Assembly (NCBI GenBank): GCA_963826885.1
Contig: CAWGYL010000009.1
Span: 172,176 to 236,175, forward strand
DNA: 64,000 nucleotides
Direction: 5' to 3'
DNA from: Nitrospirota bacterium
Lineage (GTDB): Bacteria > Nitrospirota > UBA9217
In this document: piece after piece, positions 1 to 64,000 of the stretch
How the letters are laid out: each line of letters starts with the position of its first letter
Position numbering within the stretch: the stretch's first letter is position 1
Program-made: the position numbers and the translations under genes
Notes under the pieces: generated by a model
Told to the model about the DNA's origin: nothing
Seen by the model: only the letters and a program-made list of their open reading frames with translations
Database searches by the model: none

Positions 1-6
1 TTTTGG

Positions 7-30
7 ATGATTTCATTATAATGAAATCAT
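7..30. promoter_or_regulatory. Perfect 24-bp palindrome ATGATTTCATTATAATGAAATCAT (operator- or res-site-like)
   Basis: Sequence is its own reverse complement; a second imperfect palindrome GTGAA-AATATA-TTCAC follows at 41-56. Function inferred only. Confidence 0.45.
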
Positions 31-250
31 GTTCGATAAAGTGAAAATATATTCACTAAAAGAATGCGCCTTGGGCCGTATACTCGTCGAGACGACCCAC
101 CAGAAGGTCCTTGCTGTTTCTGGCCGATCCTGCGCGGCATCTATAGGGCTCCGAGACATCTAATAAGGTCTGGGTTAGCATAGGCCAGACAAGCAAAATT
201 CTTAACGATCTGCTACGGCTGGCCGTGGTCTTATTTGTTTCCGTTTGTTA

Positions 251-355
251 GGACTTAATTGTCCATGCCCATCCCATCGGATGCTAGTTTTGTAAGGACT
301 TAATTGTTTAACAACGACTTAATTGTATTAGCAAGGACTTAATTGTTTCCTGACA
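251..355 (-). mobile_element. Probable transposon end (Tn7/Tn5053/Mu-like): terminal TGT plus four transposase-binding-type repeats
   Basis: (G/C)GACTTAATTGT occurs at 251, 296, 315 and 335 (spacing 45, 19, 20 bp). On the minus strand the array begins 5'-TGTCAGGAA-ACAATTAAGTCC at 355. Confidence 0.6.
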
Positions 356-424
356 ATAGTGCAAAGGTCGTTGCCTCAATATTTCTTCTTTTTCATTTTC
401 CTCGGAAATGTTATAGTTCCCCCC

Positions 425-1675
425 ATGTTCGGATCGAAAACCTCGCGCCTCCCCTTCCACTACGGCTGGGTGATCGTCGTCACCGGCACGCTTTGCATCA
501 TGGCCTGTCTCGGGTTTGGCCGTTTTGCGCTCGGGATGCTGCTTCCCTCCATGGCGGCATCACTCAAGCTTTCCTATTCCCAGATTGGCTTCATCAGCAC
601 CTGCAATTTCATCGGCTATCTTCTGTCGGTACTTTTCTGCGGCCATATCGCGCGCAGGATCGGATCTAGACGCTTGATCGTCATTGCGCTTGTCATCATC
701 GCGGCTTCCATGGCGCTCATCAGCCGTTCAACGAGCTTCACCGGCGTTCTGCTCCTCTACCTGATCACCGGCATGGGCAGCGGGGCTGCGAACGTGCCGG
801 TCATGGGTCTCATCACAGCATGGTTCGACCGGTCTATCAGAGGCCGGGCTGCCGGATTCGTGGTTATCGGCAGCGGATTCGCCATCATTATTTCAGGGAA
901 GCTTATCCCCTTCGTGAACAGGCTTATGGGGCTTGATGGCTGGAGGGTCAACTGGCTTGTTCTTGCGGGAGCGGTAGCAATCATAGCAGGATTCGCTTTT
1001 TTATTTCTGCGGAATAAACCGCAGGACGTGGGATTATTTCCCTTTGGAGGCGATGGGAGCCAGGCAACGACGGTGTATCAGTCAGAAATGGACCGGAAAA
1101 GCATTTACAAAAACAAAACGCTCTATCTTCTTGGCGCGATCTATTTTCTCTTTGGATATACCTACGTGATATACGCGACCTTCATTGTGACGACGCTAGT
1201 CAAGGAGCGGGGCTTCTCGGAGGCAATCGCGGGTAACTTCTGGTCCTGGGTGGGGCTTTTGAGCCTTTTTTCCGGTCCTGTATTCGGAACGCTGTCGGAC
1301 CAGCTTGGAAGAAAAAAGGGGCTTATGATCGTGTTCTCACTCCAGACGCTCGCTTATCTTCTCGTCGCAGCAAAGCTGCCGCCATTGTTCCTCTATCTCT
1401 CCATCGGATTCTACGGCATCGTCGCCTGGTCCATCCCGTCGATCATGGTTGCGGCGGTGAGTGAATACGTGGGTGTGGATAGGGCGCTTGCCGCCTTCGG
1501 CTTCATAACCTTCATTTTCGGCCTCGGCCAAATCACGGGCCCTTCCATTGCCGGCATTATGGCCGAAAGAACCGGCAGTTTCTCCGGTAGCTTCTTCATG
1601 GCGGCGGTCTTTGCAGGCGCAGCGATCATGCTCACCGCGCTGCTAAAAAAACCGCACAACGCGTTATCACGCTGA
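425..1675 (+). CDS. MFS transporter (YbfB/YjiJ-like)
   Basis: About 12 hydrophobic segments; motif-A-like GHIARRIGSRR and GTLSDQLGRKK; N-terminal FHYGWVIV. ORF track starts at 359 (GTG); ATG at 425 preferred. Confidence 0.88.
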   Translation: MFGSKTSRLPFHYGWVIVVTGTLCIMACLGFGRFALGMLLPSMAASLKLSYSQIGFISTCNFIGYLLSVLFCGHIARRIGSRRLIVIALVIIAASMALISRSTSFTGVLLLYLITGMGSGAANVPVMGLITAWFDRSIRGRAAGFVVIGSGFAIIISGKLIPFVNRLMGLDGWRVNWLVLAGAVAIIAGFAFLFLRNKPQDVGLFPFGGDGSQATTVYQSEMDRKSIYKNKTLYLLGAIYFLFGYTYVIYATFIVTTLVKERGFSEAIAGNFWSWVGLLSLFSGPVFGTLSDQLGRKKGLMIVFSLQTLAYLLVAAKLPPLFLYLSIGFYGIVAWSIPSIMVAAVSEYVGVDRALAAFGFITFIFGLGQITGPSIAGIMAERTGSFSGSFFMAAVFAGAAIMLTALLKKPHNALSR

Positions 1676-2182
1676 TAAAAAAAGTGAGGCTCTTTTTTAT
1701 AGTTGGAGAGGGTTGCTGCTATCACCGAATAAAACTCATCTGGTTGCTTTGTAACCTGGACCTTATGTCCCCGCCCTGAAGAACAGGGGTTTTGCGGTAC
1801 GGGAAATTATATAAAAGTTATATAAGCGAATGTGTTGTGAATTAATTTGCATAAATTACATTTAATAAAGTAAAATAAAACGTCATCCTAAGTTCCAGAA
1901 AAGAAGCGAAATGCACAGGTAGTCGATGGGGGACTTATGAAGAAGGGGGAGCCGCAGAAAAGATTTGAACGGAAGTTGCCAGGGAGAGTGGCTCACATAG
2001 CAGCAGCGATTATTCGACAAGGAGACATACTTTTAGAAAAACCCATTTTCCCCTCGCCTTGCTAGCAAAGTCTGTGAAATGCGCGATCGGTAATTCTTCC
2101 TTTTTTCTGCAATCCAGAGATGCAGCCCGGTCAGCCAACTGCAAACAACAAATGGAGAAAACCGGTTTCTGCGGAGAAAACG

Positions 2183-3022
2183 ATGCCTCAAGCTACACAC
2201 ATTAGAATTTTTCTGTATATAGCGATTATGTTGCTTTTTGATCTACGCTCTGGGGCACAGCAAACTGTAGAAAAAAAAGTGCAATGGACAACTATTGCTG
2301 CCGGCGTTGAATACGCACAGTATCCTTTCGGCGAAATGCAGACAGGCCCTGACGTCCTCCACGTGGTTCGGATTAACCCTCGCCGCGCACGGCTCGTGGC
2401 ACTGAGCCGGACCAAGCAGGACCTCCGTAAGAGAACGGCTCAACAATGGTGCGAAGATTTCGGCCTTGTAGCCGTCATCAATGCGGGCATGTATGATGTT
2501 GATCTTGTAACCCACGTGGGATACATGAAAACGTCGGACACGGTGAATAACAAAAGGTGGAACAAAACCTATGAAAGTGTGTTGCTCCTCGACGGGACCG
2601 CTGCGCCACTTCCACCGGCAAAGATAATGGATCGCTCGGATCTCACGGAAAGAGTTCTTAAGTCGTTCGGTACCGTGATTCAGAACCTGCGTCTTATCAA
2701 GAACCCTGGCATCAATGTCTGGGAGCGGCAATCGAGAGCGTGGAGTGAGGCGGCAATCGCGGAAGACCGCAGCGGAAATATTCTCTTTCTCTTTTCAAGA
2801 ACGCCCTATACGATGTTTGAGTTTAACGAAAAACTTTTACAAACCGGCCTCAACGTAGTACGTGCCATGCATGTGGAAGGCGGTCCTGAAGCGAGCCTTT
2901 CTCTCTGTGCGGACACTAAAAAGCTTCACTTGGCGGGCAGGAGTGAAGCCACTTTACACGACCCCGGAGACGAGGACATGGTACAATTGGCCATCCCCAA
3001 TATCGTGGGCGTTAAGCGATAA
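2183..3022 (+). CDS. Exported phosphodiester glycosidase (NAGPA/DUF2233-like) family protein
   Basis: Signal-like N-terminus; INAGMYD, SEAAIAED and AMHVEGGPEAS motifs. GGAG RBS before ATG 2183 (ORF track start 2120). Confidence 0.7.
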   Translation: MPQATHIRIFLYIAIMLLFDLRSGAQQTVEKKVQWTTIAAGVEYAQYPFGEMQTGPDVLHVVRINPRRARLVALSRTKQDLRKRTAQQWCEDFGLVAVINAGMYDVDLVTHVGYMKTSDTVNNKRWNKTYESVLLLDGTAAPLPPAKIMDRSDLTERVLKSFGTVIQNLRLIKNPGINVWERQSRAWSEAAIAEDRSGNILFLFSRTPYTMFEFNEKLLQTGLNVVRAMHVEGGPEASLSLCADTKKLHLAGRSEATLHDPGDEDMVQLAIPNIVGVKR

Positions 3023-3491
3023 CTGATTGTGTTCTTTTTGTGTCTCTGTATTCAGACTTCGTTGGATTTCCTGTATAGATATGGCAAAATAAATAGCGGT
3101 AATAAAAATGCCATAATTGCGACAATGCACAACCACATTCGCACACGCTTCGATGATAGTGGGATGGCGCAAGAGGATAGACGCTGAACAACCAAGTGGA
3201 TATCATTAGCAGTTCATATCCAACCCGTTGAAATTCCGCGAAATTATTTACCCTTGCTCATACCCATAAAATACCCCCTCAAGGGTATTTACATCCTTTT
3301 ACAAAACGGTTATAGTATCATCTTAACATTCCGTATTTACAGGTGAATTTTACTTTGACCATATCTGGTATAGAGTGTTAATTTTTGCGTAACCTAATAT
3401 TCTGGTCGCGTGTTACTGGTCACGTGCATAACCACATCTGGGGATTTTCAACATCCTGATATCGAGGTATATCATCGTTCTTGAGTCATCC

Positions 3492-4520
3492 ATGAGAGAA
3501 TTGTCATTCCATACAGATAATAAATTATGCATAACCTCGTGGGAGCAGGAAATCGCAATATATTCCGGACGGCCGTCTTCACAGGCCATCGGGAATAAAT
3601 ATTACGATATCCTGCCAAGAATCATCGTGGATGATAAAGACGCTGTTGCTGAAGCAGTTAAAAAAAATAAGGCAATATCCTGTAAGGGTTATTCATTCAA
3701 TTGCTTGTTGGGTTGTACTAGAGCTGATATTGAAATTACGCCAGTAAAGCCCCGAGGCCGTAAAAAAGTTGAACTGGTAAAAGTCCTGATTCAGCCCTAC
3801 TCAGCATGCGCGGCGGAAAAAAAACTGCATCAATCGCAAAAGCTGATTGATATCGGCAAGGTAGCCTCCACTCTGGCTCATGGTGTACGAAACCCACTGA
3901 ATGCGATCAAGGGCGCCGTTGTTTACCTGAGAGAGAAATATCATTCCGAGGAGCCGCTTACTGAATTCACCAAGATCATGGAAGATGAGATTACGCGTCT
4001 TGAGAACTTTATCACAAATTTTCTGAGTTCTTCAGTTTCGGAAACAGAGCAGCGCGCAACAGACATCAATGCGTTATTGAAAAAGGTAGAAATATTCACC
4101 TCTCTCCAGATTTATACCCGCAATATTCAATCGCGGTTTGAGTTCGGCGAAATTCCTCCGATCACCATGAATTCCTTTCATATTGAGCAGGCAATTCTTA
4201 ACGTCATGAACAACGCGATCGAAGCAATGCAGGGCGGCGGAAAGCTGAGCATTAAAACCGACACTGCGATGCGCTCCAGCCATCCTTTTGTCGTCATTGC
4301 AATCTCCGATAGTGGCCCCGGGATGGATGCTCAGAATCTCGATGACATTATTCCGAGCAGCAATAGAGGTGGGAGGGGATTCGGGCTCTCCATCACCTAC
4401 GAAATTCTGAAGCATTACGGCGGTCACCTGGAGATTGACAGCAAAAAAAACGAAGGAACGACAATAACGCTATTCATTCCCGCCAGCAAGGCGTCAAAAA
4501 ATCTCAATGATAAACAGTAA
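3492..4520 (+). CDS. NtrB-like sensor histidine kinase (PAS-like + HisKA + HATPase), atypical H-box
   Basis: H-box LAHGVRNPLNAIKG, N-box NVMNNAIEAM, G1 ISDSGPGM, G2 GRGFGLSI. Confidence 0.88.
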   Translation: MRELSFHTDNKLCITSWEQEIAIYSGRPSSQAIGNKYYDILPRIIVDDKDAVAEAVKKNKAISCKGYSFNCLLGCTRADIEITPVKPRGRKKVELVKVLIQPYSACAAEKKLHQSQKLIDIGKVASTLAHGVRNPLNAIKGAVVYLREKYHSEEPLTEFTKIMEDEITRLENFITNFLSSSVSETEQRATDINALLKKVEIFTSLQIYTRNIQSRFEFGEIPPITMNSFHIEQAILNVMNNAIEAMQGGGKLSIKTDTAMRSSHPFVVIAISDSGPGMDAQNLDDIIPSSNRGGRGFGLSITYEILKHYGGHLEIDSKKNEGTTITLFIPASKASKNLNDKQ

Positions 4521-5844
4521 GACAATATTGATCGTAGACGACGAACCCAATGCTGTTAAAGTTCTCTCCGCAATATTACGGGAGGAGGGCTATCATATTC
4601 TCGAGTCGACGGATGTAGACAGCGCCGTTGGCATAGTCCGTAGAGAGAGCGTCGATGCAATCATCACTGACCTGAAGATGCCTGGTAAAGACGGCTTTGA
4701 GCTTTTTCAGCATGTGTCCGATAATAATCCCGACATTCCTGTTGTATTTCTGACAGCCTATGGCACAGTTGATTCCGCGGTAAATGCAATGAGGAGCGGA
4801 GCGTTCTATTATTTCATCAAACCGCCTGATTATGCCAAATTAAAAGATGTCCTGACTCGCGCATTGGAGCAGCGCGACGTAAAAAAAGAATTTGAAAATC
4901 TGAAAAAACGCGCGGTCACCGAAAATAATGTATACCCTCTTATCGGGAAATCCGTTCCGATGGCGGGAGTTCTTAAAACCGTTGCCTCAGCCAAAGATAC
5001 GGATAGCAGTGTTCTTATCCAAGGCGAGACCGGTACCGGCAAGGAAATTGTGGCTTGCAATCTCCACTACGGCGGTAAACGCTATAACAAACCCTTCATT
5101 GCCGTTAACTGCGCGGCCATTCCCAAAGAACTCATGGAATCAGAGCTTTTCGGTTACGAGAAAGGAGCATTTACCGGCGCCGCGTCCACTAAGGCAGGTA
5201 AATTTGAGATGGCGGAGAATGGGACGATATTCCTCGATGAAATCGGCGAAATCGATCTTTCAGTTCAGGCGAAATTGCTACGTGTGTTGCAAGAGCGTGA
5301 AATAGAACGCCTGGGAACAAACAAAAAAATCAAAGTAAACTTCCGACTGCTTTCCTCGACAAACCGAGATCTTAAAAGAGAAGTCGAGTCAGGCCGCTTC
5401 AGAGAGGATCTGTATTACAGGATCAACGTAATACAGATAGATGTGCCACCCCTTCGAGACAGAAAGCAGGATATCCCTGTATTTGCAACGGAGTTTCTGA
5501 ACATTTTTGCGATACGTGAGAATAGGCCATTAATTCTATCCGATGAAGTCATGGAAGCTTTTTTAAAATATGACTGGCCGGGAAATGTTCGGCAGCTAAA
5601 AAATGTTATTGAACGCGCCGTGGTTCTTTCAGAAGGCCAGAAAATCACCCTCAAGGAGCTTCCCCGGGACTTCCCCATCCCGGCTAAGGATATGGTAAAT
5701 GAACAACCGATAAAATCGCTCAAAGATTTGGAGCAAATAGCTATTAATGAAGCATTACAGCGTTGCAATGGAAATAAATCTCAAGCGGCTAAGCAACTCG
5801 GAATTTCGCGGAAGACATTTTATAAGCGACTGAAGGAAATGTAG
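4507..5844 (+). CDS. Sigma-54-dependent response regulator (NtrC/AtoC family)
   Basis: Receiver domain (IVDDE, ITDLKMP); Walker A GETGTGKE; GAFTGA; FLDEIGE; FREDLYYR; WPGNVRQL; C-terminal Fis-type HTH. Confidence 0.95.
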   Translation: MINSKTILIVDDEPNAVKVLSAILREEGYHILESTDVDSAVGIVRRESVDAIITDLKMPGKDGFELFQHVSDNNPDIPVVFLTAYGTVDSAVNAMRSGAFYYFIKPPDYAKLKDVLTRALEQRDVKKEFENLKKRAVTENNVYPLIGKSVPMAGVLKTVASAKDTDSSVLIQGETGTGKEIVACNLHYGGKRYNKPFIAVNCAAIPKELMESELFGYEKGAFTGAASTKAGKFEMAENGTIFLDEIGEIDLSVQAKLLRVLQEREIERLGTNKKIKVNFRLLSSTNRDLKREVESGRFREDLYYRINVIQIDVPPLRDRKQDIPVFATEFLNIFAIRENRPLILSDEVMEAFLKYDWPGNVRQLKNVIERAVVLSEGQKITLKELPRDFPIPAKDMVNEQPIKSLKDLEQIAINEALQRCNGNKSQAAKQLGISRKTFYKRLKEM

Positions 5845-6063
5845 GGATTGACAATTGAGATGGATGATCCTGAGATTGTATAATATGTCACCTTCGCGGT
5901 AAAAGTGCTTAACATTTTTTTAATAGACACTCACTGCAATATGAGAATCACGGCAACCGGCGAACCGGTGAGACAACAGTCAAGGCATCAGCTTGTCTCC
6001 TTTTCCGTGTATTAGTCAGTCCTGAAAGCATGGCGTAGTTAATAAGCGCTGGAGCCATAAGAA

Positions 6064-7896
6064 ATGGATAAAATTGATCTATATAAAAAGAAATTTTTTG
6101 TTCTCCAGGAACTATCCCATGCCATTGTCCTTACTGACAATATAAACACGATCGCGAATACTTTTCTCGACGCAGCAATCAATTACTCTCATGCCGAAAG
6201 AGGCTCTCTAATGTTGTTGACCGATAGCAAGGAGCTCACGATTTTAGCAGCGCGGGGCCTCGATGCTAAGGTCATGGAAGGCTGCAGGGTGAAATTCGGG
6301 GACGAGATCGCCGGCATAATTGCCAAAAAAGGCCAACCAGTGTTGATAGAGGACATCGACCGTGATGGCGGCTTCAAAAGTCATCAACCAGACCGCTACA
6401 AGACGAAATCCTTTATTTCCTGTCCTATTATCAGCAAGAAAAAATTATTCGGGCTGCTCAATATAAACGACAAGAAAGACGGAACGCCCTTTACGATAGA
6501 CGAATTCGAGTTATTGAAAACACTGGCAAACCATTCCGCTATTTTTCTTGATAACGCCTTACTCATGGCAGAGCTGAAAGCAAAGGCGGCGGAGCTGGAA
6601 GACATCAACAAAAAACTGGTGGAAACCGATATCCTAAAAACTGAATTTCTCACCCGGGTTTCACATGAACTGCGTACACCATTGAACTCACTCAAGGGTG
6701 CAATATATTTTTTAGAACAGACGGAAAATATCGGGGAAAAAGATCAAAAGGAATTTCAGGGCATTATTTCATTGGAAATCGACAAGTTGGTTTCCATTGT
6801 AGAGAACCTTCTGGGCTTTCTCAGGCTTGAAGATGAAACGATGCACATCAAAAAAACTGTTTTGAATCTCAGTGATATATTTAGAGAACTTCAAAACTCA
6901 AAGTCGCTCTCAGCCGTCCTGTCGCGCAAAGGGGTCCGCCTGGCGCTTGAATCCGATAACACCCGCTTGGATGTTGTAGGCGATAAAATCAAGGTCGGCC
7001 AACTTTTTGCCAATCTTATCGATGGACTCTGTTATTATCTCGATCGTGGCGACCGCATTGAGATTGTTGCTAGTGAAGCAAACAATGTAAATGTCAGCAT
7101 TGTTCTGGCCAAACCGCTTCCGGATTATGCTCTTTCCATCCTCAATGATGCCCGTTTTGTATTCGAGATGGACCACTCAGAAGACCGGCTAAAGCTTTAC
7201 CTTGCCAAAAATATTGTTGAAACGCATAGATGGAGGCTTTCCGCTGAGAACGTTGACGGCGCTTGCCGGATAACCCTGTCTATTCCGAAAAGCACCAAAC
7301 AGACAATCGATACCTACATCGCGCAGAGTATGGACTCATTTGTCGAGTTCATATCGGAACTGCTCGATTTAGATATCTGTTCCGTCATGCTCGCTGATGA
7401 GCTCTCCAGTGAGCTTACGGTAAAAAGCGCAATTGGCCTGGATGATGACGTTGTCAAGAAAACGCGGATAAAATTAGGAGATAAGATTGCTGGATGGGTG
7501 GCACTCGAAGGAAAACCTTTGTTCATCGAGGACATTGAAAGGGATGAGCGGTTCTCGAAAGTTAGCATATCGCAGTATACGACCAAATCACTGCTTTCGC
7601 TGCCGCTCAAGATCGGGGATCGGGTGGTAGGTGTACTAAACCTGAATAACAAAAAGACGTCTGAGCCTTTTAGCCAGCATGACTACAGCACTGCGACCTT
7701 TTTGAGTGAAATAATTTCGCAGTTTATAAGTACCCTTTATTCAGAAAATTACAGCCAGGAAAAGCTTCGCCGTTTATTCCGTTATTTAAACGAAACGCTT
7801 GCTAACGAACCAGTCAGTCGGGCCAAAACGAACCTCCTGACTGCACTAACGGGCAAGCTCCTCAAAAATTCTCCGTCTTTGAAAAAAGCTAAATAG
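6064..7896 (+). CDS. GAF-HisKA-(degenerate HATPase)-GAF sensor protein
   Basis: Two GAF domains (KSFISCPII...GLLNINDKK; KSLLSLPL...GVLNLNNKK); intact H-box SHELRTPL; N, G1 and G2 boxes not recognisable. Confidence 0.82.
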   Translation: MDKIDLYKKKFFVLQELSHAIVLTDNINTIANTFLDAAINYSHAERGSLMLLTDSKELTILAARGLDAKVMEGCRVKFGDEIAGIIAKKGQPVLIEDIDRDGGFKSHQPDRYKTKSFISCPIISKKKLFGLLNINDKKDGTPFTIDEFELLKTLANHSAIFLDNALLMAELKAKAAELEDINKKLVETDILKTEFLTRVSHELRTPLNSLKGAIYFLEQTENIGEKDQKEFQGIISLEIDKLVSIVENLLGFLRLEDETMHIKKTVLNLSDIFRELQNSKSLSAVLSRKGVRLALESDNTRLDVVGDKIKVGQLFANLIDGLCYYLDRGDRIEIVASEANNVNVSIVLAKPLPDYALSILNDARFVFEMDHSEDRLKLYLAKNIVETHRWRLSAENVDGACRITLSIPKSTKQTIDTYIAQSMDSFVEFISELLDLDICSVMLADELSSELTVKSAIGLDDDVVKKTRIKLGDKIAGWVALEGKPLFIEDIERDERFSKVSISQYTTKSLLSLPLKIGDRVVGVLNLNNKKTSEPFSQHDYSTATFLSEIISQFISTLYSENYSQEKLRRLFRYLNETLANEPVSRAKTNLLTALTGKLLKNSPSLKKAK

Positions 7897-8093
7897 AAAA
7901 CTGGCCCTATCCATATAGAACTCCATGAAGTGTAGTGAAATTTACTCATGGCGTTTCGAATTCGAATATTATAGCTATTTTGTGCTGACAATATATACGA
8001 ATACGTTATATGATAAGTTAGAAGCGTGTATGATTGTGCTCTTGGAAAATAACAAGTTCGTTTTCTTGCAAATGCCCACAGTAATGCTTGTTG

Positions 8094-8822
8094 TTAAAGC
8101 TGAATCGACTCAAACTCTGGCTTAAGAAGGATGTATTTATTCTTGAGTATCTTTACTTCGCCGCTTTTCTGCCATCTATCTAATATTCTTGTAACTGTTT
8201 CGCGCGAGAGTCCAGTCATAGCAGCGATATTCTGATGAACAAGTTTTAACTTTAAAACCGTACCTTCACTAACCCTTTCCCCATAAGATTCTGAAAGCAT
8301 GAGGAACAACATCTTTATACGTTGAGAAGCATTGTTAAAATTTAATATTTGAATTTTTTTCATGGCGTCACGCAGCCGCGAACAAAGGATCTTAAGAAGT
8401 CTTTCAAGAACTTTATTCTGACTGAGTAACAAGGAAAAAAAATCTTCTTTCGATATTATAGCGGTGACACAATTCCTTGCCGCGTATACTGCGGCAGGTG
8501 CGGTTTTACCATCAATCAAAGAAAGCTCTCCAAAGAAATCACCCGCTTGATGCACCGTCACGATAATTTCTTTGCCTTCGTCCGTTGTTTGTACCACCCT
8601 CACCTCTCCATCAAGAATCATGTACATAAACTGATTTGTTTGTTCTTCACGCAGGATCGTTTGATTTTTGGAGAAACTCTTGATGATAATCTTATCTCGT
8701 ATTTCCTGCAGTTCATTGAGCGTCATGGAAGAAAAAAGATCTATTTTCTTCAATGCGTTTGTCTTGTCATCGACCTTTATAGCACTTCTCGCTATGACTT
8801 TAGATTTTGTCACTTTGCTCAT
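8094..8822 (-). CDS. Crp/Fnr family transcriptional regulator
   Basis: cNMP-binding beta-barrel (FFGELSL); C-terminal HTH LVHQNIAAMTGLSRETVTRIL. Confidence 0.93.
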   Translation of the reverse strand: MSKVTKSKVIARSAIKVDDKTNALKKIDLFSSMTLNELQEIRDKIIIKSFSKNQTILREEQTNQFMYMILDGEVRVVQTTDEGKEIIVTVHQAGDFFGELSLIDGKTAPAAVYAARNCVTAIISKEDFFSLLLSQNKVLERLLKILCSRLRDAMKKIQILNFNNASQRIKMLFLMLSESYGERVSEGTVLKLKLVHQNIAAMTGLSRETVTRILDRWQKSGEVKILKNKYILLKPEFESIQL

Positions 8823-9368
8823 ATAAGTTACGATAATTGAAACAGATGCAATATTGCAAACAATTGTTTTAAATATAACAGAGCTATGTCCCCCGGCCTT
8901 TGCGTTAATTAGTAATACAGTAAATATACCCTGAGACCACGTTCTTTTATGGAGAGCAAATTCAATCGTGAAATTCGATGCTTAGATAAGCAGAAAAAAA
9001 CTGCTGTTCTAATTGGCTAATTCAAAACGCTATATTCATCTTGCCTAAGCAGAGGGTAATCTTATAGCCAAAATGCATTGGGAATGCAAAAGGCACTCCG
9101 CAATCGCCTGGGGCTCGATCAGGATAACGGCACGATATCTTGAGAGCTTAGTTACCTGTCATACTTTCCCTTGATCACCGGGATACCACTACTGTGAGCA
9201 ATTTATCACCCAGGTCTGCCCACAACCACCGAAACAGCATATCAAGAGCAAAACGAACGCTGTGCACCTGAGCAATGGCACTGTAAAATTAAATCGGCAT
9301 CGAGAACCGGTGTCGCAATAATTAATTATATTGCTACTACGAACGAAAAAATATCTCTCGCATATTTT

Positions 9369-10682
9369 CTAAGCTTTTACTATTTTACCTTTACTTTCGA
9401 GACCCTTCATTGCATTCCTAGTGTCCACGACTAGTAAAGAATGTTTAAGGATGAGTTTGTAATCATAACACGAGTGATCTGTAGCGATCACTACACAGTC
9501 ATAGCTTTTCAGCGTTTTTTCAGTTATTGGCACTGAGCGTTTCATGAGATCGTATTTTCGCATCTTTTTCGTCTTCGGAATGTAAGGATCATTGTAATCT
9601 ACTCTGGCACCCTTCTCTGTTAGAAGCTCAATAATCTTCAATGACGGCGATTCCCTAGTATCGTCTATATCTTTTTTATACGCAAGGCCCAGGATGAGAA
9701 TTTTTGATGACGGGAGGGTCTTCTTTTTCGCATTGAGTGCGCCCGTGACCTTATCTACGACGTAATTGGGCATAGAGGTATTAATTTCCCCAGCTAGTTC
9801 AATGAACTTGGTATGGAAATCATACTCCCTGGCCTTCCAAGTGAGATAGAAGGGATCAATGGGAATACAATGCCCGCCCAAACCAGGACCGGGATAGAAG
9901 GCCTGAAATCCAAAAGGTTTAGTCTTGGCCGCATCGATCACTTCAAAGACATCAATGCCCATCTTATCAAATAGTACCTTCATCTCATTTACCATTGCGA
10001 TGTTGATGGCCCGATAAATATTCTCGAGGAGTTTTGCTGCCTCCGCAACCCTGGTAGATGAAACCGGTATAGTCTGTGCAACAATAGCGCTATAGAGTGC
10101 ATCAGCGACCTTGAGACAATCTTTAGTATAGCCACCCACGATTTTTGGTATCGTGCTTGTTGTGTATTGCTTGTTGTTTGGATCCTCCCGCTCTGGTGAA
10201 AAAGCAAGATAAAAATCCTGGCCTGCTCTCAGGCCAGTTGCTTCAAGGATTTCCCGCACATCCGTGTCTGTCGTGCCTGGATAAGTCGTTGATTCAAGCA
10301 CAATAAGCTGTCCTCTGTGAAGGTGTTTGGCAACCGTTTTTGTTGTATCCAGTACAAAGGAGAGATCAGGCTCATGATGCTTCCCCAATGGTGTTGGTAC
10401 ACACATGATGACACAATCCGTGTTCTTTAGCATTGAAAAATTAGTGGTAGCCTTAAAACCCTTATTATTCTTAAGTGTTTTTATTTCTTTGTCAGGGATA
10501 TGTTTAATATAGGTCTTTCCCTGGTTTAAGTATTTGATTTTGTCTTCATCTATATCGAAACCAATAGTTTCAAATCCGGCTTTTACAAACTGGATAACCA
10601 AGGGTAGCCCGACATAACCGAGGCCAATTATACCTACTGTAGCTTCTCTTTTTTTAATTTTATCCTGAAGTACCATAGTCAA
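9369..10682 (-). CDS. UDP-N-acetylhexosamine (nucleotide-sugar) dehydrogenase, WbpA/WecC-like
   Basis: GLGYVG NAD-binding motif, CVPTP, LESTTYPGTT, FSPEREDP, catalytic GPGLGGHCIPIDP, GLAYK. Confidence 0.93.
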   Translation of the reverse strand: MTMVLQDKIKKREATVGIIGLGYVGLPLVIQFVKAGFETIGFDIDEDKIKYLNQGKTYIKHIPDKEIKTLKNNKGFKATTNFSMLKNTDCVIMCVPTPLGKHHEPDLSFVLDTTKTVAKHLHRGQLIVLESTTYPGTTDTDVREILEATGLRAGQDFYLAFSPEREDPNNKQYTTSTIPKIVGGYTKDCLKVADALYSAIVAQTIPVSSTRVAEAAKLLENIYRAINIAMVNEMKVLFDKMGIDVFEVIDAAKTKPFGFQAFYPGPGLGGHCIPIDPFYLTWKAREYDFHTKFIELAGEINTSMPNYVVDKVTGALNAKKKTLPSSKILILGLAYKKDIDDTRESPSLKIIELLTEKGARVDYNDPYIPKTKKMRKYDLMKRSVPITEKTLKSYDCVVIATDHSCYDYKLILKHSLLVVDTRNAMKGLESKGKIVKA

Positions 10683-10800
10683 TTATATAATCCTTTCTAA
10701 TTTTACTTGGTAATGGCAAAAGGTCTTAAAACACTTTTATGATAGTATATAGCCGCCCGGATTTCTTGGACACATTTTTATCTTAAAATATGTTGGCTGA

Positions 10801-11060
10801 CGTCGTGATGTAGTTGATGGTGCTGTCGAGCCAGCCGTCTCATAATTCGTTTTGTATTATGCCACAAGTCTCATGGTATTGGCAAGGGGTTGTGGTGTTT
10901 TCGGACGACTGTTTTTCCCTTTATATGTTTTATGAAACCGCTCCAGCATGCCGTTCGACTGCGGTTGGCCTCGGTGCCGATTCACGCAAGAGAGCCTCAA
11001 TCGATTCACCGAGTATACTCTGGAGGCGACTTCCTTCCCGCGTTCGACACTCCAGCGTTC
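10801..11060 (-). mobile_element. Degenerate IS3-family transposase fragment (integrase-core C-terminus)
   Basis: Minus-strand translation PQSNGMLERFHKTYKGKNSRPKTPQPLANTMRLVA*, then LDSTINYIT in a shifted frame; matches PQxNGxxERxHxTxK...RLHSAIGYITP. Confidence 0.72.
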
Positions 11061-11582
11061 AACTTAGGCTGAAGCAAGTGGTTTAAAATCATTCTCAATT
11101 TGACGGCCTCCTTGGACATATGTTTTAAACATTATAACAAACAAAACCGAGGCCGCTATTCCTTTATCTCCTTGTCGCAAAGTTATTTTTTCGCTCAGTT
11201 TCCCAAAAATTTGCAAATAGAAACAACGAACTTTTTTTCTTGCCAGCCTAGGCTGAATTGCTATATACTAGTCGTCCAGTAGCTGAGTAAAAAATGTTCT
11301 CCCGATATTTATAGGCTCCCGCATCAGTGCGGAAGTATGGCCTATTGGAGAATATATTTATATGCCTGTAACTATCGTGAGGAAACGTTATAAAACTAGA
11401 CAGCCTTTACACTATTCATCAGATTTTAAGTTTGTTGTTGTTCGAAATAAAACCCATTTCACAGGCTTTGTTCGCATATCGACCATGACGAAACAGAGAC
11501 CAGTGAAGACAACCAACTCATATTATGTTACTAACGTTGGGTTATTAATGATTCTCAAGTTCTATTAAATTTGCGTTCAGAC

Positions 11583-11598
11583 TGTGATTCTAATCACA
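11583..11598. promoter_or_regulatory. CRP-type binding site TGTGA-TTCTAA-TCACA upstream of the FN3 lipoprotein
   Basis: Exact match to TGTGA-N6-TCACA in an intergenic region about 180 bp before ATG 11777. Confidence 0.6.
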
Positions 11599-11776
11599 TT
11601 TTTTTTGACACTTTTCCCTTATAATTTGTTCAAGCTAGTGAGTGGTCATTGACCAGTACATTGAATTAATGTATCTTTTTGCGCTTCTCTGTTATCATCA
11701 TTATCCGATGTCCGGTAAGTAAGCCGCATAGAATATTTCTTTGGTGGCCTTTTTTATATAGATGGAGGATTATAAA

Positions 11777-12163
11777 ATGTCGTTCAAAAAATCATTCATT
11801 ATATTACTTACATTGTCTTTGTTTATAATTTTAGCGGGATGTGGAGGAGGATCAGGTGGTGCTAGTACTAGTGTCGGTCTAACGACGACAGGGACAGCAT
11901 CATTAACTTGGGATGCGCCTACCACAAGAGCGGATGGAACATCTTTGAACCCGGCGACTGATCTTTCAACATACAGGCTTTATTATGGGACATCATCCGG
12001 CAATTACACACAACATATAGATGTCGCACCGAATCTAACGGCTCCGTATGTAACAACGGATACCGTAACCCTAGCATCGGGGACATATTATTTCGCTGTG
12101 ACGGCGGTAGATACATTAGGGAATGAAAGTGCTTATTCAGCTGACGTTATGAGGACTCTTTAA
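11777..12163 (+). CDS. Lipoprotein with a fibronectin type III-like domain
   Basis: GGAGG RBS; lipobox LAGC; Gly/Ser linker; FN3 signatures LTWDAP, YRLYYG, GTYYFAVTAVD..GNES. Confidence 0.85.
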   Translation: MSFKKSFIILLTLSLFIILAGCGGGSGGASTSVGLTTTGTASLTWDAPTTRADGTSLNPATDLSTYRLYYGTSSGNYTQHIDVAPNLTAPYVTTDTVTLASGTYYFAVTAVDTLGNESAYSADVMRTL

Positions 12164-12184
12164 TTCGAACGCATACACCCCTTA

Positions 12185-12220
12185 TTATCTCCTCTCCCCT
12201 CTAGCCGTGAGAGGAGATAA
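12185..12220. terminator. Inverted repeat between convergent genes (likely bidirectional terminator or REP-like element)
   Basis: TTATCTCCTCTC-N12-GAGAGGAGATAA, a perfect 12-bp stem between stops at 12163 (+) and 12253 (-). Confidence 0.55.
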
Positions 12221-12252
12221 TCCATCTCACCATGATAATTCATTTAATACAA

Positions 12253-14343
12253 TTATTTATTCTTTTCAAATTTTAAAATTGCATCAACAGCTTCATCCAT
12301 TTTGATTACGGGCGACCATTGTATCGTTGCCTTTATTTTGGAATTATCGTATCTGACATTCCGCTGAGAAGATATTAACCGGTAGCGGGTGAGAAACGGT
12401 GATCTTTTTAATATCCTGAACAATATTTCTTGCCCCCATATTATGGCGGATAGCAGCATATAGGGAAAGTAAACAACAAAGGCATTTGGGTATAACTTTT
12501 TCATGACCTGATCAATGTACTGTTTTTTGGTGATTTTTTCATCGTCTACAACATTAAACGTTTGGTTATTGGCTTTCTCATTCTGAATGGTCGTGATAAC
12601 AGCAGATACAAGATTATCAATATATACGAAAGGTAATTCAAACTTGCCGTTTCCGATAACGATGAAAGCCTTCTTCATCAGAGAGAAACCCATCATGGGC
12701 GTAAAAAGATCCCCACCAGGACCGAAGACGGTCCCTGGCCGTAAAATCACTATGGGAAATTCATTTTTCCCTGTGGCCTCCGCAACAAAATTCTCGGCTT
12801 GTTGTTTGGAAGCAGAATAATCTCCTCTTTTGGTCGGATATTTTTCTAAAGCAGACTTTTCGGTTACCACTTGATCTGTTTTATAATCTGCCACTCCATA
12901 CACACTGCAAGAACTGATATAAATGAGCTTACTGACCTTTTTGTTTCCGCTCACTTCTAAAATGTTCCGTGTCCCCTGTATAGTCCCGGTTTCACAATCC
13001 TTCTTTCGTCCGCTTGTACCGGCTGCTGCATGCACCACCACATCAACACCGTCAAATGATCGCGTTAGGGACTCTTTATCACCGACATCTCCATAAAAGA
13101 TCTCTACCCCCAATCTTTCCAATGGTTCTATATTCGAAAGTTTCCTGGCTAAAACACGGACCGGATAACCTTCTCTCACCAGACCTTCAACCAGCCTTTT
13201 ACCCAAAAAGCCGGTTCCACCTGTAATCAGGACCTTTTCTTGATGCTTTAACGGATAAGATGCGTGCGGAATGATCGGATCAAACTTTAGAGGTTCGGGT
13301 TTCAACTGCTGCCAAATTTTGTCCATGGTTTCAATTACGAGCAGTGCTTGCTGTTTTGTAACAGGCATCTCACTATTGCCTTTAATTGAATCATAAAACC
13401 GATGGATAAGAATTTTCATCCCCTGATAGGGCTTCAGCTTACCCCGTGCGAAATTAATAACATTGGCTGTTGTTGATTTGAACAGCTGCCAGCTTTCAGA
13501 AAGGTTGTAGGTAGCTTTTTGGGCGGCTTTCGGGAGTGAGCTTACCGGATGCAGGACGTTCGACATCGTATTAAAATCCACTTCAGCCATCATATTAGTA
13601 CCATAGATCCTTACAAAATGAAGATGGGGCTTTGCCGCAAAAGAAAACGTCAGCGTCCCAAAGGCTTTCTCTCCTTTGATCAATATCCTAAGCTCGTCCG
13701 GTATCCCGTGGGGGAGAGTTCCGAACGACTTGTGCATAACCTTGACCTCAAGGGGCTTCCCCGTGTAATCGAGCATCACGTAGAGAGGATGCGCCATGAA
13801 GTCATGGTAAACGCCGCCAGGCATGTTATATAGCCAGGGCAACACGTTCGGCATAGGATACTCCCTGAAGGCTGGGATCTGCGTATTGAGGCCGTAATAG
13901 CTCTCGATATTGATGATCTTACCGAAGTCTCCACTTTTTACGCGCTCATGAACAGCAGCCATGCAGGGATCGTAAAAATGGTTATGCATGGCGCAAAGCT
14001 TGACTCCATGTTGCTCGGCCAGATCGAAGAGTTCCGTCGCCTCCCGTAGGTTCAGCGCCAATGGTTTTTCGATCAAAACATTGCATTTAGCCTGGATCGC
14101 TTCTTTCGCGACATGATAATGCGTTTGCGGCGGGGTCACGATGTGGATGACATCCGGTTTTACATGTTCAACGAGATCCCTGATGCTCGAGAAAACAGCT
14201 TTTATGTCGTATTTCGACGCACACTCGCTGGCTTTCCGATCGTCTTTATCGACGATGCCGACGATTTCTGCACCGGGATACGCCTTCACAAAATTAATGT
14301 GGTAGTCGGAGTTCAGGCCACAGCCCACAATACCTACTTTCAT
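12253..14343 (-). CDS. Gfo/Idh/MocA oxidoreductase fused to an NAD-dependent epimerase/dehydratase (extended SDR)
   Basis: N-half: GIVGCG, HIVTPP, VLIEKPL. C-half: ITGGTGFLG, VVVHAAA, YSASK, LRPGTVFG. Confidence 0.88.
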   Translation of the reverse strand: MKVGIVGCGLNSDYHINFVKAYPGAEIVGIVDKDDRKASECASKYDIKAVFSSIRDLVEHVKPDVIHIVTPPQTHYHVAKEAIQAKCNVLIEKPLALNLREATELFDLAEQHGVKLCAMHNHFYDPCMAAVHERVKSGDFGKIINIESYYGLNTQIPAFREYPMPNVLPWLYNMPGGVYHDFMAHPLYVMLDYTGKPLEVKVMHKSFGTLPHGIPDELRILIKGEKAFGTLTFSFAAKPHLHFVRIYGTNMMAEVDFNTMSNVLHPVSSLPKAAQKATYNLSESWQLFKSTTANVINFARGKLKPYQGMKILIHRFYDSIKGNSEMPVTKQQALLVIETMDKIWQQLKPEPLKFDPIIPHASYPLKHQEKVLITGGTGFLGKRLVEGLVREGYPVRVLARKLSNIEPLERLGVEIFYGDVGDKESLTRSFDGVDVVVHAAAGTSGRKKDCETGTIQGTRNILEVSGNKKVSKLIYISSCSVYGVADYKTDQVVTEKSALEKYPTKRGDYSASKQQAENFVAEATGKNEFPIVILRPGTVFGPGGDLFTPMMGFSLMKKAFIVIGNGKFELPFVYIDNLVSAVITTIQNEKANNQTFNVVDDEKITKKQYIDQVMKKLYPNAFVVYFPYMLLSAIIWGQEILFRILKRSPFLTRYRLISSQRNVRYDNSKIKATIQWSPVIKMDEAVDAILKFEKNK

Positions 14344-14386
14344 AGTTCACCTCTGAGTCGTTCTTGAATTTTTTTTAAAGATCTCT

Positions 14387-15157
14387 TCATGCAAACAACC
14401 TCATTTCAGTTGGAACCGATAAATGTCCTTCTTCAGATTGCCGATCGTCGTAAAAAGGCAGAACAATTCTTTCATAGAGAAAAAGCTTCATGTACTCATA
14501 AAGCTCACCACGGAGACCGATGGGTTCAGCCACACCATAAATTGAGAGGGTCAATCCCCGGTCTTGAAATACTCTTGAAAATGTTGTCAAGGTCCTCCTC
14601 GTGTGGAACGATGATGTGACCAGAATTATATGAGTGTAGTTTCTCTTAGACGCCAGGGCCCGCATTCCCCTTGCTTCAGAAAGCGTTCCAAAAAAGCCCC
14701 TTTTCATCGCAACTACCTCAATGTTTTTTTGCGGAACCTTCAGATCAACCAACCATCGAATGGCCCATTCGTCATTTGTAAGATTTCTGTTGAGCTGCGG
14801 ATCGTATTCGGTGATCCCGGGCTCACTCATAAATATTATTTTTTCACATACCCCCCTGTGGTAAAGGTCGGCGGCGAGTTTAAATTTGTATACCAGGCTG
14901 ATTTGGGTGCCGCCAAGAACATAGAGGATCGTACCGGGCTTTGTGTTTCCCAGGGAACTGCCGTTCTTCATAGCGTTCACAATTACGAGTCTGTCCAGCA
15001 ATGCACGTTTAAGCTTCCCATGGCCAGGGAAACTTTTAATACTTAGTAAGAGTATTACTCCGAAACAGGCAATGAGAACGGCAAGTAAAGATAAGCAGAC
15101 ACACTTAGCCAGCATTCTCTTGAATGTTTTTGTATTTGCAGAAATGGCCGACATCAC
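14387..15157 (-). CDS. YdcF/DUF218 (ElyC-like) family protein
   Basis: N-terminal TM segment; YVLGG, GTLSEA and ILVTSSFHTRR motifs; C-terminal ELYEYMKLFLY. Confidence 0.8.
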   Translation of the reverse strand: MMSAISANTKTFKRMLAKCVCLSLLAVLIACFGVILLLSIKSFPGHGKLKRALLDRLVIVNAMKNGSSLGNTKPGTILYVLGGTQISLVYKFKLAADLYHRGVCEKIIFMSEPGITEYDPQLNRNLTNDEWAIRWLVDLKVPQKNIEVVAMKRGFFGTLSEARGMRALASKRNYTHIILVTSSFHTRRTLTTFSRVFQDRGLTLSIYGVAEPIGLRGELYEYMKLFLYERIVLPFYDDRQSEEGHLSVPTEMRLFA

Positions 15158-15266
15158 CGGTGAAAGACAACCACTACTGGAGTCGTTGCTTTAGCGGACT
15201 TTCCTGGAAATTGCTGAATTATCCTAAAAAAAATGAAACGCGCGTGATATTTTCCTGATTTTTTTT

Positions 15267-16247
15267 CTAATGGGATATTCTGCTGATGTCTGACAAAGTC
15301 AGGGATTGTAGGCGAGTGGCTAACGAGAGATATTCAAGGATTTTCTCGATTCTTTGATAAAACTCTTCAAGCTCCTTGGAGTTTCTCACAAAAGGACTCT
15401 TACCCGGGAGTAATGAGGTGCTGTGAAAAGTCAGATTAAGAGTCTTTGCTCTGTTGGCTACCATCACTCTTGCCAGAGCGATCATGTCGTTAGCCGAGCT
15501 TTCTTCCGGAGAGAACCAGATCTTTTGGAGTAGGCCGATACGGTTTGCAATGCCGGCCAGATGCAGTGTTTTCAATTTCTCACTTTGCAATATTAAATAT
15601 ATCTTTTGCCAGAATGCAAACGGCCACCGGTTAAAACCAATCGTGGCAGGAAGCTCCAGGATAGAAGAATGGTTGTCCTTACCGCATCTGTCCCCTTCAG
15701 CAGACAGCCAATATTGTTCTGTATTTGTTTCACGGTATTCAGGTCCATCTCCGCAATTCACCCATGATATTGTTGGGGTAACACTGCTGTCAACCAGATA
15801 ATTGCAGGCGATGAGTGCCCTAATGGTTTCAGGGCCGAGACCCCAACGGCCCGCTCTGAATGTCTGGGGTCTTATTCCAAGGAAACTCTCAATTTTATCA
15901 GTGAGCACAATTAATTTTTCCATTTGCAACTCGAAAGGCAGATTCTTGAGCATGCTGTTTCTTTCATTGACAATTTCTTTAAAAGGCGGTGTATTCCAAG
16001 GATGCAAGTGTGATCCTATTTCGCACTTACTCTGGGATTTTATATCAGCAAGAATGTCTGCCGCCCACTTACTAGATGCAACCTGATACGTTACAAGATA
16101 TGTCGGCTTGATACTATATCGATCGAAAAGATCCTGCAAGCGAGGGACCATTCGAACATTCTCTGCGGTAAATTTAGAATGCTGGTGACCCCAGTCATCT
16201 TCTTCTGTATCGATGGTAACAACGAGATTTACGTCGGGCAATGTCAT
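15267..16247 (-). CDS. Polysaccharide deacetylase (WalW-like)
   Basis: VTIDTEED, EIGSHLHPW, FRAGRW, DSSVTP, FHSTSL motifs. Confidence 0.85.
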   Translation of the reverse strand: MTLPDVNLVVTIDTEEDDWGHQHSKFTAENVRMVPRLQDLFDRYSIKPTYLVTYQVASSKWAADILADIKSQSKCEIGSHLHPWNTPPFKEIVNERNSMLKNLPFELQMEKLIVLTDKIESFLGIRPQTFRAGRWGLGPETIRALIACNYLVDSSVTPTISWVNCGDGPEYRETNTEQYWLSAEGDRCGKDNHSSILELPATIGFNRWPFAFWQKIYLILQSEKLKTLHLAGIANRIGLLQKIWFSPEESSANDMIALARVMVANRAKTLNLTFHSTSLLPGKSPFVRNSKELEEFYQRIEKILEYLSLATRLQSLTLSDISRISH

Positions 16248-16649
16248 ATTTTTATGTGGGTGGCTGACTTAATCAAGTACCCCTAAAGTTTGTGATTATG
16301 TTTCTTGGCATAAAGTGCTTTGACTGTCAGTGGCCATGCAGTCAAAGTATGATAGGGACTCTGTGGCTTTCATCAAGAATACATACTACATGTTGGGAGC
16401 ACTGGAGTCAACCAGCCACCCACAATATGATATAACTTTCCTGTTCCAAAAGACGCCGAAGAGTTCCTCATCATCTATAATTATAATTAATTTTATCCAC
16501 TTTTAATACATTTTATCAATATCTTATAGTAATTGAATGACGACAAATTATACCGCGTTACTCTTATCACATTTATCGACATGTCGAGCTAAAAACTTTA
16601 ATTTTTTGTCAGGGTAAAATATCCCGATTGACTGGTTAAAATTTGCACT

Positions 16650-17110
16650 CGAGAGAATACATCCCTATACTCACGCGGTTTTCATTCCTTGAAACTCTAA
16701 TGTTTCAGTCTACGATTTCTCTGAGTGTTGCAACTCGGAGGGCTGAATATAGCTGCTTTTACAATGTCTTGGAATACTCTCGTTTGAAGAGCTTCTCGCA
16801 AGCCATAAAAATGCTGTCCAAGATAGAACCTATCTTGTACAAGTGTAAATTTGACCACGAATCGATGGTTTTTTGGCCAGTACGATACAAGTCGGCTGTT
16901 TTTTGAAATCTGGCTATGAGGCTTCTCTGCATACCGCCCATTACATATATGATATTGTTTGGTAGCGACCTGGATTTATCGGGAAATTCGAGAAGCGACT
17001 TGATATGGACAAACGCTTTATCAATAGGCTTTCACATTCTTTTAGACGGGCGCGCTCTCAATGAACATCCAAAGACTAAACAGGAAAACAGCAAGAATTG
17101 CAGTTATTAA
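16650..17110 (-). pseudogene. Decayed second copy of the YdcF/DUF218 gene
   Basis: IIYVMGGMQRSLIARFQKTADLYRTG aligns with ILYVLGGTQISLVYKFKLAADLYHRG of 14387-15157. An upstream TM-like stretch ends in stops and frameshifts. Boundaries approximate. Confidence 0.7.
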
Positions 17111-17214
17111 TACTATCTTTTAATTTTGGGCTTTACCCAAAACAACCGTTGCCTTCCGTAACTTGCAAGATCACTTTTCCCGAGTTACAAGAGTCATAAA
17201 TGAACGCCACACGC

Positions 17215-18312
17215 CTAGTACTCTACCTGTTTCACTGAGGCTTTGGATGAAAGACAGGACGATTTATTATTGTTGTAGGTCGAACCGAACAAAATTGGGC
17301 CGTAGGGTATCCTGTTTATTAGAATTGTCAGAAGATAACTGGAAAACAAAACAAGAACACATAAAAATATATATGACAATAGAGGTGATTTTATAAAATA
17401 ATTTGTCACTCTAGAGATAGCTTTTAAGATTATTGGTGCATGCAATAAGTATATACCCATAGTATTTGCACCTATGGAATTGACCAAAGATAAATTAGCA
17501 GGAAATAAAGAAAGAGCAAAGTAAAAGCTTAATAAATAAAAATACTGTATAATAATGCCGATAAAGGGAACAGTGAGCACTGTTTTGCTTATAAAATAGA
17601 TTGTGCATAACAGTGAGAAAAATAGAGCAAACCCCATTGCTTTATTAATATCTTTATTAAAAATATATAGATTTATACCAACTAAATAAAATTGCATTCC
17701 CCAAAGAGCATGCAATATAGGCTCTTGTCCACCATCGATATTTAAATAAGGAAATAAAATATATTTCGCTGTCAATAATAGAATGATGAACATAATACTT
17801 AAAATAATCACATAGTGCCGATTTATTTTAAATAATTGCTTTGTAACGGGAAACATCAGACGAATCAAAAATAGCGAGAAAAGAAAATATAGTTGTGGCG
17901 CGATTACTGAACCATAGCTGTATTTCACTATTGTCATTATTGGCTGTCCAACAAGCTCTTTTATGTCAAAAAAATTGTAAAGCTCGAAAATATATCTAAC
18001 AATAGAATAGCCAATAACAAATATTGCCCAAGGTATTAACAATCTCGTGGCGCTTTTTTTAATATAGTATAAATAAGTTACCTTTGGTTTGAATACGTTC
18101 ATATGTGCAAACAGGAAACCGTCTACAAGAAAAAAAACCGGGACTGAAATGGTCTGAACGATAAACCTTATTGCGTCATGAGTGGTATTAGGTAGTTTAG
18201 AGCAATATCCGAGTGCATGAACGCCAACAACCATCAATATAGCGAATGCTCGCATACTGTCTAAATAAATTATACGCTCTTCATTGATATTATCTTCGCG
18301 TAACTTATTCAT
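17215..18312 (-). CDS. Acyltransferase family 3 (membrane O-acyltransferase)
   Basis: RIIYLDSMRAFAILMVVGVH, SVPVFFLVDG, QLYFL, TMGIYLLH; multiple TM helices. ATG 18312 (ORF track start 18327, TTG). Confidence 0.9.
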   Translation of the reverse strand: MNKLREDNINEERIIYLDSMRAFAILMVVGVHALGYCSKLPNTTHDAIRFIVQTISVPVFFLVDGFLFAHMNVFKPKVTYLYYIKKSATRLLIPWAIFVIGYSIVRYIFELYNFFDIKELVGQPIMTIVKYSYGSVIAPQLYFLFSLFLIRLMFPVTKQLFKINRHYVIILSIMFIILLLTAKYILFPYLNIDGGQEPILHALWGMQFYLVGINLYIFNKDINKAMGFALFFSLLCTIYFISKTVLTVPFIGIIIQYFYLLSFYFALSLFPANLSLVNSIGANTMGIYLLHAPIILKAISRVTNYFIKSPLLSYIFLCVLVLFSSYLLTILINRIPYGPILFGSTYNNNKSSCLSSKASVKQVEY

Positions 18313-18316
18313 AGTG

Positions 18317-19323
18317 TTATTCTTCAAAGTATTCTTTGACTGCCTGAATACAGTTCCCCACTTCCAGTAATGTTAGCGATGTCAGATTCGTGGCTGGCGC
18401 CAAATACTCAAGGATTTTCTCAATTTTCAAATTAAACTGCTCGTGTTCTTCATTGTTCTTGACAGGGCTTTTCCCGAGAAGCAGCGTTGTACTGTGAAGA
18501 CTGAAGTCCAAATATTGCGCACAATTATCAATCATTACCCTCGACAACCAATCATATCAGCTGATGAGCTTTCTTCGGAAGAAAGCCAGATCATACGTAG
18601 TAGTTCTGCACTGTGCATGATCCCGACAGTCCCAGAAGCCTAAGCCAATCGCTTTGGAGCTGCACATAAACCTTTGTCTAAATTCAAACGGCCATCTGTT
18701 AAGCTCGATGGTATCCGGAACCAGGAGCTAGTTTCCACCGACATTTCTCGTACCACCGCCAACCGAGAGCCAATAGGGTCTCTTTTTTACTTCAGGATAC
18801 TCAGAACCCTCACCGCAGATTGCCCCTAAAAATATGGTCGGCTTGGGCTTGACACTGCTGTCAATCACATACCCGCACTCAATAAATGCGTTAATAGTTT
18901 CAGAACCTGACCTTCAGCGGCCTGATCTGAAATAGCGAGGGCTTTTCTCAGGGAAATAATAGATTTTTTCGGTAAGCACACGCAACTGATCCAATTTGAA
19001 GTAAAGCAAATTCTTGACCATGCTATTTCTTTCATAGATATCTTCTTTTAAAGGTGGCGTATTCCAAGGGTGCACATGTGCTCCAATCTCGCATTTGTTT
19101 TGGGATCGTATCTGATTACGAATATCAGCTGCCCACTCGCAAGAAGTATACCTGATAAGTTAAGAGGTAAGTCGACCTGATAATGTATCGATCGAGAAGA
19201 TCCTTGAGGCGAGGGAGCATTCGAACATTTTCGACGGTAAATTCAGCCTGCTTGTAGTCTCAGTTGTCTTCTTCCGTATTGATGATAACGACGGGGTACA
19301 AGTTGGTAAGTGTGATTTTTCAT
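18317..19323 (-). pseudogene. Pseudogene copy of the WalW-like polysaccharide deacetylase
   Basis: Colinear with 15267-16247: VIINTEEDN* (TGG>TGA), KCEIGAHVHPWNTPPLKE, FRSGR* (TGG>TGA), SLHSTTLLLGKSP, IEKILEYL; frameshift in the A-run after the ATG. Confidence 0.88.
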
Positions 19324-19576
19324 ACGCTGAGCGCTCAAGGCAACGTTTTTTACGAAGTGCGAGGGAATTTTAACAACGATAAGGAATGCACAGCAGAATT
19401 ACTTAAACGATGACTATAACTGTGCGGCATTTATCATCAATACTGATTTACATAAAATAAATATAAACTTATCCTTGATGCGAACTTGCCCCTCACCTCG
19501 GTCCTCTCCCCGGCAGAGCAAGAATTAAGGTTTGGGGGATGTTTTAACTCAACAATAATTATATTTCAACGACATG

Positions 19577-20551
19577 CTAATGCACAATCAAGTTAGTGGG
19601 CGGAGAAGGCATCGCCGTCGTGCTCGTTGGTCTTGAAGTGGCAACAACCAGATTGTCAAACCATATCGTCTGATCTGCGGGCGAGCCAACCCCAATATAG
19701 GGTGCCAGCACTAACTGATCGAACTGCATAGTTGGATTTGCTCCAGTTCTCATAATAACATTATTTTGATTGATGACGAGCTGCCCATCATACCAATACT
19801 GAAGAACGCCATTCGGTTGCCCTATACCATTTACTATGGTATTTAGTTGAAAGTATGCTTCCACATGATGCCAACTGGTTTTAGCGGAAGAGAAAAAGAC
19901 TGCGCTTGGTCCCTTCCAGTCCATGCCATTCCAATAAGCAGAACCGGCTCCATTTGACAAGTAACAACTGGCCGTACCATCAAGATTAAGTCCAGTTTGA
20001 GTACCATTACATCCGGCCACAGCTCTATTCTCAGTCACACCGATTAAATTTACTCCTATATTCGCCGTGTTTATGTTCTGACCATCCTGAAGGTCAAGTT
20101 GCGGATAACCCTGGTTCTCTTCTACATAAGCATCTAAATATGCGTCGGCAGGGCCAGCATAGTCTCCATCTAAATTTGTAAGAAAGCAGAATATATGAGG
20201 ATGATAATTTACTCCTGACCCGATCCAGCTAGATGAATGTAAAACCCAATAGCTGAAATAAACCGAATTGGTTGGTGTAAATTTATGTCTGAAAGGATTC
20301 CCCACATCGGCAGGGTTACATCCCGTCCCACCCAAGAGGAAGTGACATTTAAAAGATGCTGTGCTGCCAGGAGCATAATTGCTTGTATCTACCGATCCAG
20401 TAGCACCATCATACCATCCTCGTGAAGAAAAATTTGCATCATTGAAATTTTCTTGGAAAAGCGTAGTACCACCGAAACTAACTAAAGGAAAGAAAAGAAG
20501 ACAAAATGCTAAAGACCCTTTGATTATAACATGTCTCATAACGGTCTCCAT
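19577..20551 (-). CDS. Secreted beta-sandwich protein, polysaccharide-lyase/ConA-like, with C-terminal PSPPTNL tail
   Basis: Signal peptide; VYFSYWV, WHHVEAYFQLN, NGVLQYWYDG, IWFDNLVVA; ends AMPSPPTNLIVH. Fold call is by motif resemblance. Confidence 0.6.
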   Translation of the reverse strand: METVMRHVIIKGSLAFCLLFFPLVSFGGTTLFQENFNDANFSSRGWYDGATGSVDTSNYAPGSTASFKCHFLLGGTGCNPADVGNPFRHKFTPTNSVYFSYWVLHSSSWIGSGVNYHPHIFCFLTNLDGDYAGPADAYLDAYVEENQGYPQLDLQDGQNINTANIGVNLIGVTENRAVAGCNGTQTGLNLDGTASCYLSNGAGSAYWNGMDWKGPSAVFFSSAKTSWHHVEAYFQLNTIVNGIGQPNGVLQYWYDGQLVINQNNVIMRTGANPTMQFDQLVLAPYIGVGSPADQTIWFDNLVVATSRPTSTTAMPSPPTNLIVH

Positions 20552-20617
20552 TTTCCCCCGTGGTTTTGGGCTTCAATAATTAAATTATGCTTTATTAACC
20601 ACTTCGATGTCTGAAAT

Positions 20618-21496
20618 CTAATGCAGGCCGGTAGGTGGAGCAGGAGGAGCAGTTCCTATACCACCAGTCACTGGCCCGATAAATGGTCTTCCTTGAGCAT
20701 CATGATTAGAGGGGGTCGTCGCCTGAATCGCTATGTCATCCCAATCATTAAACATACACGTCCCATTTGCAGGAGCATTTTGGTTCGTGGCAAATTCAAG
20801 ATAACCGCTCCAAGTCGTAGTACCATAATTAATATTGGTGAGACCGCCTCTGTAGATTCCATCAACCCAAAAATCAAGGACGCCATTGCTTCCGTTAGTA
20901 TCCATCTTGAGGTGAGCTTCATAGGCGTGCCACAGCCCATCACTGCCTACACCGCCAAAAATATTCTGCCAGCCATAGGGAACCACATAATTGTTGTTTG
21001 CTCTGCCTATACCAAACCCATTCCCTAACCATTCTATGACTGAGTAGCTACCGCCCACATCAAGATAGATTAATTTCTGGTACTGCGGACTTCCCCCGCT
21101 CCATTGAAATCCCGCTTGATACCGCATGTACCAGCGAACCCATAGTTCAGTGTATGGCTGGTCGAGAGAGGTATAGAACCTTGTGCTGCCGTTGTTATCC
21201 CCATCTCCAATGGACACACGAAAGCCCTTGCCGGGAGCGTCATAGGCGTTTTGCCCGGAAGCGTTTAGCTGACTCCAAATATTACCCCCAGTAGGACAGG
21301 ACTGATTATCGTTGCCGTTCTCAGAGAGTCCGCAAGCCCCTAATGGCCATGCCTGACCATTATTAGAATCGTTATAGTCTGGGCAAGAGTCAAAGTTCAT
21401 GGACCACGGCAGGATAACAGCATTGCTAAGATTAGGGATTGCTAATAGAGTAATAACCACACAAACAAACAAAGAGAAGATCCGCAAGTATTTCAT
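20618..21496 (-). CDS. Secreted beta-sandwich protein, polysaccharide-lyase/ConA-like, with C-terminal PAPPTGL tail (paralog of 19577-20551)
   Basis: Signal peptide; ELWVRWYMRY, WHAYEAHLKMDT, NGVLDFWVDG, WDDIAIQ; ends TAPPAPPTGLH. Confidence 0.6.
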   Translation of the reverse strand: MKYLRIFSLFVCVVITLLAIPNLSNAVILPWSMNFDSCPDYNDSNNGQAWPLGACGLSENGNDNQSCPTGGNIWSQLNASGQNAYDAPGKGFRVSIGDGDNNGSTRFYTSLDQPYTELWVRWYMRYQAGFQWSGGSPQYQKLIYLDVGGSYSVIEWLGNGFGIGRANNNYVVPYGWQNIFGGVGSDGLWHAYEAHLKMDTNGSNGVLDFWVDGIYRGGLTNINYGTTTWSGYLEFATNQNAPANGTCMFNDWDDIAIQATTPSNHDAQGRPFIGPVTGGIGTAPPAPPTGLH

Positions 21497-21556
21497 ATTA
21501 GTATTCTCCTTTCAACTCGCTATGGAGAGAATATACAAAAAAAAAGATTAATTAAC

Positions 21557-21572
21557 CGTGATTTAAATCACA
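21557..21572. promoter_or_regulatory. CRP-type binding site CGTGA-TTTAAA-TCACA upstream of the secreted-protein pair
   Basis: 9/10 match to TGTGA-N6-TCACA; core GTGATTTAAATCAC is a perfect palindrome; about 60 bp before ATG 21496. Confidence 0.55.
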
Positions 21573-21791
21573 AAGGTAGTTTATATTATTTAGACCAAAT
21601 GATTCTATCCACCATGAGAACATCGGCATAAAGTTGCATCATTGTCTAATACTGCCGATTAATAGTAAGATTTACATGGCTCACTTTACTATCATAGCAG
21701 TTTTTAGCAGATTCGTCATGTAAAATATCATGTCGGAGTATTAACAAATTCTTCGGAAGAGACTACAATTGTATTGGGTTATTTGTATATG

Positions 21792-21965
21792 TCGGAGATA
21801 CACATGACTGGCCCGCTTTAACCGATACCCGAGTCGATGCATCCAATACTGGGCCTGACGGACTCTCAGCTTTATCCCGAACTGTCGCTGTAAGTGAGTC
21901 GCCAGGGTGGGACCGTCCCATCGGACACGATTTAAACCGAACTTCTGGGGCGATTCCTCCAGTTT
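21792..21965 (-). mobile_element. IS630-family transposase fragment (winged-HTH region)
   Basis: Open frame KLEESPQKFGLNRVRWDGPTLATHLQRQFGIKLRVRQAQYWMHRLGYRLKRASHVYLR matches the SPxxFG...W...L...FG...LG(F/Y)xxKR pattern; no start codon or catalytic part. Confidence 0.78.
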
Positions 21966-22039
21966 GTATTAGTACCGTTTACAGTCTGCGAAAACACAAA
22001 TTCAGGTTGCAACAAATTAACAACGGTATAATATTCTAT

Positions 22040-23173
22040 TTAACATTTCAAGAACAAATCCTGATATTGTCTAACACATGTGTCTAGAGAGTATGTGTTA
22101 TTCACCAAATTTCTCGATTCCTGAGCAAATTTCTTTCTTAACGTCTCATTTCCAATTAACGTTTGCAAAGCATTTTTTAATCCGTCTACATCGCCTATCT
22201 TAACTAGAAGGCCATTCTTGTTGGGAATGATCACATCTCTAATCCCTTCTACATCAGTTCCCACTATAGGAAGACCTGCAGCCATGGCTTCAACTAAACT
22301 TATGGGTAACCCCTCTTTAAATGAAGTTAGACAAAAAACATCCAGAATGCTCAAAATATCCGGGATGTCTGCACGATATCCTAAGAACAAAACATCTTTA
22401 CTGATGTCCTTTTCCTGAACATAATTCCGTATCTCCTGTTCTGAATTCTCAGGATCGTTTTCATAACCTTCACCGACCATTACAAGTTTTATATTCTTAT
22501 AATCTTTGAGCAATTCATGAAATGCTTTAAGCAGGAATACATGGTTTTTTACGTTCTTGAAATTAGCCACGATGCCTATTATTTTGTCCTCAGCGGATAC
22601 CCCTATCCTTGTCCGTATTAAAGATTTATCCTTCGGGGTTGCTTCAAATGATTTGATATCCACACCATTTAGTATACTGAATACTTTTTCTGAATCTATG
22701 TTAAATTTGTTTTTTATCTCCATTGATACCGCCGGATTAACACCAATTACGCCATCTGATTTGCTGAGTATACAGGCGCCAATGGTCTTCCATTGCCAGG
22801 GGATTTTCTGTATCTCCCATTGAGAATGTTCCGTATATAGTAGTTTTCTGTGGTTGCCTATTTTGCTGCCGTAAAACGAGTAGAACATCGGCATGAAATG
22901 ATGGGCATTAATGACGTGTATATTGTTTAATTTTATGATATTGCTTATTTTCTGAAAAGTTGAGATATCAAACCTTTTCATCTTTGGAATATGAAATAGT
23001 GGTATCCCCAGTTCTGTGAACTCCTTTAAAACGCGTTCTCCGTCCAGCCACGCTACGGTAGGATTAAATAAATTTCTATCCAATCGTGAGGCTAATTGAT
23101 AAATTAAACGCTCAGACCCACCGATCGTTTCTAATTGTACAGTTAAAAAAAGGACGTTTATCTTGTCCGACAT
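22040..23173 (-). CDS. Glycosyltransferase family 4
   Basis: GGSER; LTSFKEGLPISLVEAMAAGLPIVGTDVEG. Confidence 0.93.
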   Translation of the reverse strand: MSDKINVLFLTVQLETIGGSERLIYQLASRLDRNLFNPTVAWLDGERVLKEFTELGIPLFHIPKMKRFDISTFQKISNIIKLNNIHVINAHHFMPMFYSFYGSKIGNHRKLLYTEHSQWEIQKIPWQWKTIGACILSKSDGVIGVNPAVSMEIKNKFNIDSEKVFSILNGVDIKSFEATPKDKSLIRTRIGVSAEDKIIGIVANFKNVKNHVFLLKAFHELLKDYKNIKLVMVGEGYENDPENSEQEIRNYVQEKDISKDVLFLGYRADIPDILSILDVFCLTSFKEGLPISLVEAMAAGLPIVGTDVEGIRDVIIPNKNGLLVKIGDVDGLKNALQTLIGNETLRKKFAQESRNLVNNTYSLDTCVRQYQDLFLKC

Positions 23174-23193
23174 TGATCACCCAAAGTCTTGAT

Positions 23194-24228
23194 TTAAAAC
23201 CCCATCAACTTGTATGCAAACAGACTTTTGCTAAACTTTCCGTCAAGTCCCGAGCTCGTTCCTTCCCAGATGCAAATTCGTTTTAATGTAAACTTGTCTT
23301 TTAGATCATTTATTCCCGTTTCTGTCGTTACCGCAAAATCATACCCTGCCTCTATTACTTTACTTTTAATGAAATCGTTATGATTTCCGGCGGGGTAGGA
23401 AAATGCAATGCCGTCATCTTTTATCTTGGCTCTTATCATTTTTGATGACTCTGCAATTTCATACAATAATGCATTCTCTTTCAAGTGAACCAGATTATGA
23501 TGGCTGCATGTGTGCGAACCGATCTCGATACTTTCCCTCATTTTTTGCACTTGTTCCCACTGAAGAATAGCATTTTCGCCATTAAGAAGATCATTTGATA
23601 TTTTGTACTTTGATTGCATGGAATTTAAGAGGTTATCTATTTTATCAGTATCCCCTTGGTTAAGATAACTGAATAAATGGGAAGGGTTTTTTGTGAATTG
23701 TTTTAAAAGAGCTTGTATTTCTACATCGAGCTCCGGATGTAAACCTTTCACATACCATTGCTCGTATTGGTTCAGATAACGATACATGCGATCCCACCAA
23801 TATGGTATATGATCGTTCCGACTGATTTTATTGACAGTAAGAAACATGACGGCAGGGACATTTATACTTTGCATGATTGGGTAGGCATTTTGATAATTGT
23901 CCTCATAGCCATCATCGAAAGTGATTATCAACAAATTAGGCGGAATATCGTTCTTGGCGGCATGGATTTTTAATTCTTTGAAATTAATGATCGTATAGTA
24001 TTTCTTGATAAACTCAAGCTGCTTTATAAAAGAATCTCTTGTTACAAAGAGAGAGGGTAAGGATGCTTTAATATCGCATATGTTCTTATTTGTTACTCGA
24101 TGATAAGCCAATATCGTTAAACGCCTGCCTGATGTATTATTAATAAATTTAAATAAACGCAAAATTCCGCCAAAGTAAAATGCACCGGCTAGCAAACTCT
24201 TAATGATCATCTTCAATCTGCTAAGCAT
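23194..24228 (-). CDS. Polysaccharide deacetylase (NodB-like)
   Basis: ILAYHRV, IITFDDGY, IGSHTCSH, FSYPAG motifs. Confidence 0.9.
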   Translation of the reverse strand: MLSRLKMIIKSLLAGAFYFGGILRLFKFINNTSGRRLTILAYHRVTNKNICDIKASLPSLFVTRDSFIKQLEFIKKYYTIINFKELKIHAAKNDIPPNLLIITFDDGYEDNYQNAYPIMQSINVPAVMFLTVNKISRNDHIPYWWDRMYRYLNQYEQWYVKGLHPELDVEIQALLKQFTKNPSHLFSYLNQGDTDKIDNLLNSMQSKYKISNDLLNGENAILQWEQVQKMRESIEIGSHTCSHHNLVHLKENALLYEIAESSKMIRAKIKDDGIAFSYPAGNHNDFIKSKVIEAGYDFAVTTETGINDLKDKFTLKRICIWEGTSSGLDGKFSKSLFAYKLMGF

Positions 24229-25366
24229 GTTTGGAGATTACTTTCTTCCTGCCAAATCGAGCCGTTACGGTGTTAGATATGGACTTCAGGAAAGCAAATA
24301 AAATATCCGCCCGAAATTCGATATTTCCCATTATATTTTTATTAAAAACGCTGTACGTTCTCATGACCCTGTAATCCCTGGTCCAGTAGGTCTTGTAATT
24401 ATCATTACCGCCCAAAAAATCGAACTCCATGATGTCGGAATGATACATATCCTCAAGCATTTTATAAATTAATATCTTCCCGGGGCTGAAACGCAACCAA
24501 ATAGGATCCAGCCCAGTCTGATAATAATTAAACCTTTTTTCATGAACAAAGCCGTAAGCCGCCGAAATTGCCTCGCCACTGTCATTTTTCTTTAAAAGAA
24601 ATAGCCGGAGCCACCCTATTTCCAAAAATATCCTCGCTATCTCTCTGTGAAAATTTAGGATGGCATCTTTGGAGAACGTTGACGTGACTTTTTTTTCTCC
24701 TGCCCTGGCGTTATGGAGTAAGAACAGATCTTTCAGCCCTGTTTCAAGCTCTGCTTTATCGCTAACTTTTGTCAGTGATACGTCATTTTTGAACAGGATG
24801 TTCTTTTCTCTCATCAGATTATAGCGCTTCTTCCGTTCAAATCCTCCTAAGAAGGCCTCGAAGTCGTGTTCTACTTTCAGGAACGGAGCAATAATTACGT
24901 CTGATTGTATAGTTTTATGTTTAGTGCTATTCCATTGGAGCCATTTGGCAAGATGTCCATCGCCTGCAAGAAATGGTAAATGCATTACGTCCCATTTCGT
25001 ATAGGTATTCAGAAAAAAATCGAACAGCATTTTAACATATATATCTGCATTATCTTCAGCGCATATCACGTCAAGGTGGTCCGGATAAAGCTCGATGCTT
25101 CCGCAAAAGCTGAGTACCTGAAAATTGAAAAGCCGAGTCCGGAGCTTCATAGAACTTTTCGACAAGGGAACAATGGCTTTTATGTTGCAGTCAGAATATA
25201 TAAAAACGATAACGGGCTCATATTTTTTTTCAAAATGTTTAAGCCAGGTTGTAATCCATTCCCACGTTAAAAATACCGTGGGCAATTTCATTGATTTTAC
25301 CAGGCTGTTCCATGTTTCTCTGGATGCGTTAATTTCCTCAATACTTGCTATTTTTATTTGCAACAT
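24221..25366 (-). CDS. GNAT family N-acyltransferase (CelD/BcsL-like)
   Basis: VFLTWEWITTW; YYQTGLDP..SPGKIL; FDFLGG...YKTYW. Confidence 0.85.
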   Translation of the reverse strand: MLQIKIASIEEINASRETWNSLVKSMKLPTVFLTWEWITTWLKHFEKKYEPVIVFIYSDCNIKAIVPLSKSSMKLRTRLFNFQVLSFCGSIELYPDHLDVICAEDNADIYVKMLFDFFLNTYTKWDVMHLPFLAGDGHLAKWLQWNSTKHKTIQSDVIIAPFLKVEHDFEAFLGGFERKKRYNLMREKNILFKNDVSLTKVSDKAELETGLKDLFLLHNARAGEKKVTSTFSKDAILNFHREIARIFLEIGWLRLFLLKKNDSGEAISAAYGFVHEKRFNYYQTGLDPIWLRFSPGKILIYKMLEDMYHSDIMEFDFLGGNDNYKTYWTRDYRVMRTYSVFNKNIMGNIEFRADILFAFLKSISNTVTARFGRKKVISKHA

Positions 25367-25383
25367 AATCTCTTAAGGGTAAG

Positions 25384-26619
25384 TTACGAAATGGATATCA
25401 CGCGACTTAGCATATAGTCTAGATCTGCCCGGTTGAGGTCCTGATGTACGGGTAGGCAAAGGATTTCTCTCGATAACGTTTCCGCTTCCGTGAACGTATT
25501 AATCGGCAAACTGGCATGCAGATTTTCACCAAAAACAAATGTATGAATTCCATGCTGCCGCAATAAACATTGCACCTCTTGCCGGGCTTTCCCGGTAATC
25601 CGGACTGGGAAAAATAACGGGCATGTTCCCTCGGGAAGAGAAGAATATACTTTTTTTACACAAAGCGAATTCGAAAAATGTTCTAACAGATATTTAAAAT
25701 TAGCACGCCTTTTTTGTACCACTTTCTCTACTTGTGTGCCATCCATGATCTTCTTTGATAAATTTGACATCATGATATGGGTCATTGAAATATCATATTC
25801 CATTCCCGTATTGTATATTTTACCGAATTTTATCTGAAATAATTTGTTGATTGTTTTTTTAATAATTTTTGAAGGAACTCGCAACAATTTTTTATTGCCT
25901 GTATTCCTCGAAGAGCCAATCAAAAGGCCGATGGTCCTCTTTAATGCTGCCATCTGGCTTGGCTTTTTCGTCAATGACGGCGGAGCAATATTTGGATTAT
26001 TTATTAATAAAGCTCCACCGTCAGGCAGAGGTAAAGATTTCCTTTGACTGAATATGGAAATGTCCCCGAAAGTTCCCAGCGGTTTTCCTTGATATGATGT
26101 GAATAAAGCATGCGCGCAATCTTCAATGAGAAACAGATTCTTCTCCAGGCAAAACCTCTTGATTTGTTCTATCGGTTGCGGAAAACCATAATAATGTGTT
26201 ACAAGTACAGCTCTGGAGTTTATGTCAATTTTATGCCGCAGATCGTTCATGTCTGCCGTCAAATCTTCTTTTACTTTATAATATACGATTCCCACTCCTG
26301 CCGTAAGAATCGATTCTATATCAACTCCACAATGATATGACGGGACGAGTACTTTATCAGTTTTTGCTAAGTCTAACAATTTTGCTGCATGCCCCAGCGC
26401 CCCTCTGCCAAGGTAAAAATAGGTTGCATCTTTCCCGTAGAAACTCTGAAAAAGGCCTGTTTGCACCCTAGCTCTAAAAATATTAGTAAAATGCAGGCGA
26501 GGGTGTTCTGAAACGACAATATTTCGTGATTTTATATTGTTCAATTGTCTCGTTGACGAATATATTCTGATCCACTTATTTTGTTCAATTTTTATCCGTC
26601 TCTTTCTGCCATACGCCAT
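25384..26619 (-). CDS. DegT/DnrJ/EryC1/StrS family PLP-dependent aminotransferase
   Basis: VTHYYG, IEDCAHA, FSQRKSLPLPDGG (PLP lysine), LCLPVHQ. Start uncertain. Confidence 0.85.
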   Translation of the reverse strand: MAYGRKRRIKIEQNKWIRIYSSTRQLNNIKSRNIVVSEHPRLHFTNIFRARVQTGLFQSFYGKDATYFYLGRGALGHAAKLLDLAKTDKVLVPSYHCGVDIESILTAGVGIVYYKVKEDLTADMNDLRHKIDINSRAVLVTHYYGFPQPIEQIKRFCLEKNLFLIEDCAHALFTSYQGKPLGTFGDISIFSQRKSLPLPDGGALLINNPNIAPPSLTKKPSQMAALKRTIGLLIGSSRNTGNKKLLRVPSKIIKKTINKLFQIKFGKIYNTGMEYDISMTHIMMSNLSKKIMDGTQVEKVVQKRRANFKYLLEHFSNSLCVKKVYSSLPEGTCPLFFPVRITGKARQEVQCLLRQHGIHTFVFGENLHASLPINTFTEAETLSREILCLPVHQDLNRADLDYMLSRVISIS

Positions 26620-26672
26620 TACGATAGTGCAGGATCTTCACGGGCTCTGGTCATAAAGTAACGCCCCGTATA

Positions 26673-27833
26673 TTAGTTTAGCTTTCTCTGTCCTCTAACA
26701 CCTATTGATCGCCGAAATAGCGAATGAACACCAGGCGGTACTTTTTGCCAATCTACCCTTTGGATATTCGTAAAGCCAAATTCTCTAAACCAGCCTTCGA
26801 CCTCATCATAATTGTGGCGGAAAGCAAATCGAGGAGTAAACCTATCTCTTGCGGCATGAAGTGCTCGACTAAAATTATAGGCTTGTGCTGTTGGGTTGCT
26901 AAGTCTTAGAATGTAATTAAACAATATATAGCCTAAAGCTATTGGCGAGAGGGCTATTGTTGCTATAGAAGTGGGCATACGGCTTAACGCTGGACGCAAC
27001 ATGACCTCTGCGTAATGGCCTAACTTCCTGTCCCAAGACTCAGTTTGACCACCTTTTCCATATAGCCATATATAAACCCACCCATCTTGCTTGCAGCATT
27101 GAGTAATGGACTTGAAAGCCTCTTTCGTTGAATAAGTGTGGTGAAGCACGCCGTGAGAATACATGAGATCAAAATAATTTTTCTGTAGCGGCAGTTGAAA
27201 AAGGGTTGATTGTACAAAATGAAGAAATGGATTGTTGCGAAAATGATCGCTCGCTTTAAGGACAGCCAAGCTTAAATCAATCCCCACCGCATCTCCTCGA
27301 TATTTTTTTTGTGCAAAATCGGTAGTAATGCCCAATCCACATCCGATCTCTATAAATTTAGCTCCTGCATTATTCTCAGGGTCTACGCCCATTTCCGTAA
27401 ATAGCGTCTTCTCACGATCTTCGTAAGACCAGCCCCAAATTATTCCATCATATTCATACTCTAACCACTCTTTGGAAAATGACTTGAGTACAAATTGTTC
27501 GCCTGGTTTTGGAGTTCCTTGGGCAATGGTATATTTATCTGAAAATTTAGCGATGTTTGTTTTATATTTATCAATAAATTCCTCTGAAATTGGTGTCTTA
27601 TAAGGCAACATAACCGGAAGTCCGTATAATATTGGAAACCAATACTTACACCCCTCACATAACAATATTCCAGAGTCGACGTACTCATTCAACTGATCAG
27701 ATGGAATTCCTAATTTCTCACCTTTTGTATAGTCTTCTGCTTTTAATTCAACTTTATGCTCTTCGAAAGCGTTTATATCTAACTTGCCTTGACAACACGG
27801 GCACCTCAAAATGGCTCTAAATCTTTTCCACAT
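26673..27833 (-). CDS. Trm112-like domain + class I SAM methyltransferase
   Basis: LRCPCC...LLCEGC...FPILYGLPVML; IEIGCGLG; YSHGVLHHT. AGAGGAG RBS before ATG 27833. Confidence 0.85.
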   Translation of the reverse strand: MWKRFRAILRCPCCQGKLDINAFEEHKVELKAEDYTKGEKLGIPSDQLNEYVDSGILLCEGCKYWFPILYGLPVMLPYKTPISEEFIDKYKTNIAKFSDKYTIAQGTPKPGEQFVLKSFSKEWLEYEYDGIIWGWSYEDREKTLFTEMGVDPENNAGAKFIEIGCGLGITTDFAQKKYRGDAVGIDLSLAVLKASDHFRNNPFLHFVQSTLFQLPLQKNYFDLMYSHGVLHHTYSTKEAFKSITQCCKQDGWVYIWLYGKGGQTESWDRKLGHYAEVMLRPALSRMPTSIATIALSPIALGYILFNYILRLSNPTAQAYNFSRALHAARDRFTPRFAFRHNYDEVEGWFREFGFTNIQRVDWQKVPPGVHSLFRRSIGVRGQRKLN

Positions 27834-27886
27834 GTATATACACTCCTCTTTTTTATGCGTTATACGATTAATGTCTGATTGTCGTT

Positions 27887-29074
27887 TTACAACCTTCGCT
27901 CGGTTCTTACCCAAGTTTTACTGCCAATGCCCAGAACAGATAAAACGTCAATCGCCATTTTCCAAATCAAAAATATTGGAGCAACAAAAAGAGCCAGAAA
28001 ATTTTTAAGTTTATGGCGGGTGTACAAAATGCCTACTATAAATATGACAAGCTGTATTAGTAAAAGAACAGAAAACCATAGAATAAATCCATTATTTCTA
28101 ACTACAGCAGCGAGCAATGACGACATCATTAACCCGATAATCGTAAGATTCATTCCGAGTGACGGGTTGGGAAGAAGCAAAGGCAACGAAGCATCAATTT
28201 TTTTTATGTTTCCTTCTGCCAACCCCTTGATAAAAATACCTCCACCGTATTTCCATGCAATGGCAAACCTTCCGCTGGACCATCGCATCCTTTGAGAAGT
28301 TGCCTGTTTCAATGAGGATGATTCTTGATGGTAGACACGTGCCTTATTGGCAAAAGCGACGATCTCGCCAGATTGAATAAGCCGCGCATAATATTCCCAG
28401 TCTTCGCCGACCGTAAACGCGTTCCAGCCATATTTCATGAGTACCTCACTCGAGAAACACATACCATTCCCCATAAGGTACGAAGACAACCCAAGTTTTT
28501 GTTTGGCGGGATGGTAGATTTCATTTCCTATGGTCCTCGATACATCCAACAACCGGGTAAACCAGCTTTGATCCGGATTTGCTACACCGTTATAACATTG
28601 AATAATTTTTTTCCCGTTTCTAAGAGCCTTATCTAATTGCGCAAGCATGTCAGCTTTTATGACGCTATCAGCGTCAATGATGAAAAAAGCGTCATGCTGA
28701 TTCATATCAACTTTCTCCAGGGCAAACTTTATTGCATAACCTTTTCCGCGTTGCTGATTGTCTTTCCTTTCCAAAACAAGAGCACCATTTTCAAGGCCGA
28801 TCTTGGCGGTATTATCACAACAGTTATCCGCCACGACTATTGTCTTTACTTTGTCTGACGGATAATCCTGTTCGTTTATGCTCTTTAACAATCTATCTAA
28901 TAAGAGTTCTTCATTATGCGCAGGAATAATAATTCCAAATCTTGTTACTGGTGAAAGAATTGGAATGTCCTTATCTTTAATTAAAAAATGTGCAAATAAA
29001 AGCATTAAGTCGTAAAGAATATATAAGCTTAAATATGCGCCAAAGGCAATTAAAAAATAATAAACAAGGCTCAT
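27887..29074 (-). CDS. Glycosyltransferase family 2 (processive-type, membrane)
   Basis: IPAHNEE, VADNC, IIDADS, GEDWE, QRMRW; TM helices. Confidence 0.9.
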   Translation of the reverse strand: MSLVYYFLIAFGAYLSLYILYDLMLLFAHFLIKDKDIPILSPVTRFGIIIPAHNEELLLDRLLKSINEQDYPSDKVKTIVVADNCCDNTAKIGLENGALVLERKDNQQRGKGYAIKFALEKVDMNQHDAFFIIDADSVIKADMLAQLDKALRNGKKIIQCYNGVANPDQSWFTRLLDVSRTIGNEIYHPAKQKLGLSSYLMGNGMCFSSEVLMKYGWNAFTVGEDWEYYARLIQSGEIVAFANKARVYHQESSSLKQATSQRMRWSSGRFAIAWKYGGGIFIKGLAEGNIKKIDASLPLLLPNPSLGMNLTIIGLMMSSLLAAVVRNNGFILWFSVLLLIQLVIFIVGILYTRHKLKNFLALFVAPIFLIWKMAIDVLSVLGIGSKTWVRTERRL

Positions 29075-29075
29075 T

Positions 29076-30227
29076 TTATTTATTTAGTACCTTCGAATAT
29101 TCGGTTTCAATTTTATTGATCCATTCTTTTACACTATATTTCATTTGCATCATTTTTTTAGCTTCCCTGGAAAGACTATTTCTTAAAGCTTCATTCTCAT
29201 AAAGAAGATAAATAGCATCCTTAATTTCTTTAGCTTTACCGGCAGATACAAGTATTCCATTTTTTCCCGAATCCACAACCTGGGGCACGCCGCCCACAGC
29301 GGACGCTACCACGGGAATGCCTTCGGCCATTGCCTCGAGCAGCGACATGGGTGTGCCTTCAGTCAAGGAAGGTAATGCGAAAATGTCGATGGCCGGCAAC
29401 CAATATTCAATATTATCCTGGAAGCCGGTGAAATGTACCCTGTCTTCGATATTTGCTTTTCTGACTAGATCTTCTAACTCGTTCCTTTGAGGACCCTCTC
29501 CAATTATTATTGCCTTTACAGGCAGGTTGAGATCATCAAGCATTGAAATCGCCTCAATAAGATATTTAACTCCTTTTTCCTCGCTGAGGCGTCCGATGTA
29601 CCCAACAACAAATTCCTTTTCCTTTATGTTGAATAACGCACGCTTTATTCGTCGGTTTTGAGTAAATAATTCTTCATTACCGTTTCGATCTACTGCATTT
29701 TGAATCACGGTAATTAGGGATTCTTTAATGCCGCTTTTGACCAAGTCATTTTTTATTCCCTCAGATACTGCCATAATTTTATGAGCAAAACGAAGCACAA
29801 AATGATCCAGCCTACTATACATTTTTAAATTGAGATCATTTAATATAAACCCGTGACATGTTGAAATAAAAGGCAAGCCCATTAACTTAGAAAGGAATAT
29901 TCCTAAAACGTCGGCCCTGTAGCCATGAGTATGTATCAAATCGAATTTGTGCTTTTTTAATAATTTGTAAGTTTCAACGATATTTACAAGAGGGTTAAGG
30001 TATTTAAGTTTATAATCGTTGACAAAGATCTTGTAATATTTTTTCCCTGTTGTATCAAGATGCTTTATAAATACGCCATCATGCATGCTGGATATAGTAA
30101 AGATTATTGGAACCAACTCAAATGAATCACTGTTAACATTATTTATCAAGGAGAGGACAACTCTTTCTGCGCCTCCAAAATCGGTTACTGTTGCCAGGAC
30201 GGCTATTTTGAAAACTTTTCTTGCCAT
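29076..30227 (-). CDS. Glycosyltransferase family 4
   Basis: GGAER, IHTHG, LPSLTEGTPMSLLEAMAEG. Confidence 0.93.
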   Translation of the reverse strand: MARKVFKIAVLATVTDFGGAERVVLSLINNVNSDSFELVPIIFTISSMHDGVFIKHLDTTGKKYYKIFVNDYKLKYLNPLVNIVETYKLLKKHKFDLIHTHGYRADVLGIFLSKLMGLPFISTCHGFILNDLNLKMYSRLDHFVLRFAHKIMAVSEGIKNDLVKSGIKESLITVIQNAVDRNGNEELFTQNRRIKRALFNIKEKEFVVGYIGRLSEEKGVKYLIEAISMLDDLNLPVKAIIIGEGPQRNELEDLVRKANIEDRVHFTGFQDNIEYWLPAIDIFALPSLTEGTPMSLLEAMAEGIPVVASAVGGVPQVVDSGKNGILVSAGKAKEIKDAIYLLYENEALRNSLSREAKKMMQMKYSVKEWINKIETEYSKVLNK

Positions 30228-30232
30228 CCTTA

Positions 30233-31354
30233 TTAACTTCTCCTAAAAATCTTTATTCCACTGTTATAAAGTTTTCTTCCATTTACGAGTATCGGCCATG
30301 CTCTTGGAAGAACAGAAAATTCTCCAAAATAAAAAATCTTGTATAAAATAGAACTGAATGGAAGATCATAATATCCGACCAGACCGACAGCTTCCGGTAA
30401 ATATTTTTTTTTGAAGTATTCCTGGGTCGGTGTTGTGCCGACGCCTCTAAAGCTAAACCAGGAACAGCCGTTTTCCTTGGCCCACTTGATGCCCTCCCAG
30501 ACATAGGCGTAATAGGTCTGTAATTTCTGGTATTTGTAAGGAGTCCCCATGTGCATTGCCAGGCACTTCCCTCCGAACATAATACATATCAGGCCGCCGA
30601 TAATTTTCCCTTCATATTTTGCCAGAAATAACCTGCCCATCCCCTTGACGATATAGGTGTCCCAAAGACACTTCTGGTATTCATAGTCACGGGACATGAA
30701 TCTTTTATTGACGGAAAACTCCTTAAATATATTGTAGAATGCCCTCAGTTCTTCTTCGGACGTGGCAGCCTCTATTCTGACACCTTCCCGTTCAGCTTTT
30801 CGGATACATCTTCTCGTATCCCGATCAAGCATATTAAAAAATTCATTTGCATCATTGACTTTTGTCAGATCAATTCGAGCGACATCTCTGGGTGAATTCC
30901 AGAATGTCCATCTATTATCCAAATGGTTAAAGCCTAATAAAGAAAACTTGTCCTCATTATCTATTGCAAAGCTTTCCCGTATATTAGGGTCGACCCTTAA
31001 AAAAATCGCTTTTTCCCTGCGCGCAATTTCTTTCACTTTCGCGATCAGACCGCAAAGTGTTTCATCGTCCTCGTAATCCCAGACCGGTCCTTTCGGGCTA
31101 TAAAAGATAGAAAAGGGAAGAAATGGAAGCTTTTTCTCAAGTATCATCATCCCGCCGGAAAATTTACCTTCACGCTCGGCAACGAGATATATCGGGGTCC
31201 AGTTGTCAACTGATCTAACCTGTCCCCAACCGTAAGCATTCAACGGATGGACGAAGTCAAAACGCTGAATTTCCCTGTCCCAGTAAGCGCTCTCTGAACT
31301 TGGTATTTCTCTTACTTGTACGCTGATTCCTTTGTTTTCAATGACCGGCTGCAT
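30233..31354 (-). CDS. FemAB/FemX-like (aminoacyl-tRNA-dependent) peptidyltransferase family protein
   Basis: WGQVRS..W, YSPKGPV, FLRVDP, IRKAEREGV, YAYVWEGIKWAKENGC. Confidence 0.85.
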   Translation of the reverse strand: MQPVIENKGISVQVREIPSSESAYWDREIQRFDFVHPLNAYGWGQVRSVDNWTPIYLVAEREGKFSGGMMILEKKLPFLPFSIFYSPKGPVWDYEDDETLCGLIAKVKEIARREKAIFLRVDPNIRESFAIDNEDKFSLLGFNHLDNRWTFWNSPRDVARIDLTKVNDANEFFNMLDRDTRRCIRKAEREGVRIEAATSEEELRAFYNIFKEFSVNKRFMSRDYEYQKCLWDTYIVKGMGRLFLAKYEGKIIGGLICIMFGGKCLAMHMGTPYKYQKLQTYYAYVWEGIKWAKENGCSWFSFRGVGTTPTQEYFKKKYLPEAVGLVGYYDLPFSSILYKIFYFGEFSVLPRAWPILVNGRKLYNSGIKIFRRS

Positions 31355-31961
31355 ATTTTTTGTTCACCTGTATTCCCATAATCTTGATTAGGTTAATATT
31401 GGTAACGAATTTGAAGCCCGCTTTTTCTATGCCCTTGATGGAGGGAAGGTTGTCATGCTTCGCGCAGATATAAACCCGCCTGTGTCCATGCTCCCTGAGG
31501 TATTTCTGGATTGCTATAAGTGTCGCCGGGTAGATCCCTTTCCCCCTGAACTGCGGGAGTGTAAGGGAATATTTTATCTCTCCTTCACCATCGTGCACCT
31601 TGATGATCCTGTTTGGATCATCTTTATAATAAATCCAGCTGATGTGGCCAATTTCCCCATTCTTCCGGTAAATAAAAAAATCTTCCACGCCATCATAAAG
31701 ATCGCAGCAGAATTCCCAGGGAAGGAGCTCCATGCTTTTTCTGGCCTTCTCAAGTTCATCAGGATTTCCTTTTATTATGAAATCGTCAAACCCGGAATGC
31801 GATGGTGAGCTGTTAATGGGCGCATCCAATTCTTTGCTATAAATAAATATGCGTTCCGACTTAAAGAGCGCTCTTATAAAGAGCGATGCTGTGTCGAAGA
31901 TCGAAAGAGTTCTTGCCTGGGAACAAAATAGTCTAATATTTCTTGCCACAGCTTTCATCAT
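31338..31961 (-). CDS. GNAT family N-acetyltransferase
   Basis: TLPQFRGKGIY acetyl-CoA motif; NLPSIKGIEKAGF. Confidence 0.85.
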   Translation of the reverse strand: MMKAVARNIRLFCSQARTLSIFDTASLFIRALFKSERIFIYSKELDAPINSSPSHSGFDDFIIKGNPDELEKARKSMELLPWEFCCDLYDGVEDFFIYRKNGEIGHISWIYYKDDPNRIIKVHDGEGEIKYSLTLPQFRGKGIYPATLIAIQKYLREHGHRRVYICAKHDNLPSIKGIEKAGFKFVTNINLIKIMGIQVNKKYAAGH

Positions 31962-31970
31962 AGAAGTATT

Positions 31971-33194
31971 TTATACGGCAGCTTGACGCTGATCAGAATG
32001 CTCGAGCGCAAGCTTCCTCATGACAACAGATAGAGCAAAAAAAAGCGTAAATAGCATTGAGTAAGCCTGTGTTAAAAAAAATGCTGCCACCAGGGAGCCG
32101 ATAAAGCCGATCTGAAGCGACACGGCAATGGACCTGAATTCCTTCGCATGGGGAGATGCAATTTCTGTATGTATGCAAAGTGAAAGGCTTTTCAGGGTCC
32201 CCCAGATCATCGAACTGAAAAGAAGGAAGCCTATTAAACCTACTTCCGCGGCTACCTGGACATATGCATTGTGGGCAACCTGCCATCTCGCTTGCTCGCC
32301 TCGGGCCGCTCTCATTTCACCAAGGGCCGCTCCAAAACAGTTCACACCAACGCCGGTTATCGGATTGGACAGGGCCATTTGGATCCCTTTTTTCCAGATC
32401 TCCACGCGACCGCCTTCTTCGGTCACGTTATAGTCGCTTCCGACATCCCTGAGGGACTCATACCGCTCCGTGTCAATTTTACTGCCATATAAGGCAATCA
32501 TTACAAGTGCAATGGCCAACAGGGAAATCCTGTATGATAATTTTATGCTCCGCCCGTATTTAAAAAGTAATAATGTGAACACGACTGCCAGGCTCAGAAA
32601 CCCGCCCCGTGAACCTGTAATCAAAATGACAATGACAGATATGCCGAAGGTTGTTATTCCGAATATTTTTTTGAGCAGGCCCTCCTTGTTTATGATGAAA
32701 AAAAGACACAAGGGAAACAGGGACACGAGGAAGTACGCGAGATCATTCGAGTCGTACATCTCTCCAAAGGAAAATCTTCCAGTAGGGTCGTTAAAAGTTC
32801 CCTTGGCCCAGCTTAATGCACCATAAAAAAGAGCACTGAAACATACAACAAATATGATACTTTTCAGCTTTTTGATAGAATCGATGTGGATGAAACAAAA
32901 ATAAAAGAAAAGCATGTTCGACAAGTAGATTAAAAATACATAATCAAAGGCCCCGCGTCTGTAATATGCAAAGGGTATTCCCAGTATCATGGTGAGATAA
33001 AAGAATGAGTATTTTTTGCTTATTGAGAAATTAAAAATCCCCCCTGATGTCTTTTTTTTATTTCCCAGGAAAGTCATCGCTAACATAACAAGAGTTAATA
33101 CTAGTGCCATCCTTAATGGCGCCAAGATGGCAAAAAAGTCCTGAGGCCTCCCAAGCAAAACAAAGGTCAGTAATCTAAATATAAAAAAAGACAT
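31971..33194 (-). CDS. O-antigen ligase / Wzy polymerase family protein
   Basis: Multiple TM helices; DSNDLA, TGSRGG, GRVEIW, GVGVNCF, HNAYVQVAAEVGLIG. Confidence 0.88.
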   Translation of the reverse strand: MSFFIFRLLTFVLLGRPQDFFAILAPLRMALVLTLVMLAMTFLGNKKKTSGGIFNFSISKKYSFFYLTMILGIPFAYYRRGAFDYVFLIYLSNMLFFYFCFIHIDSIKKLKSIIFVVCFSALFYGALSWAKGTFNDPTGRFSFGEMYDSNDLAYFLVSLFPLCLFFIINKEGLLKKIFGITTFGISVIVILITGSRGGFLSLAVVFTLLLFKYGRSIKLSYRISLLAIALVMIALYGSKIDTERYESLRDVGSDYNVTEEGGRVEIWKKGIQMALSNPITGVGVNCFGAALGEMRAARGEQARWQVAHNAYVQVAAEVGLIGFLLFSSMIWGTLKSLSLCIHTEIASPHAKEFRSIAVSLQIGFIGSLVAAFFLTQAYSMLFTLFFALSVVMRKLALEHSDQRQAAV

Positions 33195-33204
33195 AGTCTA
33201 CCGG

Positions 33205-33825
33205 TTATTTGCTTTCTTCAAAAGTCTTTATAACTTCCCCAGGGTTACCGACAACCACAGAAAATGGAGGAATGGACTTTGTGACAACTGTACAAGCGCC
33301 TATTACTGATCGTTTACCTATACTCACCCCAGGTGCAACAAATACATTCGCTCCTATCCAGACATCGTTGTCAATATTCACTTCGGCGTAATTGTAATCC
33401 TGCTCTCTGATGGGAATTGTTAAATTATCGAAGCGATGATTTACGGACCAGATTTTAACGCCTGGGCCGATCATAACGTCATTGCCTATTTTGACAACAC
33501 CGCCTGCATTAATAGTACAGTGAATGTTACAAATAAAATTATCGCCGATTGATAACTCCTGCGGATTAAACACGACGAATCCCTCGTCAATTTCCGGATT
33601 TTCGCCGCAATGTGCGAACGCTTTTACAAGAAATATTCTTCTCAGAGCCATGCCGATACGCCCGGGCACTGCACCCAACAAGAAGAGCTTCCATGTCCTT
33701 ATCTCTTCTTTTACGTCCCAAACCAACTTTCTTATATTATAAATAAAACTTTTCATATATGTATGGCCTACCCGATTTATCGAAGCTTCCGGAGTAGTAG
33801 CATTTTTTGTTATTAATTTCAACAC
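33205..33825 (-). CDS. Hexapeptide-repeat O/N-acetyltransferase (WcaF/Maa-like)
   Basis: IGNDVMIGPGV, DVWIGANVFVAPGVSIG, VTKSIPP..VVVGNPG. Confidence 0.9.
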   Translation of the reverse strand: MLKLITKNATTPEASINRVGHTYMKSFIYNIRKLVWDVKEEIRTWKLFLLGAVPGRIGMALRRIFLVKAFAHCGENPEIDEGFVVFNPQELSIGDNFICNIHCTINAGGVVKIGNDVMIGPGVKIWSVNHRFDNLTIPIREQDYNYAEVNIDNDVWIGANVFVAPGVSIGKRSVIGACTVVTKSIPPFSVVVGNPGEVIKTFEESK

Positions 33826-33922
33826 AATTCTAAAACATTTAAGTGAAAAGAATGTCTAACACCTTCGAATCCAATACTCTTAAGACCAAGTTTCTTGGAA
33901 TTGATTTGACCCTTATCTTGAA

Positions 33923-35368
33923 TTATCTCTGCAAAAGTCTCATCAATTCCAAATAATCATTTTTCCTAAACATAAGACTTATGCAGACATAAATTGATAC
34001 CCCGGCTGTTATCAAAAAAAGCGAGGCAACTAGGGGTTGGAACGTCGCAATTACACTGCTAAGCAACATCAAAGATATCGCCATTACAGCGCTTGCTATA
34101 AAGGGGAAAACTATCTCCGACACATAATTTTTCGGAGTTATGCCCAAAACCCTCAAGCTGCGTATGCCCGTTATGATAAAAACGGCAGGGTAGCCAATCA
34201 CCCAGGCATAACATACGCCCGCGATACCATATCTTATCCCAACCAGAAAGGAGACAGCCATAACAACAAAAATTATGGCCGAATTTATGACATTTACTCT
34301 TGCCTTACCTATGGCAAAGACGGCTTGATTAAATAGCGGACTCAGAGCCTTAAGAGGCAGAACAATACAAAGTAATTGAAAAGGGACGACAATCCCTGCC
34401 CATTTCACACCGAGAATCAGCGGTAAAGCTTTTTTTGCCACGCTTGCCATTCCGAAAAAAATAGGAAAACTGACAAGAGCCATAGTGCGGGTCGCCCTTA
34501 ACACATTTTTCATCACCCGTTCGGGATCATTTTGAATTCTCGAGTATGAAGTAAAAGAAACCTGATTAATTATCGGTAGAACTTTATCGACCGGGATTGA
34601 AGCAAGATTTATGGCAACACCGTAAATGCCCAGTAGATAATTGCCCAGAAATTTACCCACGATAACCAGGTCTGACGCTGAATGGAGATAGTAGAGCAGT
34701 CTACTCCCTGTAACATGAAAACCGTACTTTATATAGTTTTCTGCGCCCTTAAAGTTAAAAATTGGCTTTAACCTCACGGAGTATCCCACGTTATAACTCA
34801 CAGCTTTTATAATATGTGGCGCAAGGAGGCCTGCGGTAAGAGCCCAAACTCCTAGCCCGTATAATGCCAGGACCAGCGTCAAAATAGATGCCCCGACTTG
34901 CGCCGAAACATCAATTATGGCTTTCACTTTAAAATTCATTTCACGAATATACAGCGATTCGGGGACCATATAGAAAATTATTATGATAAAATCTACACTT
35001 AATAACCTGATAAGGGGTATCAGTTTCTGCTCATGGTAAAATGAGGCAATAATCGGGGCAGCCATAAAGCAGAGCACCCCCGCTAGGAGGTTTGTTAAGA
35101 TACCGAAACCGAAAACTTGACGTATTTCTTTCTCTGTAATCTCTCTTGCTTGAATAATAGAAGAACAGATACCAAGTTCACTTATCGTCATCAACAATGT
35201 GGTTATACTGGTAGCCATGGCCATCAGTCCGTAATCCGACGGGAGCAGAAGTCGAATCACGAATATAGTCGAGAGCCAGGATATGGTCTGGCCGATAAAA
35301 GATCCCGTACTCAGCCAAAAAAACCCTTTCAGAATCTTGGCTCGGAAAGTTATTTCTTCTGAGGCCAT
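33923..35368 (-). CDS. wzx: Wzx polysaccharide flippase (WzxC-like), copy 1
   Basis: RLLLPSDYGLMAM, DLVIVGKFLG..LGIY; about 14 TM segments; colinear paralog of 35712-37154. ATG 35368 overlaps TAA of the upstream relic. Confidence 0.9.
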   Translation of the reverse strand: MASEEITFRAKILKGFFWLSTGSFIGQTISWLSTIFVIRLLLPSDYGLMAMATSITTLLMTISELGICSSIIQAREITEKEIRQVFGFGILTNLLAGVLCFMAAPIIASFYHEQKLIPLIRLLSVDFIIIIFYMVPESLYIREMNFKVKAIIDVSAQVGASILTLVLALYGLGVWALTAGLLAPHIIKAVSYNVGYSVRLKPIFNFKGAENYIKYGFHVTGSRLLYYLHSASDLVIVGKFLGNYLLGIYGVAINLASIPVDKVLPIINQVSFTSYSRIQNDPERVMKNVLRATRTMALVSFPIFFGMASVAKKALPLILGVKWAGIVVPFQLLCIVLPLKALSPLFNQAVFAIGKARVNVINSAIIFVVMAVSFLVGIRYGIAGVCYAWVIGYPAVFIITGIRSLRVLGITPKNYVSEIVFPFIASAVMAISLMLLSSVIATFQPLVASLFLITAGVSIYVCISLMFRKNDYLELMRLLQR

Positions 35369-35612
35369 TATTTGCATTTCTCTTGAATTGATATCTCGAA
35401 CATCAGTGTGTCGATAAAAAATATTGCCGCCCTGTTCAGGATTTTGAACCTGCCGTATCCGTCGTGGAGCGGATCAGAGCCGCTTATACCCATAAATATC
35501 CAGATTTTGATTGTCCAACAGTATGCCTGATTTCAGGATGCCGCGAATGCAATACGCTATGGTATGAAGCAGAGGCTACGACGGATCGCTGAGACAGTTG
35601 GACTTGAACCAT
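35367..35612 (-). pseudogene. Deleted relic of the prenyltransferase/squalene-cyclase-repeat gene (copy of 37155-38357)
   Basis: WFKSNCLSDPS*PLLHTIAYCIRGILKSGILLDNQN joined directly to ISGSDPLHDGYGRFKILNRAAIFFIDTLMFE. DNA 35505-35611 is near-identical to 37543-37647. Confidence 0.85.
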
Positions 35613-35711
35613 GTGTTATATGCAAAATAGCCATCATGCTGGTTGCAGCGAACTCCTCGTTTAGGTCCTCGTATCCATCATCATGGTCGTTCAGTAAACT
35701 GACAAATCGAA

Positions 35712-37154
35712 TCACCGTTGCAGAAGCCTTTTCATTTCTAAATACTCTTCTTTTTTGAATATCAGGGTCATGACTAGATAACACACTATGCCGGATGATA
35801 TTAAGAGTATCAGTGAATATAATGGCGAGATGTTCAGCATTTTTTTGAATAGAAAAATGACACTTACCATTACAAAACTTGCAGAGAGTGGAAAGGAGAT
35901 CTCTGACAGATATTGTTTTATCGGTACTCCCAATACGTTTAAGTAATATGAGCAGGTAACAAGAAAAACGAGGGGATACGCAATGATCCATGCGAGACAT
36001 ATCCCCAGGATCCCATCTCTCACCCCGATCAGGAATGCTATGACCATGACTATAGTCGTTATAACGGCAATAATCAGATTAGCTTTCGCCTGACCTATGG
36101 CGATTATCGTCGAATTGAGAATGGGGCTCAGAGCTTTCAGCGGCAGCATGATACATAGTAGTTGAAACGGTAGAACGGCATTCACCCACTTGGGACCAAG
36201 AATCAACGGGATGGCTTCCGGCGCAACGGCTGCCATACCCCAAAATATGGGGAACCCGGAAAAGGCAATCACACGCGTGGTACGCAGCATGTTTCTTCTG
36301 ACGCGATCCATGTCGGCCTGAATTCTCGAGAAGGAGGTAAATGATATCTGATTAATGAGCGGCAAAACTTTATCTGCCGGTATTGATGCGAGGTTTAACG
36401 CAACGCCATAGATCCCCAAAGTAACCTGTCCCAGGAACCTGCCAACGATGATCAGGTCGGCCTGGTTATAGAGAGAGTAGAACAGCCTGCTTCCGGTAAG
36501 CGTGACGCCATATCTTATGAATTTCCCCGAGCCGGTAAAATTGAAAAGGGGCCTGAGCCGGTCGACGCGCGCCACATTAAATAAAACAGCTTTGATCAAA
36601 TTGAGGGTCAGGGTGCCGATAACAAGCGCCCAGACTCCCAGGCCCTTCAAGGCAAGGATCAAGGTCACCAGCGCCGACCCGATCTGGGCCGACACATCAA
36701 TGGCGGTCTTTGATTTGAAGTTCATTTCACGGATAAAGAGCGATTGCGGGACCAAATAAAAAGCGATCAGCATGAAGTTTACAAGCACGACCCTGAGGAT
36801 GGGTACAAGATCATGCTCCTTGTAAAACAGGGCGACAAGGGGAGCGGCCAAGTGACAGGCAAGCCAGAACACAAGGCTGCTCGCAATAGTGAAACCGTAA
36901 ATTTGACGGAGTTCCTTCTCCGTCATGCGCTCCGCCTGAACTATCGCGGAGCCGATTCCTAGCTCATTGAACGGCCCCAACAACGCGATAAAGCTGCCCG
37001 CCATGGCCATGAGACCGTAATCTTTCGGCAACAGCAGCCGGATGACAACGATCGTGGATATCCAGGATACGAGCTGGCCGGCAAACGTTCCGATACTCAA
37101 CCAGAAAAAACCCCTCAAGGCCCTTGTTTTAAACGATGCTTCTTCCGCTGCCAT
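35712..37154 (-). CDS. wzx: Wzx polysaccharide flippase (WzxC-like), copy 2
   Basis: RLLLPKDYGLMAM, DLIIVGRFLG..LGIY; multiple TM segments. Confidence 0.9.
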   Translation of the reverse strand: MAAEEASFKTRALRGFFWLSIGTFAGQLVSWISTIVVIRLLLPKDYGLMAMAGSFIALLGPFNELGIGSAIVQAERMTEKELRQIYGFTIASSLVFWLACHLAAPLVALFYKEHDLVPILRVVLVNFMLIAFYLVPQSLFIREMNFKSKTAIDVSAQIGSALVTLILALKGLGVWALVIGTLTLNLIKAVLFNVARVDRLRPLFNFTGSGKFIRYGVTLTGSRLFYSLYNQADLIIVGRFLGQVTLGIYGVALNLASIPADKVLPLINQISFTSFSRIQADMDRVRRNMLRTTRVIAFSGFPIFWGMAAVAPEAIPLILGPKWVNAVLPFQLLCIMLPLKALSPILNSTIIAIGQAKANLIIAVITTIVMVIAFLIGVRDGILGICLAWIIAYPLVFLVTCSYYLNVLGVPIKQYLSEISFPLSASFVMVSVIFLFKKMLNISPLYSLILLISSGIVCYLVMTLIFKKEEYLEMKRLLQR

Positions 37155-38357
37155 TTATGCTCTTTTCCCCTTGACCGACAGTTCGAGCAGCAGAGCATCT
37201 ATAAAGAATTTTACCGCCCAGTTTAAGATCTCGAAACGCCCATATTCGCCATGAACCGGATCTGAGCCGCTGATTCCACCATGAATGTCCGGATTATCTG
37301 TCCGGAGCAACTGAACATTCTTCAAGTATCCATTGACTCGTGCCACGCAATCCGGGTATTTCGATTCACCGGTCACCTGGTATAATCTGCTCCAGATGAT
37401 GGATATTTGCGCATCGCCCGTAAGGCAGCTCCAGGATACAGTCGGCTCCCACCTCTCGTTAAAGCGTCCCGGGAGGCTTCCGTCGCTACGCTGTTGCGCT
37501 ATCAATGCGTCAGCTGCTTTTTTGGCGCTTTGAACGTAATTTTGATTGTCCAACAGTATGCCTGATTCCAGGATACCGCGGATGCAATACGCTATGGTAT
37601 GAAGCAGAGGCTGCGACGGATCACTGAGACAGTTGGACTTGAACCATCCGTTTTTCAACTGCTGGTCAAGGCCGAACTCTATATTTCGAATTGCCGCTTC
37701 CTTGAAGCGGGCGCCGCGATCAACCGTGGACAACAAGAGCAGCGCCCAAGCTGTCCTCGTGTTATACGAATAAGAGGACATCGCGTCGCTTGTATAATCC
37801 GACAATTTTTTTCGCCATGCGCCGTCCTTGTCCTGATGATCCGCCAGAAATTTTCCGGCTTTTACAGCGCAATCCAGATACCTTGCATTGCCGGTTTCCT
37901 GGAAGGCCCTGAGCCATCCGAAGATCACCTGCCCGGTGTTAAAAACAGCCGGGGTTGGCTTTTGATCGACGGTCCCTCCCTGCACGGCCCCATCTTCCAT
38001 CTGGACGTCGCATTCCCAGTCCGCCATACGAACAGCGCGGTCGAATATGTCCTGTTTTTTCGTTAAATGGGCGTAATCAAACATCGTCGGAATGATATAG
38101 CCCGTGGTTTCAGGATAGGACGGCACCCAACCTCTACGTTTGAAATAAGGATTGTAGACCAGCGAATAACTCCGTGCCACGCCTCCGTCATTAAACGCAT
38201 CCTGCGCACGGCAAATCCATTGGACAGCCGCCTCAAGGTGGTTCATGACGTCATACGTCGCATTGTCCCGGCCCTTCATATATATCTTCGCAATATCGGA
38301 ATTTAAGAATGAAGAATAATACCTACCCGCTGTTATCAGACTCTCAAGGTTAGGCAT
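37155..38357 (-). CDS. Prenyltransferase/squalene-oxidase-repeat (alpha/alpha toroid) protein of unknown function
   Basis: QW-like repeats (WICRAQD..DGG, QMEDGAV, QDKDGAW, QRSDGSL); SYPETTGY; FNTGQV. ORF track start 38375. Confidence 0.72.
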   Translation of the reverse strand: MPNLESLITAGRYYSSFLNSDIAKIYMKGRDNATYDVMNHLEAAVQWICRAQDAFNDGGVARSYSLVYNPYFKRRGWVPSYPETTGYIIPTMFDYAHLTKKQDIFDRAVRMADWECDVQMEDGAVQGGTVDQKPTPAVFNTGQVIFGWLRAFQETGNARYLDCAVKAGKFLADHQDKDGAWRKKLSDYTSDAMSSYSYNTRTAWALLLLSTVDRGARFKEAAIRNIEFGLDQQLKNGWFKSNCLSDPSQPLLHTIAYCIRGILESGILLDNQNYVQSAKKAADALIAQQRSDGSLPGRFNERWEPTVSWSCLTGDAQISIIWSRLYQVTGESKYPDCVARVNGYLKNVQLLRTDNPDIHGGISGSDPVHGEYGRFEILNWAVKFFIDALLLELSVKGKRA

Positions 38358-38668
38358 GAACATCACCCCACTCATAAAAATGAACTTTTTCCGTCACCAA
38401 AGGAAGGGTCGCACCCTCCCGCAAAATCGAATCCTGAACTGGCCCGGAGAGCGTCTCAAATTGGATAGGCAACCTGAAGAAACCTGTGAATGTTACCACT
38501 GTGCGATCGCTCTTGAGAAGCGCTATTCTGTGCCTGATGGATTGCCAAGTATGGGTTTTAATAAAGCTTTTCGCCACCGGTATTTTTTTCGTGGCATTCA
38601 TAAGTTCTCGCATCATCGTGAAGTAAAATACCTCGCTGTCTTCATTATTCTAGCAGCGTATGCAATTG

Positions 38669-40063
38669 TCATCTTGCAAGACCGCTGATACGATCCAAAT
38701 GTTTGGCAAGGTTCTGCGTAATCCATTTTCTGTCGAACTGCTGTTGGATCGCGGAACCATTTGCCGGTTCCGTCAAGGTTCCGTCAGACATCGATCGATA
38801 AATAAACTCTTTAATCCCATCGATATCGGCAGGATAAAAAGCCGTTCCCGCGCCCGTCGATGTGATCAGGTCCCATGTTGCGCCCTTCTCAGTCAAGGCT
38901 AGGATCTTCGTTCCCAGACCCATATAATCAAAAACTTTTGCTGGTATTTGAAAAGGCTGGCCTGGCGCAAAGAGCAAGGCCACATGGCTTTGCTTTATGA
39001 TTTCAAGGGCCTTGAAATAAGGGACCGTGTCCAGCACTTCCACGGCTGAATCGAGACCATACGCATGAATTACCCGGGATATCGGCTGGCCATCGATATG
39101 CTTGCAGCTCCCCACTAATTTAACCTTGACGTCTTGAAGATTGAGTTTTCCCTCCTGCACAAGTTCGTGAATTGCCTTGAAAGTTGGTTCCGGATTTCTC
39201 CCGATATAGAGCGTGCCCGCGTAAGTCAGAGTAAAGGTATCAAACTTTCTTAGGTGTTTTAGCTGCGCGGCAATCTCCGCATCAAAACCGTTCGTGATAT
39301 GGACGAACTTTGTTTCGGGCAGGTCAGCGTATGATTTCTTAAAATTGTCGCGAAGATTCTCGGTGGTCGTGAGAACCAGATCCGCCTTTTGTATCACCTG
39401 TTTTTCGAGCCATGTTTCAATCTTGGTGGACAGGGCCGAGGTCACATACAGTCGCCTGGGGCCGGAACTGACCCAGGGGTCCCGAAAATCCGCAACCCAT
39501 CTGACGCCGGTGACTATTTTCACCAGAAGGCCGATGAGATGAACCGAGTAGGGTGGAGAAGACGTCAAAATGCATCCGATGTTCTCTCGTTTTATTTCTC
39601 GAACAGCCCTGAATGTCGCCGGCAAAACCCAGTTCCGTTCGCCATCGGGCAGAGTGAGAAAGGAAACTATAAAACGTTTGATCTTATGACTTGTCTTTTC
39701 CGGCCCGGAAGATGTGTTATGCGATTGGCTATGGGTTCTTTCCAATTCCTCCACTGTAATCCGCCTCCTCTTGAGAAGGCTGTGATACAGGCTTTTCAGC
39801 TTTAAGTAGCCCTGCATGATCGTAGGAAGCTGACCCGCCTTGTAGATTTTTTCGACGTGTATGTCGTTTAATTTTCCCATATCCAGTTTTTCGATATATT
39901 TGTCCTTGATGGTGAGGACAGAGGTTTTCCAGCCAAAAAGAGGAAGATATTTTGCAAAGTGGACGATCCTCAGACCTCCCACCGCCATACTCGGCGGGAA
40001 ATGATAGGAGATCAATAATATTTTTTTCGTATTTGATTTTGATGGAATGCCGGTAGTTTTCAT
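38669..40063 (-). CDS. Glycosyltransferase family 4 (WbuB/CapK-like)
   Basis: LISYHFPP..GGLR, TSSPPYSVH, WVADFRDPW, IPAKVFDY. Confidence 0.88.
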   Translation of the reverse strand: MKTTGIPSKSNTKKILLISYHFPPSMAVGGLRIVHFAKYLPLFGWKTSVLTIKDKYIEKLDMGKLNDIHVEKIYKAGQLPTIMQGYLKLKSLYHSLLKRRRITVEELERTHSQSHNTSSGPEKTSHKIKRFIVSFLTLPDGERNWVLPATFRAVREIKRENIGCILTSSPPYSVHLIGLLVKIVTGVRWVADFRDPWVSSGPRRLYVTSALSTKIETWLEKQVIQKADLVLTTTENLRDNFKKSYADLPETKFVHITNGFDAEIAAQLKHLRKFDTFTLTYAGTLYIGRNPEPTFKAIHELVQEGKLNLQDVKVKLVGSCKHIDGQPISRVIHAYGLDSAVEVLDTVPYFKALEIIKQSHVALLFAPGQPFQIPAKVFDYMGLGTKILALTEKGATWDLITSTGAGTAFYPADIDGIKEFIYRSMSDGTLTEPANGSAIQQQFDRKWITQNLAKHLDRISGLAR

Positions 40064-40147
40064 CTATTATTGACGATGTTTAAAGAAACTTATAAAAAAG
40101 TCTTATTTGTGCCCCATAATTAACCGGGCGGTACCTCTGAGGTTCTC

Positions 40148-41005
40148 TCAGATCCTTGTGGTTTTGGATGCAAACACGAAATAGATCGTGTGTCCGTCAA
40201 CAAGTTTGGCGCCTTCCCATCTTCGGGCGACAATTTCTCCACCCGATTTTCTTACCATGGAATCGATATTGTGGATGAATGACTGATCACTTTCACGAGG
40301 TACCGAATGTTCAAGTCGGGCATTGTCGATGTCTGGATGGGCGAGACCTGAAAATCCCAACATAATATCGGTATGCCGCAGCATGATGTCGACGACACGA
40401 CTTGCCTCTTCCTCTTTCAAATACATGAGCACTCCCGTGCAGAGCATAATGTCATATCTTCTATTTTCCAGGAAACGCTCAAGCTCTTCCATATCAGCAG
40501 ACTGTAACCGGACTTTTGAACCTGCCTGCGTGAGGTATTCGGACCCGGTCCGGATTGCATGCGCATCGATATCGACGCCCTCTAACATAGAGGCTGCTGG
40601 AAAAACGTCCGTCTCCAGGTAGCGCAATTGATATCCCAACGAACAGCCGACTTCAAAAACAGATACGATGTCTTTTCGCGGGTCGAGAGACCGTCCAGTC
40701 AGGTGCTCCGTCAGGTCCGAAAAAAAGATCAAACGCGATTGTTTTATGTTCTCCCTGCCAAAGGTGGCGGCGACTTCATAAGGCGCGGCATAGGATAGAT
40801 GATGCGACCACAGGAATTTGTGATAGTCATTTATATTTTTCTCAGCCAAATCGTGGATAAGTTCCAACGACCACCAGGAACGACGGTTGCTGTCAAGCCA
40901 CTTCTGCTTATTCACCCAGAGGGAGAGGTGTTTGCGGACCGCCAGCGGAAGCAGGGAGCGAACACTCTTTTTAACCGTTGTCTTAATGGCTGCTGTCTTT
41001 GACAT
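40148..41005 (-). CDS. Class I SAM-dependent methyltransferase
   Basis: VFEVGCSLG, EGVDID, YDIMLCTGVLMYL. Confidence 0.85.
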   Translation of the reverse strand: MSKTAAIKTTVKKSVRSLLPLAVRKHLSLWVNKQKWLDSNRRSWWSLELIHDLAEKNINDYHKFLWSHHLSYAAPYEVAATFGRENIKQSRLIFFSDLTEHLTGRSLDPRKDIVSVFEVGCSLGYQLRYLETDVFPAASMLEGVDIDAHAIRTGSEYLTQAGSKVRLQSADMEELERFLENRRYDIMLCTGVLMYLKEEEASRVVDIMLRHTDIMLGFSGLAHPDIDNARLEHSVPRESDQSFIHNIDSMVRKSGGEIVARRWEGAKLVDGHTIYFVFASKTTRI

Positions 41006-42245
41006 GAGTTTTCTGCCTGTGCTTTTGACTATCGGTATTTTTATTCGCCCTGGTACGCCTCTTTCCCAACCAGACCGCTGATTTTTTCAGTAGCCGCGCA
41101 GTCATCAAGATAAACGGCATCGGGTCTTTCCAGCTGAACCATGCGCCTTCTTCCACCCCTTTGAACGACCGGAGCCAATCGCCAATCCCCAGCGAGCCTT
41201 CCTGGTAATAGTGGAGCGATGACACGATGTCGTAATTCTCGATCACCCATTTTCGCCCTTCTCGCGGGGGTCGCTTCAGTACCAGCTGGCCGGTCAAGTC
41301 TTTATATAAGGCCCTGACTACATCCATGCCGTCCTCTGCGACAAACAACCTGAACGCCTGCCCCACGCGGGGATTGATGTCGAGGACCTTATACTTCCCG
41401 TTGCGGGGGTCGAGCCGGTACCCGATGTCGAGTATACCCTTGTAGCCAACGGTCTTCATGAACGCGGTCGTAATGTCTGCCACCTCCTGGTTCCATTTAC
41501 AGATGCCGAGCGAAGCGCAACCCACATGGACGGGAAACTGGCGGATCTTGTGGCCGGTAAAGCCGGCGAGACACTCCGATTGTTCGTTAAAGTATCCGTT
41601 GAAAATGTAAATTTGATCGTCTCCCCCCGGAATATACTCCTGAATCATGAGGTTCGGCTGGTCGGGGTCCTCCAGTTCTTTATACGCCTCGACCAGCTCT
41701 TCTTTTGTATGTACGATCATCATTTTCACGCCGGTCCTGGCCTGGAGGCGGTTTCCCAAGATCCCCTTCAGCATCACAGGAAACGCCCCACCGTCGGCAT
41801 ACTCCTGCACATCCCGGAGTGTGCGGGGGAATACCGTGAATGCGGTGGGTACCCCGTGCCTGGTCGCGAGTTCGTACATGCCCTCTTTGCTCATGAGATC
41901 TTTCACGAGCCGGAGATCGTTTCGGGGAAAAAGGAAATACTCGCTCAGTTTATCGGCATATTCAGCGACAAAGACCGACAATTCGTCGGACGTCGGGATG
42001 AGGATCGCTTTTTTCTCCAGCTGTTTCCCGATGCGGATGACGAAATCCAGATATTCCTGCGGGCGTTGTTCGTCCAGTGCTTTGACGTATTTCCCCCGGC
42101 AATAACGGGAGGCGAACGCGGGTGCGTTCTTATCATCATCCACGCCGTACAGAGTCACCCCGAGACTTCCCAGGCTTCTCATGATCGCCAGAGCGCCGAT
42201 CTGGCAATTAAGGATGAGAACGGGCGTATTTTTTTCGTTGTCCAT
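40983..42245 (-). CDS. ATP-grasp carboxylate-amine ligase (D-aspartate-ligase-like)
   Basis: LIPTSD, PVMLKG, MIQEYIPG, DIGYRLDPRNGKYKVLDINPR. ATG 42245 preferred (track start 42272). Confidence 0.87.
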   Translation of the reverse strand: MDNEKNTPVLILNCQIGALAIMRSLGSLGVTLYGVDDDKNAPAFASRYCRGKYVKALDEQRPQEYLDFVIRIGKQLEKKAILIPTSDELSVFVAEYADKLSEYFLFPRNDLRLVKDLMSKEGMYELATRHGVPTAFTVFPRTLRDVQEYADGGAFPVMLKGILGNRLQARTGVKMMIVHTKEELVEAYKELEDPDQPNLMIQEYIPGGDDQIYIFNGYFNEQSECLAGFTGHKIRQFPVHVGCASLGICKWNQEVADITTAFMKTVGYKGILDIGYRLDPRNGKYKVLDINPRVGQAFRLFVAEDGMDVVRALYKDLTGQLVLKRPPREGRKWVIENYDIVSSLHYYQEGSLGIGDWLRSFKGVEEGAWFSWKDPMPFILMTARLLKKSAVWLGKRRTRANKNTDSQKHRQKTHVKDSSH

Positions 42246-42289
42246 GAAAACACCTTGATGGAAAATCGTCAAATTGATTGAATAATAAA

Positions 42290-43021
42290 TTAAACAGCAG
42301 GTTTTAAAACGGTCCCCGCCAGCCGGATCAACTCGTTGTTCACGAGGCTGGGCACAACATCAAGATCGTCAATGTGATGAAGGGTAAATTCAAGATCCTG
42401 CTCTTGTCCGGACTTCCGAAGATACGCGGCGCTCCTGCCGCCGCGGACTTCCTCGGGGCTGACACCGCGCCATCTGGCGATATATTGGTCTGTTTCGGGC
42501 GTTTCCGCTCGATATCCACAGCTCACGAGCCGTTCTGCCACCCATGCGCACCCCATCTGGTCTTCCCTCCTGAACTGCCCGCGCGTCCCCGCCCCGAGAA
42601 TCGCGACCCGGTCATGTTTTCCTGCGATATAGCCGGCGACGGCCGACAGGTTTCTTAAACACGCAATATACACGGCTGGCCCACCCGCCGCGTTCATCAA
42701 GAGCTGCGTACCCGAAGACGACACAAGAACCATGGGACGGTGGATATCCGTGCGTTGAGCGATTTGCGCAGGACTGTTTGTCACATCAAAACCATAGGGC
42801 ATGTTTCCGCCCAGTTCGCCGACAAGAAGCGGATTCTCCAGGCACGATGCACGCTCGGCGGCTTCGTCGGTTGTTCTCGCAGGAAAAATTCGTCTTCCAA
42901 GACTGACTGCCGTCGTCGCGGTCGTGGTTGCACGGATGACATCGATTACAACGATTGCATAAAACTCTTTGTAGCGTAACGCACTATCTGGAAAACAATC
43001 GATGACTACTGATCCTTTCAA
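42290..43021 (-). CDS. comB: 2-phosphosulfolactate phosphatase
   Basis: VVIDVIRATTT, GELGG, NSP, SSSGT (normally TTNGT), EDQMGCA. AAGGAGG RBS before TTG 43021. Confidence 0.9.
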   Translation of the reverse strand: MKGSVVIDCFPDSALRYKEFYAIVVIDVIRATTTATTAVSLGRRIFPARTTDEAAERASCLENPLLVGELGGNMPYGFDVTNSPAQIAQRTDIHRPMVLVSSSGTQLLMNAAGGPAVYIACLRNLSAVAGYIAGKHDRVAILGAGTRGQFRREDQMGCAWVAERLVSCGYRAETPETDQYIARWRGVSPEEVRGGRSAAYLRKSGQEQDLEFTLHHIDDLDVVPSLVNNELIRLAGTVLKPAV

Positions 43022-43103
43022 AATGACCACCTCCTTGAAGCGTACTGCCTGGAGACCCACGGTGACATGATCGTCGCGCGCCAGAGACGTTTCATTCCTC
43101 TCC

Positions 43104-44234
43104 TCACGACATACCCCGGTCCAGCAGATATGCAAGAACGGTCACCGCCGGCTGTATATCATCCGTACGATTATACGCATTATGGCTGCTCGATATGTAA
43201 TGGTGATGCATTCCCGGATTGCTGTTGATCTCATTGATGACTCCGCCGCTCTGCTCAAGCGGTACGGTGGGATCGAGCGTTATGACATCAACACCCGTAA
43301 ATTTTGAATGCAGAAGACAGGCCGCACGTTCCGCCTGCTGCCGAAGCTCCTTGCAGATAAGGTGCGTCACGACTTCGTTATAGATCGTCCGCACCTCAAC
43401 ATGTTTCTCGCCAGGACGTTCATGGCTCTGAACTAGTACCTCCTGCCCGCCTGGCAGCACGGATTGAAAGGTAAGTCCTTGCCGGGACAGCGTAGCAGAC
43501 ATATCTCGGTTCCAGGTGATCGGTCCGAAGGCATTCGCTGGCTTTTTTCCGCGCCCCCGTTCGTTCTCTCTCTTAACAAGCTCCGCAATGGTCGATCGCT
43601 CGTCCCCCCGCACGCGCACACCCCTACGTCGGACAGCATGAATCATCCTCCCATTCAAAACAAGAAGACGGTAGCATTCACCGGGCACGAGGTCCTCAAG
43701 AATGATCGTGCTGCTGTAAAGAGAGGCAAGAGCTATCGCGTTCCTGCATTCCCGCTTTGTCCGGACATGCGTAGTGACACCCATTCCGGCACTCGTCTCC
43801 AGGGCTGGTTTAACGACAAAATAACTTTTTCTCCCGTTTAAAAACTGCCACGCCCGGTCCAGCTCGTCTGGCCGAAAGATCACGTGGTCCGGCACTGGAA
43901 TCTTCTCACGCCTTAGGATGTCATAGCAAAATGGTTTATTTCCCGCGAGATTGTCGATAACTGCATCATCCAGCTGGATCCTATGGATGTTAATATATGT
44001 TTTTGATTCGCCGCGACGAACCTCCCAGATGCCTTCAGCGAGCTCTGAGAACTGCGCTGAGAGCCTGGCTGCCGCAGCTTCCCATAACTGTCGGTAAAAC
44101 GGGATGCGGTCCCACACATACACTGTCTGTGTCCGACCCCAAAGCCGCGACGCCATGATGCCGAGACGCTTTTTCATGCGTAATGTGGAGAAAGCTAATT
44201 TTTCTCTATGAGAGGGAGAGCATGTTGTCATCAA
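43104..44234 (-). CDS. Stand-alone cyanophycin-synthetase-like ATP-grasp ligase
   Basis: VVKP..TSAGMGVT, EDLVPGECYRLLV, VRGDERSTIAEL, GVDVIT, GGVINEINSNPG; no Mur-ligase half. Start may be 44177. Confidence 0.85.
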   Translation of the reverse strand: MMTTCSPSHREKLAFSTLRMKKRLGIMASRLWGRTQTVYVWDRIPFYRQLWEAAAARLSAQFSELAEGIWEVRRGESKTYINIHRIQLDDAVIDNLAGNKPFCYDILRREKIPVPDHVIFRPDELDRAWQFLNGRKSYFVVKPALETSAGMGVTTHVRTKRECRNAIALASLYSSTIILEDLVPGECYRLLVLNGRMIHAVRRRGVRVRGDERSTIAELVKRENERGRGKKPANAFGPITWNRDMSATLSRQGLTFQSVLPGGQEVLVQSHERPGEKHVEVRTIYNEVVTHLICKELRQQAERAACLLHSKFTGVDVITLDPTVPLEQSGGVINEINSNPGMHHHYISSSHNAYNRTDDIQPAVTVLAYLLDRGMS

Positions 44235-44424
44235 AAAAATGTGGTACAGAAAATTCTATTCACTGTTCCTGTATTTGGTGATTGGACCTCATGCGAAGCA
44301 CGCTTGTACTACATTGAAAATGCAGTCCGGTCCATGCAGCTATTCCCACTTTTCCGTAAACGGCTGTATCAAGGTAATGTTTATGCCTGCCGGCCATGAT
44401 CATGTATTCACTTGTAGTGCAGGA

Positions 44425-45228
44425 TCACTGTGGGCCCTTCGGCCTTAAATTGTCATGCTGAAAGGCATCCGAATGGAGTCCCCGACGATAAATTTCCACC
44501 CGGAGAAGCTCCTCGATTCGCACATTGCTCAGATGAACTTCCGGGCCGAAGTGGTTCAGGAGCGCAAACTGGCTCGGTTTGTTCGGTGCTTCAAAGATTG
44601 CAACATCAAGGCCGAAGGCGTGGGCAAACCGGTCCGCTGAATTCGGATCGAATTCTCCCTTGGTGCCGAAAACACCGATGTCCTGTGCGTTTTCCCTGGC
44701 TTCCACGACGATTTGCTTCGCCCCGACATCGAGCCACTTTTTCCCCTGGTCGATCAATTCGCCGACGACATCTGCGGTGAAGGTGCCGTCATGTTTTTTG
44801 CCTACTTCAAATTGCACTTCCAGTCCACGCTCATCGGCCATCTTTATGACCTCTTCGGGTCTATAGCGCAAATCCGTAAAACCTTCGCCAGCCTCGATCC
44901 GGTTCATCCCGATGTCTGCGCACAAGTCCAGATATTCGGCAAGCTTTCCGAACGTGGCTGCGACTTCAAAGGGACCGCCGCCGGTGCATACACAAACACC
45001 CATACGGCGCGCCGCATCAACTTTGCGTCGAGTAGATTTCTCATTGGCGATTTGCCAGCAGGCCATGGAAATCTTGAGCGTATCTATCAGGTGCGCGCTC
45101 TGTTCGAGGTGGCTCTCCAGTGTCAGAGGGTCATATCCGGGATCAAAGGGAGACGTGCGCGGCGTCATGTCGGGGACCCCGATATGGTGCAAATAATCCT
45201 GCGTGCTAAGGGCTTTTTTTCTTATCAT
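44425..45228 (-). CDS. comA: Phosphosulfolactate synthase
   Basis: IDTLKI, TGGGPFE, FEVGKK, IVVEARE, IFEAPNK, FGPEVHLSNV, RRGLHSD; full ComA TIM-barrel motif order. Confidence 0.92.
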   Translation of the reverse strand: MIRKKALSTQDYLHHIGVPDMTPRTSPFDPGYDPLTLESHLEQSAHLIDTLKISMACWQIANEKSTRRKVDAARRMGVCVCTGGGPFEVAATFGKLAEYLDLCADIGMNRIEAGEGFTDLRYRPEEVIKMADERGLEVQFEVGKKHDGTFTADVVGELIDQGKKWLDVGAKQIVVEARENAQDIGVFGTKGEFDPNSADRFAHAFGLDVAIFEAPNKPSQFALLNHFGPEVHLSNVRIEELLRVEIYRRGLHSDAFQHDNLRPKGPQ

Positions 45229-45288
45229 GGGAGTACTCCTTTCCAACGTTGTTTTCTCGTGATTATGGAGATAGGTTCCATCGAGTGA

Positions 45289-46443
45289 TCACCTTTTGGC
45301 CGGCGACCAAGTGGTATACGTTCTTCCTCTCGCAAATTGCACCCAACCACTTAGGATGGCTGCATTCATTGCTACGAAGGTATAGCAGATCGAGTTCAGT
45401 GTAGAAAAAACCGTGGAGCGCTTCCGGGAGTGACCCACCCAGGCGGAGATATAGCAGGTCAATTGCGCCAGGAGCAGTACGTTATATACCGTTCCGCTGT
45501 TCATGAGGGCCACATTGCAACATGCAAGAGACAGGAGAAAAAAGGGCGTTAGGAATTTGGCTATCTTATGGGAAAATAGTTCAAAAGAAAAAAATCCGTA
45601 TTGCAGGGGGTTCAGCAGTGCTGCATTGTTGTAAATTGCCCGGAGCGCACGATTGGTGATCCTGACCTGCCTTCCGAACTCGCCTTTTTGACTCCCCGCA
45701 GTTTTCTCCACGCAGAAGGCGTTTTCTTCCAAAACCCCCCGAAATCCCTGTTCGATGATCTTCAGGGGGATGACCAGATCGTTGATATCCGTATTACGCA
45801 AGGGTTTATACAGATGTCTTCGAATGGCGAAAATCGCTCCGTCCGCACCCACGCAGGAGCCGATTCTGCTTTCCGATTTTTTCGTCATCTTCTCGATTTT
45901 TGCATAGATTCCGACAGATGCCGCGACCTCGTCCACTCCCTGTTCGGCATATTTTGTATACCCGGACGCGAATCCGATCCGTTCATCGGCAAAGTTTGCC
46001 ACCAGATTTTTTATGGCGTCCCTGTCATAGAATGAATTTGCATCTGAAAAAACGATGATATCACCGCAGGCGGAGGCAACGGCATGATTCAGGCATGCAG
46101 TTTTCCCGATTCTTCCTTCATGATAGTTCAGCACTGCACCCTGCTTTTCATATGACTTCACGATGTCGTTGGTCCTGTCATCGGAGCCGTCGGATACGAC
46201 CATGATTTCCAGTAAATCTTTCGGATACTGTATTGAAAACGAATTGATCAGCTTGTCTTCTATGACGGCTTCTTCATTGTATGCCGAGATGAGGAGCGAT
46301 ACTTTCGGTAAGGAAGGCTTCTCACCTTCCCGGCGTCTGGCCGGGAACAGGGATGCGATCAACCAGATGAAGACCGGATACCCCGCATAGGCATACACTA
46401 CGAAGCCTGCAGAAAGCCAAAAAAGTGTTTTTATTGCGTCCAT
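45289..46443 (-). CDS. Glycosyltransferase family 2
   Basis: ISAYNEE, VSDGSDD, IGKTACLN, FSDANS, GADGAIFAIR, INDL. Confidence 0.92.
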   Translation of the reverse strand: MDAIKTLFWLSAGFVVYAYAGYPVFIWLIASLFPARRREGEKPSLPKVSLLISAYNEEAVIEDKLINSFSIQYPKDLLEIMVVSDGSDDRTNDIVKSYEKQGAVLNYHEGRIGKTACLNHAVASACGDIIVFSDANSFYDRDAIKNLVANFADERIGFASGYTKYAEQGVDEVAASVGIYAKIEKMTKKSESRIGSCVGADGAIFAIRRHLYKPLRNTDINDLVIPLKIIEQGFRGVLEENAFCVEKTAGSQKGEFGRQVRITNRALRAIYNNAALLNPLQYGFFSFELFSHKIAKFLTPFFLLSLACCNVALMNSGTVYNVLLLAQLTCYISAWVGHSRKRSTVFSTLNSICYTFVAMNAAILSGWVQFARGRTYTTWSPAKR

Positions 46444-46490
46444 ATGGATACTAGATCATCCTGACAGCGGAATAGTACCGGCATGCCCGT

Positions 46491-48389
46491 TCACGACATG
46501 TAAAGGTCGTGCCACGTCTGAAACATTACGAGTGACCAGATCAGCGTATCATTGATTTCCCGTCCGCTGTAATGATCCGTCAGGATATTTTCTACCGTGT
46601 TTTCATTGAATAAACCGTGTTTTCCTAAATTCTTTTTTGACAATGTACTCAGTGTCAATTCCTTCAAATGCGTTTGAAGCCACCGTGTCATGGGACCGAC
46701 GAAACCCTGCTTCCGATGATTGAGAATGGCTTTCGGCAATAATCCGGCGACGCCCTTTTTGAGAAGATATTTTTTCCGATGCCATTTTATCTTCAGCTCG
46801 GGTGGAATCGTCGCGCAATATTCGACCAGTTTGTAATCGAGGAAAGGAACCCTTACCTCCAGGGAATGATGCATGCTCAACCGGTCGGTGCACGCCAGGA
46901 TATCTTCTGGAAGATAGGTTTTGATATCGCAGTAAAACACCTTGTTGAGGGGATCGTCCGCCCGCGCGGAATCGAACAGTTCGGTATACTTTTTTTCTAC
47001 GGTCTCCAGCGCCCCTGCATATTGTTTGCCCTGCGTGGAAAAAAACGCGTCCTTATATCGCTTGTTCAGTTTGGATATGAAGCCGAAATATCTCTCTGCA
47101 TGGTTCGAGGATGAGGACCTGACGAAGCGTTTCATATGGTTCACGGTGTAATTCCCGGAAGACGATTCCGGCATCCATTCGATTAACCTTCTCACTATAT
47201 TTTCTCTTACTAATCCGGGAATTTTATTGTATACCTGGCTCATCTGAAAACCAAGATAGCGCTCATACCCGCAAAACATTTCGTCCCCGCCCAGCCCGGA
47301 CAGAGCAACGGTCACATTCTTTCGCGCCATTTGAGACACGAAATATGAGGGAATGACGGAATCATCCGCAAAAGGCTCATCAAAGGACCGGACAATCCGT
47401 TCCAGCAATCCTTCCACCTCTGGCTGGACCTCATGCTCCCGGTGTCTAGTGTTATATCTCTCGGCAACAAGCCTGGCATACTTGCGTTCGTCATCGAACC
47501 CGCCGATATTCCCCCCGAACCCGATGGTAAAGGTGTTTACCGGTCCATTATTTGCGCGGCTCATGAGTGCTACAACCGCGCTTGAATCAATCCCACCGCT
47601 CAAAAAAGCCCCGAGCGGCACATCGCTCATGAGCTGCATCTTGACCGATTCATCCAGCAATTCCATGCATTCGTGGATAAAATCATCTTCGCTTTTATGT
47701 CGGTTCGGTTCGAAGGACAGGTCCCAGTACTGTTGTATACGCACACGCCCTTGGGCGTATACCAGCACGTGCCCCGGCGACAGTCGTTTTATGTTCTTAT
47801 AGATGGTTAGAGGTGCGGGAATATACGAGAATGTAAAATACGAGCTGAGTGCCTCTTCATCGATTGCGCGGACGAATCGCGGATCGGCAAGAATCGATTT
47901 CATTTCCGACGAAAAGACGAAGGTGCCGTTATACTGCGCGAAAAACAGGGGCTTTTCTCCCAACCTATCCCGAGCAAGGAGCATTTTCTGCGCCCGCGAG
48001 TCCCATATGCAGAAGGCGAACATGCCTCGCAACTTTTCCACACATTTTTCACCCCACTCTTCATAGGCATGGACGATGGTTTCCGTATCGCTCGAGGATG
48101 AAAAGAGGTGGCCTTTTTGTACGAGATCTGCTTTGATTTCCTGATAATTGTAAATTTCTCCGTTGAAGACGATGCAGATACTTTTATCCTCATTAAAGAT
48201 CGGTTGTTGACCGGTTTTTAAGTCTATAATGCTCAACCGTCTGTGGCCAAGGGCAATATTGTTGCCGACATAATACCCCCGGTCATCCGGCCCCCGGTGT
48301 TTTAGACACGTGGCCATCGTCGTGATGAATTGAGACAACTCATCATGCGGCTTTCCCCGTTCGCTGTATAATCCGACAATCCCGCACAT
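46491..48389 (-). CDS. asnB: Asparagine synthase (glutamine-hydrolysing)-type amidotransferase
   Basis: N-terminal MCGIVG, HRGPD, LGHRRLSIID, FNGEIYN, LSGGIDSS, LSGLGGDE, EVRVPFLD. Confidence 0.95.
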   Translation of the reverse strand: MCGIVGLYSERGKPHDELSQFITTMATCLKHRGPDDRGYYVGNNIALGHRRLSIIDLKTGQQPIFNEDKSICIVFNGEIYNYQEIKADLVQKGHLFSSSSDTETIVHAYEEWGEKCVEKLRGMFAFCIWDSRAQKMLLARDRLGEKPLFFAQYNGTFVFSSEMKSILADPRFVRAIDEEALSSYFTFSYIPAPLTIYKNIKRLSPGHVLVYAQGRVRIQQYWDLSFEPNRHKSEDDFIHECMELLDESVKMQLMSDVPLGAFLSGGIDSSAVVALMSRANNGPVNTFTIGFGGNIGGFDDERKYARLVAERYNTRHREHEVQPEVEGLLERIVRSFDEPFADDSVIPSYFVSQMARKNVTVALSGLGGDEMFCGYERYLGFQMSQVYNKIPGLVRENIVRRLIEWMPESSSGNYTVNHMKRFVRSSSSNHAERYFGFISKLNKRYKDAFFSTQGKQYAGALETVEKKYTELFDSARADDPLNKVFYCDIKTYLPEDILACTDRLSMHHSLEVRVPFLDYKLVEYCATIPPELKIKWHRKKYLLKKGVAGLLPKAILNHRKQGFVGPMTRWLQTHLKELTLSTLSKKNLGKHGLFNENTVENILTDHYSGREINDTLIWSLVMFQTWHDLYMS

Positions 48390-48470
48390 ACTCTTCCAGC
48401 CTATCGCAAGTCCGATGACTTCCAGTTCTTGAAGCCTATCGTTTGAGTGATCGTGATTCTATCCAGATGT

Positions 48471-49676
48471 TCATACGCTTCTGGACAGCACCTCTATGAT
48501 TCTTTCGCCCGCCTTGCCGTCCCATAGTGGTGGAATGCAGCTTTCCTTGCTTTTCCCGTTAATGACGGCTAACGCTGTCTCAACTATTTTATCAGGATCA
48601 GTTCCGACAAGATAATTCGTTCCCAGCGTGACGGTAACAGGCCTTTCCGTATTATGCCTGAGCGTTACACAAGGGACACTGAGGAATGTGGCTTCTTCCT
48701 GGATGCCGCCGGAATCGGTCAAAACAAGGGAAGCATTGAGCAGCAGGTTCAGGAATTCCAGGTATCCCAGCGGTTCCGTGTACAGGATGTCCCCTGTTCG
48801 GACCCCCGGCTGGAGGATGCCGAATTTCTTCAGATTATTTTTCGTGCGGGGATGGAGTGGGAAAATGAGCGGAATTTCAAAAGAAATTCTGTCGATACAG
48901 TCCATCAATGGTTTGAGAGCGGCAGACGTATCCACGTTGCTCGGCCTGTGCAGGGTGATCAGCCCGTAGGAAGGCCCGTTCCCGTTTCGGCCGGTTGTCA
49001 GCTTTTTCCTCAATGCAGGGTCTTGGCAATGCTGATGCAGGATGTCGGCTAAAACGTTCAGCCTGCCTGCTTTTGCCCTGTGATTGATCAGCGTATCGAT
49101 CATGACATTTCCCACGAAGTGGACCTTGTCCTTCGCAATGCCTTCCTGTTCCAGGTTTGCTATGGCAACTTCTTCCGTTACGAATAATAAGTCGCTGAGG
49201 GCATCGGTGAGAATGCGGTTGATCTCCTCCGGCATATCGCGGTCCGAGGAGCGCAGGCCTGCCTCGATATGCGCGATGAGCGGGCGCTTCCTGCTGCTCG
49301 CACCGTTGTACTGAATTTTGGTGGCCACGAGAGCGCAGGCAATCGTGGAATTTACATCGCCCACGACCAGGAGGACGTCCGGCTGCTCTTTCAGCAGGAC
49401 CGGCTCGAAGCGCTCCATGATCTGGGCGGTTTGCACCGCGTGCGAACCCGAGCCGACTTCAAGGTTGTACTGCGGCTTCGGGATCTCCAGTTCATGGAAA
49501 AAGAGGTTAGACATTTTCTCATCGTAATGCTGGCCTGTATGAACAATGGTGTGTACAATCTCTTGACGGCCCGTTGCGCGATTCATATTATCAACAGCCC
49601 GTGCAATAGAGGCGACCTTCATGAAATTAGGCCTTGCGCCGACGATTGACATGATTGACAGTTTTTTATTTTTCAT
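48471..49676 (-). CDS. wecB: UDP-N-acetylglucosamine 2-epimerase (non-hydrolysing)
   Basis: GARPNFMK, HTGQHYD, HIEAGLRS, MPEEINR, TLHRPSNVD, TDSGGIQEE. Confidence 0.95.
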   Translation of the reverse strand: MKNKKLSIMSIVGARPNFMKVASIARAVDNMNRATGRQEIVHTIVHTGQHYDEKMSNLFFHELEIPKPQYNLEVGSGSHAVQTAQIMERFEPVLLKEQPDVLLVVGDVNSTIACALVATKIQYNGASSRKRPLIAHIEAGLRSSDRDMPEEINRILTDALSDLLFVTEEVAIANLEQEGIAKDKVHFVGNVMIDTLINHRAKAGRLNVLADILHQHCQDPALRKKLTTGRNGNGPSYGLITLHRPSNVDTSAALKPLMDCIDRISFEIPLIFPLHPRTKNNLKKFGILQPGVRTGDILYTEPLGYLEFLNLLLNASLVLTDSGGIQEEATFLSVPCVTLRHNTERPVTVTLGTNYLVGTDPDKIVETALAVINGKSKESCIPPLWDGKAGERIIEVLSRSV

Positions 49677-49748
49677 AGGGATTTCAAAAAAATCTCCGCC
49701 GAAGAAGGCTATGAGAATATTCCCCCATCCGAACCACTTAAGGCCGGT

Positions 49749-49933
49749 TTATCTCGTGATAGCAACTTTTCTTTTATTTTCTCGCCAGGAGAAAAGTAGC
49801 AATGCCTGGCCGAGAAGCAGCATGGTTGACGACTCGGGAATGGCCTCGATACGTTGCAGAAGGAGATCAAAAGACAGGTTCAATGTGTTGAGCAAGGGGG
49901 TACAAACGCGGCAAGACAGAAAGCTTTTTTCAT
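49749..49933 (-). pseudogene. Frameshifted PEP-CTERM protein relic
   Basis: AAAGGGG RBS + ATG MKKAFCLAAFV..; in a shifted frame ...EAIPESSTMLLLGQALLLFSWRENKRKVAITR*, i.e. PEP-like motif, TM stretch and basic tail. Confidence 0.72.
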
Positions 49934-50023
49934 ACTATCGTACCCCTTTTTTGTGAGTATGGGACCGCCTGCCATGCAGATCTTCTTTCCGCAAATGTCA
50001 ATAAAACGATTTCTTCACAGCGA

Positions 50024-51235
50024 TTATTGCCGGGCATTCGTGGAGCTTTCTCCCTGAGTGACCCTTTGGAATAAAACCATGATTCTTTTTTTATCGTTCC
50101 CGGAAAGGTATTGATGCGTAGGCAGTGTTAATATCTTGCCCGCAATATCGCTTGCGCCTGGGAATGTCATGCCCGCGAAGTGGCTCTTGATCTCTTCGAT
50201 CTCGTTGATCGAGGTTGGATACATCAGGCTTATGCCTAAGCCCTTCTTACGGGCAAGAGAATAGATATGAGCCCTCATGGTCCTGCTATCTGCCATAAGA
50301 GGCAGGCGGAGAAAGGGGACCGTCACATCGAATTGCCGTTTCAGACTCATCAGCGTTCCGAAGTCCCGGGCATTTTCCCTCCGGGCTTTATTGGATGATT
50401 CAAGCCGCTTTTTCCAACCCCGCAACATGCCTGCCTTCAACCCTGAAAACTTTTTTATCGGAAAGTCCTTGTAGAAAATCGTCTCCCCCAGTTTGAGAAA
50501 GGGCATCCCTGAAGGGAACCAGTATAGCGAAGGACGTATGAAGACGGCCAGAAGCATCGCTTTTAGCAGTTCTCCGAGATTTTCTCTGAGCCGGGGTGTT
50601 TCTAGTGTTGAACATTTCTTTTCGATCTCATGGGCGATCGCGTCAGAGTTTGTGACGATAAGCCCCCCTGATCCGCAGGTTATGTTCTTTCCCCTGCCCA
50701 AACTGAAGAACCCCACATCACCGAGTGTTCCCAGGAGCTTCCCGGCATAGTTACCCCCCATGGCCTGTGCCGCGTCTTCCACAACATAGACGCCTCTCGG
50801 ACCACAGATGCTCTTGATCCTGTTCATGTCTGATGGAGCCCCAAAAAGGTGGTTGGGGACCACGCACAGCGTATTTTCGTCGACTGCTTTTTCCAGGAGC
50901 CCGTAATCAAAATCAAAGGTCAGATCGCTGATATCGCAGAGGGAAACCTCAAGGCCCGCCTTGACAATTGCTGAGGGCACAGAAAAACAAGTGTAGGCCG
51001 GGATCAGCACCTTTTTTTTCCCGGGCGATAAAGCTTGTAATGCGTTCAGTATGAGGGTGAATGCGGCCTTTCCTGATGAAACCATAAAAACGTGCTTGAC
51101 GCCGAAATAATCCTTGAGTTCACGTTCCAGTAATTCCTGGTACTTCCGATCAAGGAAAATTCCGGCGATCCCGTGCAACAAGGCATAACCATCAATGGGT
51201 GCAGCAGCAGGAGGTATGGTTCGCTGGATCTTCAC
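50024..51235 (-). CDS. DegT/DnrJ/EryC1/StrS family PLP-dependent aminotransferase
   Basis: VSSGKAA, IPAYTCFSV, VEDAAQA, FFSLGRGK, LTLPTH. GTG start 51235 (track start 51262). Confidence 0.87.
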   Translation of the reverse strand: MKIQRTIPPAAAPIDGYALLHGIAGIFLDRKYQELLERELKDYFGVKHVFMVSSGKAAFTLILNALQALSPGKKKVLIPAYTCFSVPSAIVKAGLEVSLCDISDLTFDFDYGLLEKAVDENTLCVVPNHLFGAPSDMNRIKSICGPRGVYVVEDAAQAMGGNYAGKLLGTLGDVGFFSLGRGKNITCGSGGLIVTNSDAIAHEIEKKCSTLETPRLRENLGELLKAMLLAVFIRPSLYWFPSGMPFLKLGETIFYKDFPIKKFSGLKAGMLRGWKKRLESSNKARRENARDFGTLMSLKRQFDVTVPFLRLPLMADSRTMRAHIYSLARKKGLGISLMYPTSINEIEEIKSHFAGMTFPGASDIAGKILTLPTHQYLSGNDKKRIMVLFQRVTQGESSTNARQ

Positions 51236-51547
51236 GGCAGATTTCTCACGACTGAAGTCCAATCGACTGCGTCAGGCTTAGCGGGGGCCCATCGACATAC
51301 TGCTCCCAAGCACCTCTATACAATTCCATAAACAAGCGTATAGTCATGAGGTCCCGATATGATCGGTCAATCCGTGTTCGGTGGAGTATCTCTCTTGGCA
51401 AGTTAGTTGAGGACCCCTTCGTTCCCCGCGGGGGTAGCGCGCAATGAGGGTCCTTCTTCAACGTGTTAGACATGCATTTCTTCATGACGCTTTTTGGGCA
51501 CTATAAGCCAATGACTTGCAAGATAAAACACTCGGCCTTTTTGTATT

Positions 51548-52657
51548 TTAGGGAAGGTTCTTCACAATTGCCGGACCGATGAATTTCGTCATACCGACGG
51601 GAAGTCTTTTCCAGATCGAGATCGCCAGGCGGTACTTGGGATTCTTAGGATTGAGCTCCGGCATTGATGCACCGTTTTTAAGCCAGTAGTGCCAGTACAG
51701 CTGCGCAGGCTTGGCTCCCCATTGCTCCTTGAACTGATACGTACCTTCCCCTGGCGTAGAGCGTCCGAAATCAAAGGTTCTGAACCCTTTTTCACAAGCG
51801 AACATTAACGAACTCCAGTACAGGAGCATATTGGGTTTATAATGATTGTACTGTTTCAGCGATGAGCCCCAGGGAATCTCCAGGATGTCCTTAAAGCCGA
51901 TAAGAAATCCAGAGGCGATTGGCAGTCCTGTCCTGGTATATACGGTGCAGATCCATGCGTCAGGGAATTCTTTCATGATGTTCCTGAAAAATTCTTTCGA
52001 ATAGACGGGTGTTCCAAGATCGCGCATGTTATTCGAAAAAACAGTGTAAAAGCTCTGCAGTTCCTCTTCTCGACCTATTTTGGTATACATCCCTTCTTTT
52101 GAAGGCCGTCGAACCTTGGTTCGTAGTTTCGTCGAAAAGGAATTCCATAGTTCCTCGCTCCGGTGCGGAAGACCCAACCTCATAGAGACCTTTGCGGTTT
52201 TCACCAGAAGCCCATCAATAGGATGCGTATGCCGTAATTCAATGTGCGTCGCGCCACCCTCCTGTGAAAGCTGTACTGCCTTTTGAAGCAAACGGTCCCG
52301 AATTTCATCATTATCTGCACAGATCCCGCCATAATTGAAAAAAGGGAGAGAGACCATGAAATTACCGAAAAAAAAGCTCTTCAGGCGGACCAGGGGAAGA
52401 ATCCCTCGTATGGTATGCTCATGGTCCTCGGCAAGGACATAGAACGTCTGGTGATTAAAACTATTTTCAATAATGTCTTTCCAAGCGATGAGATGATAAC
52501 AGGTTGCTCTATCCGACTCCATCACATATTGGTCCCATCGATGTCTGTCCTCTTCATGGTACAAGCGGATGTTCACGTCCGTCTGTTCTCTTATAAGGTT
52601 CATGTTCACCCGGGGATAACCAACCGTCATGTTATCTGTTCGTATCAAGGGATTCAA
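51548..52657 (-). CDS. FemAB family XrtA/PEP-CTERM system-associated protein
   Basis: SLPFFNYGG, IELRH, PVYSKEFF, PNMLLYW, FDFGRS, FKEQWG, NPKNPKY. Confidence 0.9.
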   Translation of the reverse strand: MNPLIRTDNMTVGYPRVNMNLIREQTDVNIRLYHEEDRHRWDQYVMESDRATCYHLIAWKDIIENSFNHQTFYVLAEDHEHTIRGILPLVRLKSFFFGNFMVSLPFFNYGGICADNDEIRDRLLQKAVQLSQEGGATHIELRHTHPIDGLLVKTAKVSMRLGLPHRSEELWNSFSTKLRTKVRRPSKEGMYTKIGREEELQSFYTVFSNNMRDLGTPVYSKEFFRNIMKEFPDAWICTVYTRTGLPIASGFLIGFKDILEIPWGSSLKQYNHYKPNMLLYWSSLMFACEKGFRTFDFGRSTPGEGTYQFKEQWGAKPAQLYWHYWLKNGASMPELNPKNPKYRLAISIWKRLPVGMTKFIGPAIVKNLP

Positions 52658-52716
52658 TTGTCCAGATTTTGGTTAATAAGGTTGATGTATATACTTCTAC
52701 ATCGCTGATGGCAGAA

Positions 52717-53544
52717 TTATTCGTGTAGTAATGCAGACAGATGGTTGAATTCGAATTCATCCAAAAATGTTCTAAGCTTCGGCAACGTGCTGTTGAGGTT
52801 GATATAATGGCGAAACTTTGAGGACCACCGACCATTGAGCCGCGGCTGATCCGGATCGATCTCCCAGGGATGGAGATACACGATGACCGGTTTATCCTCC
52901 CGCTCATTTATGCTTCTGATGGCGGTTTTTGTAACCTGCAGGGGAAAAAGTCTCAGGTATCCGCCTCCCCCTACCGGAATATTCTGGCCGAGGATACGAT
53001 ATGTCGACGGCGGATATTCCCGGAGTGTTCCATTGTTTCTCTTAACAATATGGGGAAAACGTTCAGCTCCGGGTAAGCCGTATCGATCGTGATGGACAGG
53101 GAATATGCTGGAGTCGTACAGGAACTTTTCCTCTATCAGGATGTCAAGGGCCCAGAGCGTTTCCTTAATGATGGAATAACTTGGAGCCCTGTAGCCGATT
53201 ACCGGGGCACTGATAATATCTTCCAGGATGCCCTTCGCTTTTCGAATATCCTCCCTGAACTGGTCGGAGGTCATATTATATATGAGGCAGTGACTATACC
53301 CGTGACAAGCGACCTCATGTCCGGAAGCATGAACATCTCTGACCAGTTTTGAACAACGCTCTGCAACCCACCCGAGAATGAAAAAGGTCGCCTTAACATT
53401 ATGTTCATCCAGTACCTTAAGGATTCGATAGGTATTCTTTTCCACGCGGCTTTCATACGTTCCCCAGTCTGCAAATCGGACAACGTCCGCGAATGCGGAA
53501 ACCATATAGTAATCTTCCACGTCGATAGTAAGCGCGTTAATCAT
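52717..53544 (-). CDS. XrtA system polysaccharide deacetylase
   Basis: NALTIDVEDYY, ATFFILGWVA, HEVACHG, YRAPSYS, YDSSIFP, GGGGYLRL, YLHPWEIDP. Confidence 0.92.
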   Translation of the reverse strand: MINALTIDVEDYYMVSAFADVVRFADWGTYESRVEKNTYRILKVLDEHNVKATFFILGWVAERCSKLVRDVHASGHEVACHGYSHCLIYNMTSDQFREDIRKAKGILEDIISAPVIGYRAPSYSIIKETLWALDILIEEKFLYDSSIFPVHHDRYGLPGAERFPHIVKRNNGTLREYPPSTYRILGQNIPVGGGGYLRLFPLQVTKTAIRSINEREDKPVIVYLHPWEIDPDQPRLNGRWSSKFRHYINLNSTLPKLRTFLDEFEFNHLSALLHE

Positions 53545-53604
53545 GGGAGTTATGTTTTTGGGCTGGCGCTATTCCCCGATCATGATGAATTTTTAATTCA
53601 CCTG

Positions 53605-54570
53605 CTATGCCGCACATTGTTTTCCCGAATGGTTACGGTACCATGCAACTGTTTCCGCAAGCCCTTGCTGAATGTTGAACTCTCTACTGTAACCAAGATT
53701 TTTTATTGCGGACTCAATGTCTCCAACGGAATCCCGAATGTCCCCGATCCTTGCCGGCTTAAACACGATTTCCGATTTCGAACCAGTAACTCCAAGAATT
53801 GCCTTGGCTAGATCCAGAACGCTTGTTTGCTCTCCATAGGCGATATTAAAGACGCTGCCTGATACGATTTTTCCCGTCAAAGCCTTAATGTTCGCTCTTA
53901 CCACATCGTCGATATAAATAAAATCGCGGGTCTGACCACCATCACCTTCTATGGGAATGGGCTCATTTTGAAGAGCCTTTGTGATGAACTTCGGTATTAC
54001 GGCCGCATAATCAGAGGCTGGGTCCTGCCTCCTTCCGTAAACATTAAAATATCGAAGACCCACGATTTCGATATTGTACAGACCACAAAAAATACTGCCG
54101 AGCATCTCTTTCGCGGCTTTTGACATCGCATAGGGAGATTTCGGGCACGGTGTCATTGTTTCTCGTTTCGGCAGTTCGGGTGCGTCTCCATAGATCGATG
54201 ATGAACTTGCAAAAACGATTCTCTTGCAACCGTATTCCGATGCAATATGAAAAAGATTCGCCGTACCGGCGATATTCGTTTCCACAGTCTTGACAGGATC
54301 GGCTATGCTCTTAGAAACGCTCGACACGGCAGCCTGATGGGATATAAGGGAAATGTTTTCTGATTTTATTATGAACCGCAGCAAGCCACTTTCAAGGATG
54401 CTTCCCTTGACGAATTTAAGGTTGTCATTTGCCTCGATTTGAAATATATTTTCCATCTTTCCCGTGCTGAGATCATCGAGTACCACGACCCTATATCCCT
54501 TCAGCAGCAGGGCCTCCGTAATATTGCTTCCTATGAATCCTGCGCCGCCCGTTACGAGTATTGACTCCAT
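53605..54570 (-). CDS. NAD-dependent nucleotide-sugar 4-epimerase (WbpP-like SDR)
   Basis: TGGAGFIGS, SSSSIYG, YAMSK, LRYFNVYG..QDP..YAAVIPKF. AAAGGAGG RBS before ATG 54570. Confidence 0.92.
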   Translation of the reverse strand: MESILVTGGAGFIGSNITEALLLKGYRVVVLDDLSTGKMENIFQIEANDNLKFVKGSILESGLLRFIIKSENISLISHQAAVSSVSKSIADPVKTVETNIAGTANLFHIASEYGCKRIVFASSSSIYGDAPELPKRETMTPCPKSPYAMSKAAKEMLGSIFCGLYNIEIVGLRYFNVYGRRQDPASDYAAVIPKFITKALQNEPIPIEGDGGQTRDFIYIDDVVRANIKALTGKIVSGSVFNIAYGEQTSVLDLAKAILGVTGSKSEIVFKPARIGDIRDSVGDIESAIKNLGYSREFNIQQGLAETVAWYRNHSGKQCAA

Positions 54571-54865
54571 GGTGATGCCTCCTTTTAGATCGGGAAACAA
54601 AGAGAAGGAGTGAACTCCTTACCGTTTTGCTCCACCTAGATCATGCTTAACCGTGGGAAAACCATTTCTGGAAATTGCCGTCTTAGATTTATCTCTGCAA
54701 CGCCACGAGTACCTGTTCCGGCCGCAACACGCCGATGCGCTATGAAACACGCTCATAGACCCTAGAGCGGCTGATTATCATAACCGTATCCAACGGCAGA
54801 AATTTTATTGAGCTACATCTGAACAGCAAGGATTGAAAAAAATGCTTCGATCCTCTTCTGATAAC

Positions 54866-56215
54866 CTATCGGGCCCCTCTCCCGAAAAGCATCACCTTTA
54901 CCGTATCGATAATGATCACCAAATCGAGATAGGGAGATACATTCTTGATATAATAGAGATCATATCGCAATTTTTCTATGGCATCCTCTGCGGAAGCACC
55001 GTAAGGATATCGGACCTGCGCCCACCCGGTGACTCCCGGCTTCACAAAATGCCGCTCTGAATAAAAGGGGATAATCTTCTTAAGTTCGGCAACAAATTCC
55101 GGCCGCTCCGGTCTGGGCCCGATGAAACTCATCTCGCCCTTGAGTACGTTATAAAGCTGCGGTAGCTCGTCTATCCTGGTTTTCCTGAGCAATCGTCCGA
55201 TCCTGGTAACGCGGGGGTCATCTTTCTGTGCCCAGACTGCTCCGGTCCCCTTCTCGGCATCCTGTCGCATGGTCCTGAACTTGTAGATAAAGAATGGTTT
55301 GTCCATTTCTCCGACGCGCAACTGTCTGAAAAAAACAGGACCGCGCGAATCCAGCTTAATTATCAGGGCGACAAGAGGCAGGAGCGGCAGTATCAGAATC
55401 ACAAAGATAAGCGAACACACAATATCGAAGATTCTCTTGGATGATTTCGCTGTCGCATTCATCCTAAAGCCGTTGGAGAAGATGAACCAGCTCGGCATTG
55501 TATTTTCGATGAGCAGCTTCCCGGTGATCTCTTCATAAAATGAAGGCGCGTCAATTACCTCAATACCGCTGAATTTGCAATTCATGACGTCCTGCACCGG
55601 AAAAACTCCTCTTCGCTCGGAAAGAGAAACCACCAGTTTATGAGCTTTTTCTTCTTTTACTGTCGCTACAAGTCCGTGGCCGTTTCCGACAATGGCATCT
55701 GCGGGGACATGCACTGACTCGCCGCTCAAATTGACATATCCTTTGAGTATGTGCTGATGGTTTGTGGTCTGGATAAGCTCACCGATTTTCTTGGCGAGCG
55801 GTCCGGTGCCTAGCACGAGAACCCTTCGCGCGCGATCGGGAGAGTTCGAGATCTTCATGTAGCTGATATGCCAAAGAAACTGAAAAATACCGAAGAAACA
55901 AAGCGAGAGTATAAGCAATCCTCTCCCGGTCATGACAACGCCCATCAGATAATAAACAGAAGTAAGAACCAGGAAAGAGGCCGCTAGAGCGAGAACAATT
56001 CGCACCAAGAGCTCTCTTTTGCGGAGACGTTTGCCGTAATTGTAGAGTTCGAGAAGATAGGAAGAAAGTACGGTTATTACTGCAAAAACCGCAAATCGCA
56101 TCACATGCCACTTAAACTCGTTTTGCCACGAGCCCAGTCTCACAAAGAAGCTGGCATATACTGCAAGAATGGACAGGAGCGCATCTCCGACCATCATTGT
56201 CAACATCACATTCAT
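54866..56215 (-). CDS. XrtA/PEP-CTERM system priming sugar transferase (polyprenyl glycosylphosphotransferase)
   Basis: N-terminal TM helices; KRIFDI, YKFRTM, RIDELPQL, GPRPERP, KPGVTGWAQV, YDLYYI. Confidence 0.95.
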   Translation of the reverse strand: MNVMLTMMVGDALLSILAVYASFFVRLGSWQNEFKWHVMRFAVFAVITVLSSYLLELYNYGKRLRKRELLVRIVLALAASFLVLTSVYYLMGVVMTGRGLLILSLCFFGIFQFLWHISYMKISNSPDRARRVLVLGTGPLAKKIGELIQTTNHQHILKGYVNLSGESVHVPADAIVGNGHGLVATVKEEKAHKLVVSLSERRGVFPVQDVMNCKFSGIEVIDAPSFYEEITGKLLIENTMPSWFIFSNGFRMNATAKSSKRIFDIVCSLIFVILILPLLPLVALIIKLDSRGPVFFRQLRVGEMDKPFFIYKFRTMRQDAEKGTGAVWAQKDDPRVTRIGRLLRKTRIDELPQLYNVLKGEMSFIGPRPERPEFVAELKKIIPFYSERHFVKPGVTGWAQVRYPYGASAEDAIEKLRYDLYYIKNVSPYLDLVIIIDTVKVMLFGRGAR

Positions 56216-56397
56216 CTTATCGTGGCCTTTCGTGCAGCATCGTTGAGTGAAACTCCCCGGCGGGAGCCGGGGGCATCTTGGCTACCAGTCAATGCTAATC
56301 CCTGAAAATATTCTTCCAGGTAGCAACCAAGTCCGGGATTGCATAACTCTTGGGACGTTTGCTCCAGGAGATCCAGCTTTTTCCCCCATAACATCAT
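56212..56397 (-). CDS. Small hypothetical protein (61 aa), translationally coupled to the sugar transferase
   Basis: AGGAGA RBS; its TGA overlaps the ATG of the next gene (ATGA). No family recognised. Confidence 0.35.
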   Translation of the reverse strand: MMLWGKKLDLLEQTSQELCNPGLGCYLEEYFQGLALTGSQDAPGSRRGVSLNDAARKATIR

Positions 56398-56425
56398 TTT
56401 TGTAGAGTTCTCCTGGCTTGGAGGA

Positions 56426-57727
56426 TTAAAATTGCATCCTCACTTCCCCGATAACCCTGTTGTTGAAATAATTACTCGCGTACACATCCGGGGAATAAGC
56501 ATTCTGATACCGGTACTCCAGGGCAAGAGTCAGATTCTTTCCCAGGACCTTATGTTCGAATCTCAGTCTGTTTAGATACACATCCTGGATGTCATAGATC
56601 TGAACGTTCGGGATCACATAGTCACGCAGGTGTTCTACGGAAACATCAACGAGGACTGTTGATGTCGGCGAGAGCGAATATGTCACCGTCCCGTCGATTA
56701 GGTAGGCGGTAGCCTCGATGTACTTTTGTGCCGCGTTTCGGTACTCAGTCAAGCCACCGGAAAGCTGCAGCGTCGTCCTGGTCGTCGTCTTTTTTAAGGT
56801 TGCAATATAGTGATCTACCCTTCTCACAACGAGTTGCGGGTCAGGAATATAGCTTAACCCCGTGTCGAACGAGACAGTCATCGTCGAGTATTGATGCGTT
56901 ATGCCCGCTTTCCAGAATACCTGGCTGGTATGTCCGGTTGTATCAAAATCGAGCCAACTGTTTCCCAGGGTTGCATACATATATGAGTTCGGAGCATAAG
57001 TATATTGAGGTCCGGCGTATATATCGAATTTATCGAACGTATCGAGGTTGTTCTCGTTTCGGGAGTAACGTACGCCAGTGGTAAAGGTCGTCTGGGACGA
57101 AACCTCCGTCACCATCTCTGCATATTCCGCCTGCTCTATCGTATCGATGGCATTGGGATTCTTGTACCAGGTGCTGATATACTGATAGCCGAGAAAGATA
57201 GGGGAGCGTGTAGTGTTTCTTGCGACTATATAAGGATTGACTGTAAAAACATTCACGTCCGATTGATTTACACTGACGCTTTCCTGCGTATAGTCCCGTG
57301 AGACATCGAGCGATACTCTGCTATAATTATCCGTCAGCGCGACGAAAAATGTATTTTTAATCAACTCCGTCTTGTTTGTAAGGTTCGCCGTTTGCGTTGA
57401 GTCGTCCGTTATCTTGCCATAGTAGTAATACCGATAAATGTACGCATAGTCCAGATTCCAGTCCCAGAGATCGGTCTTATAGACAAGGTGCACGGCAGGG
57501 ATAGCCTGTGAGATGTAATCCGTCTGCCTGTTCGTAGTCGTCAGAAAAATGTTATCGTTGTATTCTTCGCTCAGCGTGAGCTCAGGCTGCATCGTGAATT
57601 CCGCGCCGGAGGCGCGCCGGGGCGGCACCAGGATCATAAACAGGAGCACCGCCATAGCCAGGACGATAACGCGGAACGGCAGTGTGCCGATGGCCTGAGC
57701 ACTAAGTATTTTGTGCAGTCCCGTCAT
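56426..57727 (-). CDS. PEP-CTERM system-associated outer-membrane beta-barrel (TIGR03016-like)
   Basis: Signal peptide; EEYNDNIF motif; alternating beta-strand pattern; C-terminal Phe; located next to wzc. Confidence 0.82.
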   Translation of the reverse strand: MTGLHKILSAQAIGTLPFRVIVLAMAVLLFMILVPPRRASGAEFTMQPELTLSEEYNDNIFLTTTNRQTDYISQAIPAVHLVYKTDLWDWNLDYAYIYRYYYYGKITDDSTQTANLTNKTELIKNTFFVALTDNYSRVSLDVSRDYTQESVSVNQSDVNVFTVNPYIVARNTTRSPIFLGYQYISTWYKNPNAIDTIEQAEYAEMVTEVSSQTTFTTGVRYSRNENNLDTFDKFDIYAGPQYTYAPNSYMYATLGNSWLDFDTTGHTSQVFWKAGITHQYSTMTVSFDTGLSYIPDPQLVVRRVDHYIATLKKTTTRTTLQLSGGLTEYRNAAQKYIEATAYLIDGTVTYSLSPTSTVLVDVSVEHLRDYVIPNVQIYDIQDVYLNRLRFEHKVLGKNLTLALEYRYQNAYSPDVYASNYFNNRVIGEVRMQF

Positions 57728-58604
57728 TCTCTCCGCCCTGTGGGGCATCCGCCGTGTCTGCAGTTATCGACGAGCCGTATCGGTAATAGTACGAATTGCG
57801 GCCCTTCGCAGAATAGTTAGACACATCGTTGAATACTGTGCCCAGAATGGTGTGGTCCTTTAAGAGCGAGAGCGCCTGTGTCGCGGTCTTCGGGTCGGTG
57901 ACCCCGGCCCGGGTGACAAAAATCACCCCATCGACATAATCGCAGAGTGATATGCTGTCTGCCGTCATAAGGAGCGGCGAAGAATCGATGATGATGTACC
58001 GGTCCCGGTAGCGATCCTTGAGTTCCAGGATCATGTCCCTCATCCGTTCCGATGCAATGAGTTCCGCCGGGTTCTCCGGCGGGTTCCCTGCCGGCAGGAG
58101 AACAAGTTTGCCGATTCCGGTCTTGACCAGGACATCGGGCAGCTGCGCCTGGGACAGCAGGTACTCGCTGAGACCGCGCTGCGGCTGCAATCCGAGATAG
58201 GTGTGGACGGACGGTTTTCTCAGATCGGCATCGACGAGAAGCACGGTATGGTCAAGTTCAAACGCAATGGCGACTGCCAGGTTGATGCCGGTTATGGTCT
58301 TTCCCTCACCATCCAGGGCACTCGTCACCATGATCGTATTCTGGAAGTCCTTTTCCGTCGCCCGCAAGACTCGCGCGCGAAGTTTCCGGTATTCCTCGGC
58401 GGCGTTTGAATAGGGGTCCGTTATCGTGACGACATGCGAATTCACCGCGTCTCTGTTTACCCCTCCTTCACTGACCTCGAAGACCGACGGATCGCAAGAG
58501 GCGTATGATGTGGACCGTGAGGGCATTACGGAAGAGCGGTCATTTTCCGCGTTGCCTGCCCGTGTCTTTGTCGCCCGTTCCAGTGCTCGTGTTATCCTGC
58601 TCAT
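57702..58604 (-). CDS. Tyrosine autokinase (Wzc C-terminal/CpsD-like), XrtA-associated
   Basis: AEEYRKLR, Walker A GEGKT, LVDADLRKP, IIDSSP, C-terminal Tyr cluster SYYYRY. Confidence 0.93.
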   Translation of the reverse strand: MSRITRALERATKTRAGNAENDRSSVMPSRSTSYASCDPSVFEVSEGGVNRDAVNSHVVTITDPYSNAAEEYRKLRARVLRATEKDFQNTIMVTSALDGEGKTITGINLAVAIAFELDHTVLLVDADLRKPSVHTYLGLQPQRGLSEYLLSQAQLPDVLVKTGIGKLVLLPAGNPPENPAELIASERMRDMILELKDRYRDRYIIIDSSPLLMTADSISLCDYVDGVIFVTRAGVTDPKTATQALSLLKDHTILGTVFNDVSNYSAKGRNSYYYRYGSSITADTADAPQGGENDGTAQNT

Positions 58605-58616
58605 TTCGTTCCCTCG

Positions 58617-60182
58617 CTAAAAATGCATGATGGTAATTCCCGCATACCGGTACAGCAGTTCTCCCATGAACACAATTCCTATGAGGCCGAGATATGCGGC
58701 CGCGGCTGTGTATATTTTCTTGTCGAGTTTCGCCTCGGCTTGGACATCCGCTTCAGTGACGATGCTCGGTATCGTTGCCAGGACGGGAAGGTGCAGCACA
58801 TCTCGAACGGCGTCTTCGTCCTTGAACGAGGGATCGAGGAAGTCGAGGCCTATTGCCGATCCCACGCCTGCGGCGATTCCGAGCATGATGCCGATAAGAA
58901 TCAGCTTGATCCTGTCCGGGATGACGGGAAAAAGAGGCATGGTCGGCGGATCAACCACGTGAAACCCCGGGGTTTTGTTCGTACTCTCCAGATCCTTTGA
59001 AACCCGTGCGCTTTCCCGTTTTTGTAAGAGTTCATCGTAGACCTTCTGATAGGCGCTCCGATCCCGCTGCAGCTTCGACCAGTCCTCCTGCACCTTCGGC
59101 ACCTGCCCCAGTATCGCACGCTCCTCGCCTTGCTGATCCGTCAACTCGTTCAACCGTGCCTTAAGAGATTCGATTTCCGTGTCCGTCTTCGCTAATTCCT
59201 CTTTTATCTGTCGATAGATGGGGTTGAGCGTTTTCGTTTCGGTCCCTGCGCTGTCGTCCGCCGCGTTATCACGATTGGTTTTCGTTGGTTGCGATAGTTG
59301 CTTCTGAAGCTCCTCTATTTCGCTCCTCACCCTGATCACTTCGGGGTAATCTTCCGTATATTTGGTCAACAGTAGCGTGAGCTGGTTATGGAGGTCATTC
59401 AGCCGGTTCACCTGGGAGCCGTCGCTCGATAGGTATGCCGTAGTCAGTTCTTTTTCGCCGGAAAGCTGTTTTTGAAGGTTTTCCTTTTTTCTCTGAAGCT
59501 GTTTCAACTGGATCGTAGTGTTTATTTGATCGGTCTGGTAGTTTCCTATTCGCGTCGCCATCATGTTTTCATTCTGCGGGATCAATTCCGGGCGCTTTTC
59601 CTGAAATTCTCGGATTGCCTTATCCGAAGCATCAAGCTTTTTTTTATACACAGACAATTGATCGTCTATGAAATCGTACGTGCCGATTACTTCCGACCGT
59701 TGAAGTCCGGCACGTTCATCGATAAATTCTTTCTCAAGCGTCTCGACGAAATTCATGGCAATCTTCGGATCTCTTCCGCGATACGCAATGGTGAATAAAT
59801 CCGGATCCGGCCGCGGTCCAAATCCTCCGGTGGTTATTTTGATGTTTGTTTGAATTCTCTCTATCGACTCGTTGAGTCCGAGTTTTTTAACGACCCGTTC
59901 GATAAGGCTCCTGCTCACAAAGATATTTTGGACCTGCAGCAAGCGCTCTTCATCTTGTTGCCTATCATGCCAAGACGTATCACCTGGTACCAATGGGTTG
60001 ACGAGCGCGCTCTTGTCCATCATCACTGTGGAGCTTGCCTCATAGGTCTTTGGCCATATAAAGCTCCCCCACGTAAGCAGAGATAGAACTCCAAGGGCGA
60101 CCGAAAGAACCAGATATCTCCTCTTTCGGATGATCCTGACGTATACTCTAATATCAAAAGTAGGCGAATTTTCTTCTTGCAA
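58617..60182 (-). CDS. Polysaccharide chain-length determinant (Wzc N-terminal/GumC-like)
   Basis: Two TM helices flanking a long coiled coil; YTEDYPEV; VVDPPTMP. Confidence 0.9.
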   Translation of the reverse strand: MQEENSPTFDIRVYVRIIRKRRYLVLSVALGVLSLLTWGSFIWPKTYEASSTVMMDKSALVNPLVPGDTSWHDRQQDEERLLQVQNIFVSRSLIERVVKKLGLNESIERIQTNIKITTGGFGPRPDPDLFTIAYRGRDPKIAMNFVETLEKEFIDERAGLQRSEVIGTYDFIDDQLSVYKKKLDASDKAIREFQEKRPELIPQNENMMATRIGNYQTDQINTTIQLKQLQRKKENLQKQLSGEKELTTAYLSSDGSQVNRLNDLHNQLTLLLTKYTEDYPEVIRVRSEIEELQKQLSQPTKTNRDNAADDSAGTETKTLNPIYRQIKEELAKTDTEIESLKARLNELTDQQGEERAILGQVPKVQEDWSKLQRDRSAYQKVYDELLQKRESARVSKDLESTNKTPGFHVVDPPTMPLFPVIPDRIKLILIGIMLGIAAGVGSAIGLDFLDPSFKDEDAVRDVLHLPVLATIPSIVTEADVQAEAKLDKKIYTAAAAYLGLIGIVFMGELLYRYAGITIMHF

Positions 60183-60193
60183 GTCATGCCTCC

Positions 60194-61042
60194 CTAGAAG
60201 ATGCTGCTCTTCACGGTAACGATATCGCCGGGTTTCAGATAGACGTTTTTCTTGAGATTCCCGTTCATGACATCCTTCAATTTAACCTCGATGTTCGACA
60301 CCGCGTTCCCTTCCCTTCTCACGATCAGCACGTCATTCTTGCTGGCAAAGTCCGTAAATCCCCCGGCGCTTAACACGGCATCTAGTGCGGTTATACCTTC
60401 AAAGAACGGAATGAGGCTCGGCGTCTTCACCTCACCGATGACCCGGATGCGGCTGCTGAGGCCGCCCGGCAGGTAAATGAGATCGTTCGATTCGAGCTCG
60501 ACGTCAAGCGAAACATTTCCCTTCGCCACCAATTGCTCAAAATCGACTTTCAGCTTGCTTCCGTTTCTCATCAGATAGGCATCGGCAAAATTGACATCGC
60601 TCAGGGAGCCAAACTGCGTAAGAAGCTGTAACAATGTCGTGTGTCTGTGTAACGTTATCTGGCCAGATTGGCCCGGTGCGGTCTGCCCGCCTGGAGCAGG
60701 CTGCGCCCGAGAAATGCCGTCTCCAAAAACATAGACCTTGAAGCTGTTGATCGCCGTGACTATGACGCTGACGACCGGCGCCTTAACAAACCGGGTGAGA
60801 TCTTTTTCCAGGGTCTTCTTGAGCTCCTGAGGAGTAAGTCCGGACGCTTTTACATCTCCCACGAGCGGGACGGAGATCATCCCGTCGGGACGCACCGGAA
60901 CAGTCACGCTCAGCTCGGAATTTCCCCAGACGGATATCTGGAGCATATCCTCGTCTCCGATTACATATTCTTCGGCGTATGCAGAGCCGAATACGGCGAA
61001 CAGGATGACAGGAATGATGAATAGATACATGGTCTTTTTCAT
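60194..61042 (-). CDS. wza: Polysaccharide export protein (Wza-like, SLBB domains)
   Basis: YVIGDEDML, VRPDGMISVPLVG, AGGFTDFA, LKPGDIV. ATG 61042. Confidence 0.9.
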   Translation of the reverse strand: MKKTMYLFIIPVILFAVFGSAYAEEYVIGDEDMLQISVWGNSELSVTVPVRPDGMISVPLVGDVKASGLTPQELKKTLEKDLTRFVKAPVVSVIVTAINSFKVYVFGDGISRAQPAPGGQTAPGQSGQITLHRHTTLLQLLTQFGSLSDVNFADAYLMRNGSKLKVDFEQLVAKGNVSLDVELESNDLIYLPGGLSSRIRVIGEVKTPSLIPFFEGITALDAVLSAGGFTDFASKNDVLIVRREGNAVSNIEVKLKDVMNGNLKKNVYLKPGDIVTVKSSIF

Positions 61043-61297
61043 GTCTTCGCCTTTCGCAACCCTTTTCTTCTGCCTAAGCAAGCTTTTGAATGCCGTAGTA
61101 ACCCGGCTCGAAACATCGATACGTCGGCCTTCGCAGGGCTGACAAATATCGGAAGACCCCTTACAATGCTCCGCCCTCTCAGTTACATACCATTAACTGA
61201 CAAGGGCTCTTCTTTATTCTCATGCGCAGCATCTCCCACGGCACAACCACCGACGCCCGCACATGTGCGATATCCGATCTGCGTCTATGGCCGCTGT

Positions 61298-61879
61298 TCA
61301 GACGGCATTTACATCATGCGGTGCGACTTTCACCGCAACGCTTCTTCCGAGGATCTCGACATTTACGACAAATACAAACTCATCTATCTTTCTGATCAAA
61401 ACGCCTACTGCGTTTATTAGTGGTCCCTTGGTGATGCGGACTCTCGTTCCTTCTTTCAACCCGGGGTAGATGTCTATGTCCCTACCGCTCCCGATCAAGA
61501 CCCTCAGGGAGTCAATCTCACCGGAATCAACCTGCGTGGACGACCCCGGTTCAAGAGTGACGAAACCCGCAATGCCCCGCGTTTTGAGAACATCAACGAA
61601 GGCCCCGGGATAAACAGGCACCCGGACAAAGGCATATCCCGGAAAAAGCGGAAACTCAATGAGTTTTTTTCTGTCTTTCCATTGCCTTAGCTTCTTGACG
61701 GACGGCACAAAGACCTCAATCCCCTTCCGCACGAGTTCTCCGGCGGCAACAAATTCATGCCTCGATTTTACATGGACAGCGTACCAGTTCAGCACTCTGT
61801 CCATCGCCGGCCCATAGTCTTGGTCGGCCGCATGGGCTGTGGGATGAACTGCAGGCTCGATCACGTCATACTCCCTCAT
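61298..61879 (-). CDS. NusG-paralog transcription antiterminator (UpxY/RfaH-like)
   Basis: WYAVHVKSRHE, RQWKDRKK..FPLFPGY, KOW motif GTRVRITKGPL. ATG 61879 preferred. Confidence 0.92.
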   Translation of the reverse strand: MREYDVIEPAVHPTAHAADQDYGPAMDRVLNWYAVHVKSRHEFVAAGELVRKGIEVFVPSVKKLRQWKDRKKLIEFPLFPGYAFVRVPVYPGAFVDVLKTRGIAGFVTLEPGSSTQVDSGEIDSLRVLIGSGRDIDIYPGLKEGTRVRITKGPLINAVGVLIRKIDEFVFVVNVEILGRSVAVKVAPHDVNAV

Positions 61880-61961
61880 CGTCGTAATACTGCCTTCGTT
61901 CCGTCTTCGTTGCTCCCTCTGCCGCCAACGGGTCGCTACCGGTTTTGCCCGGTCACCCTGT

Positions 61962-62861
61962 TCATTGCTTGAATTCCTGTATTCCCAGTGCATTCAAGAG
62001 AGCCGTATGATTGACGTTCGTCTTCGACGCCGTACCATTTCCGCCCCAATAAAGCTTCTCAAAATCGAGGTCATTCGCAATTTCGTTCACCATTGCGGAG
62101 TCCACGCCCTTCGTCTCTTCATTAAATGCCGCAAGCAGCAGGAAATCGCACAGGATATTAATCAGCCTCGGTATTCCTTTACAGTATTTATGGATCGCCT
62201 CAATGCTGCCATTTACAAAGGCGACCGCATCTCTGTCGCCGGCGATCTCCAGCCGATGCTGGATGTAGTTGAGGGTGTCGTCCCTATCGAGAGGCTCGAT
62301 GCTGCAGCTGATGCCGATCCGCTGTCGAAGCTGTCTCAACCCCGGAGCAGCGAGGATCTCTCGCAGTTCAGGCTGCCCGACAAGGACTATCTGAAGAAGC
62401 TTCGACGTATTGGTTTCCAGATTCGACAGCATCCGGATCTCTTCCAGAAGGTCGGCCTTGAGGTTTTGAGCTTCATCAATGATGAGCACCGAGTTGCGCC
62501 GCCGTGAATGCTGCTCGATCAAGAATGCGTTAAGGTCCTTCAACAGCATAATTTTGTCCTTACCCTTGACATCGAGACCGAAATCGTCGTTGATCATAGC
62601 CAAAAGCTGTTCCGAGCTTACCTTCGTATTAAATACCTTGGCGAGCGTCACATTCTGCGCGAGCTGCCTCGTCAGATCGCTGATGAGTGTGGTCTTGCCC
62701 GACCCGACTTCTCCGGTCAGCAGTATGAACCCCGTACGCTCTTGTATCCCGTATTGGAGATAATGAATCGCTTTTTTATGCGTTTTACTTAAGTAAAGGA
62801 ACGCAGGGTTTGGAACTAGCTCAAATGGCTTTAATTTCAAATGAAAAAATGCTTCATACAT
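61962..62861 (-). CDS. XrtA/PEP-CTERM system-associated ExeA-like AAA ATPase
   Basis: MYEAFFHL..KPF, LTGEVGSGKTT, IIDEAQNL, LVGQPEL, GIPRLIN. Confidence 0.93.
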   Translation of the reverse strand: MYEAFFHLKLKPFELVPNPAFLYLSKTHKKAIHYLQYGIQERTGFILLTGEVGSGKTTLISDLTRQLAQNVTLAKVFNTKVSSEQLLAMINDDFGLDVKGKDKIMLLKDLNAFLIEQHSRRRNSVLIIDEAQNLKADLLEEIRMLSNLETNTSKLLQIVLVGQPELREILAAPGLRQLRQRIGISCSIEPLDRDDTLNYIQHRLEIAGDRDAVAFVNGSIEAIHKYCKGIPRLINILCDFLLLAAFNEETKGVDSAMVNEIANDLDFEKLYWGGNGTASKTNVNHTALLNALGIQEFKQ

Positions 62862-62972
62862 GTTGTATTCCTTTTATCCTATTTTCATATCCGAGCCAAT
62901 TGTAAGCTGGGGATATAATGTTTATTTTTTTCCGTTCTTATAATCTTTGATCTATCGGTAAATTGACGCAAA

Positions 62973-63350
62973 TCACAATAGCAAGCTCTGTTCGGATTTA
63001 TTCATCGTTTCACTCACCAAGGTTCTGAACTTTTGATAATCGAGAGGTTTAAGCAAACAGTGGGAAAGTGACTTATCAAAATGATCAAGTGTCGCCATCA
63101 ATTCCAGGCTCATATGATCTGACAAAATAATCATGGGAATTTTCCATTTTTTCAACTTCTCAAGCATAGCCACACCGTAGGGATAACTGGTAATTACCAG
63201 CCCAATGTCACTAAAATCAACCCATGAGTCAAATTGATGAATATCGGGCATTATATTTGTTCCGAATCCCTCGTTTTCCAGTATTGCGGAACAGATTCTT
63301 GAGAAGCCTGCTTCGTCGATAATAAGTATTTTTTTCTTATATGGCCCCAT
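62973..63350 (-). CDS. Atypical single-domain receiver protein (phospho-acceptor Asp absent)
   Basis: KILIIDE, LVITSYPYG at the Asp position, PMIILS, LLKPLD. Confidence 0.75.
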   Translation of the reverse strand: MGPYKKKILIIDEAGFSRICSAILENEGFGTNIMPDIHQFDSWVDFSDIGLVITSYPYGVAMLEKLKKWKIPMIILSDHMSLELMATLDHFDKSLSHCLLKPLDYQKFRTLVSETMNKSEQSLLL

Positions 63351-63363
63351 AACTATTTAAATA

Positions 63364-63379
63364 TGCAATGATTATGCCT
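63364..63379 (-). promoter_or_regulatory. Candidate sigma-54 (-24/-12) promoter
   Basis: Minus strand AGGCATAATCATTGCA: GG-N10-GC with GGCA and TTGCA; only about 14 bp upstream of ATG 63350. Confidence 0.45.
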
Positions 63380-63671
63380 TTTGTAAATCGTCTTATTTTC
63401 TTGAAAGAACGACTATAAAATAAAAATTAACAAAAGATGTGTTTCTGATGGACACACATATTCAGGGAAACTAAAAATTCATACTGTGTCTATTGGAAAC
63501 AGTATGTCTAACTAATTATAAATATTATGCTTCCTGTCTATTTTGTGTATCTAATAGAATCAACTTATGTAGTAGTTGTCTCTAAGGGTCGGTTGGATTT
63601 TTCTTTAACATGTTGATTTATTTGAAATCCTTCTTTAAAAAGTAAAATATTAGTTAAAGACAGAATGCGGC

Positions 63672-64000
63672 TCACATACGATTGAGATGTTCGGCCAGGC
63701 CCTGGATTATTGCTTTTTGATCGAATTTGTCCAAACCGTCCTCCGAATCATTGTGCATCAGAAGGTCCTTGTTGTTCATTGATCGATAAATAAACTCTTT
63801 GATCCCTTTCACATCGGAGGGATGAATGACAGATCCTGCGCCGCTTGATCGTATCAAATCCGACGTTGCCCCATCCTCAGCCAGGGTCAATATTTGTGTT
63901 CCACAACCCATATAATCAAAGACCTTGGCCGGTATCTGGAACGATTGATTGGGCGCCAGCAGCAAAGCTACGTGGCTTTGTTTGATGATTGCCAGTGCCT
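63672..64000 (-). CDS. Glycosyltransferase family 4, 3' part (runs off the window); paralog of 38669-40063
   Basis: IIKQSHVALLLAPNQSFQIPAKVFDYMG versus IIKQSHVALLFAPGQPFQIPAKVFDYMG. Confidence 0.85.
   Translation of the reverse strand, partial: ALAIIKQSHVALLLAPNQSFQIPAKVFDYMGCGTQILTLAEDGATSDLIRSSGAGSVIHPSDVKGIKEFIYRSMNNKDLLMHNDSEDGLDKFDQKAIIQGLAEHLNRM

Follow-up and report, generated by a model that had tools for sequence, protein, structure and literature searches.

The window analysed here, a 64,000-nucleotide stretch of a Nitrospirota genome (G000:C9:172176-236175; window position 1 is position 1501 of L001), comes from a metagenome-assembled genome of 21 contigs and 4.47 Mb with an estimated completeness of 90%. 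At its left edge (1-251), inward of a short repeat array, is non-coding DNA with a unique sequence, and this DNA runs upstream to the stop codon of an rluA-like gene at window position -172, giving a non-coding interior of 520 bp between that gene and the end described below. Bases 1-251 hold no tns remnant and resemble neither the rest of the genome nor any of the loci that were fetched. The 20 kb upstream encode indolepyruvate-ferredoxin oxidoreductase (IOR) subunits, two PaaK-type ligases, a NUDIX protein, an amidohydrolase, a thioesterase and the RluA-type pseudouridine synthase, and no transposase or replication gene was found in this scanned flank. On the other side of the array, as its outside neighbour, lies an MFS transporter gene (MFS_1/MFS_4; 425-1675, plus strand). 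Its predicted promoter (390-417, plus strand; TTTTCA, 16 nt, TG-TATAGT), with a -35 box at 390 and a TG-extended -10 box at 412, falls outside the element, is kept in congeners and was left undamaged by the insertion. An alternative sigma-54 promoter/enhancer reading of 356-424 was rejected for its poor match to TGGCAC-N5-TTGC, as judged by eye. Within the non-coding DNA between the rluA-like gene and the array, we noted a perfect 24-bp palindrome at window 7-30 (ATGATTTCATTA directly followed by TAATGAAATCAT), then GTGAAAATATATTCAC, which may be an operator; a structured RNA in the 520-bp interior was also considered and discarded, as the Rfam search came back empty.

The array itself consists of four exact copies of GACTTAATTGT on the plus strand (252-262, 297-307, 316-326 and 336-346), with start-to-start intervals of 45, 19 and 20 bp. 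The initial annotation had listed four repeats at 251, 296, 315 and 335, and these are real, the starts being one base lower because the preceding G or C was included. No further exact copy exists on either strand of the whole 4,474,458-base assembly, and a control pattern, the reversed GACTTAATTGT, had zero copies in the same assembly. Since any given 11-mer is expected about twice genome-wide, four copies on a single strand within a 95-bp span are far beyond chance. The array closes with bases 347-355, TTCCTGACA, which read 5'-TGTCAGGAA on the minus strand and form the terminal 9 bp of the right end, with the TGT/ACA terminus at 353-355. Counting inward from this terminus on the minus strand, the copies make up four predicted TnsB-type sites with the core ACAATTAAGTC: the terminal site 1 (336-346), site 2 (316-326, 20 bp from site 1), site 3 (297-307, 19 bp from site 2) and site 4 (252-262, 45 bp from site 3 and the exact copy lying furthest inward). 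A possible degenerate fifth site on the same strand (GTCTTATTTGT, 228-238, two mismatches) is weak and could be chance; part of it coincides with the T-run of a terminator-like hairpin (212-229). Immediately beyond the terminus stands ATAGT (356-360), 5 bp that would represent one copy of a target duplication only if the original insertion was here. The sequence is independently supported by Logan contigs from two different studies with 0 differences over the array (X1, covering L001 1377-2726, and X2, covering L001 1518-1890), and a 6.2-kb JGI metagenome contig has 100% identity to the array region. Zero-difference contigs from independent metagenome studies show that the repeats, and the point where they join the MFS leader, are genuine and no product of faulty assembly. 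A metagenome search aimed at intact elements more closely related to this copy returned the same organism alone.

Comparison with other genomes revealed that window 249-349 is homologous to the end of an element in another Nitrospirota genome of the same family (G005; 79% identity over 102 bp), and shorter stretches also align with ends in G004, L014 and L016. The spacing of the sites is common to these ends (45/19/20 bp here, 44/19/20 bp in G004 and 45/20/20 bp in L016), including the fourth site, which lies 44 bp (G004) or 45 bp (L016) inward in the same layout as in this genome. In all seven related ends, T(G/A)T occurs at exactly 9 nt outside the first site, and TGTCAGGAA places it likewise here. 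The published standard for Tn7-like transposons is three TnsB sites on the left and four on the right (PMC8649781; PMC11406308), with closely spaced sites in right ends, spaced sites in left ends and typically a 5-bp duplication (PMC11406308; PMC8649781); the window has both the TGT terminus just outside the first site and the closely spaced direct array of four. On the combined grounds of end homology, spacing, TGT offset and published end architecture, the motif content of bases 252-355 identifies them as a Tn7-like right end.

The resemblance extends to the right end of Escherichia coli Tn7 (Tn7R), whose sequence between glmS and tnsA was 100% identical in 110 E. coli genomes. Tn7R reads TGTGGGCGG-ACAATAAAGTC, compared with TGTCAGGAA-ACAATTAAGTC here, so that each begins with 5'-TGT and 6 nt before the first TnsB site, at an equal 9-nt offset, and the cores agree at 10 of 11 bases (ACAAT(A/T)AAGTC). 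Both carry several direct sites about every 20 bp, and in the complete relatives, as in Tn7, it is the closely spaced end that adjoins the attachment gene. The two also differ: Tn7R has four partly overlapping 22-bp sites with tnsA directly next to them and the glmS 3' end as its flank, whereas the end here has three sites 19-20 bp apart plus a fourth 45 bp inward, no tns gene, no left end, and an MFS 5' region as its flank.

To survey related ends, we scanned one genome per species for two core copies 6-12 bp apart, which yielded 23 loci, and fetched 40-60 kb around seven of them. Three archaeal and Prevotella loci (L009, L019 and L027) were rejected as related ends, being ordinary tandem repeats that chance to hold the 11-mer. 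The loci from Nitrospirota and one deltaproteobacterial MAG (L014, L016, L022 and L030) have three sites 19-20 bp apart, usually with a fourth 44-45 bp inward, while beta- and gammaproteobacterial loci have two sites plus TGATAGGAA. Inverted partner ends are present in both Nitrospirota genomes, G004 and G005, which a phylum-wide scan placed in the same family as this genome; their left-end sites are 98 and 24 bp apart (in G005 at 352315, 352413 and 352437). The G005 element is 33 kb long and encodes TnsA (Pfam PF08722, 9.6e-19), TnsB, TnsC (TniB/AAA_22) and two TnsD/TniQ proteins, with type I restriction-modification and ThiF genes as cargo and a perfect 5-bp duplication, GAAGG, at both termini. 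Its TnsB matches E. coli Tn7 TnsB (PDB 7PIK) at E 8e-95, and E. coli TnsA, TnsB and TnsC are 38, 32 and 34% identical to the G005 proteins. The original reading of a TGT terminus followed by reiterated TnsB-type sites of a Tn7-type end is thereby upheld, as a genome of the same family has homologous ends on either side of a tnsABCD element, with a 5-bp duplication.

The Nitrospirota right ends sit 11-20 bp past the stop codon of a gene for an acetolactate-synthase-like TPP enzyme (L035:1501-1573 in G005, L034 in G004, and L014:7795-7870), the product of which has the C-terminus FS(K/E)E..L.CE*. This usual attachment site is empty in the genome under study (C5, about 106.97 kb). G004 holds a 3.7-kb derivative with both Tn7-like ends and no transposase (L052:16210-19950; G004:C5:334110-337850), which carries methyltransferase-like, glycosyltransferase-like and membrane protein genes only; its left end lies about 30 bp past a sigma-54 activator gene, and no matching 5-bp duplication was found at its termini. 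The end in the window shares architecture, spacing and host family with the G005 and G004 copies, but unlike them it is one end at a different site: both of those have two ends and the acetolactate-synthase-like site, and G005 has tnsABCDD and GAAGG as well.

Several further arrays turned up in these comparisons. Six beta- and gammaproteobacterial loci (L011:7518-7999, L015, L017, L020, L026 and L028) contain a two-site end with the same 11-bp core, TGATAGGAA-ACAATTAAGTC-N9-ACAATTAAGTC, positioned directly at the 3' end of the ammonium transporter gene amtB; on its inner side, the end in L011 is next to a gene for a 1,843-aa DUF4011/helicase/MTES_1575 defence-like protein. A full-text literature search, which was not exhaustive, found neither the acetolactate-synthase-like nor the amtB attachment site. 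The congener G010 has two related site arrays (C1:221520-221680 and 624150-624280; L103/L108 and L105/L107) in inverted relative orientation about 400 kb apart; the DNA outside each array is nearly identical over more than 80 bp, no tns genes lie within 40 kb, and an inversion between two copies of an element may have left the pair as scars. Contigs of Nitrospiraceae and Acidobacteriota (L023:2636-2730 and L024:671-721) carry 3-5 copies of the same core at a strict 20-bp period, (G/A)ACTTAATTGT plus ctaagtaa(a/g), and probably represent additional related right ends in which the sites are fully contiguous.

In contrast to the complete relatives, the end in the window appears to stand by itself. 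The inverted partner end that the initial annotation had expected is absent assembly-wide, with no inverted motif cluster at up to 2 mismatches on any of the 21 contigs of this 90%-complete MAG. Allowing up to 2 mismatches, there is likewise no inverted site-like sequence between -1450 and 250, where two matches with 3 mismatches seem fortuitous; a search across the local 1.9 kb that tolerated 3 mismatches gave no convincing site. Given the completeness of 90%, a cognate element might still reside on a contig that was not binned. No tnsA/B/C/D or TniQ gene was found either: tblastn of the five G005 Tns proteins and of E. coli Tn7 TnsA, TnsB and TnsC against the 90%-complete assembly detected no Tn7-like gene, the lone match being a weak one to a generic DDE insertion sequence present in five copies. 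The same queries recovered, as positive controls, a distant gammaproteobacterial set as well as the G005 genes. Searches of the genome by Pfam family for tns genes were also negative, but their controls were silent too, and these negatives therefore carry little weight beside tblastn. Candidate tns pseudogene fragments beside the end were dropped, as tblastn at E up to 50 gave noise only. The multi-copy DDE insertion sequence is unrelated to the GACTTAATTGT array; its five identical rve-type transposase genes are at C6:10613-10936, C4:13619-13942, C4:37404-37727, C4:131569-131892 and C3:568512-568835.

Focusing on congeners, we found the MFS ortholog in nine of them (78-92% identity). The initial annotation had reasoned that repeats conserved in relatives without any insertion, together with the lack of a partner end or a TnsB/IstA-type transposase upstream, would speak against a transposon end; the array is instead absent upstream of the MFS gene in all nine. 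For the closest congener, G012, homology restarts at window 364, 9 bp outside the proposed terminus, which sets the boundary at about 355 and agrees with the earlier placement at 355, about 70 bp upstream of the MFS gene (the terminus is 69 bp from the start codon and 35 bp from the -35 box). The thioesterase and MFS genes are about 325 bp apart in five congeners versus about 1.8 kb here, and the PaaK block upstream of the thioesterase aligns too in at least two of the five (L069 and L075). Given the gap of about 325 bp, lineage-specific or transposon-derived DNA amounts to at most about 1.75 kb, and the extra DNA comprises the rluA-like gene (window -1197 to -172), the right end and, between them, the unique non-coding stretch of 520 bp. 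The left boundary of this segment falls in intergenic DNA that is too diverged among the congeners to fix it, and G012 has a deletion and a repeat element there.

The rluA-like gene (L007:18803-19828) is found as a full gene at the thioesterase/MFS locus in this genome only. Its orthologs in ten congeners (71-78% identical) occupy other variable loci, often beside insertion-sequence copies, and the homology to them is limited to the coding region. At the same locus, G012 has a 183-bp rluA fragment, no array, and then the repeat element. The relocated rluA here, together with the fragment and repeat in G012, marks the thioesterase/MFS site as a rearrangement hot spot. The repeat, about 180-250 bp long, is possibly a MITE or an insertion-sequence fragment; it occurs in the genome under study at C5:2940-3194, C3:645912-646088 and C2:182837-183013, and in G012 (L067) it occupies the position of the transposon end. 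The idea that rluA originally lay beside the canonical attachment gene was abandoned because no acetolactate-synthase-like gene lies within 10 kb of rluA in G010.

These rearrangements bear on an alternative in which a non-autonomous unit of about 1.6 kb (-1228 to 355), made up of the rluA-like gene, the 520 bp and the right end, was moved whole by a cognate transposase, its left end being cryptic and ATAGT its target duplication. Such a unit would fit with the second ATAGT at window -1233 to -1229, 31 bp before the rluA start, which could be chance, and its recurrence at 356-360, with the location of rluA elsewhere in ten congeners and its coding-region-only homology, and with the transposase-less, two-ended 3.7-kb derivative known in G004. 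However, neither a TnsB-site-like sequence nor a TGT terminus follows the left ATAGT, the recurrence of a 5-mer within a few hundred bp is unremarkable, and G012 has an rluA fragment at the site yet lacks the array. We regard this alternative as quite unlikely.

A role of the array for the host, as a transcription-factor or nucleoid-protein array acting on the MFS promoter or as a decoy giving long-range target immunity against incoming cognate elements, is something we rate as quite improbable. Its position 35 bp upstream of the -35 box and its four undecayed cores would suit such a role, as would the ability of Tn7 ends in target DNA to inhibit insertion nearby (PMC11406308 section 2.8). Yet nine congeners have the same MFS gene and promoter without the array, the array is homologous to transposon ends and to no host operator, and a cognate DNA-binding protein is absent from the 90%-complete assembly.

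The initial annotation had favored a large element extending to the left of the window, and a still complete Tn7-like or CRISPR-associated (CAST) element of that kind would account for the intact look of the end (four exact sites, a TGT terminus) and would be within the known range of Tn7-like elements, which can span tens of kb (33 kb in G005). This part of the annotation did not hold up, and we judge the reading very improbable: the 20 kb upstream contain RluA, thioesterase, PaaK, IOR, NUDIX and amidohydrolase genes and no transposase, the IOR, PaaK and thioesterase genes are conserved chromosome that lies close to the MFS gene in five congeners (about 325 bp for the thioesterase), and the inverted partner and tns genes are absent from all contigs of the 90%-complete assembly. 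CAST elements are alike in their Tn7-type end design, with a TGT terminus and TnsB site arrays, but the relatives here use TnsD-type targeting beside a conserved gene, and neither cas genes nor a CRISPR array were seen among the ORFs scanned in the window flank or among the ten scanned in the right-hand 20 kb of the G005 element, so nothing suggests a CAST.

IS21 and Tn402-type elements also have reiterated subterminal repeats and TG termini, and the Tn5053/Tn402 family further shares a TniB-type ATPase and TniQ, but that family has no TnsA and uses a resolvase. Such an element end, or plasmid-type iterons (IS21-type ends and iterons were raised at the outset as alternatives), is hardly credible despite the 5-copy DDE insertion sequence in the genome, since the intact relatives encode TnsA endonuclease together with TnsB, TnsC and TnsD, the TnsB of G005 being of the Tn7 type (E 8e-95 to Tn7 TnsB), the motif is confined to one genomic locus and so is not the end of a multi-copy insertion sequence, and no replication gene is nearby.

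Taken together, it is highly probable that 252-355 is the orphan right end of a Tn7-like (TnsA/TnsB/TnsC/TnsD) cut-and-paste transposon whose tns genes and left end were lost, with insertion followed by internal deletion as the most likely history. An element or fragment, its right end facing MFS, would once have separated the thioesterase gene from the MFS gene, and the transposase genes and left end would have disappeared later. What is left would be four direct TnsB-binding sites of about 20 bp (core ACAATTAAGTC) and the terminal TGTCAGGAA, with ...ACA-3' as the presumptive point at which TnsB cuts and joins. In active relatives, array-bound TnsB would pair the right end with the inverted left end, whose three sites are 98 and 24 bp apart, TnsA would cut the other strand, and TnsC with TnsD would steer insertion to a point 11-20 bp past the acetolactate-synthase-like gene, where the target would be duplicated over 5 bp. 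The end in this genome would by comparison be an inert scar, with the -35 box of the intact MFS promoter 35 bp downstream of it. With no transposase and no second end, the orphan end is immobile; it may have some residual activity, for example the binding of an incoming cognate TnsB. The mutual identity of the four cores suggests that a recent loss, or possibly maintenance, fits better than an old decaying relic; as a counterpoint to a recent event, G012 already carries an rluA fragment at this site.

The end is a defective member of the Tn7-like group, and such elements, their end design and their occurrence in Nitrospirae are already known, Nitrospirae being among the listed hosts of Tn7-like elements (Benler et al. 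2021, PMC8649781). As the scar of a known transposon class, it is of little importance itself and has no evident effect on the neighboring gene, while illustrating that Tn7-type ends are recognizable by a reader from sequence alone. For transposon specialists, the comparisons bring out a Nitrospirota Tn7-like lineage close to prototypic Tn7, with an acetolactate-synthase-like site and two TnsD paralogs, and related proteobacterial elements that share the 11-bp core and insert at the amtB 3' end. For the organism, the end marks a plastic spot in a peat/soil Nitrospirota genome, where rluA has been relocated and where G012 carries a repeat element.

Follow-up and report, generated by a model that had tools for sequence, protein, structure and literature searches.

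A histidine kinase (kinase 1), a sigma-54 activator and a GAF-domain pseudokinase form a conserved regulatory module that adjoins an exopolysaccharide (PEP-CTERM) cluster in Nitrospirota. The module lies in a 64,000-nt stretch, referred to here as the window (Nitrospirota bacterium, GCA_963826885.1 CAWGYL010000009.1:172176–236175; features are counted from its first letter), of a genome that is 90% complete and encodes 34 HisKA kinases and about 25 sigma-54 activators. ORF calls and translations returned all three genes at the coordinates of the first-pass annotation, with the activator gene flanked by the two kinase-like genes. From the anatomy, conservation, synteny and cis-elements of the module we infer the enzymatic roles of its proteins and their choice of receiver. 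The best explanation, to which we give about an even chance, is that kinase 1 and the activator are a core pair, with the GAF pseudokinase tuning the phosphorylation of the activator in the control of XrtA/PEP-CTERM exopolysaccharide.

Kinase 1 (3492–4520, plus strand) consists of a cytoplasmic PAS-like region (amino acids 1–105), a HisKA domain (122–181; Pfam, 35.2 bits; cut-off 26.9) and a HATPase_c domain (229–331; 69.5 bits), and ZraS, KinB and ThkA each align with it over the full length. HisKA autophosphorylation has been said to depend on the acid at H+1, and this acid to be strictly conserved; in the H-box of kinase 1, STLAHGVRNPL, the phospho-acceptor His130 (3879–3881) is followed by Gly131 (3882–3884) instead of Glu or Asp. 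The ATP-binding boxes are intact (N-box NVMNNA, G1 DSGPG and G2 GRGFGL). Pfam matches and alignments thus confirm the earlier description of complete N, G1 and G2 boxes combined with AHGVRNP, as does the presence of Gly at H+1 in 121 of 121 orthologues. The same residue is found in 55 of the 67 family representatives that remained after 50% clustering, with S, N, C, L, D or E in the others, and Glu occupies the position in 48 of 51 relatives that are more distant. His130 is invariant in the family alignment, H+4 is Asn in 58 of the 67 representatives, and 42–47 of the 51 representatives of full length retain N, G1 and G2. Judged by these alignments, kinase 1 is a member of a deep family that has a small residue, mostly Gly, at H+1 in place of the acid that serves as general base. 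Within the source genome, the H-G motif occurs in just 3 of the 34 HisKA kinases, all three of them paralogues; the two paralogues of kinase 1 pair with receivers other than the activator of the module, and neither has a GAF partner. A stand-alone REC adjoins one of these paralogues.

The gene that overlaps kinase 1 by 14 nt (4507–5844, plus strand) encodes an NtrC-type sigma-54 activator with REC, AAA+ and HTH_8 domains (Pfam Response_reg, Sigma54_activat at 236 bits, and HTH_8); its translation contains TDLKMPG with the acceptor Asp55, and GAFTGA in the AAA+ domain. Synteny was compiled from genome searches and one metagenome scan. Across 14 loci of the phylum and all 13 metagenome loci that reach past the kinase, as in the window, the two genes overlap or are immediate neighbours, and the regulator gene is directly 3' of the H-G kinase in nearly all loci examined. 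Because this adjacency is so consistent, we take kinase 1 and the PrsR-like activator to be the core two-component pair.

PrsK, PrsR and PrsT are known from XrtA/exopolysaccharide loci such as this one (Haft et al. 2006, PMC1569441; Aquincola floc formation, PMC9850573). Unlike PrsR, the activator falls below the cut-off of TIGR02915 (392.6 versus 502.6 bits) and is a PrsR paralogue; kinase 1 also scores below the cut-off of the PrsK model (TIGR02916, 61 against 300) and, as a small soluble kinase of the PAS type, differs from PrsK, which is a membrane GAF kinase. Neither PrsK nor PrsR was found above cut-off in the 90% complete source genome. We rejected the idea that PrsK also lacks the H+1 acid, as its H-box is normal (His-Asp). 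The kinase 1 pair is similar to CrdS/CrdA, in which an NtrB-type HisKA kinase (H-E-x-x-N) has a sigma-54 partner.

A Gly at H+1 need not mean that the kinase is dead: PhoQ of E. coli is active with Ser at this position. CrdS E372G of Myxococcus xanthus, an engineered form of the natural H+1 state of kinase 1, has lost autokinase activity and has full phosphatase activity; more broadly, CrdS E372G/A/Q, HK853 E261A and NtrB E140A/Q lose the kinase and keep the phosphatase (PMC3510030), and Deinococcus DrBphP, which naturally has His at H+1, acts only as a phosphatase (PMC8292422). Such precedents, active and phosphatase-only, point in both directions for kinase 1. However, the Gly of CrdS is a laboratory mutation that abolishes the kinase, whereas the Gly of kinase 1 is the wild type of a family in which the ATP site is kept.

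If kinase 1 behaved as these variants and the natural case of DrBphP do, it would be a dedicated ATP-modulated phosphatase, the activator would be phosphorylated by another kinase or by acetyl phosphate, and the GAF protein would act separately. The prevalent Asn at H+4 is consistent with such an enzyme. A phosphatase would nevertheless be an unusual sole partner to overlap a receiver gene across a deep family. The conservation of N, G1 and G2 also weighs against this reading, although nucleotide can stimulate phosphatase activity too. Moreover, the window contains no linked alternative kinase, the search of the genome returned no PrsK, and the PhoQ kinase works with a non-acidic H+1. On balance, we consider a phosphatase-only kinase 1 rather unlikely.

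The third gene (6064–7896, plus strand) encodes a protein with a GAF domain (GAF1, amino acids 26–163), a DHp domain, a CA-like region (about 265–410) and a second GAF domain (GAF2, 421–555). Its H-box, VSHELRTPL, contains His201 (6664–6666) and, at H+1, Glu202. Pfam gave no HATPase_c match, so that the architecture reads GAF, HisKA, gap, GAF, and alignment with HK853 shows that the Mg-binding Asn is deleted (NLIDGLCYY) and that AKPLP and EDRLKL stand in place of G1 and G2. SHELRTPL is present in 120 of 120 orthologues, none of the 120 has a G1 or G2 box and only 1 matches the N-box pattern; the first-pass annotation was therefore correct in reporting a canonical SHELRTP with the N-box Asn and both G boxes missing. 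The H-box His, Glu and Thr are invariant among homologues down to 35% identity, and the CA region is conserved in its degenerate form. An AlphaFold2 model (mean pLDDT 76.5) has a DHp and a CA-like fold; the structures nearest to it are DivL (second-best match) and HK853, and DivL also matches by sequence. Taken together, motifs and model identify the GAF protein as a predicted pseudo-histidine kinase that has a DHp and CA-like fold and has lost its ATP-binding motifs. The pattern of conservation indicates that the H+1 Gly of kinase 1 and the loss of boxes in the GAF protein are not due to chance and that both defects are under purifying selection.

The GAF gene is preceded by a 219-nt gap, much shorter in some relatives, that contains TTGAGA-18-TATAAT (5855–5884, plus strand; 11 of 12 positions), the best match in the region to a sigma-70-like consensus and a possible separate promoter for this gene. 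TTGACA at 5848–5853 was rejected as the −35 element, as it is 25 nt from TATAAT and the scan favours the TTGAGA match.

The first-pass annotation had suggested that the two proteins, with their complementary defects, may be a split or trans-acting kinase. The ATP domain of kinase 1, acting in trans or within a heteromer, would phosphorylate His201 of the GAF protein; Glu202 would serve as the general base missing from kinase 1, and the phosphoryl group would then pass to the activator. The GAF ligand and the PAS signal would, in the improbable event that this holds, have to coincide for the activator to be phosphorylated. There are arguments for such an arrangement beyond the complementary, conserved defects themselves. 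The H+1 Glu, which CrdS and HK853 need as autokinases but not as phosphatases (PMC3510030), is invariant in a protein without an ATP site. The two proteins are alike in DHp helix 1 (NAGAY in kinase 1 versus NSGAF in the GAF protein): over the receiver-docking segment, H+5 to H+18, they are mutually closest among the non-paralogues of the genome's 34 kinases. Only this segment stands out, however; the DHp domains fall into separate subfamilies, which argues against a split kinase, and we rejected the idea that they are close relatives overall. Precedents include CheA3/CheA4 and the reconstitution of EnvZ from domains, and HisKA-only HE/DxxN/T proteins have been proposed as split kinases (PMC3591291). 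In CheA3/CheA4 of Rhodobacter sphaeroides, acceptor and ATP-dependent catalysis reside on separate proteins (PMC3591291), but CheA4 has no His domain, whereas kinase 1 retains its invariant His together with the H+4 Asn, and CheA is a different class of kinase.

The genomic distribution bears more directly on this proposal. The halves of a split kinase should always occur together; among 201 Nitrospirota genomes, both proteins occur in 18, the GAF protein alone in 7 and kinase 1 alone in 5. Two genomes that are each 100% complete (G197 and G193) encode kinase 1 and the regulator with no GAF homologue found, and the same holds for several metagenome loci. Conversely, both protein and motif searches failed to find an H-G kinase in five genomes that have the GAF protein. 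Unlike the CheA3/CheA4 pairing, co-occurrence is thus not obligate: of the two expectations attached to the earlier proposal, conservation of both substitutions in orthologues holds and constant co-occurrence does not. The order kinase 1–regulator–GAF gene is syntenic in 14 loci, an adjacency that would suit a split kinase, but these are confined to the window's own taxonomic family, where contig edges account for 3 apparent exceptions. Outside this family, the GAF protein carries an HD-GYP domain and adjoins PrsK/PrsR. This fusion, taken as ancestral, and an adjacent Crp-like gene make cyclic mono- and dinucleotides candidate ligands of the GAF domains. In G031 and G138, about 40 kb separate the GAF gene from kinase 1, and the GAF protein is beside PrsK/PrsR. 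Exclusion of PrsK by the GAF protein was considered and rejected, as PrsK is present in 12 of the 25 genomes with the GAF protein. The pairing of the kinase 1 paralogues with other receivers also argues against a shared enzyme. Since either protein can occur on its own, there is no support for an obligate split kinase, and we regard a split kinase as a whole, which could then only be a facultative arrangement, as unlikely.

The genes around the module are PEP-CTERM/exopolysaccharide genes, and in relatives PrsT and PrsK/PrsR adjoin it; the module belongs to XrtA/PEP-CTERM exopolysaccharide control. At the other end of the window, an XrtA/PEP-CTERM exopolysaccharide operon is headed by a 125-amino-acid pseudo-receiver (62973–63350, minus strand) in which LVITS replaces the acceptor Asp, and which is followed by the gene for a TIGR03015 ATPase. 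A Spo0B- or ChpT-type phosphotransferase acts between two receivers of a phosphorelay; the receivers nearby are the activator, the pseudo-receiver and the stand-alone REC next to a kinase 1 paralogue. An orthologue of the pseudo-receiver (54–56% identity) is encoded directly 3' of the kinase 1–regulator pair in distant relatives. An ORF at 11762–12163 was rejected as the conserved small protein, having no similarity.

Upstream of the pseudo-receiver gene is a candidate sigma-54 promoter, AGGCAT-N5-TTGCA (63364–63379, minus strand; GG at 63378–63377 and GC at 63366–63365). It came from a weighted scan; the exact TGGCAC-N5-TTGC has no match in the 64-kb window. A second copy of the element is present in the source genome, and the element also occurs 5' of the orthologous gene in five other loci (L093, L095, L096, L174 and L175). 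Further upstream are two 17-nt palindromes, TGTNTCC-N3-NGANACA (63440–63501, minus strand; at 63501–63485 and 63456–63440), the proximal one 62 nt from the −24 element. These are the only 2 matches to the motif in the whole window, compared with 0.145 expected from shuffling, and the motif recurs between the regulator and pseudo-receiver genes in L093, L095, L096 and L174. The arrangement is that of the PrsR system, in which a sigma-54 NtrC-type receiver goes with a 17-nt box that is separated by about 62 nt from the −24/−12 promoter downstream; the box here is TGTTTCC-N3-GGAAACA, whereas that of PrsR ends in TTTACA. The palindromes are probably binding sites of the activator, and the likely target of the module is this sigma-54 promoter with its two palindromes (63364–63501). 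As the genome encodes about 25 sigma-54 activators, it is synteny only that assigns the palindromes to this one.

The conserved pseudo-receiver in the same regulon is relevant to another reading of the GAF protein. DivL (Caulobacter, PDB 4Q20) and ChpT/Spo0B resemble it in having a DHp and CA-like fold that does not use ATP, and they work by docking receiver domains. The GAF protein could similarly be a non-catalytic scaffold in which the DHp domain and a GAF ligand sense a receiver, either the activator or the pseudo-receiver, and control kinase 1 or PrsK allosterically. The structural and sequence matches to DivL agree with this, as does the position of the GAF gene between PrsK/PrsR and kinase 1–regulator in G147. 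Yet DivL has lost the His, with Tyr in its place, whereas the GAF protein keeps His-Glu-x-x-Thr along with two flanking GAF domains. Its invariant H-box points to retained phosphoryl chemistry, and a purely non-catalytic role seems quite unlikely.

In the preferred reading, direct action of kinase 1 on the activator, with altered chemistry, remains the most likely case, because its ATP site, His and H+4 Asn are all kept. It may be a slow or otherwise-assisted autokinase, comparable to PhoQ with its Ser at H+1, or it may have a strong phosphatase bias, comparable to CrdS E372G. The GAF protein would be a ligand-controlled pseudokinase with ATP binding predicted to be lost; as it retains the His-Glu-x-x-Thr DHp motif, its most likely role is to dock PrsR-type receivers and, acting as a phosphatase, phosphoryl sink or shuttle, to adjust how far they are phosphorylated. 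The phosphorylated activator would bind the palindromes and open the promoter before the pseudo-receiver gene. The alternative raised in the first-pass annotation, a GAF protein that modulates the activator as a phosphatase or pseudokinase, fits the data better than a split kinase does. Besides the distance between the DHp domains overall and the presence of about 25 sigma-54 activators in the genome, two points weigh against our explanation. Kinase 1 may phosphorylate nothing, given that CrdS E372G and DrBphP have no kinase activity, and the activator would then be without an obvious phospho-donor. In addition, phosphatase activity alone does not explain the invariant H+1 Glu of the GAF protein, because this residue is dispensable for that activity in CrdS and HK853.

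These results describe a whole natural kinase family that has Gly for the H+1 acid and retains the ATP site, and one lineage in which the H-G kinase is firmly tied to a pseudokinase that has the reverse combination of features. Three cases are at stake: a new solution to catalysis, a kinase that by nature is only a phosphatase, and a split kinase, which, if true, would be the first shown outside the CheA class. For uncultured Nitrospirota, the module would represent a second set of regulators, one that has a DNA box of its own, in the PEP-CTERM/exosortase control of exopolysaccharide and aggregate formation.

The three open reading frames of the first-pass annotation were recovered at exactly the positions it gave, all on the forward strand: a histidine kinase, here kinase 1 (3492–4520; 342 amino acids with HisKA and HATPase_c matches), a regulator (4507–5844) and a GAF-domain protein (6064–7896; 610 amino acids, GAF–HisKA–x–GAF). 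The regulator is a complete sigma-54 activator with receiver, AAA+ (GAFTGA) and HTH_8 domains, and its gene overlaps that of kinase 1 by 14 nt. Residues 110–335 of kinase 1 align with ZraS, and the protein aligns with KinB and ThkA as well; its N, G1 and G2 boxes are intact and its H-box reads AHGVRNP where these kinases have AHE(I)RNP, confirming the claim of Gly directly after the phospho-acceptor His (H+1) in a protein with intact ATP-binding boxes. Aligned with HK853, the GAF protein has a canonical H-box (SHELRTPL), a deletion of the Mg-binding Asn of the N-box, and AKPLP and EDRLKL in place of G1 and G2, as that annotation had also described; the domain search gave no HATPase_c match in this protein. 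Hundreds of orthologues of each protein are present in Nitrospirota metagenomes, and the check on conservation proposed at the outset gave these results: Gly occupies H+1 in 121/121 kinase 1 orthologues, at identities down to 57%, and SHELRTPL is found in 120/120 GAF protein orthologues. Neither G1 nor G2 is present in any of these 120, and one matches an N-box pattern.

Searching the full library with kinase 1 delimited a family of proteins of about 330–345 amino acids. Gly is at H+1 in 55 of its 67 cluster representatives, the others having Ser (5), Asn (2), Cys, Leu, Asp or Glu (2); Asn is at H+4 in 58 of the 67, and the ATP-binding boxes are retained in 42–47 of 51 full-length members. Among relatives more distant than this family, 48 of 51 have Glu at H+1. 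The window's genome has 34 recognisable HisKA kinases, 3 of which carry the His–Gly (H–G) box and are close paralogues of one another. One metagenome representative of the family (P0247, 513 amino acids) has its PAS–DHp part duplicated in tandem, with AHGVRNPL in the first copy and ASGVKNPL, from which the His is absent, in the second.

The retention of its own His, of the H+4 Asn and of the ATP site, together with a gene that always adjoins that of the activator, argues that kinase 1 may act directly on the activator. Precedents without an acidic H+1 residue point both ways on whether it would phosphorylate its partner. The H-box of Escherichia coli PhoQ, an active autokinase, is THSLKTPL in its sequence, with Ser at H+1. 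Against this, CrdS, an NtrB-type kinase that has a sigma-54 partner and uses the H+4 Asn as its phosphatase residue, loses autophosphorylation but keeps its phosphatase activity when substituted as E372G, E372A, E372Q or E372D; the same outcome is seen for HK853 E261A and NtrB E140A/Q (PMC3510030). DrBphP, which naturally carries His at H+1, has phosphatase activity only (PMC8292422).

Conservation extends to the degenerate catalytic (CA) region of the GAF protein, as in QLFxNLIDGL, EDRLKLYLA and THRW. In an AlphaFold2 model (mean pLDDT 76.5), the DHp hairpin is retained together with a CA-like alpha/beta domain, the lid region has low confidence, and the closest structures are those of the DivL pseudokinase (4Q20) and HK853. 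Distant homologues (35–51% identity) retain SHELRTPLN and end in an HD-GYP domain; those of G006, G016 and G025 keep the N-box Asn and the G2 box, and their CA domain is thus less eroded. In the window's protein, the C-terminal tail can be aligned with the beginning of the HD-GYP domain, which therefore appears to have been lost. In the fused homologues (loci L163–L169 and L171, from genomes G031, G138, G146, G163, G025, G006, G016 and G007), the HHE..DG.GYP motif is intact, and the HD motif is YD in G031, G138 and G007.

Lacking an ATP site but retaining the HisKA-motif His, Glu and Thr, the GAF protein probably still carries out phosphoryl chemistry on a receiver, acting as a phosphatase, sink or shuttle; DHp domains that have no catalytic domain are known to work in this way, as are ChpT and Spo0B. 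In the receiver-docking segment of DHp helix 1 (H+5 to H+18), kinase 1 and the GAF protein are mutually the closest non-paralogues in the genome, which lends weak support to a receiver that the two might share; over the whole DHp domain, they are not each other's closest. The first-pass annotation had suggested that the two may form a split kinase, with the ATP domain and the phospho-His on separate proteins. CheA3/CheA4 provide a precedent, HisKA-only proteins with HE/DxxN/T have been proposed to work in this way (PMC3591291), and the Glu at H+1, a residue needed only for phosphorylation from ATP, is invariant in the GAF protein despite its lack of an ATP site. The distribution of the two proteins shows, however, that each is independent of the other, and we regard a split kinase as unlikely.

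On the minus strand, 9–63 kb of the window is occupied by an XrtA/PEP-CTERM exopolysaccharide (EPS) cluster, with members of TIGR03013, TIGR03016, TIGR03007, TIGR03027, TIGR03108 and TIGR03015 and a UpxY-type antiterminator among its genes; neither PrsK nor PrsR, the PEP-CTERM regulatory kinase and regulator, scores above curated cut-offs in the window's genome, which is 90% complete. At the head of the EPS operon lies a 125-amino-acid pseudo-receiver (62973–63350, minus strand), the acceptor Asp of which is replaced by Ser (LVITS). It is 54–56% identical to orthologues in distant relatives, which directly follow the kinase 1–regulator pair; there, a 130-amino-acid pseudo-receiver and then PrsT come after the regulator gene. 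The window's pseudo-receiver could be a docking partner of the GAF protein or of kinase 1. Upstream of its gene are a predicted −24/−12 promoter (AGGCAT-N5-TTGCA) and two 17-nt palindromes (TGTNTCC-N3-NGANACA), the only matches in the window compared with 0.145 expected from shuffling. The same promoter and palindromes lie between the regulator and pseudo-receiver genes at L093, L095, L096 and L174. The layout (17-nt box, 62-nt spacer and sigma-54 motif) resembles that of the proteobacterial PEP-CTERM box (Haft et al. 2006), although the box sequence differs. As the ATG is only about 14 nt past the −12 GC, the mRNA would be nearly leaderless. Two palindromes, a sigma-54 promoter, a 125-amino-acid pseudo-receiver gene and a NusG/UpxY-like gene occur together twice in the genome, at 62973–63501 (minus strand) and 14 kb beyond the window (G000:C9:250077–250606; L183 1578–2110).

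Directly after the GAF gene is a Crp-family gene with a cyclic-nucleotide-binding domain (8094–8822, minus strand), which keeps the same place, after the regulator, in G197, a genome without the GAF gene; this position hints at cyclic-nucleotide input. Upstream of kinase 1, across 470 non-coding nt, is an NAGPA-type phosphodiester glycosidase gene (2120–3022, plus strand). The two paralogues of kinase 1 in the genome (G000:C2:81178–82392, L001; G000:C4:91015–92193, L002) are 86–89% identical with the same H–G box, and neither has a GAF partner beside it. A stand-alone receiver neighbours one of them; after the other comes a REC–PAS–GGDEF–EAL gene, with a second, inverted copy nearby and an IS630 transposase gene adjacent. 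In a 2.3-Mb genome (L172; G015:C20:24000–30500), a copy of the module has decayed: kinase 1 is intact, but the regulator is reduced to its final 130 residues and the GAF protein to its initial 250.

Among 201 evenly drawn Nitrospirota genomes, the GAF protein is present in 25 and kinase 1 in 23; a DNA search for A-H-G-x-R-N-P-L-N returned exactly these 23, and the reversed control none. The anticipated co-occurrence holds in part: 18 genomes have both proteins and 14 loci, all from the window's own taxonomic family, have kinase 1, regulator and GAF gene in order on one strand, but each protein is also found alone. The three apparent exceptions to this order within the family (G155, G099 and G143) are genes cut at contig ends. 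The 201-genome search found no GAF gene in G197 and no GAF protein in G193, both 100% complete; in G197, kinase 1 and the regulator are followed by the Crp-like gene that is also found in the window, and PrsR and PrsK adjoin. Conversely, no H–G kinase was found in G006, G016, G025, G007 or G146, all of which have a GAF homologue. In G031, the HD-GYP-fused form adjoins an exosortase gene, PrsK and PrsR, 40 kb from kinase 1, the regulator, the pseudo-receiver and PrsT. Of 18 metagenome loci of the kinase 1 family, 13 continue far enough past the kinase, and in every one of these the regulator comes next; the GAF gene then follows only in L084 and L086, the closest two that reach far enough. Of the 25 GAF-bearing genomes, 12 also have PrsK. 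From this distribution and synteny, kinase 1 and the regulator are the universal unit, to which the GAF protein is commonly joined as an accessory, one that serves PrsK/PrsR-type systems too.

What the first reader, a model, noticed from the sequence alone, without database searches (positions are those of the whole stretch)
40148..45228. Sulfolactate-synthesis cassette (comA/comB) embedded in an exopolysaccharide operon: candidate sulfonated-glycan pathway
Seen: co-oriented and tightly packed comA - ATP-grasp - comB - ATP-grasp - SAM methyltransferase, flanked by a GT2 upstream and a GT4 downstream, with no comC/comDE in the window. Established: ComA condenses PEP and sulfite to phosphosulfolactate and ComB dephosphorylates it to (R)-sulfolactate (coenzyme M pathway; also Bacillus spore sulfolactate); ATP-grasp enzymes activate carboxylates and ligate them to amines. 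Inference: sulfolactate, or a derivative such as cysteate via a dehydrogenase and aminotransferase, is attached to amino sugars or uronates of the EPS. This would give a C-sulfonated polyanionic matrix without PAPS or sulfotransferases. I know of no described sulfolactyl modification of a bacterial polysaccharide.
Basis: partly seen in the sequence, partly recalled or inferred. Interest (0 to 1): 0.9.

Follow-up and report, generated by a model that had tools for sequence, protein, structure and literature searches.

The report
Sulfolactate-ligating cassette in exopolysaccharide locus
A five-gene block that makes the sulfonic acid sulfolactate and carries two ATP-dependent ligases sits inside a slime-polysaccharide gene cluster; its three-gene core recurs in hundreds of uncultured soil, peat and sediment microbes, mostly in such clusters, pointing to an undescribed sulfonated sugar polymer.

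Summary
On the minus strand, 40148-45228 encodes ComA, a cyanophycin-synthetase-like ATP-grasp (AG1), ComB, a second ATP-grasp (AG2) and a SAM methyltransferase. GT2 lies upstream and a GT4-like gene downstream. There is no comC or comDE in the window. The surroundings are a bona fide XrtA/PEP-CTERM exopolysaccharide locus.

Comparative genomics changes the picture. The conserved unit is ComA-ComB-AG2.
- Of 131 non-redundant AG2-family loci (all MAGs, more than 10 phyla, including Bathyarchaeia), 107 carry ComA.
- 18 others carry an alternative 2-hydroxy-acid supply pair (RraA-like aldolase plus a ComC-family Ldh_2).
- AG1, the GT4-like gene and the window-type methyltransferase form an accessory set found in about a third of loci.
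- About 80% of ComA/ComB loci contain glycan-assembly genes, in at least 8 different architectures. About 15-20% do not.
- De-N-acetylases often adjoin AG2. PIG-L lies directly after it in Bathyarchaeia.

Best reading (confidence about 0.55): AG2 ligates sulfolactate, probably as an amide onto a sugar amine of the polysaccharide repeat unit, and AG1, the methyltransferase and the GT4-like gene elaborate it. No chemistry was shown. I found no literature describing this. Novelty: a new variant of glycan-decoration cassettes.

The parts
44425..45228 (-). ComA, (2R)-phospho-3-sulfolactate synthase family (267 aa, = P0001)
   Evidence: PF02679 E 5.7e-47 over the full length. PDB 1QWG/24FO E about 2e-30. 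Homologues of 57-89% identity in 27 species.
43104..44156 (-). AG1: ATP-grasp ligase like the cyanophycin-synthetase G domain and RimK (350 aa; alternative TTG start at 44234). Accessory member of the cassette.
   Evidence: NF010623 E 4e-40 and TIGR03103 E 9e-24. PDB cyanophycin synthase E 5e-22. Invariant K116 and E309-x-N311. Present in 24/72 triad loci.
42290..43135 (-). ComB, 2-phosphosulfolactate phosphatase family (281 aa)
   Evidence: PF04029 E 2.4e-37. PDB 2YYV E 1.4e-21. Next to ComA in 105/131 AG2 loci.
40983..42245 (-). AG2: three-domain ATP-grasp carboxylate ligase (420 aa, = P0121). Obligate partner of ComA/ComB and candidate sulfolactate ligase.
   Evidence: PRK12767-like E 1.5e-16. 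AF2 pLDDT 84.7, and Foldseek matches PurK, biotin carboxylase and L-amino-acid ligases at TM about 0.6. Invariant K160, Q202 and D289-x-N291-x-R293. 66/66 loci of at least 12 kb carry ComA/ComB.
40148..41005 (-). Class I SAM-dependent methyltransferase (285 aa)
   Evidence: Methyltransf_25 E 3.6e-10. Homologues in 10/24 AG1+ loci against 5/48 AG1- loci.
38669..40063 (-). GT4-like (GT-B) glycosyltransferase tied to the AG1-type cassette
   Evidence: Glyco_transf_4 E 3.9e-9. Homologues (33-52% identity) found only in AG1+ loci, 12/24 against 0/48.
45289..46443 (-). GT2 glycosyltransferase directly upstream of ComA
   Evidence: PF00535 E 4.3e-18. Same position in L015, L016 and L017.
38350..38616 (-). 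88-aa ORF, probably a remnant of a CheR-type methyltransferase that is intact next to AG2 in related loci
   Evidence: tblastn with the L013 CheR-type MT: 57 aa, 37% identity, E 2e-5. No Pfam hit.
37155..38357 (-). alpha/alpha-toroid protein (squalene-cyclase / C5-epimerase / lyase-like repeats)
   Evidence: SQHop_cyclase_C E 1.1e-9, C5-epim_C E 2.9e-6. Homologues in 3/24 AG1+ loci.
35712..37154 (-). Wzx-type flippase (first of two adjacent copies)
   Evidence: Polysacc_synt_3 E 2.4e-69.
46491..48389 (-). AsnB-type glutamine amidotransferase, closest to the XrtA/PEP-CTERM type
   Evidence: TIGR03108 659.7 bits, below its cut-off of 816.9. TIGR01536 514.8 bits, above its cut-off.
48471..49676 (-). 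UDP-GlcNAc 2-epimerase (WecB)
   Evidence: TIGR00236 300 bits, above cut-off.
50024..51262 (-). DegT-family sugar aminotransferase (possible source of a sugar amine)
   Evidence: PF01041 E 1.1e-49.
51548..53544 (-). XrtA-system FemAB-family protein (51548-52657) and XrtA-system polysaccharide deacetylase (52717-53544)
   Evidence: TIGR03019 378 bits and TIGR03006 383 bits, both above cut-off.
54866..62861 (-). Core XrtA/PEP-CTERM EPS machinery: priming transferase, outer-membrane protein, tyrosine kinase, chain-length determinant, Wza, NusG-like protein and ATPase
   Evidence: TIGR03013, TIGR03016, TIGR03018, TIGR03007 and TIGR03015, all above cut-off. Poly_export and NusG domains.

Best explanation
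The cassette is a non-carbohydrate decoration module of an XrtA/PEP-CTERM exopolysaccharide.

1. ComA adds sulfite to PEP, giving phosphosulfolactate, and ComB removes the phosphate, giving (R)-3-sulfolactate. This follows from established family functions.
2. AG2 is an ATP-grasp ligase found almost only beside a 2-hydroxy-acid supply pair. It activates the sulfolactate carboxylate as an acyl phosphate and joins it to a nucleophile. The most likely nucleophile is a free amine on a sugar of the nucleotide- or lipid-linked repeat unit. That amine would be produced by a de-N-acetylase or a DegT aminotransferase encoded in the same locus. The product would be an N-sulfolactyl sugar. This step is inferred.
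3. This window carries the extended variant. AG1 (like the cyanophycin-synthetase G domain) makes a second amide bond, for example inserting or extending an amino-acid spacer. The methyltransferase caps the product, for example on the 2-hydroxyl. The co-inherited GT4-like enzyme installs or uses the sugar concerned. All of this is inferred.
4. The finished unit is flipped, polymerised and exported by the Wzx, Wzy and Wza machinery of the locus.

The result would be a polysaccharide carrying a permanently charged, sulfatase-resistant C-sulfonate.
For: AG2 is tied to a 2-hydroxy-acid source:
- 66/66 AG2 loci of at least 12 kb carry ComA/ComB.
- In the non-redundant set of 131 loci, 107 have ComA and 106 ComB. 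Another 18 have RraA-like aldolase plus Ldh_2 (the ComC family) instead, with only 1 locus having both kinds. Six have neither.
- A LarA-like 2-hydroxy-acid racemase lies beside the triad in 14/72 loci.
- The ATP-grasp catalytic motifs are invariant in AG2 and in AG1.

Link to glycans:
- The window locus is an XrtA EPS system by seven NCBIfam models above their cut-offs.
- 86/108 ComA/ComB loci have at least one glycan-assembly marker, 52 at least two and 39 at least three. This is a lower bound, because it rests on homology to a small query panel.
- The architectures differ between phyla. In Terriglobia the order is Wza-Wzz-ATPase-kinase-UGDH-priming transferase-MT-ComA-ComB-AG2-Wzx-like-kinase-GT-Wzy. 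Bathyarchaeia have ComA-ComB-AG2-PIG-L-GT. Zixibacteria, Acidiferrobacteraceae, Gemmatimonadota and Ignavibacteria have further layouts.

Amine acceptor:
- 42/108 loci encode a deacetylase or a DegT aminotransferase within 10 kb.
- PIG-L lies directly after AG2 in 7 Bathyarchaeia loci.
- Distant AG2 homologues in cultured Priestia and Cytobacillus sit in PIG-L-GT4-ATP-grasp-kinase operons.
- AG2 paralogues without ComA still lie in EPS loci (L144, L182).
- The window has a WbpA/B/E/D/I-like gene set that could supply a 3-amino uronic acid.

Expression: peat metatranscriptome contigs at 99% identity or more cover ComA, AG1, ComB, AG2, the GT4-like gene and flanking EPS genes.

Precedents: the ATP-grasp domain Cj1438C forms an amide on a capsular sugar (PMC11800379). 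A ComA homologue supplies a sulfonated acyl group in misaugamycin (PMC9136965).
Against: - No product was observed. Every step after ComB is inferred from gene context.
- About 15-20% of triad loci have non-glycan flanks. L006 is flanked by methylmalonyl-CoA mutase, a response regulator, Sbt and MetK. In 17 marker-less loci, 135 flanking proteins fall into 144 Pfam families, with only a few glycan genes among them.
- Only 39% of loci show an amine-generating enzyme within 10 kb.
- AG2 has no close characterised relative. Its Foldseek matches are generic ATP-grasp enzymes. The JGI label 'D-aspartate ligase' is untested.
- An ester bond, or ligation to an amino acid first, cannot be excluded.
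- The ComA substrate (sulfite) is assumed from the family. The active-site residues were not checked.
- The RNA evidence is low-depth contigs, which can include DNA.
Confidence: 0.55

Rival explanations
1. The cassette makes a soluble small molecule, with no covalent link to the polysaccharide. Candidates are an N-sulfolactyl amino acid or pseudo-dipeptide that is then methylated, serving as an osmolyte, metal ligand, signal or cofactor-like compound. It lies in EPS loci only through co-regulation or horizontal hitch-hiking.
For: - The full five-gene block occurs in a non-glycan context on a 9.3-Mb contig (L006).
- 17 loci have heterogeneous flanks.
- The related unit RraA-AG1-AG2-Ldh_2 lies among housekeeping genes, with its own Wzx/MOP-type transporter, in Gammaproteobacteria.
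- AG1 resembles ligases that join amino acids: cyanophycin synthetase, NAGGN synthetase and GshAB.
- B. subtilis spores accumulate free sulfolactate (own knowledge).
Against: - 80% of loci are embedded in glycan clusters of many different architectures. The triad is often placed between the priming transferase and the flippase.
- A GT4-like gene is co-inherited strictly with AG1.
- PIG-L deacetylase lies directly after AG2 in Bathyarchaeia.
Confidence: 0.2
2. Sulfolactate is only an intermediate. It is oxidised to sulfopyruvate and transaminated to cysteate. The ATP-grasp enzymes then join cysteate, as an amino acid, to uronic-acid carboxylates of the EPS.
For: - Ktedonobacteraceae loci combine the triad with an FMN-dependent 2-hydroxy-acid oxidase, a D-2-hydroxy-acid dehydrogenase and a DegT-type aminotransferase.
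- UDP-glucose dehydrogenases are common in the loci.
- Cj1438C provides a precedent for amidation of a uronate.
Against: - The window and most loci lack any 2-hydroxy-acid dehydrogenase next to the triad.
- LarA-like 2-hydroxy-acid racemases and the alternative Ldh_2 supply module point to a hydroxy acid as the ligated species.
- DegT enzymes normally act on keto-sugars.
Confidence: 0.08
3. The ligases modify a peptide or protein rather than a sugar, for example a peptidoglycan stem peptide, an aminoacyl side branch installed by the FemAB-like enzymes, or PEP-CTERM proteins. They would cap an amine with sulfolactate.
For: - JGI labels AG2 homologues 'D-aspartate ligase'. The characterised enzyme of that name adds D-Asp to a peptidoglycan precursor (reference cited in PMC4155827).
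- FemAB-family genes lie in the window and in several related loci.
- CapA (PGA_cap) lies next to AG1 in 7/24 loci.
Against: - The D-aspartate ligase relationship was not tested here.
- FemAB and CapA are absent from most triad loci.
- No precursor-peptide gene was seen.
- This reading overlaps the best explanation if the aminoacyl branch sits on the glycan.
Confidence: 0.1
4. The genes are the start of coenzyme M biosynthesis, by the archaeal ComABCDE route or the bacterial Xcb route.
For: ComA and ComB are the first two enzymes of the archaeal pathway. XcbB1 of Xanthobacter is a ComA homologue (PMC9457059 is listed; a Xanthobacter plasmid hit appears).
Against: - The window has no ComC or ComDE and no Xcb-type partner.
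- The carriers are Nitrospirota, Acidobacteriota, Desulfobacterota and similar groups, not methanogens or alkene oxidisers.
- The invariant partner is an ATP-grasp ligase, which the CoM pathways do not use.
Confidence: 0.02

Closest known systems
Archaeal coenzyme M pathway steps ComA/ComB, and B. subtilis YitD/YitC (spore sulfolactate)
   Same: It uses the same two enzyme families and presumably the same chemistry: PEP plus sulfite gives phosphosulfolactate, which gives sulfolactate.
   Different: No ComC or ComDE follows. The invariant next gene is an ATP-grasp ligase. The context is polysaccharide assembly, in non-methanogens.
Campylobacter jejuni capsule amidoligase Cj1438C (TupA-like ATP-grasp; PMC11800379)
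   Same: An ATP-grasp enzyme encoded in a surface-polysaccharide locus forms an amide bond on a sugar as a non-carbohydrate decoration.
   Different: In Cj1438C the sugar carboxylate is activated and a small amine is added. Here the small acid (sulfolactate) is presumably activated. AG2 is a PurK/biotin-carboxylase-like three-domain ATP-grasp, not TupA-like. AG1 hits the sugar-transfer-associated ATP-grasp family PF14397 only weakly, below its cut-off.
Bacillithiol/mycothiol logic: GT4 (BshA/MshA), then PIG-L-family deacetylase (BshB/MshB), then a ligase on the freed amine (own knowledge)
   Same: A GT4, a de-N-acetylase and a carboxylate-amine ligase are encoded together. Sulfolactate is the sulfonate analogue of the malate in bacillithiol. 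PIG-L-GT4-AG2-like operons exist in Priestia, and ComA-ComB-AG2-PIG-L in Bathyarchaeia.
   Different: No cysteine ligase and no thiol chemistry is indicated. Most loci are full EPS clusters with a priming transferase, flippase, polymerase and exporter. The ligase family differs.
Phosphonate (2-aminoethylphosphonate) decoration cassettes built around PEP mutase in glycan loci (own knowledge)
   Same: A short cassette, embedded in polysaccharide loci, converts PEP into a C-heteroatom acid for use as a glycan decoration.
   Different: It forms a C-S rather than a C-P bond. Activation is by an ATP-grasp acyl phosphate rather than by cytidylylation and phosphotransfer.
Misaugamycin misNOPQ cassette (ComA homologue supplying a 2-sulfoacetyl acyl group; PMC9136965)
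   Same: A ComA homologue is recruited outside CoM biosynthesis to supply a sulfonated acyl substituent.
   Different: That case is secondary metabolism in Streptomyces, using an ACP and an acyl-CoA ligase, with no ComB, no ATP-grasp and no glycan context.
Cyanophycin synthetase CphA1 (for AG1) and D-aspartate ligase Aslfm (for AG2)
   Same: AG1 aligns with the CphA1 G domain (E 5e-22). JGI names AG2 homologues D-aspartate ligase, an ATP-grasp enzyme that adds a small acidic residue to an amine of a nucleotide-linked envelope precursor.
   Different: AG1 lacks the N and Mur-ligase-like M domains of CphA1 (350 aa against about 880 aa). The AG2 relationship to Aslfm was not tested, and its structural matches are generic.

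Membership tests
Archaeal coenzyme M biosynthesis (ComA-ComB-ComC-ComDE) | Phosphosulfolactate synthase ComA present | tested here: met
   PF02679 E 5.7e-47. TIGR03849 scores 158.8 bits, below its equivalog cut-off of 280. 1QWG E 2.5e-30.
Archaeal coenzyme M biosynthesis (ComA-ComB-ComC-ComDE) | Phosphosulfolactate phosphatase ComB present | tested here: met
   PF04029 E 2.4e-37. All NCBIfam equivalogs score below their cut-offs.
Archaeal coenzyme M biosynthesis (ComA-ComB-ComC-ComDE) | Sulfolactate dehydrogenase ComC (Ldh_2) and sulfopyruvate decarboxylase ComDE (TPP enzyme) present | tested here: not met
   Neither family appears in any ORF of at least 150 aa in the 64-kb window. The rest of the genome is not available.
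Bacterial coenzyme M pathway (XcbB1-C1-D1-E1) | ComA homologue followed by aspartase/fumarase-type, PLP-dependent and further Xcb enzymes | tested here: not met
   Only the ComA homologue is present. No lyase_1 or PLP enzyme lies next to it.
ATP-grasp superfamily (AG2) | Three-domain ATP-grasp fold with Lys, hinge Gln/Glu and Asp/Glu-x-Asn-x-Arg Mg/phosphate motifs | tested here: met
   AF2 pLDDT 84.7. Foldseek E 1e-14 to 1e-16 against PurK, biotin carboxylase and L-amino-acid ligases, TM about 0.6. Invariant K160, Q202, D289, N291 and R293 in 35 homologues.
ATP-grasp superfamily (AG1) | ATP-grasp sequence profile with conserved Lys and Glu-x-Asn | tested here: met
   NF010623 E 4e-40 and PDB 7LG5 E 5e-22. 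Invariant K116, E309 and N311 in 22 homologues. The fold was not modelled.
Cyanophycin synthetase CphA1 | N domain, G (ATP-grasp) domain and M (Mur-ligase-like) domain in one polypeptide of about 880 aa | tested here: not met
   AG1 is 350-376 aa and matches only profile positions about 199-453 of 871.
D-aspartate ligase (Aslfm-type, COG3919) | Specific sequence relationship to characterised Aslfm; D-Asp and UDP-MurNAc-pentapeptide as substrates | not tested
   Only the JGI product name on homologues. No Aslfm sequence or model was available to compare.
XrtA/PEP-CTERM exopolysaccharide locus | Signature accessory genes: deacetylase TIGR03006, FemAB TIGR03019, OMP TIGR03016, kinase TIGR03018, chain-length determinant TIGR03007, ATPase TIGR03015, priming transferase TIGR03013 | tested here: met
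   All seven score above their curated cut-offs.
XrtA/PEP-CTERM exopolysaccharide locus | Exosortase XrtA gene and PEP-CTERM substrate proteins | tested here: not met
   No homologue of the exosortase seen in L015-L017 occurs in the window (tblastn). PEP-CTERM proteins were not searched. The genes may lie elsewhere in the genome.
Glycan-decoration ATP-grasp amidoligases (Cj1438C / TupA-like; PF14397 sugar-transfer-associated ATP-grasp) | Membership of the TupA-like/ATPgrasp_ST sequence family | tested here: inconclusive
   AG1 hits PF14397 at E 0.0033, 17.1 bits, below the cut-off of 31.4. AG2 has no hit.
Proposed new module: ComA-ComB-AG2 'sulfolactate ligation' triad | The three genes adjacent and co-oriented, with AG2 of the same orthologous family | tested here: met
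   The window has all three. 105/131 non-redundant AG2 loci have both ComA and ComB.
Proposed new module: ComA-ComB-AG2 'sulfolactate ligation' triad | Sulfolactate-dependent ATP-grasp ligation and a sulfolactyl product | not testable with these tools
   This needs enzymology and analytical chemistry.

The most novel reading that the evidence does not exclude
Uncultured soil, peat, groundwater and sediment bacteria (Acidobacteriota, Nitrospirota, Desulfobacterota, Zixibacteria, Gammaproteobacteria and others), together with Bathyarchaeia, make a previously unknown class of C-sulfonated surface polysaccharide. Sulfolactate, built from PEP and sulfite, is ligated to the polymer by a dedicated ATP-grasp enzyme. 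Such polymers would stay anionic at peat pH and resist sulfatases. They could be a significant biological source of the carbon-bonded (sulfonate) sulfur that dominates soil organic sulfur.
Probability: 0.45. Interest if true: 0.9.

Novelty: new variant of a known kind. Interest (0 to 1): 0.8.

Why it matters
If the reading is right, four things follow.

1. It adds a new non-carbohydrate substituent, N- or O-sulfolactyl, to polysaccharide chemistry. It also adds a sulfotransferase-independent route to strongly acidic glycans.
2. It gives ComA and ComB a third and apparently their most widespread role. The known roles are coenzyme M biosynthesis and spore sulfolactate. At least 456 species-level genomes carry AG2 relatives.
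3. It defines the function of a large orphan ATP-grasp family. That family always sits beside a 2-hydroxy-acid supply module.
4. It offers a testable biological origin for sulfonate sulfur in soils and peat. Sulfonate is a major but poorly explained pool of organic sulfur (own knowledge). The window's sequence is found in peat and soil metagenomes and metatranscriptomes.

All carriers found are MAGs, which would explain why the chemistry has not been seen.

Tried and rejected
- **Rfam:** a scan of the whole window found nothing at gathering thresholds.
- **Promoters and terminators:** the scan of 36.5-50.5 kb gave counts no different from shuffled sequence.
- **ComA-AG1 gap:** the 268-nt spacer has no unusual RNA structure (z = -1.1).
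- **Close structural relative of AG2:** the PDB sequence search gave only marginal hits. Foldseek gave generic ATP-grasp enzymes. Substrate could not be inferred from structure.
- **Exact-sequence look-up of the long ORF form of ComA:** this failed because the real start is the ATG at 45228.
- **Literature:** I searched 'sulfolactyl', sulfolactate with ATP-grasp, sulfolactate with exopolysaccharide, phosphosulfolactate with glycosyltransferase, and taurine-amidated polysaccharides. None described the module.
- **Cultured carrier:**
  - All loci returned by four GTDB scans are MAGs.
  - Plasmid searches found only distant AG2 homologues (30% identity or less) in Priestia, Cytobacillus and others.
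  - They also found ComA homologues in Streptomyces NRPS/PKS clusters and in known CoM plasmids. None of these has the triad.
- **Organism name:** cluster look-up returned none.
- **Coenzyme M reading:** rejected, because the partner genes are absent and the hosts are wrong.
- **Cyanophycin synthetase reading of AG1:** rejected on domain architecture.
- **Bacillithiol-like thiol:** considered but not adopted, because the GT4-like gene is accessory and most loci are complete EPS clusters.

Full report
**Observation.** The stretch 40148-45228 carries five co-oriented minus-strand genes.
- ComA, 44425-45228: PF02679, E 5.7e-47. It matches the M. jannaschii ComA structure 1QWG at E 2.5e-30.
- AG1, 43104-44156: an ATP-grasp that matches the G domain of cyanophycin synthetase (NF010623 E 4e-40; PDB 7LG5 E 5e-22). 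It matches N-acetylglutaminylglutamine synthetase and GshAB more weakly.
- ComB, 42290-43135: PF04029, E 2.4e-37.
- AG2, 40983-42245: a second ATP-grasp with only weak profile hits (PRK12767-like).
- A class I SAM methyltransferase, 40148-41005.

Two pairs overlap (AG1/ComB by 32 nt, AG2/MT by 23 nt). The other gaps are 44-84 nt, apart from 190-268 nt between ComA and AG1. That gap shows no Rfam match and no unusual fold. GT2 lies upstream and a GT4-like gene downstream. No ComC (Ldh_2) or ComDE (TPP enzyme) occurs in any larger ORF of the window.

**Surroundings.** From about 22 kb to 63 kb, the minus strand is one polysaccharide locus. Seven signature proteins of the XrtA/PEP-CTERM exopolysaccharide system score above their curated NCBIfam cut-offs. 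They are:
- the deacetylase TIGR03006;
- the FemAB-family protein TIGR03019;
- the outer-membrane protein TIGR03016;
- the tyrosine kinase TIGR03018;
- the chain-length determinant TIGR03007;
- the ATPase TIGR03015;
- the priming transferase TIGR03013.

The locus also holds Wza, a NusG-like protein, an AsnB-type amidotransferase, WecB, two DegT aminotransferases, two Wzx, a Wzy and several glycosyltransferases and acyltransferases. An exosortase gene was not found in the window. The closest relative among species representatives is a Nitrospirota MAG (ComA 89% identical). The sequence occurs in peat and soil metagenomes.

**The conserved unit.**
- A ComA-based scan of one genome per species returned 27 loci from Nitrospirota, Desulfobacterota, Zixibacteria, Gammaproteobacteria, Chloroflexota, Acidobacteriota, Bathyarchaeota and others.
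- tblastn and ORF clustering showed that ComA, ComB and AG2 travel together in nearly all of them. AG1 is present in 11.
- Two AG2-profile scans found at least 254 and at least 456 relatives. An AG1-profile scan found 114.
- Every locus returned is a MAG.
- Of the 80 best AG2 loci, 76 contain ComA and/or ComB, including all 66 loci of at least 12 kb.

**Counts in the non-redundant set.** There are 131 non-redundant loci of at least 12 kb with an AG2-family gene.
- 107 have ComA, 106 have ComB and 105 have both.
- 18 have neither. Instead they have an RraA-like aldolase and an Ldh_2-family dehydrogenase flanking an AG1-AG2 pair (Pfam). Ldh_2 is the family of ComC.
- Only one locus mixes the two kinds of supply module. 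Six have neither.

AG2 is therefore almost always encoded beside a module that supplies a small 2-hydroxy acid with a second anionic group. LarA-type 2-hydroxy-acid racemase homologues lie beside the triad in 14 of 72 loci. This is the main evidence that AG2 acts on sulfolactate itself.

**Catalytic competence.** AG2 keeps the ATP-grasp catalytic residues (invariant K160, Q202, D289-x-N291-x-R293). Its AlphaFold model (pLDDT 84.7) matches PurK, biotin carboxylase and L-amino-acid ligases. AG1 keeps K116 and E309-x-N311.

**Accessory genes.** In the 72-locus set:
- AG1 occurs in 24.
- The GT4-like gene of the window occurs only with AG1 (12/24 against 0/48).
- CapA/PGA_cap occurs only with AG1 (7/24 against 0/48).
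- The window-type methyltransferase occurs mostly with AG1 (10/24 against 5/48).
- AG1-less loci usually carry a different methyltransferase directly upstream of ComA (26/48).

The window therefore carries the extended variant. The same order, GT2-ComA-AG1-ComB-AG2-MT-GT4-Wzx, occurs in a Deltaproteobacteria MAG (L016). That suggests transfer of the whole block. The closest Nitrospirota relative (L008) instead has ComA-ComB-AG2 followed by a CheR-type methyltransferase. An 88-aa ORF at 38350-38616 in the window looks like a remnant of that gene.

**Link to glycans.** Of 108 ComA/ComB loci, 86 have at least one, 52 at least two and 39 at least three glycan-assembly markers within 10 kb. The markers counted are exporter, chain-length determinant, kinase, priming transferase, glycosyltransferases, flippase, polymerase, exosortase and the XrtA-type ATPase. 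They were detected only by homology to a small query panel, so these numbers are lower bounds. The architectures differ by lineage:
- Terriglobia place MT-ComA-ComB-AG2 between the priming transferase and a Wzx-like protein. Around them lie Wza, Wzz, the ATPase, the kinase, UDP-glucose dehydrogenase, an APH-like kinase, an FkbM methyltransferase, a GT, Wzy and a beta-helix protein.
- Bathyarchaeia have ComA-ComB-AG2 followed by a PIG-L deacetylase and glycosyltransferases.
- Zixibacteria, Acidiferrobacteraceae, Gemmatimonadota, Ignavibacteria/Bacteroidota, Polyangiaceae and Hyphomicrobiaceae have further layouts.

The link is not universal. The five-gene block on a 9.3-Mb contig lies between methylmalonyl-CoA mutase, a response regulator, a bicarbonate transporter and MetK. 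In 17 loci without markers, 135 flanking proteins fall into 144 Pfam families with only a handful of glycan genes. I could not compute a genome-wide background rate.

**Likely acceptor.** This part is inference.
- 42 of 108 loci encode a polysaccharide or PIG-L deacetylase, or a DegT aminotransferase, within 10 kb. In seven Bathyarchaeia loci the PIG-L gene starts about 200-370 nt after AG2.
- Distant AG2 homologues (about 29-30% identity) in cultured Priestia megaterium (plasmid pBM600) and Cytobacillus spongiae lie in a PIG-L deacetylase-GT4-ATP-grasp-kinase operon. This is the bacillithiol/mycothiol order of reactions: glycosylate, de-N-acetylate, acylate the freed amine (own knowledge).
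- AG2 paralogues without ComA still sit in EPS loci (L144, L182).
- The window encodes the XrtA deacetylase, DegT, WecB, a UDP-sugar dehydrogenase, a GFO/IDH/MocA oxidoreductase and a hexapeptide acyltransferase. This set resembles the WbpA/B/E/D/I route to 3-amino uronic acids (the comparison is from own knowledge).

An amide to a sugar amine is therefore the most economical reading. An ester, or prior ligation to an amino acid, is not excluded.

**Expression.** Contigs from three peat metatranscriptomes, at 99% identity or more, cover ComA, AG1, ComB, AG2, the GT4-like gene, the toroid protein, WecB and DegT. Depth is low and contigs prove presence only.

**Comparison with known systems.**
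- ComA and ComB are shared with archaeal coenzyme M synthesis, but the pathway's later genes are missing and the hosts are wrong.
- AG1 is not a cyanophycin synthetase, because it has a single domain.
- The nearest functional analogues are:
  - the ATP-grasp amidoligase domain Cj1438C, which forms an amide on the capsular glucuronate of C. jejuni (PMC11800379);
  - PEP-mutase phosphonate cassettes in glycan loci (own knowledge);
  - the misaugamycin cassette, in which a ComA homologue supplies a 2-sulfoacetyl group (PMC9136965).
- No paper in the library mentions a sulfolactyl group or links ComA to polysaccharide synthesis.

**Verdict.**
Recurrent glycan linkage is real, but the core is ComA-ComB-AG2, a minority of cassettes is unlinked to glycan genes, the cysteate option is unsupported here, and the product is unproven.
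- My estimates: about 0.85 that the cassette makes sulfolactate, about 0.8 that AG2 uses it, and about 0.55-0.6 that the product ends up on the polysaccharide.
- Novelty: a new variant of a known kind (a glycan-decoration cassette) using an unprecedented donor.
- Interest: 0.8.

Noticed in passing
L221, L227, L238, L241, L243, L244, L247, L248, L250 (AG1 at about 10001-11000 in each): ComA-less relatives of the ligase pair form a conserved unit: RraA-like aldolase, AG1, AG2, Ldh_2 (the ComC family). A TauD-like dioxygenase and a Wzx/MOP-type transporter often accompany it. It occurs in Gamma- and Alphaproteobacteria MAGs, sometimes among housekeeping genes (rne, rluC, plsX, fabH). It looks like the same ligation chemistry with a different 2-hydroxy acid.
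   Followed up: partly
L263 7025-11219 (Priestia megaterium QM B1551 pBM600); L262 7008-12540 (Cytobacillus spongiae): A PIG-L deacetylase-GT4-ATP-grasp (AG2-like, about 29-30% identity)-phosphotransferase operon. AG2-like hits occur on 36 Priestia plasmid records. On pBM600 it lies near spore-coat genes. It is a cultured, tractable relative of the AG2 family, and its function is apparently undescribed.
   Followed up: partly
window 22000-36000 versus 36000-62000: GC content drops from about 0.50 to about 0.40 at about 36 kb, exactly between two adjacent Wzx genes (35712-37154 and 33923-35377). The low-GC half repeats functions of the other half: FemAB, DegT, a deacetylase, a methyltransferase and glycosyltransferases. 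The locus looks like a mosaic of two glycan gene sets. RNA contigs did not cover 33.6-36.2 kb.
   Followed up: partly
window 38350-38616 (-): An 88-aa ORF between the GT4-like gene and the toroid protein is weakly similar (57 aa, 37% identity) to the CheR-type methyltransferase that follows AG2 in L008 and L013. It is probably a gene remnant.
   Followed up: partly
L005, L009, L012, L018, L023, L033, L038, L048, L051, L054 and others: LarA-like (Lar_N) proteins of 440-500 aa lie directly beside ComA/ComB/AG2 in 14 of 72 loci. They are candidate sulfolactate racemases or epimerases. None is present in the window.
   Followed up: partly
L013 13172-14551, L017 10798-12183, L231: A B12-binding radical SAM enzyme is inserted between ComA and ComB, or just after AG2, in some Desulfobacterota loci. 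It may C-methylate or otherwise tailor the sulfonate unit.
   Followed up: no
L024-L027, L029 (Ktedonobacteraceae): A variant with an FMN-dependent 2-hydroxy-acid oxidase, a D-2-hydroxy-acid dehydrogenase, a methyltransferase, ComA, ComB, AG2, DegT and a GFO/IDH/MocA oxidoreductase. This is the one context where conversion of sulfolactate to sulfopyruvate or cysteate is plausible.
   Followed up: partly
L017 15436-17388; L021 14176-15309; L031 10189-11280: A PGA_cap (CapA-like) protein sits next to AG1 in 7/24 AG1+ loci. In L017 it is fused to a methyltransferase that tblastn shows to be about 38% identical to the window's. This hints that AG1 builds or anchors an amino-acid-containing appendage.
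   Followed up: no
window 61298-61993 (-): A NusG-family paralogue lies directly upstream of Wza at the head of the EPS operon. It may be an operon-specific antiterminator of the RfaH/LoaP kind.
   Followed up: no
L264 (Streptomyces sp. NBC_00211 plasmid) 8962-9759: A ComA homologue (52% identical) lies in an NRPS/PKS-type cluster with SbnB, an ACP, ketosynthases, MbtH, a methyltransferase and a separate ATP-grasp. Nearly identical hits occur on six Streptomyces plasmid records. It is probably a sulfonated natural product unrelated to the EPS module.
   Followed up: no
all loci L008-L261: Every one of the roughly 250 loci returned from one-genome-per-species scans is a metagenome-assembled genome. 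No isolate was found with the ComA-ComB-AG2 triad.
   Followed up: yes
L002 3272-4323 and 112-937: In one ENA contig of the same organism, AG1 and the AsnB gene are split into fragments. These are most likely assembly frameshifts rather than real pseudogenes, because three other assemblies have them intact.
   Followed up: partly
window 40983-41100 (C-terminus of AG2, residues about 376-420): AG2 ends in a long basic helix with conserved Trp and Lys positions, modelled at low confidence towards the end. It could be a membrane-surface anchor, which would fit action on lipid-linked intermediates. This is speculative.
   Followed up: no
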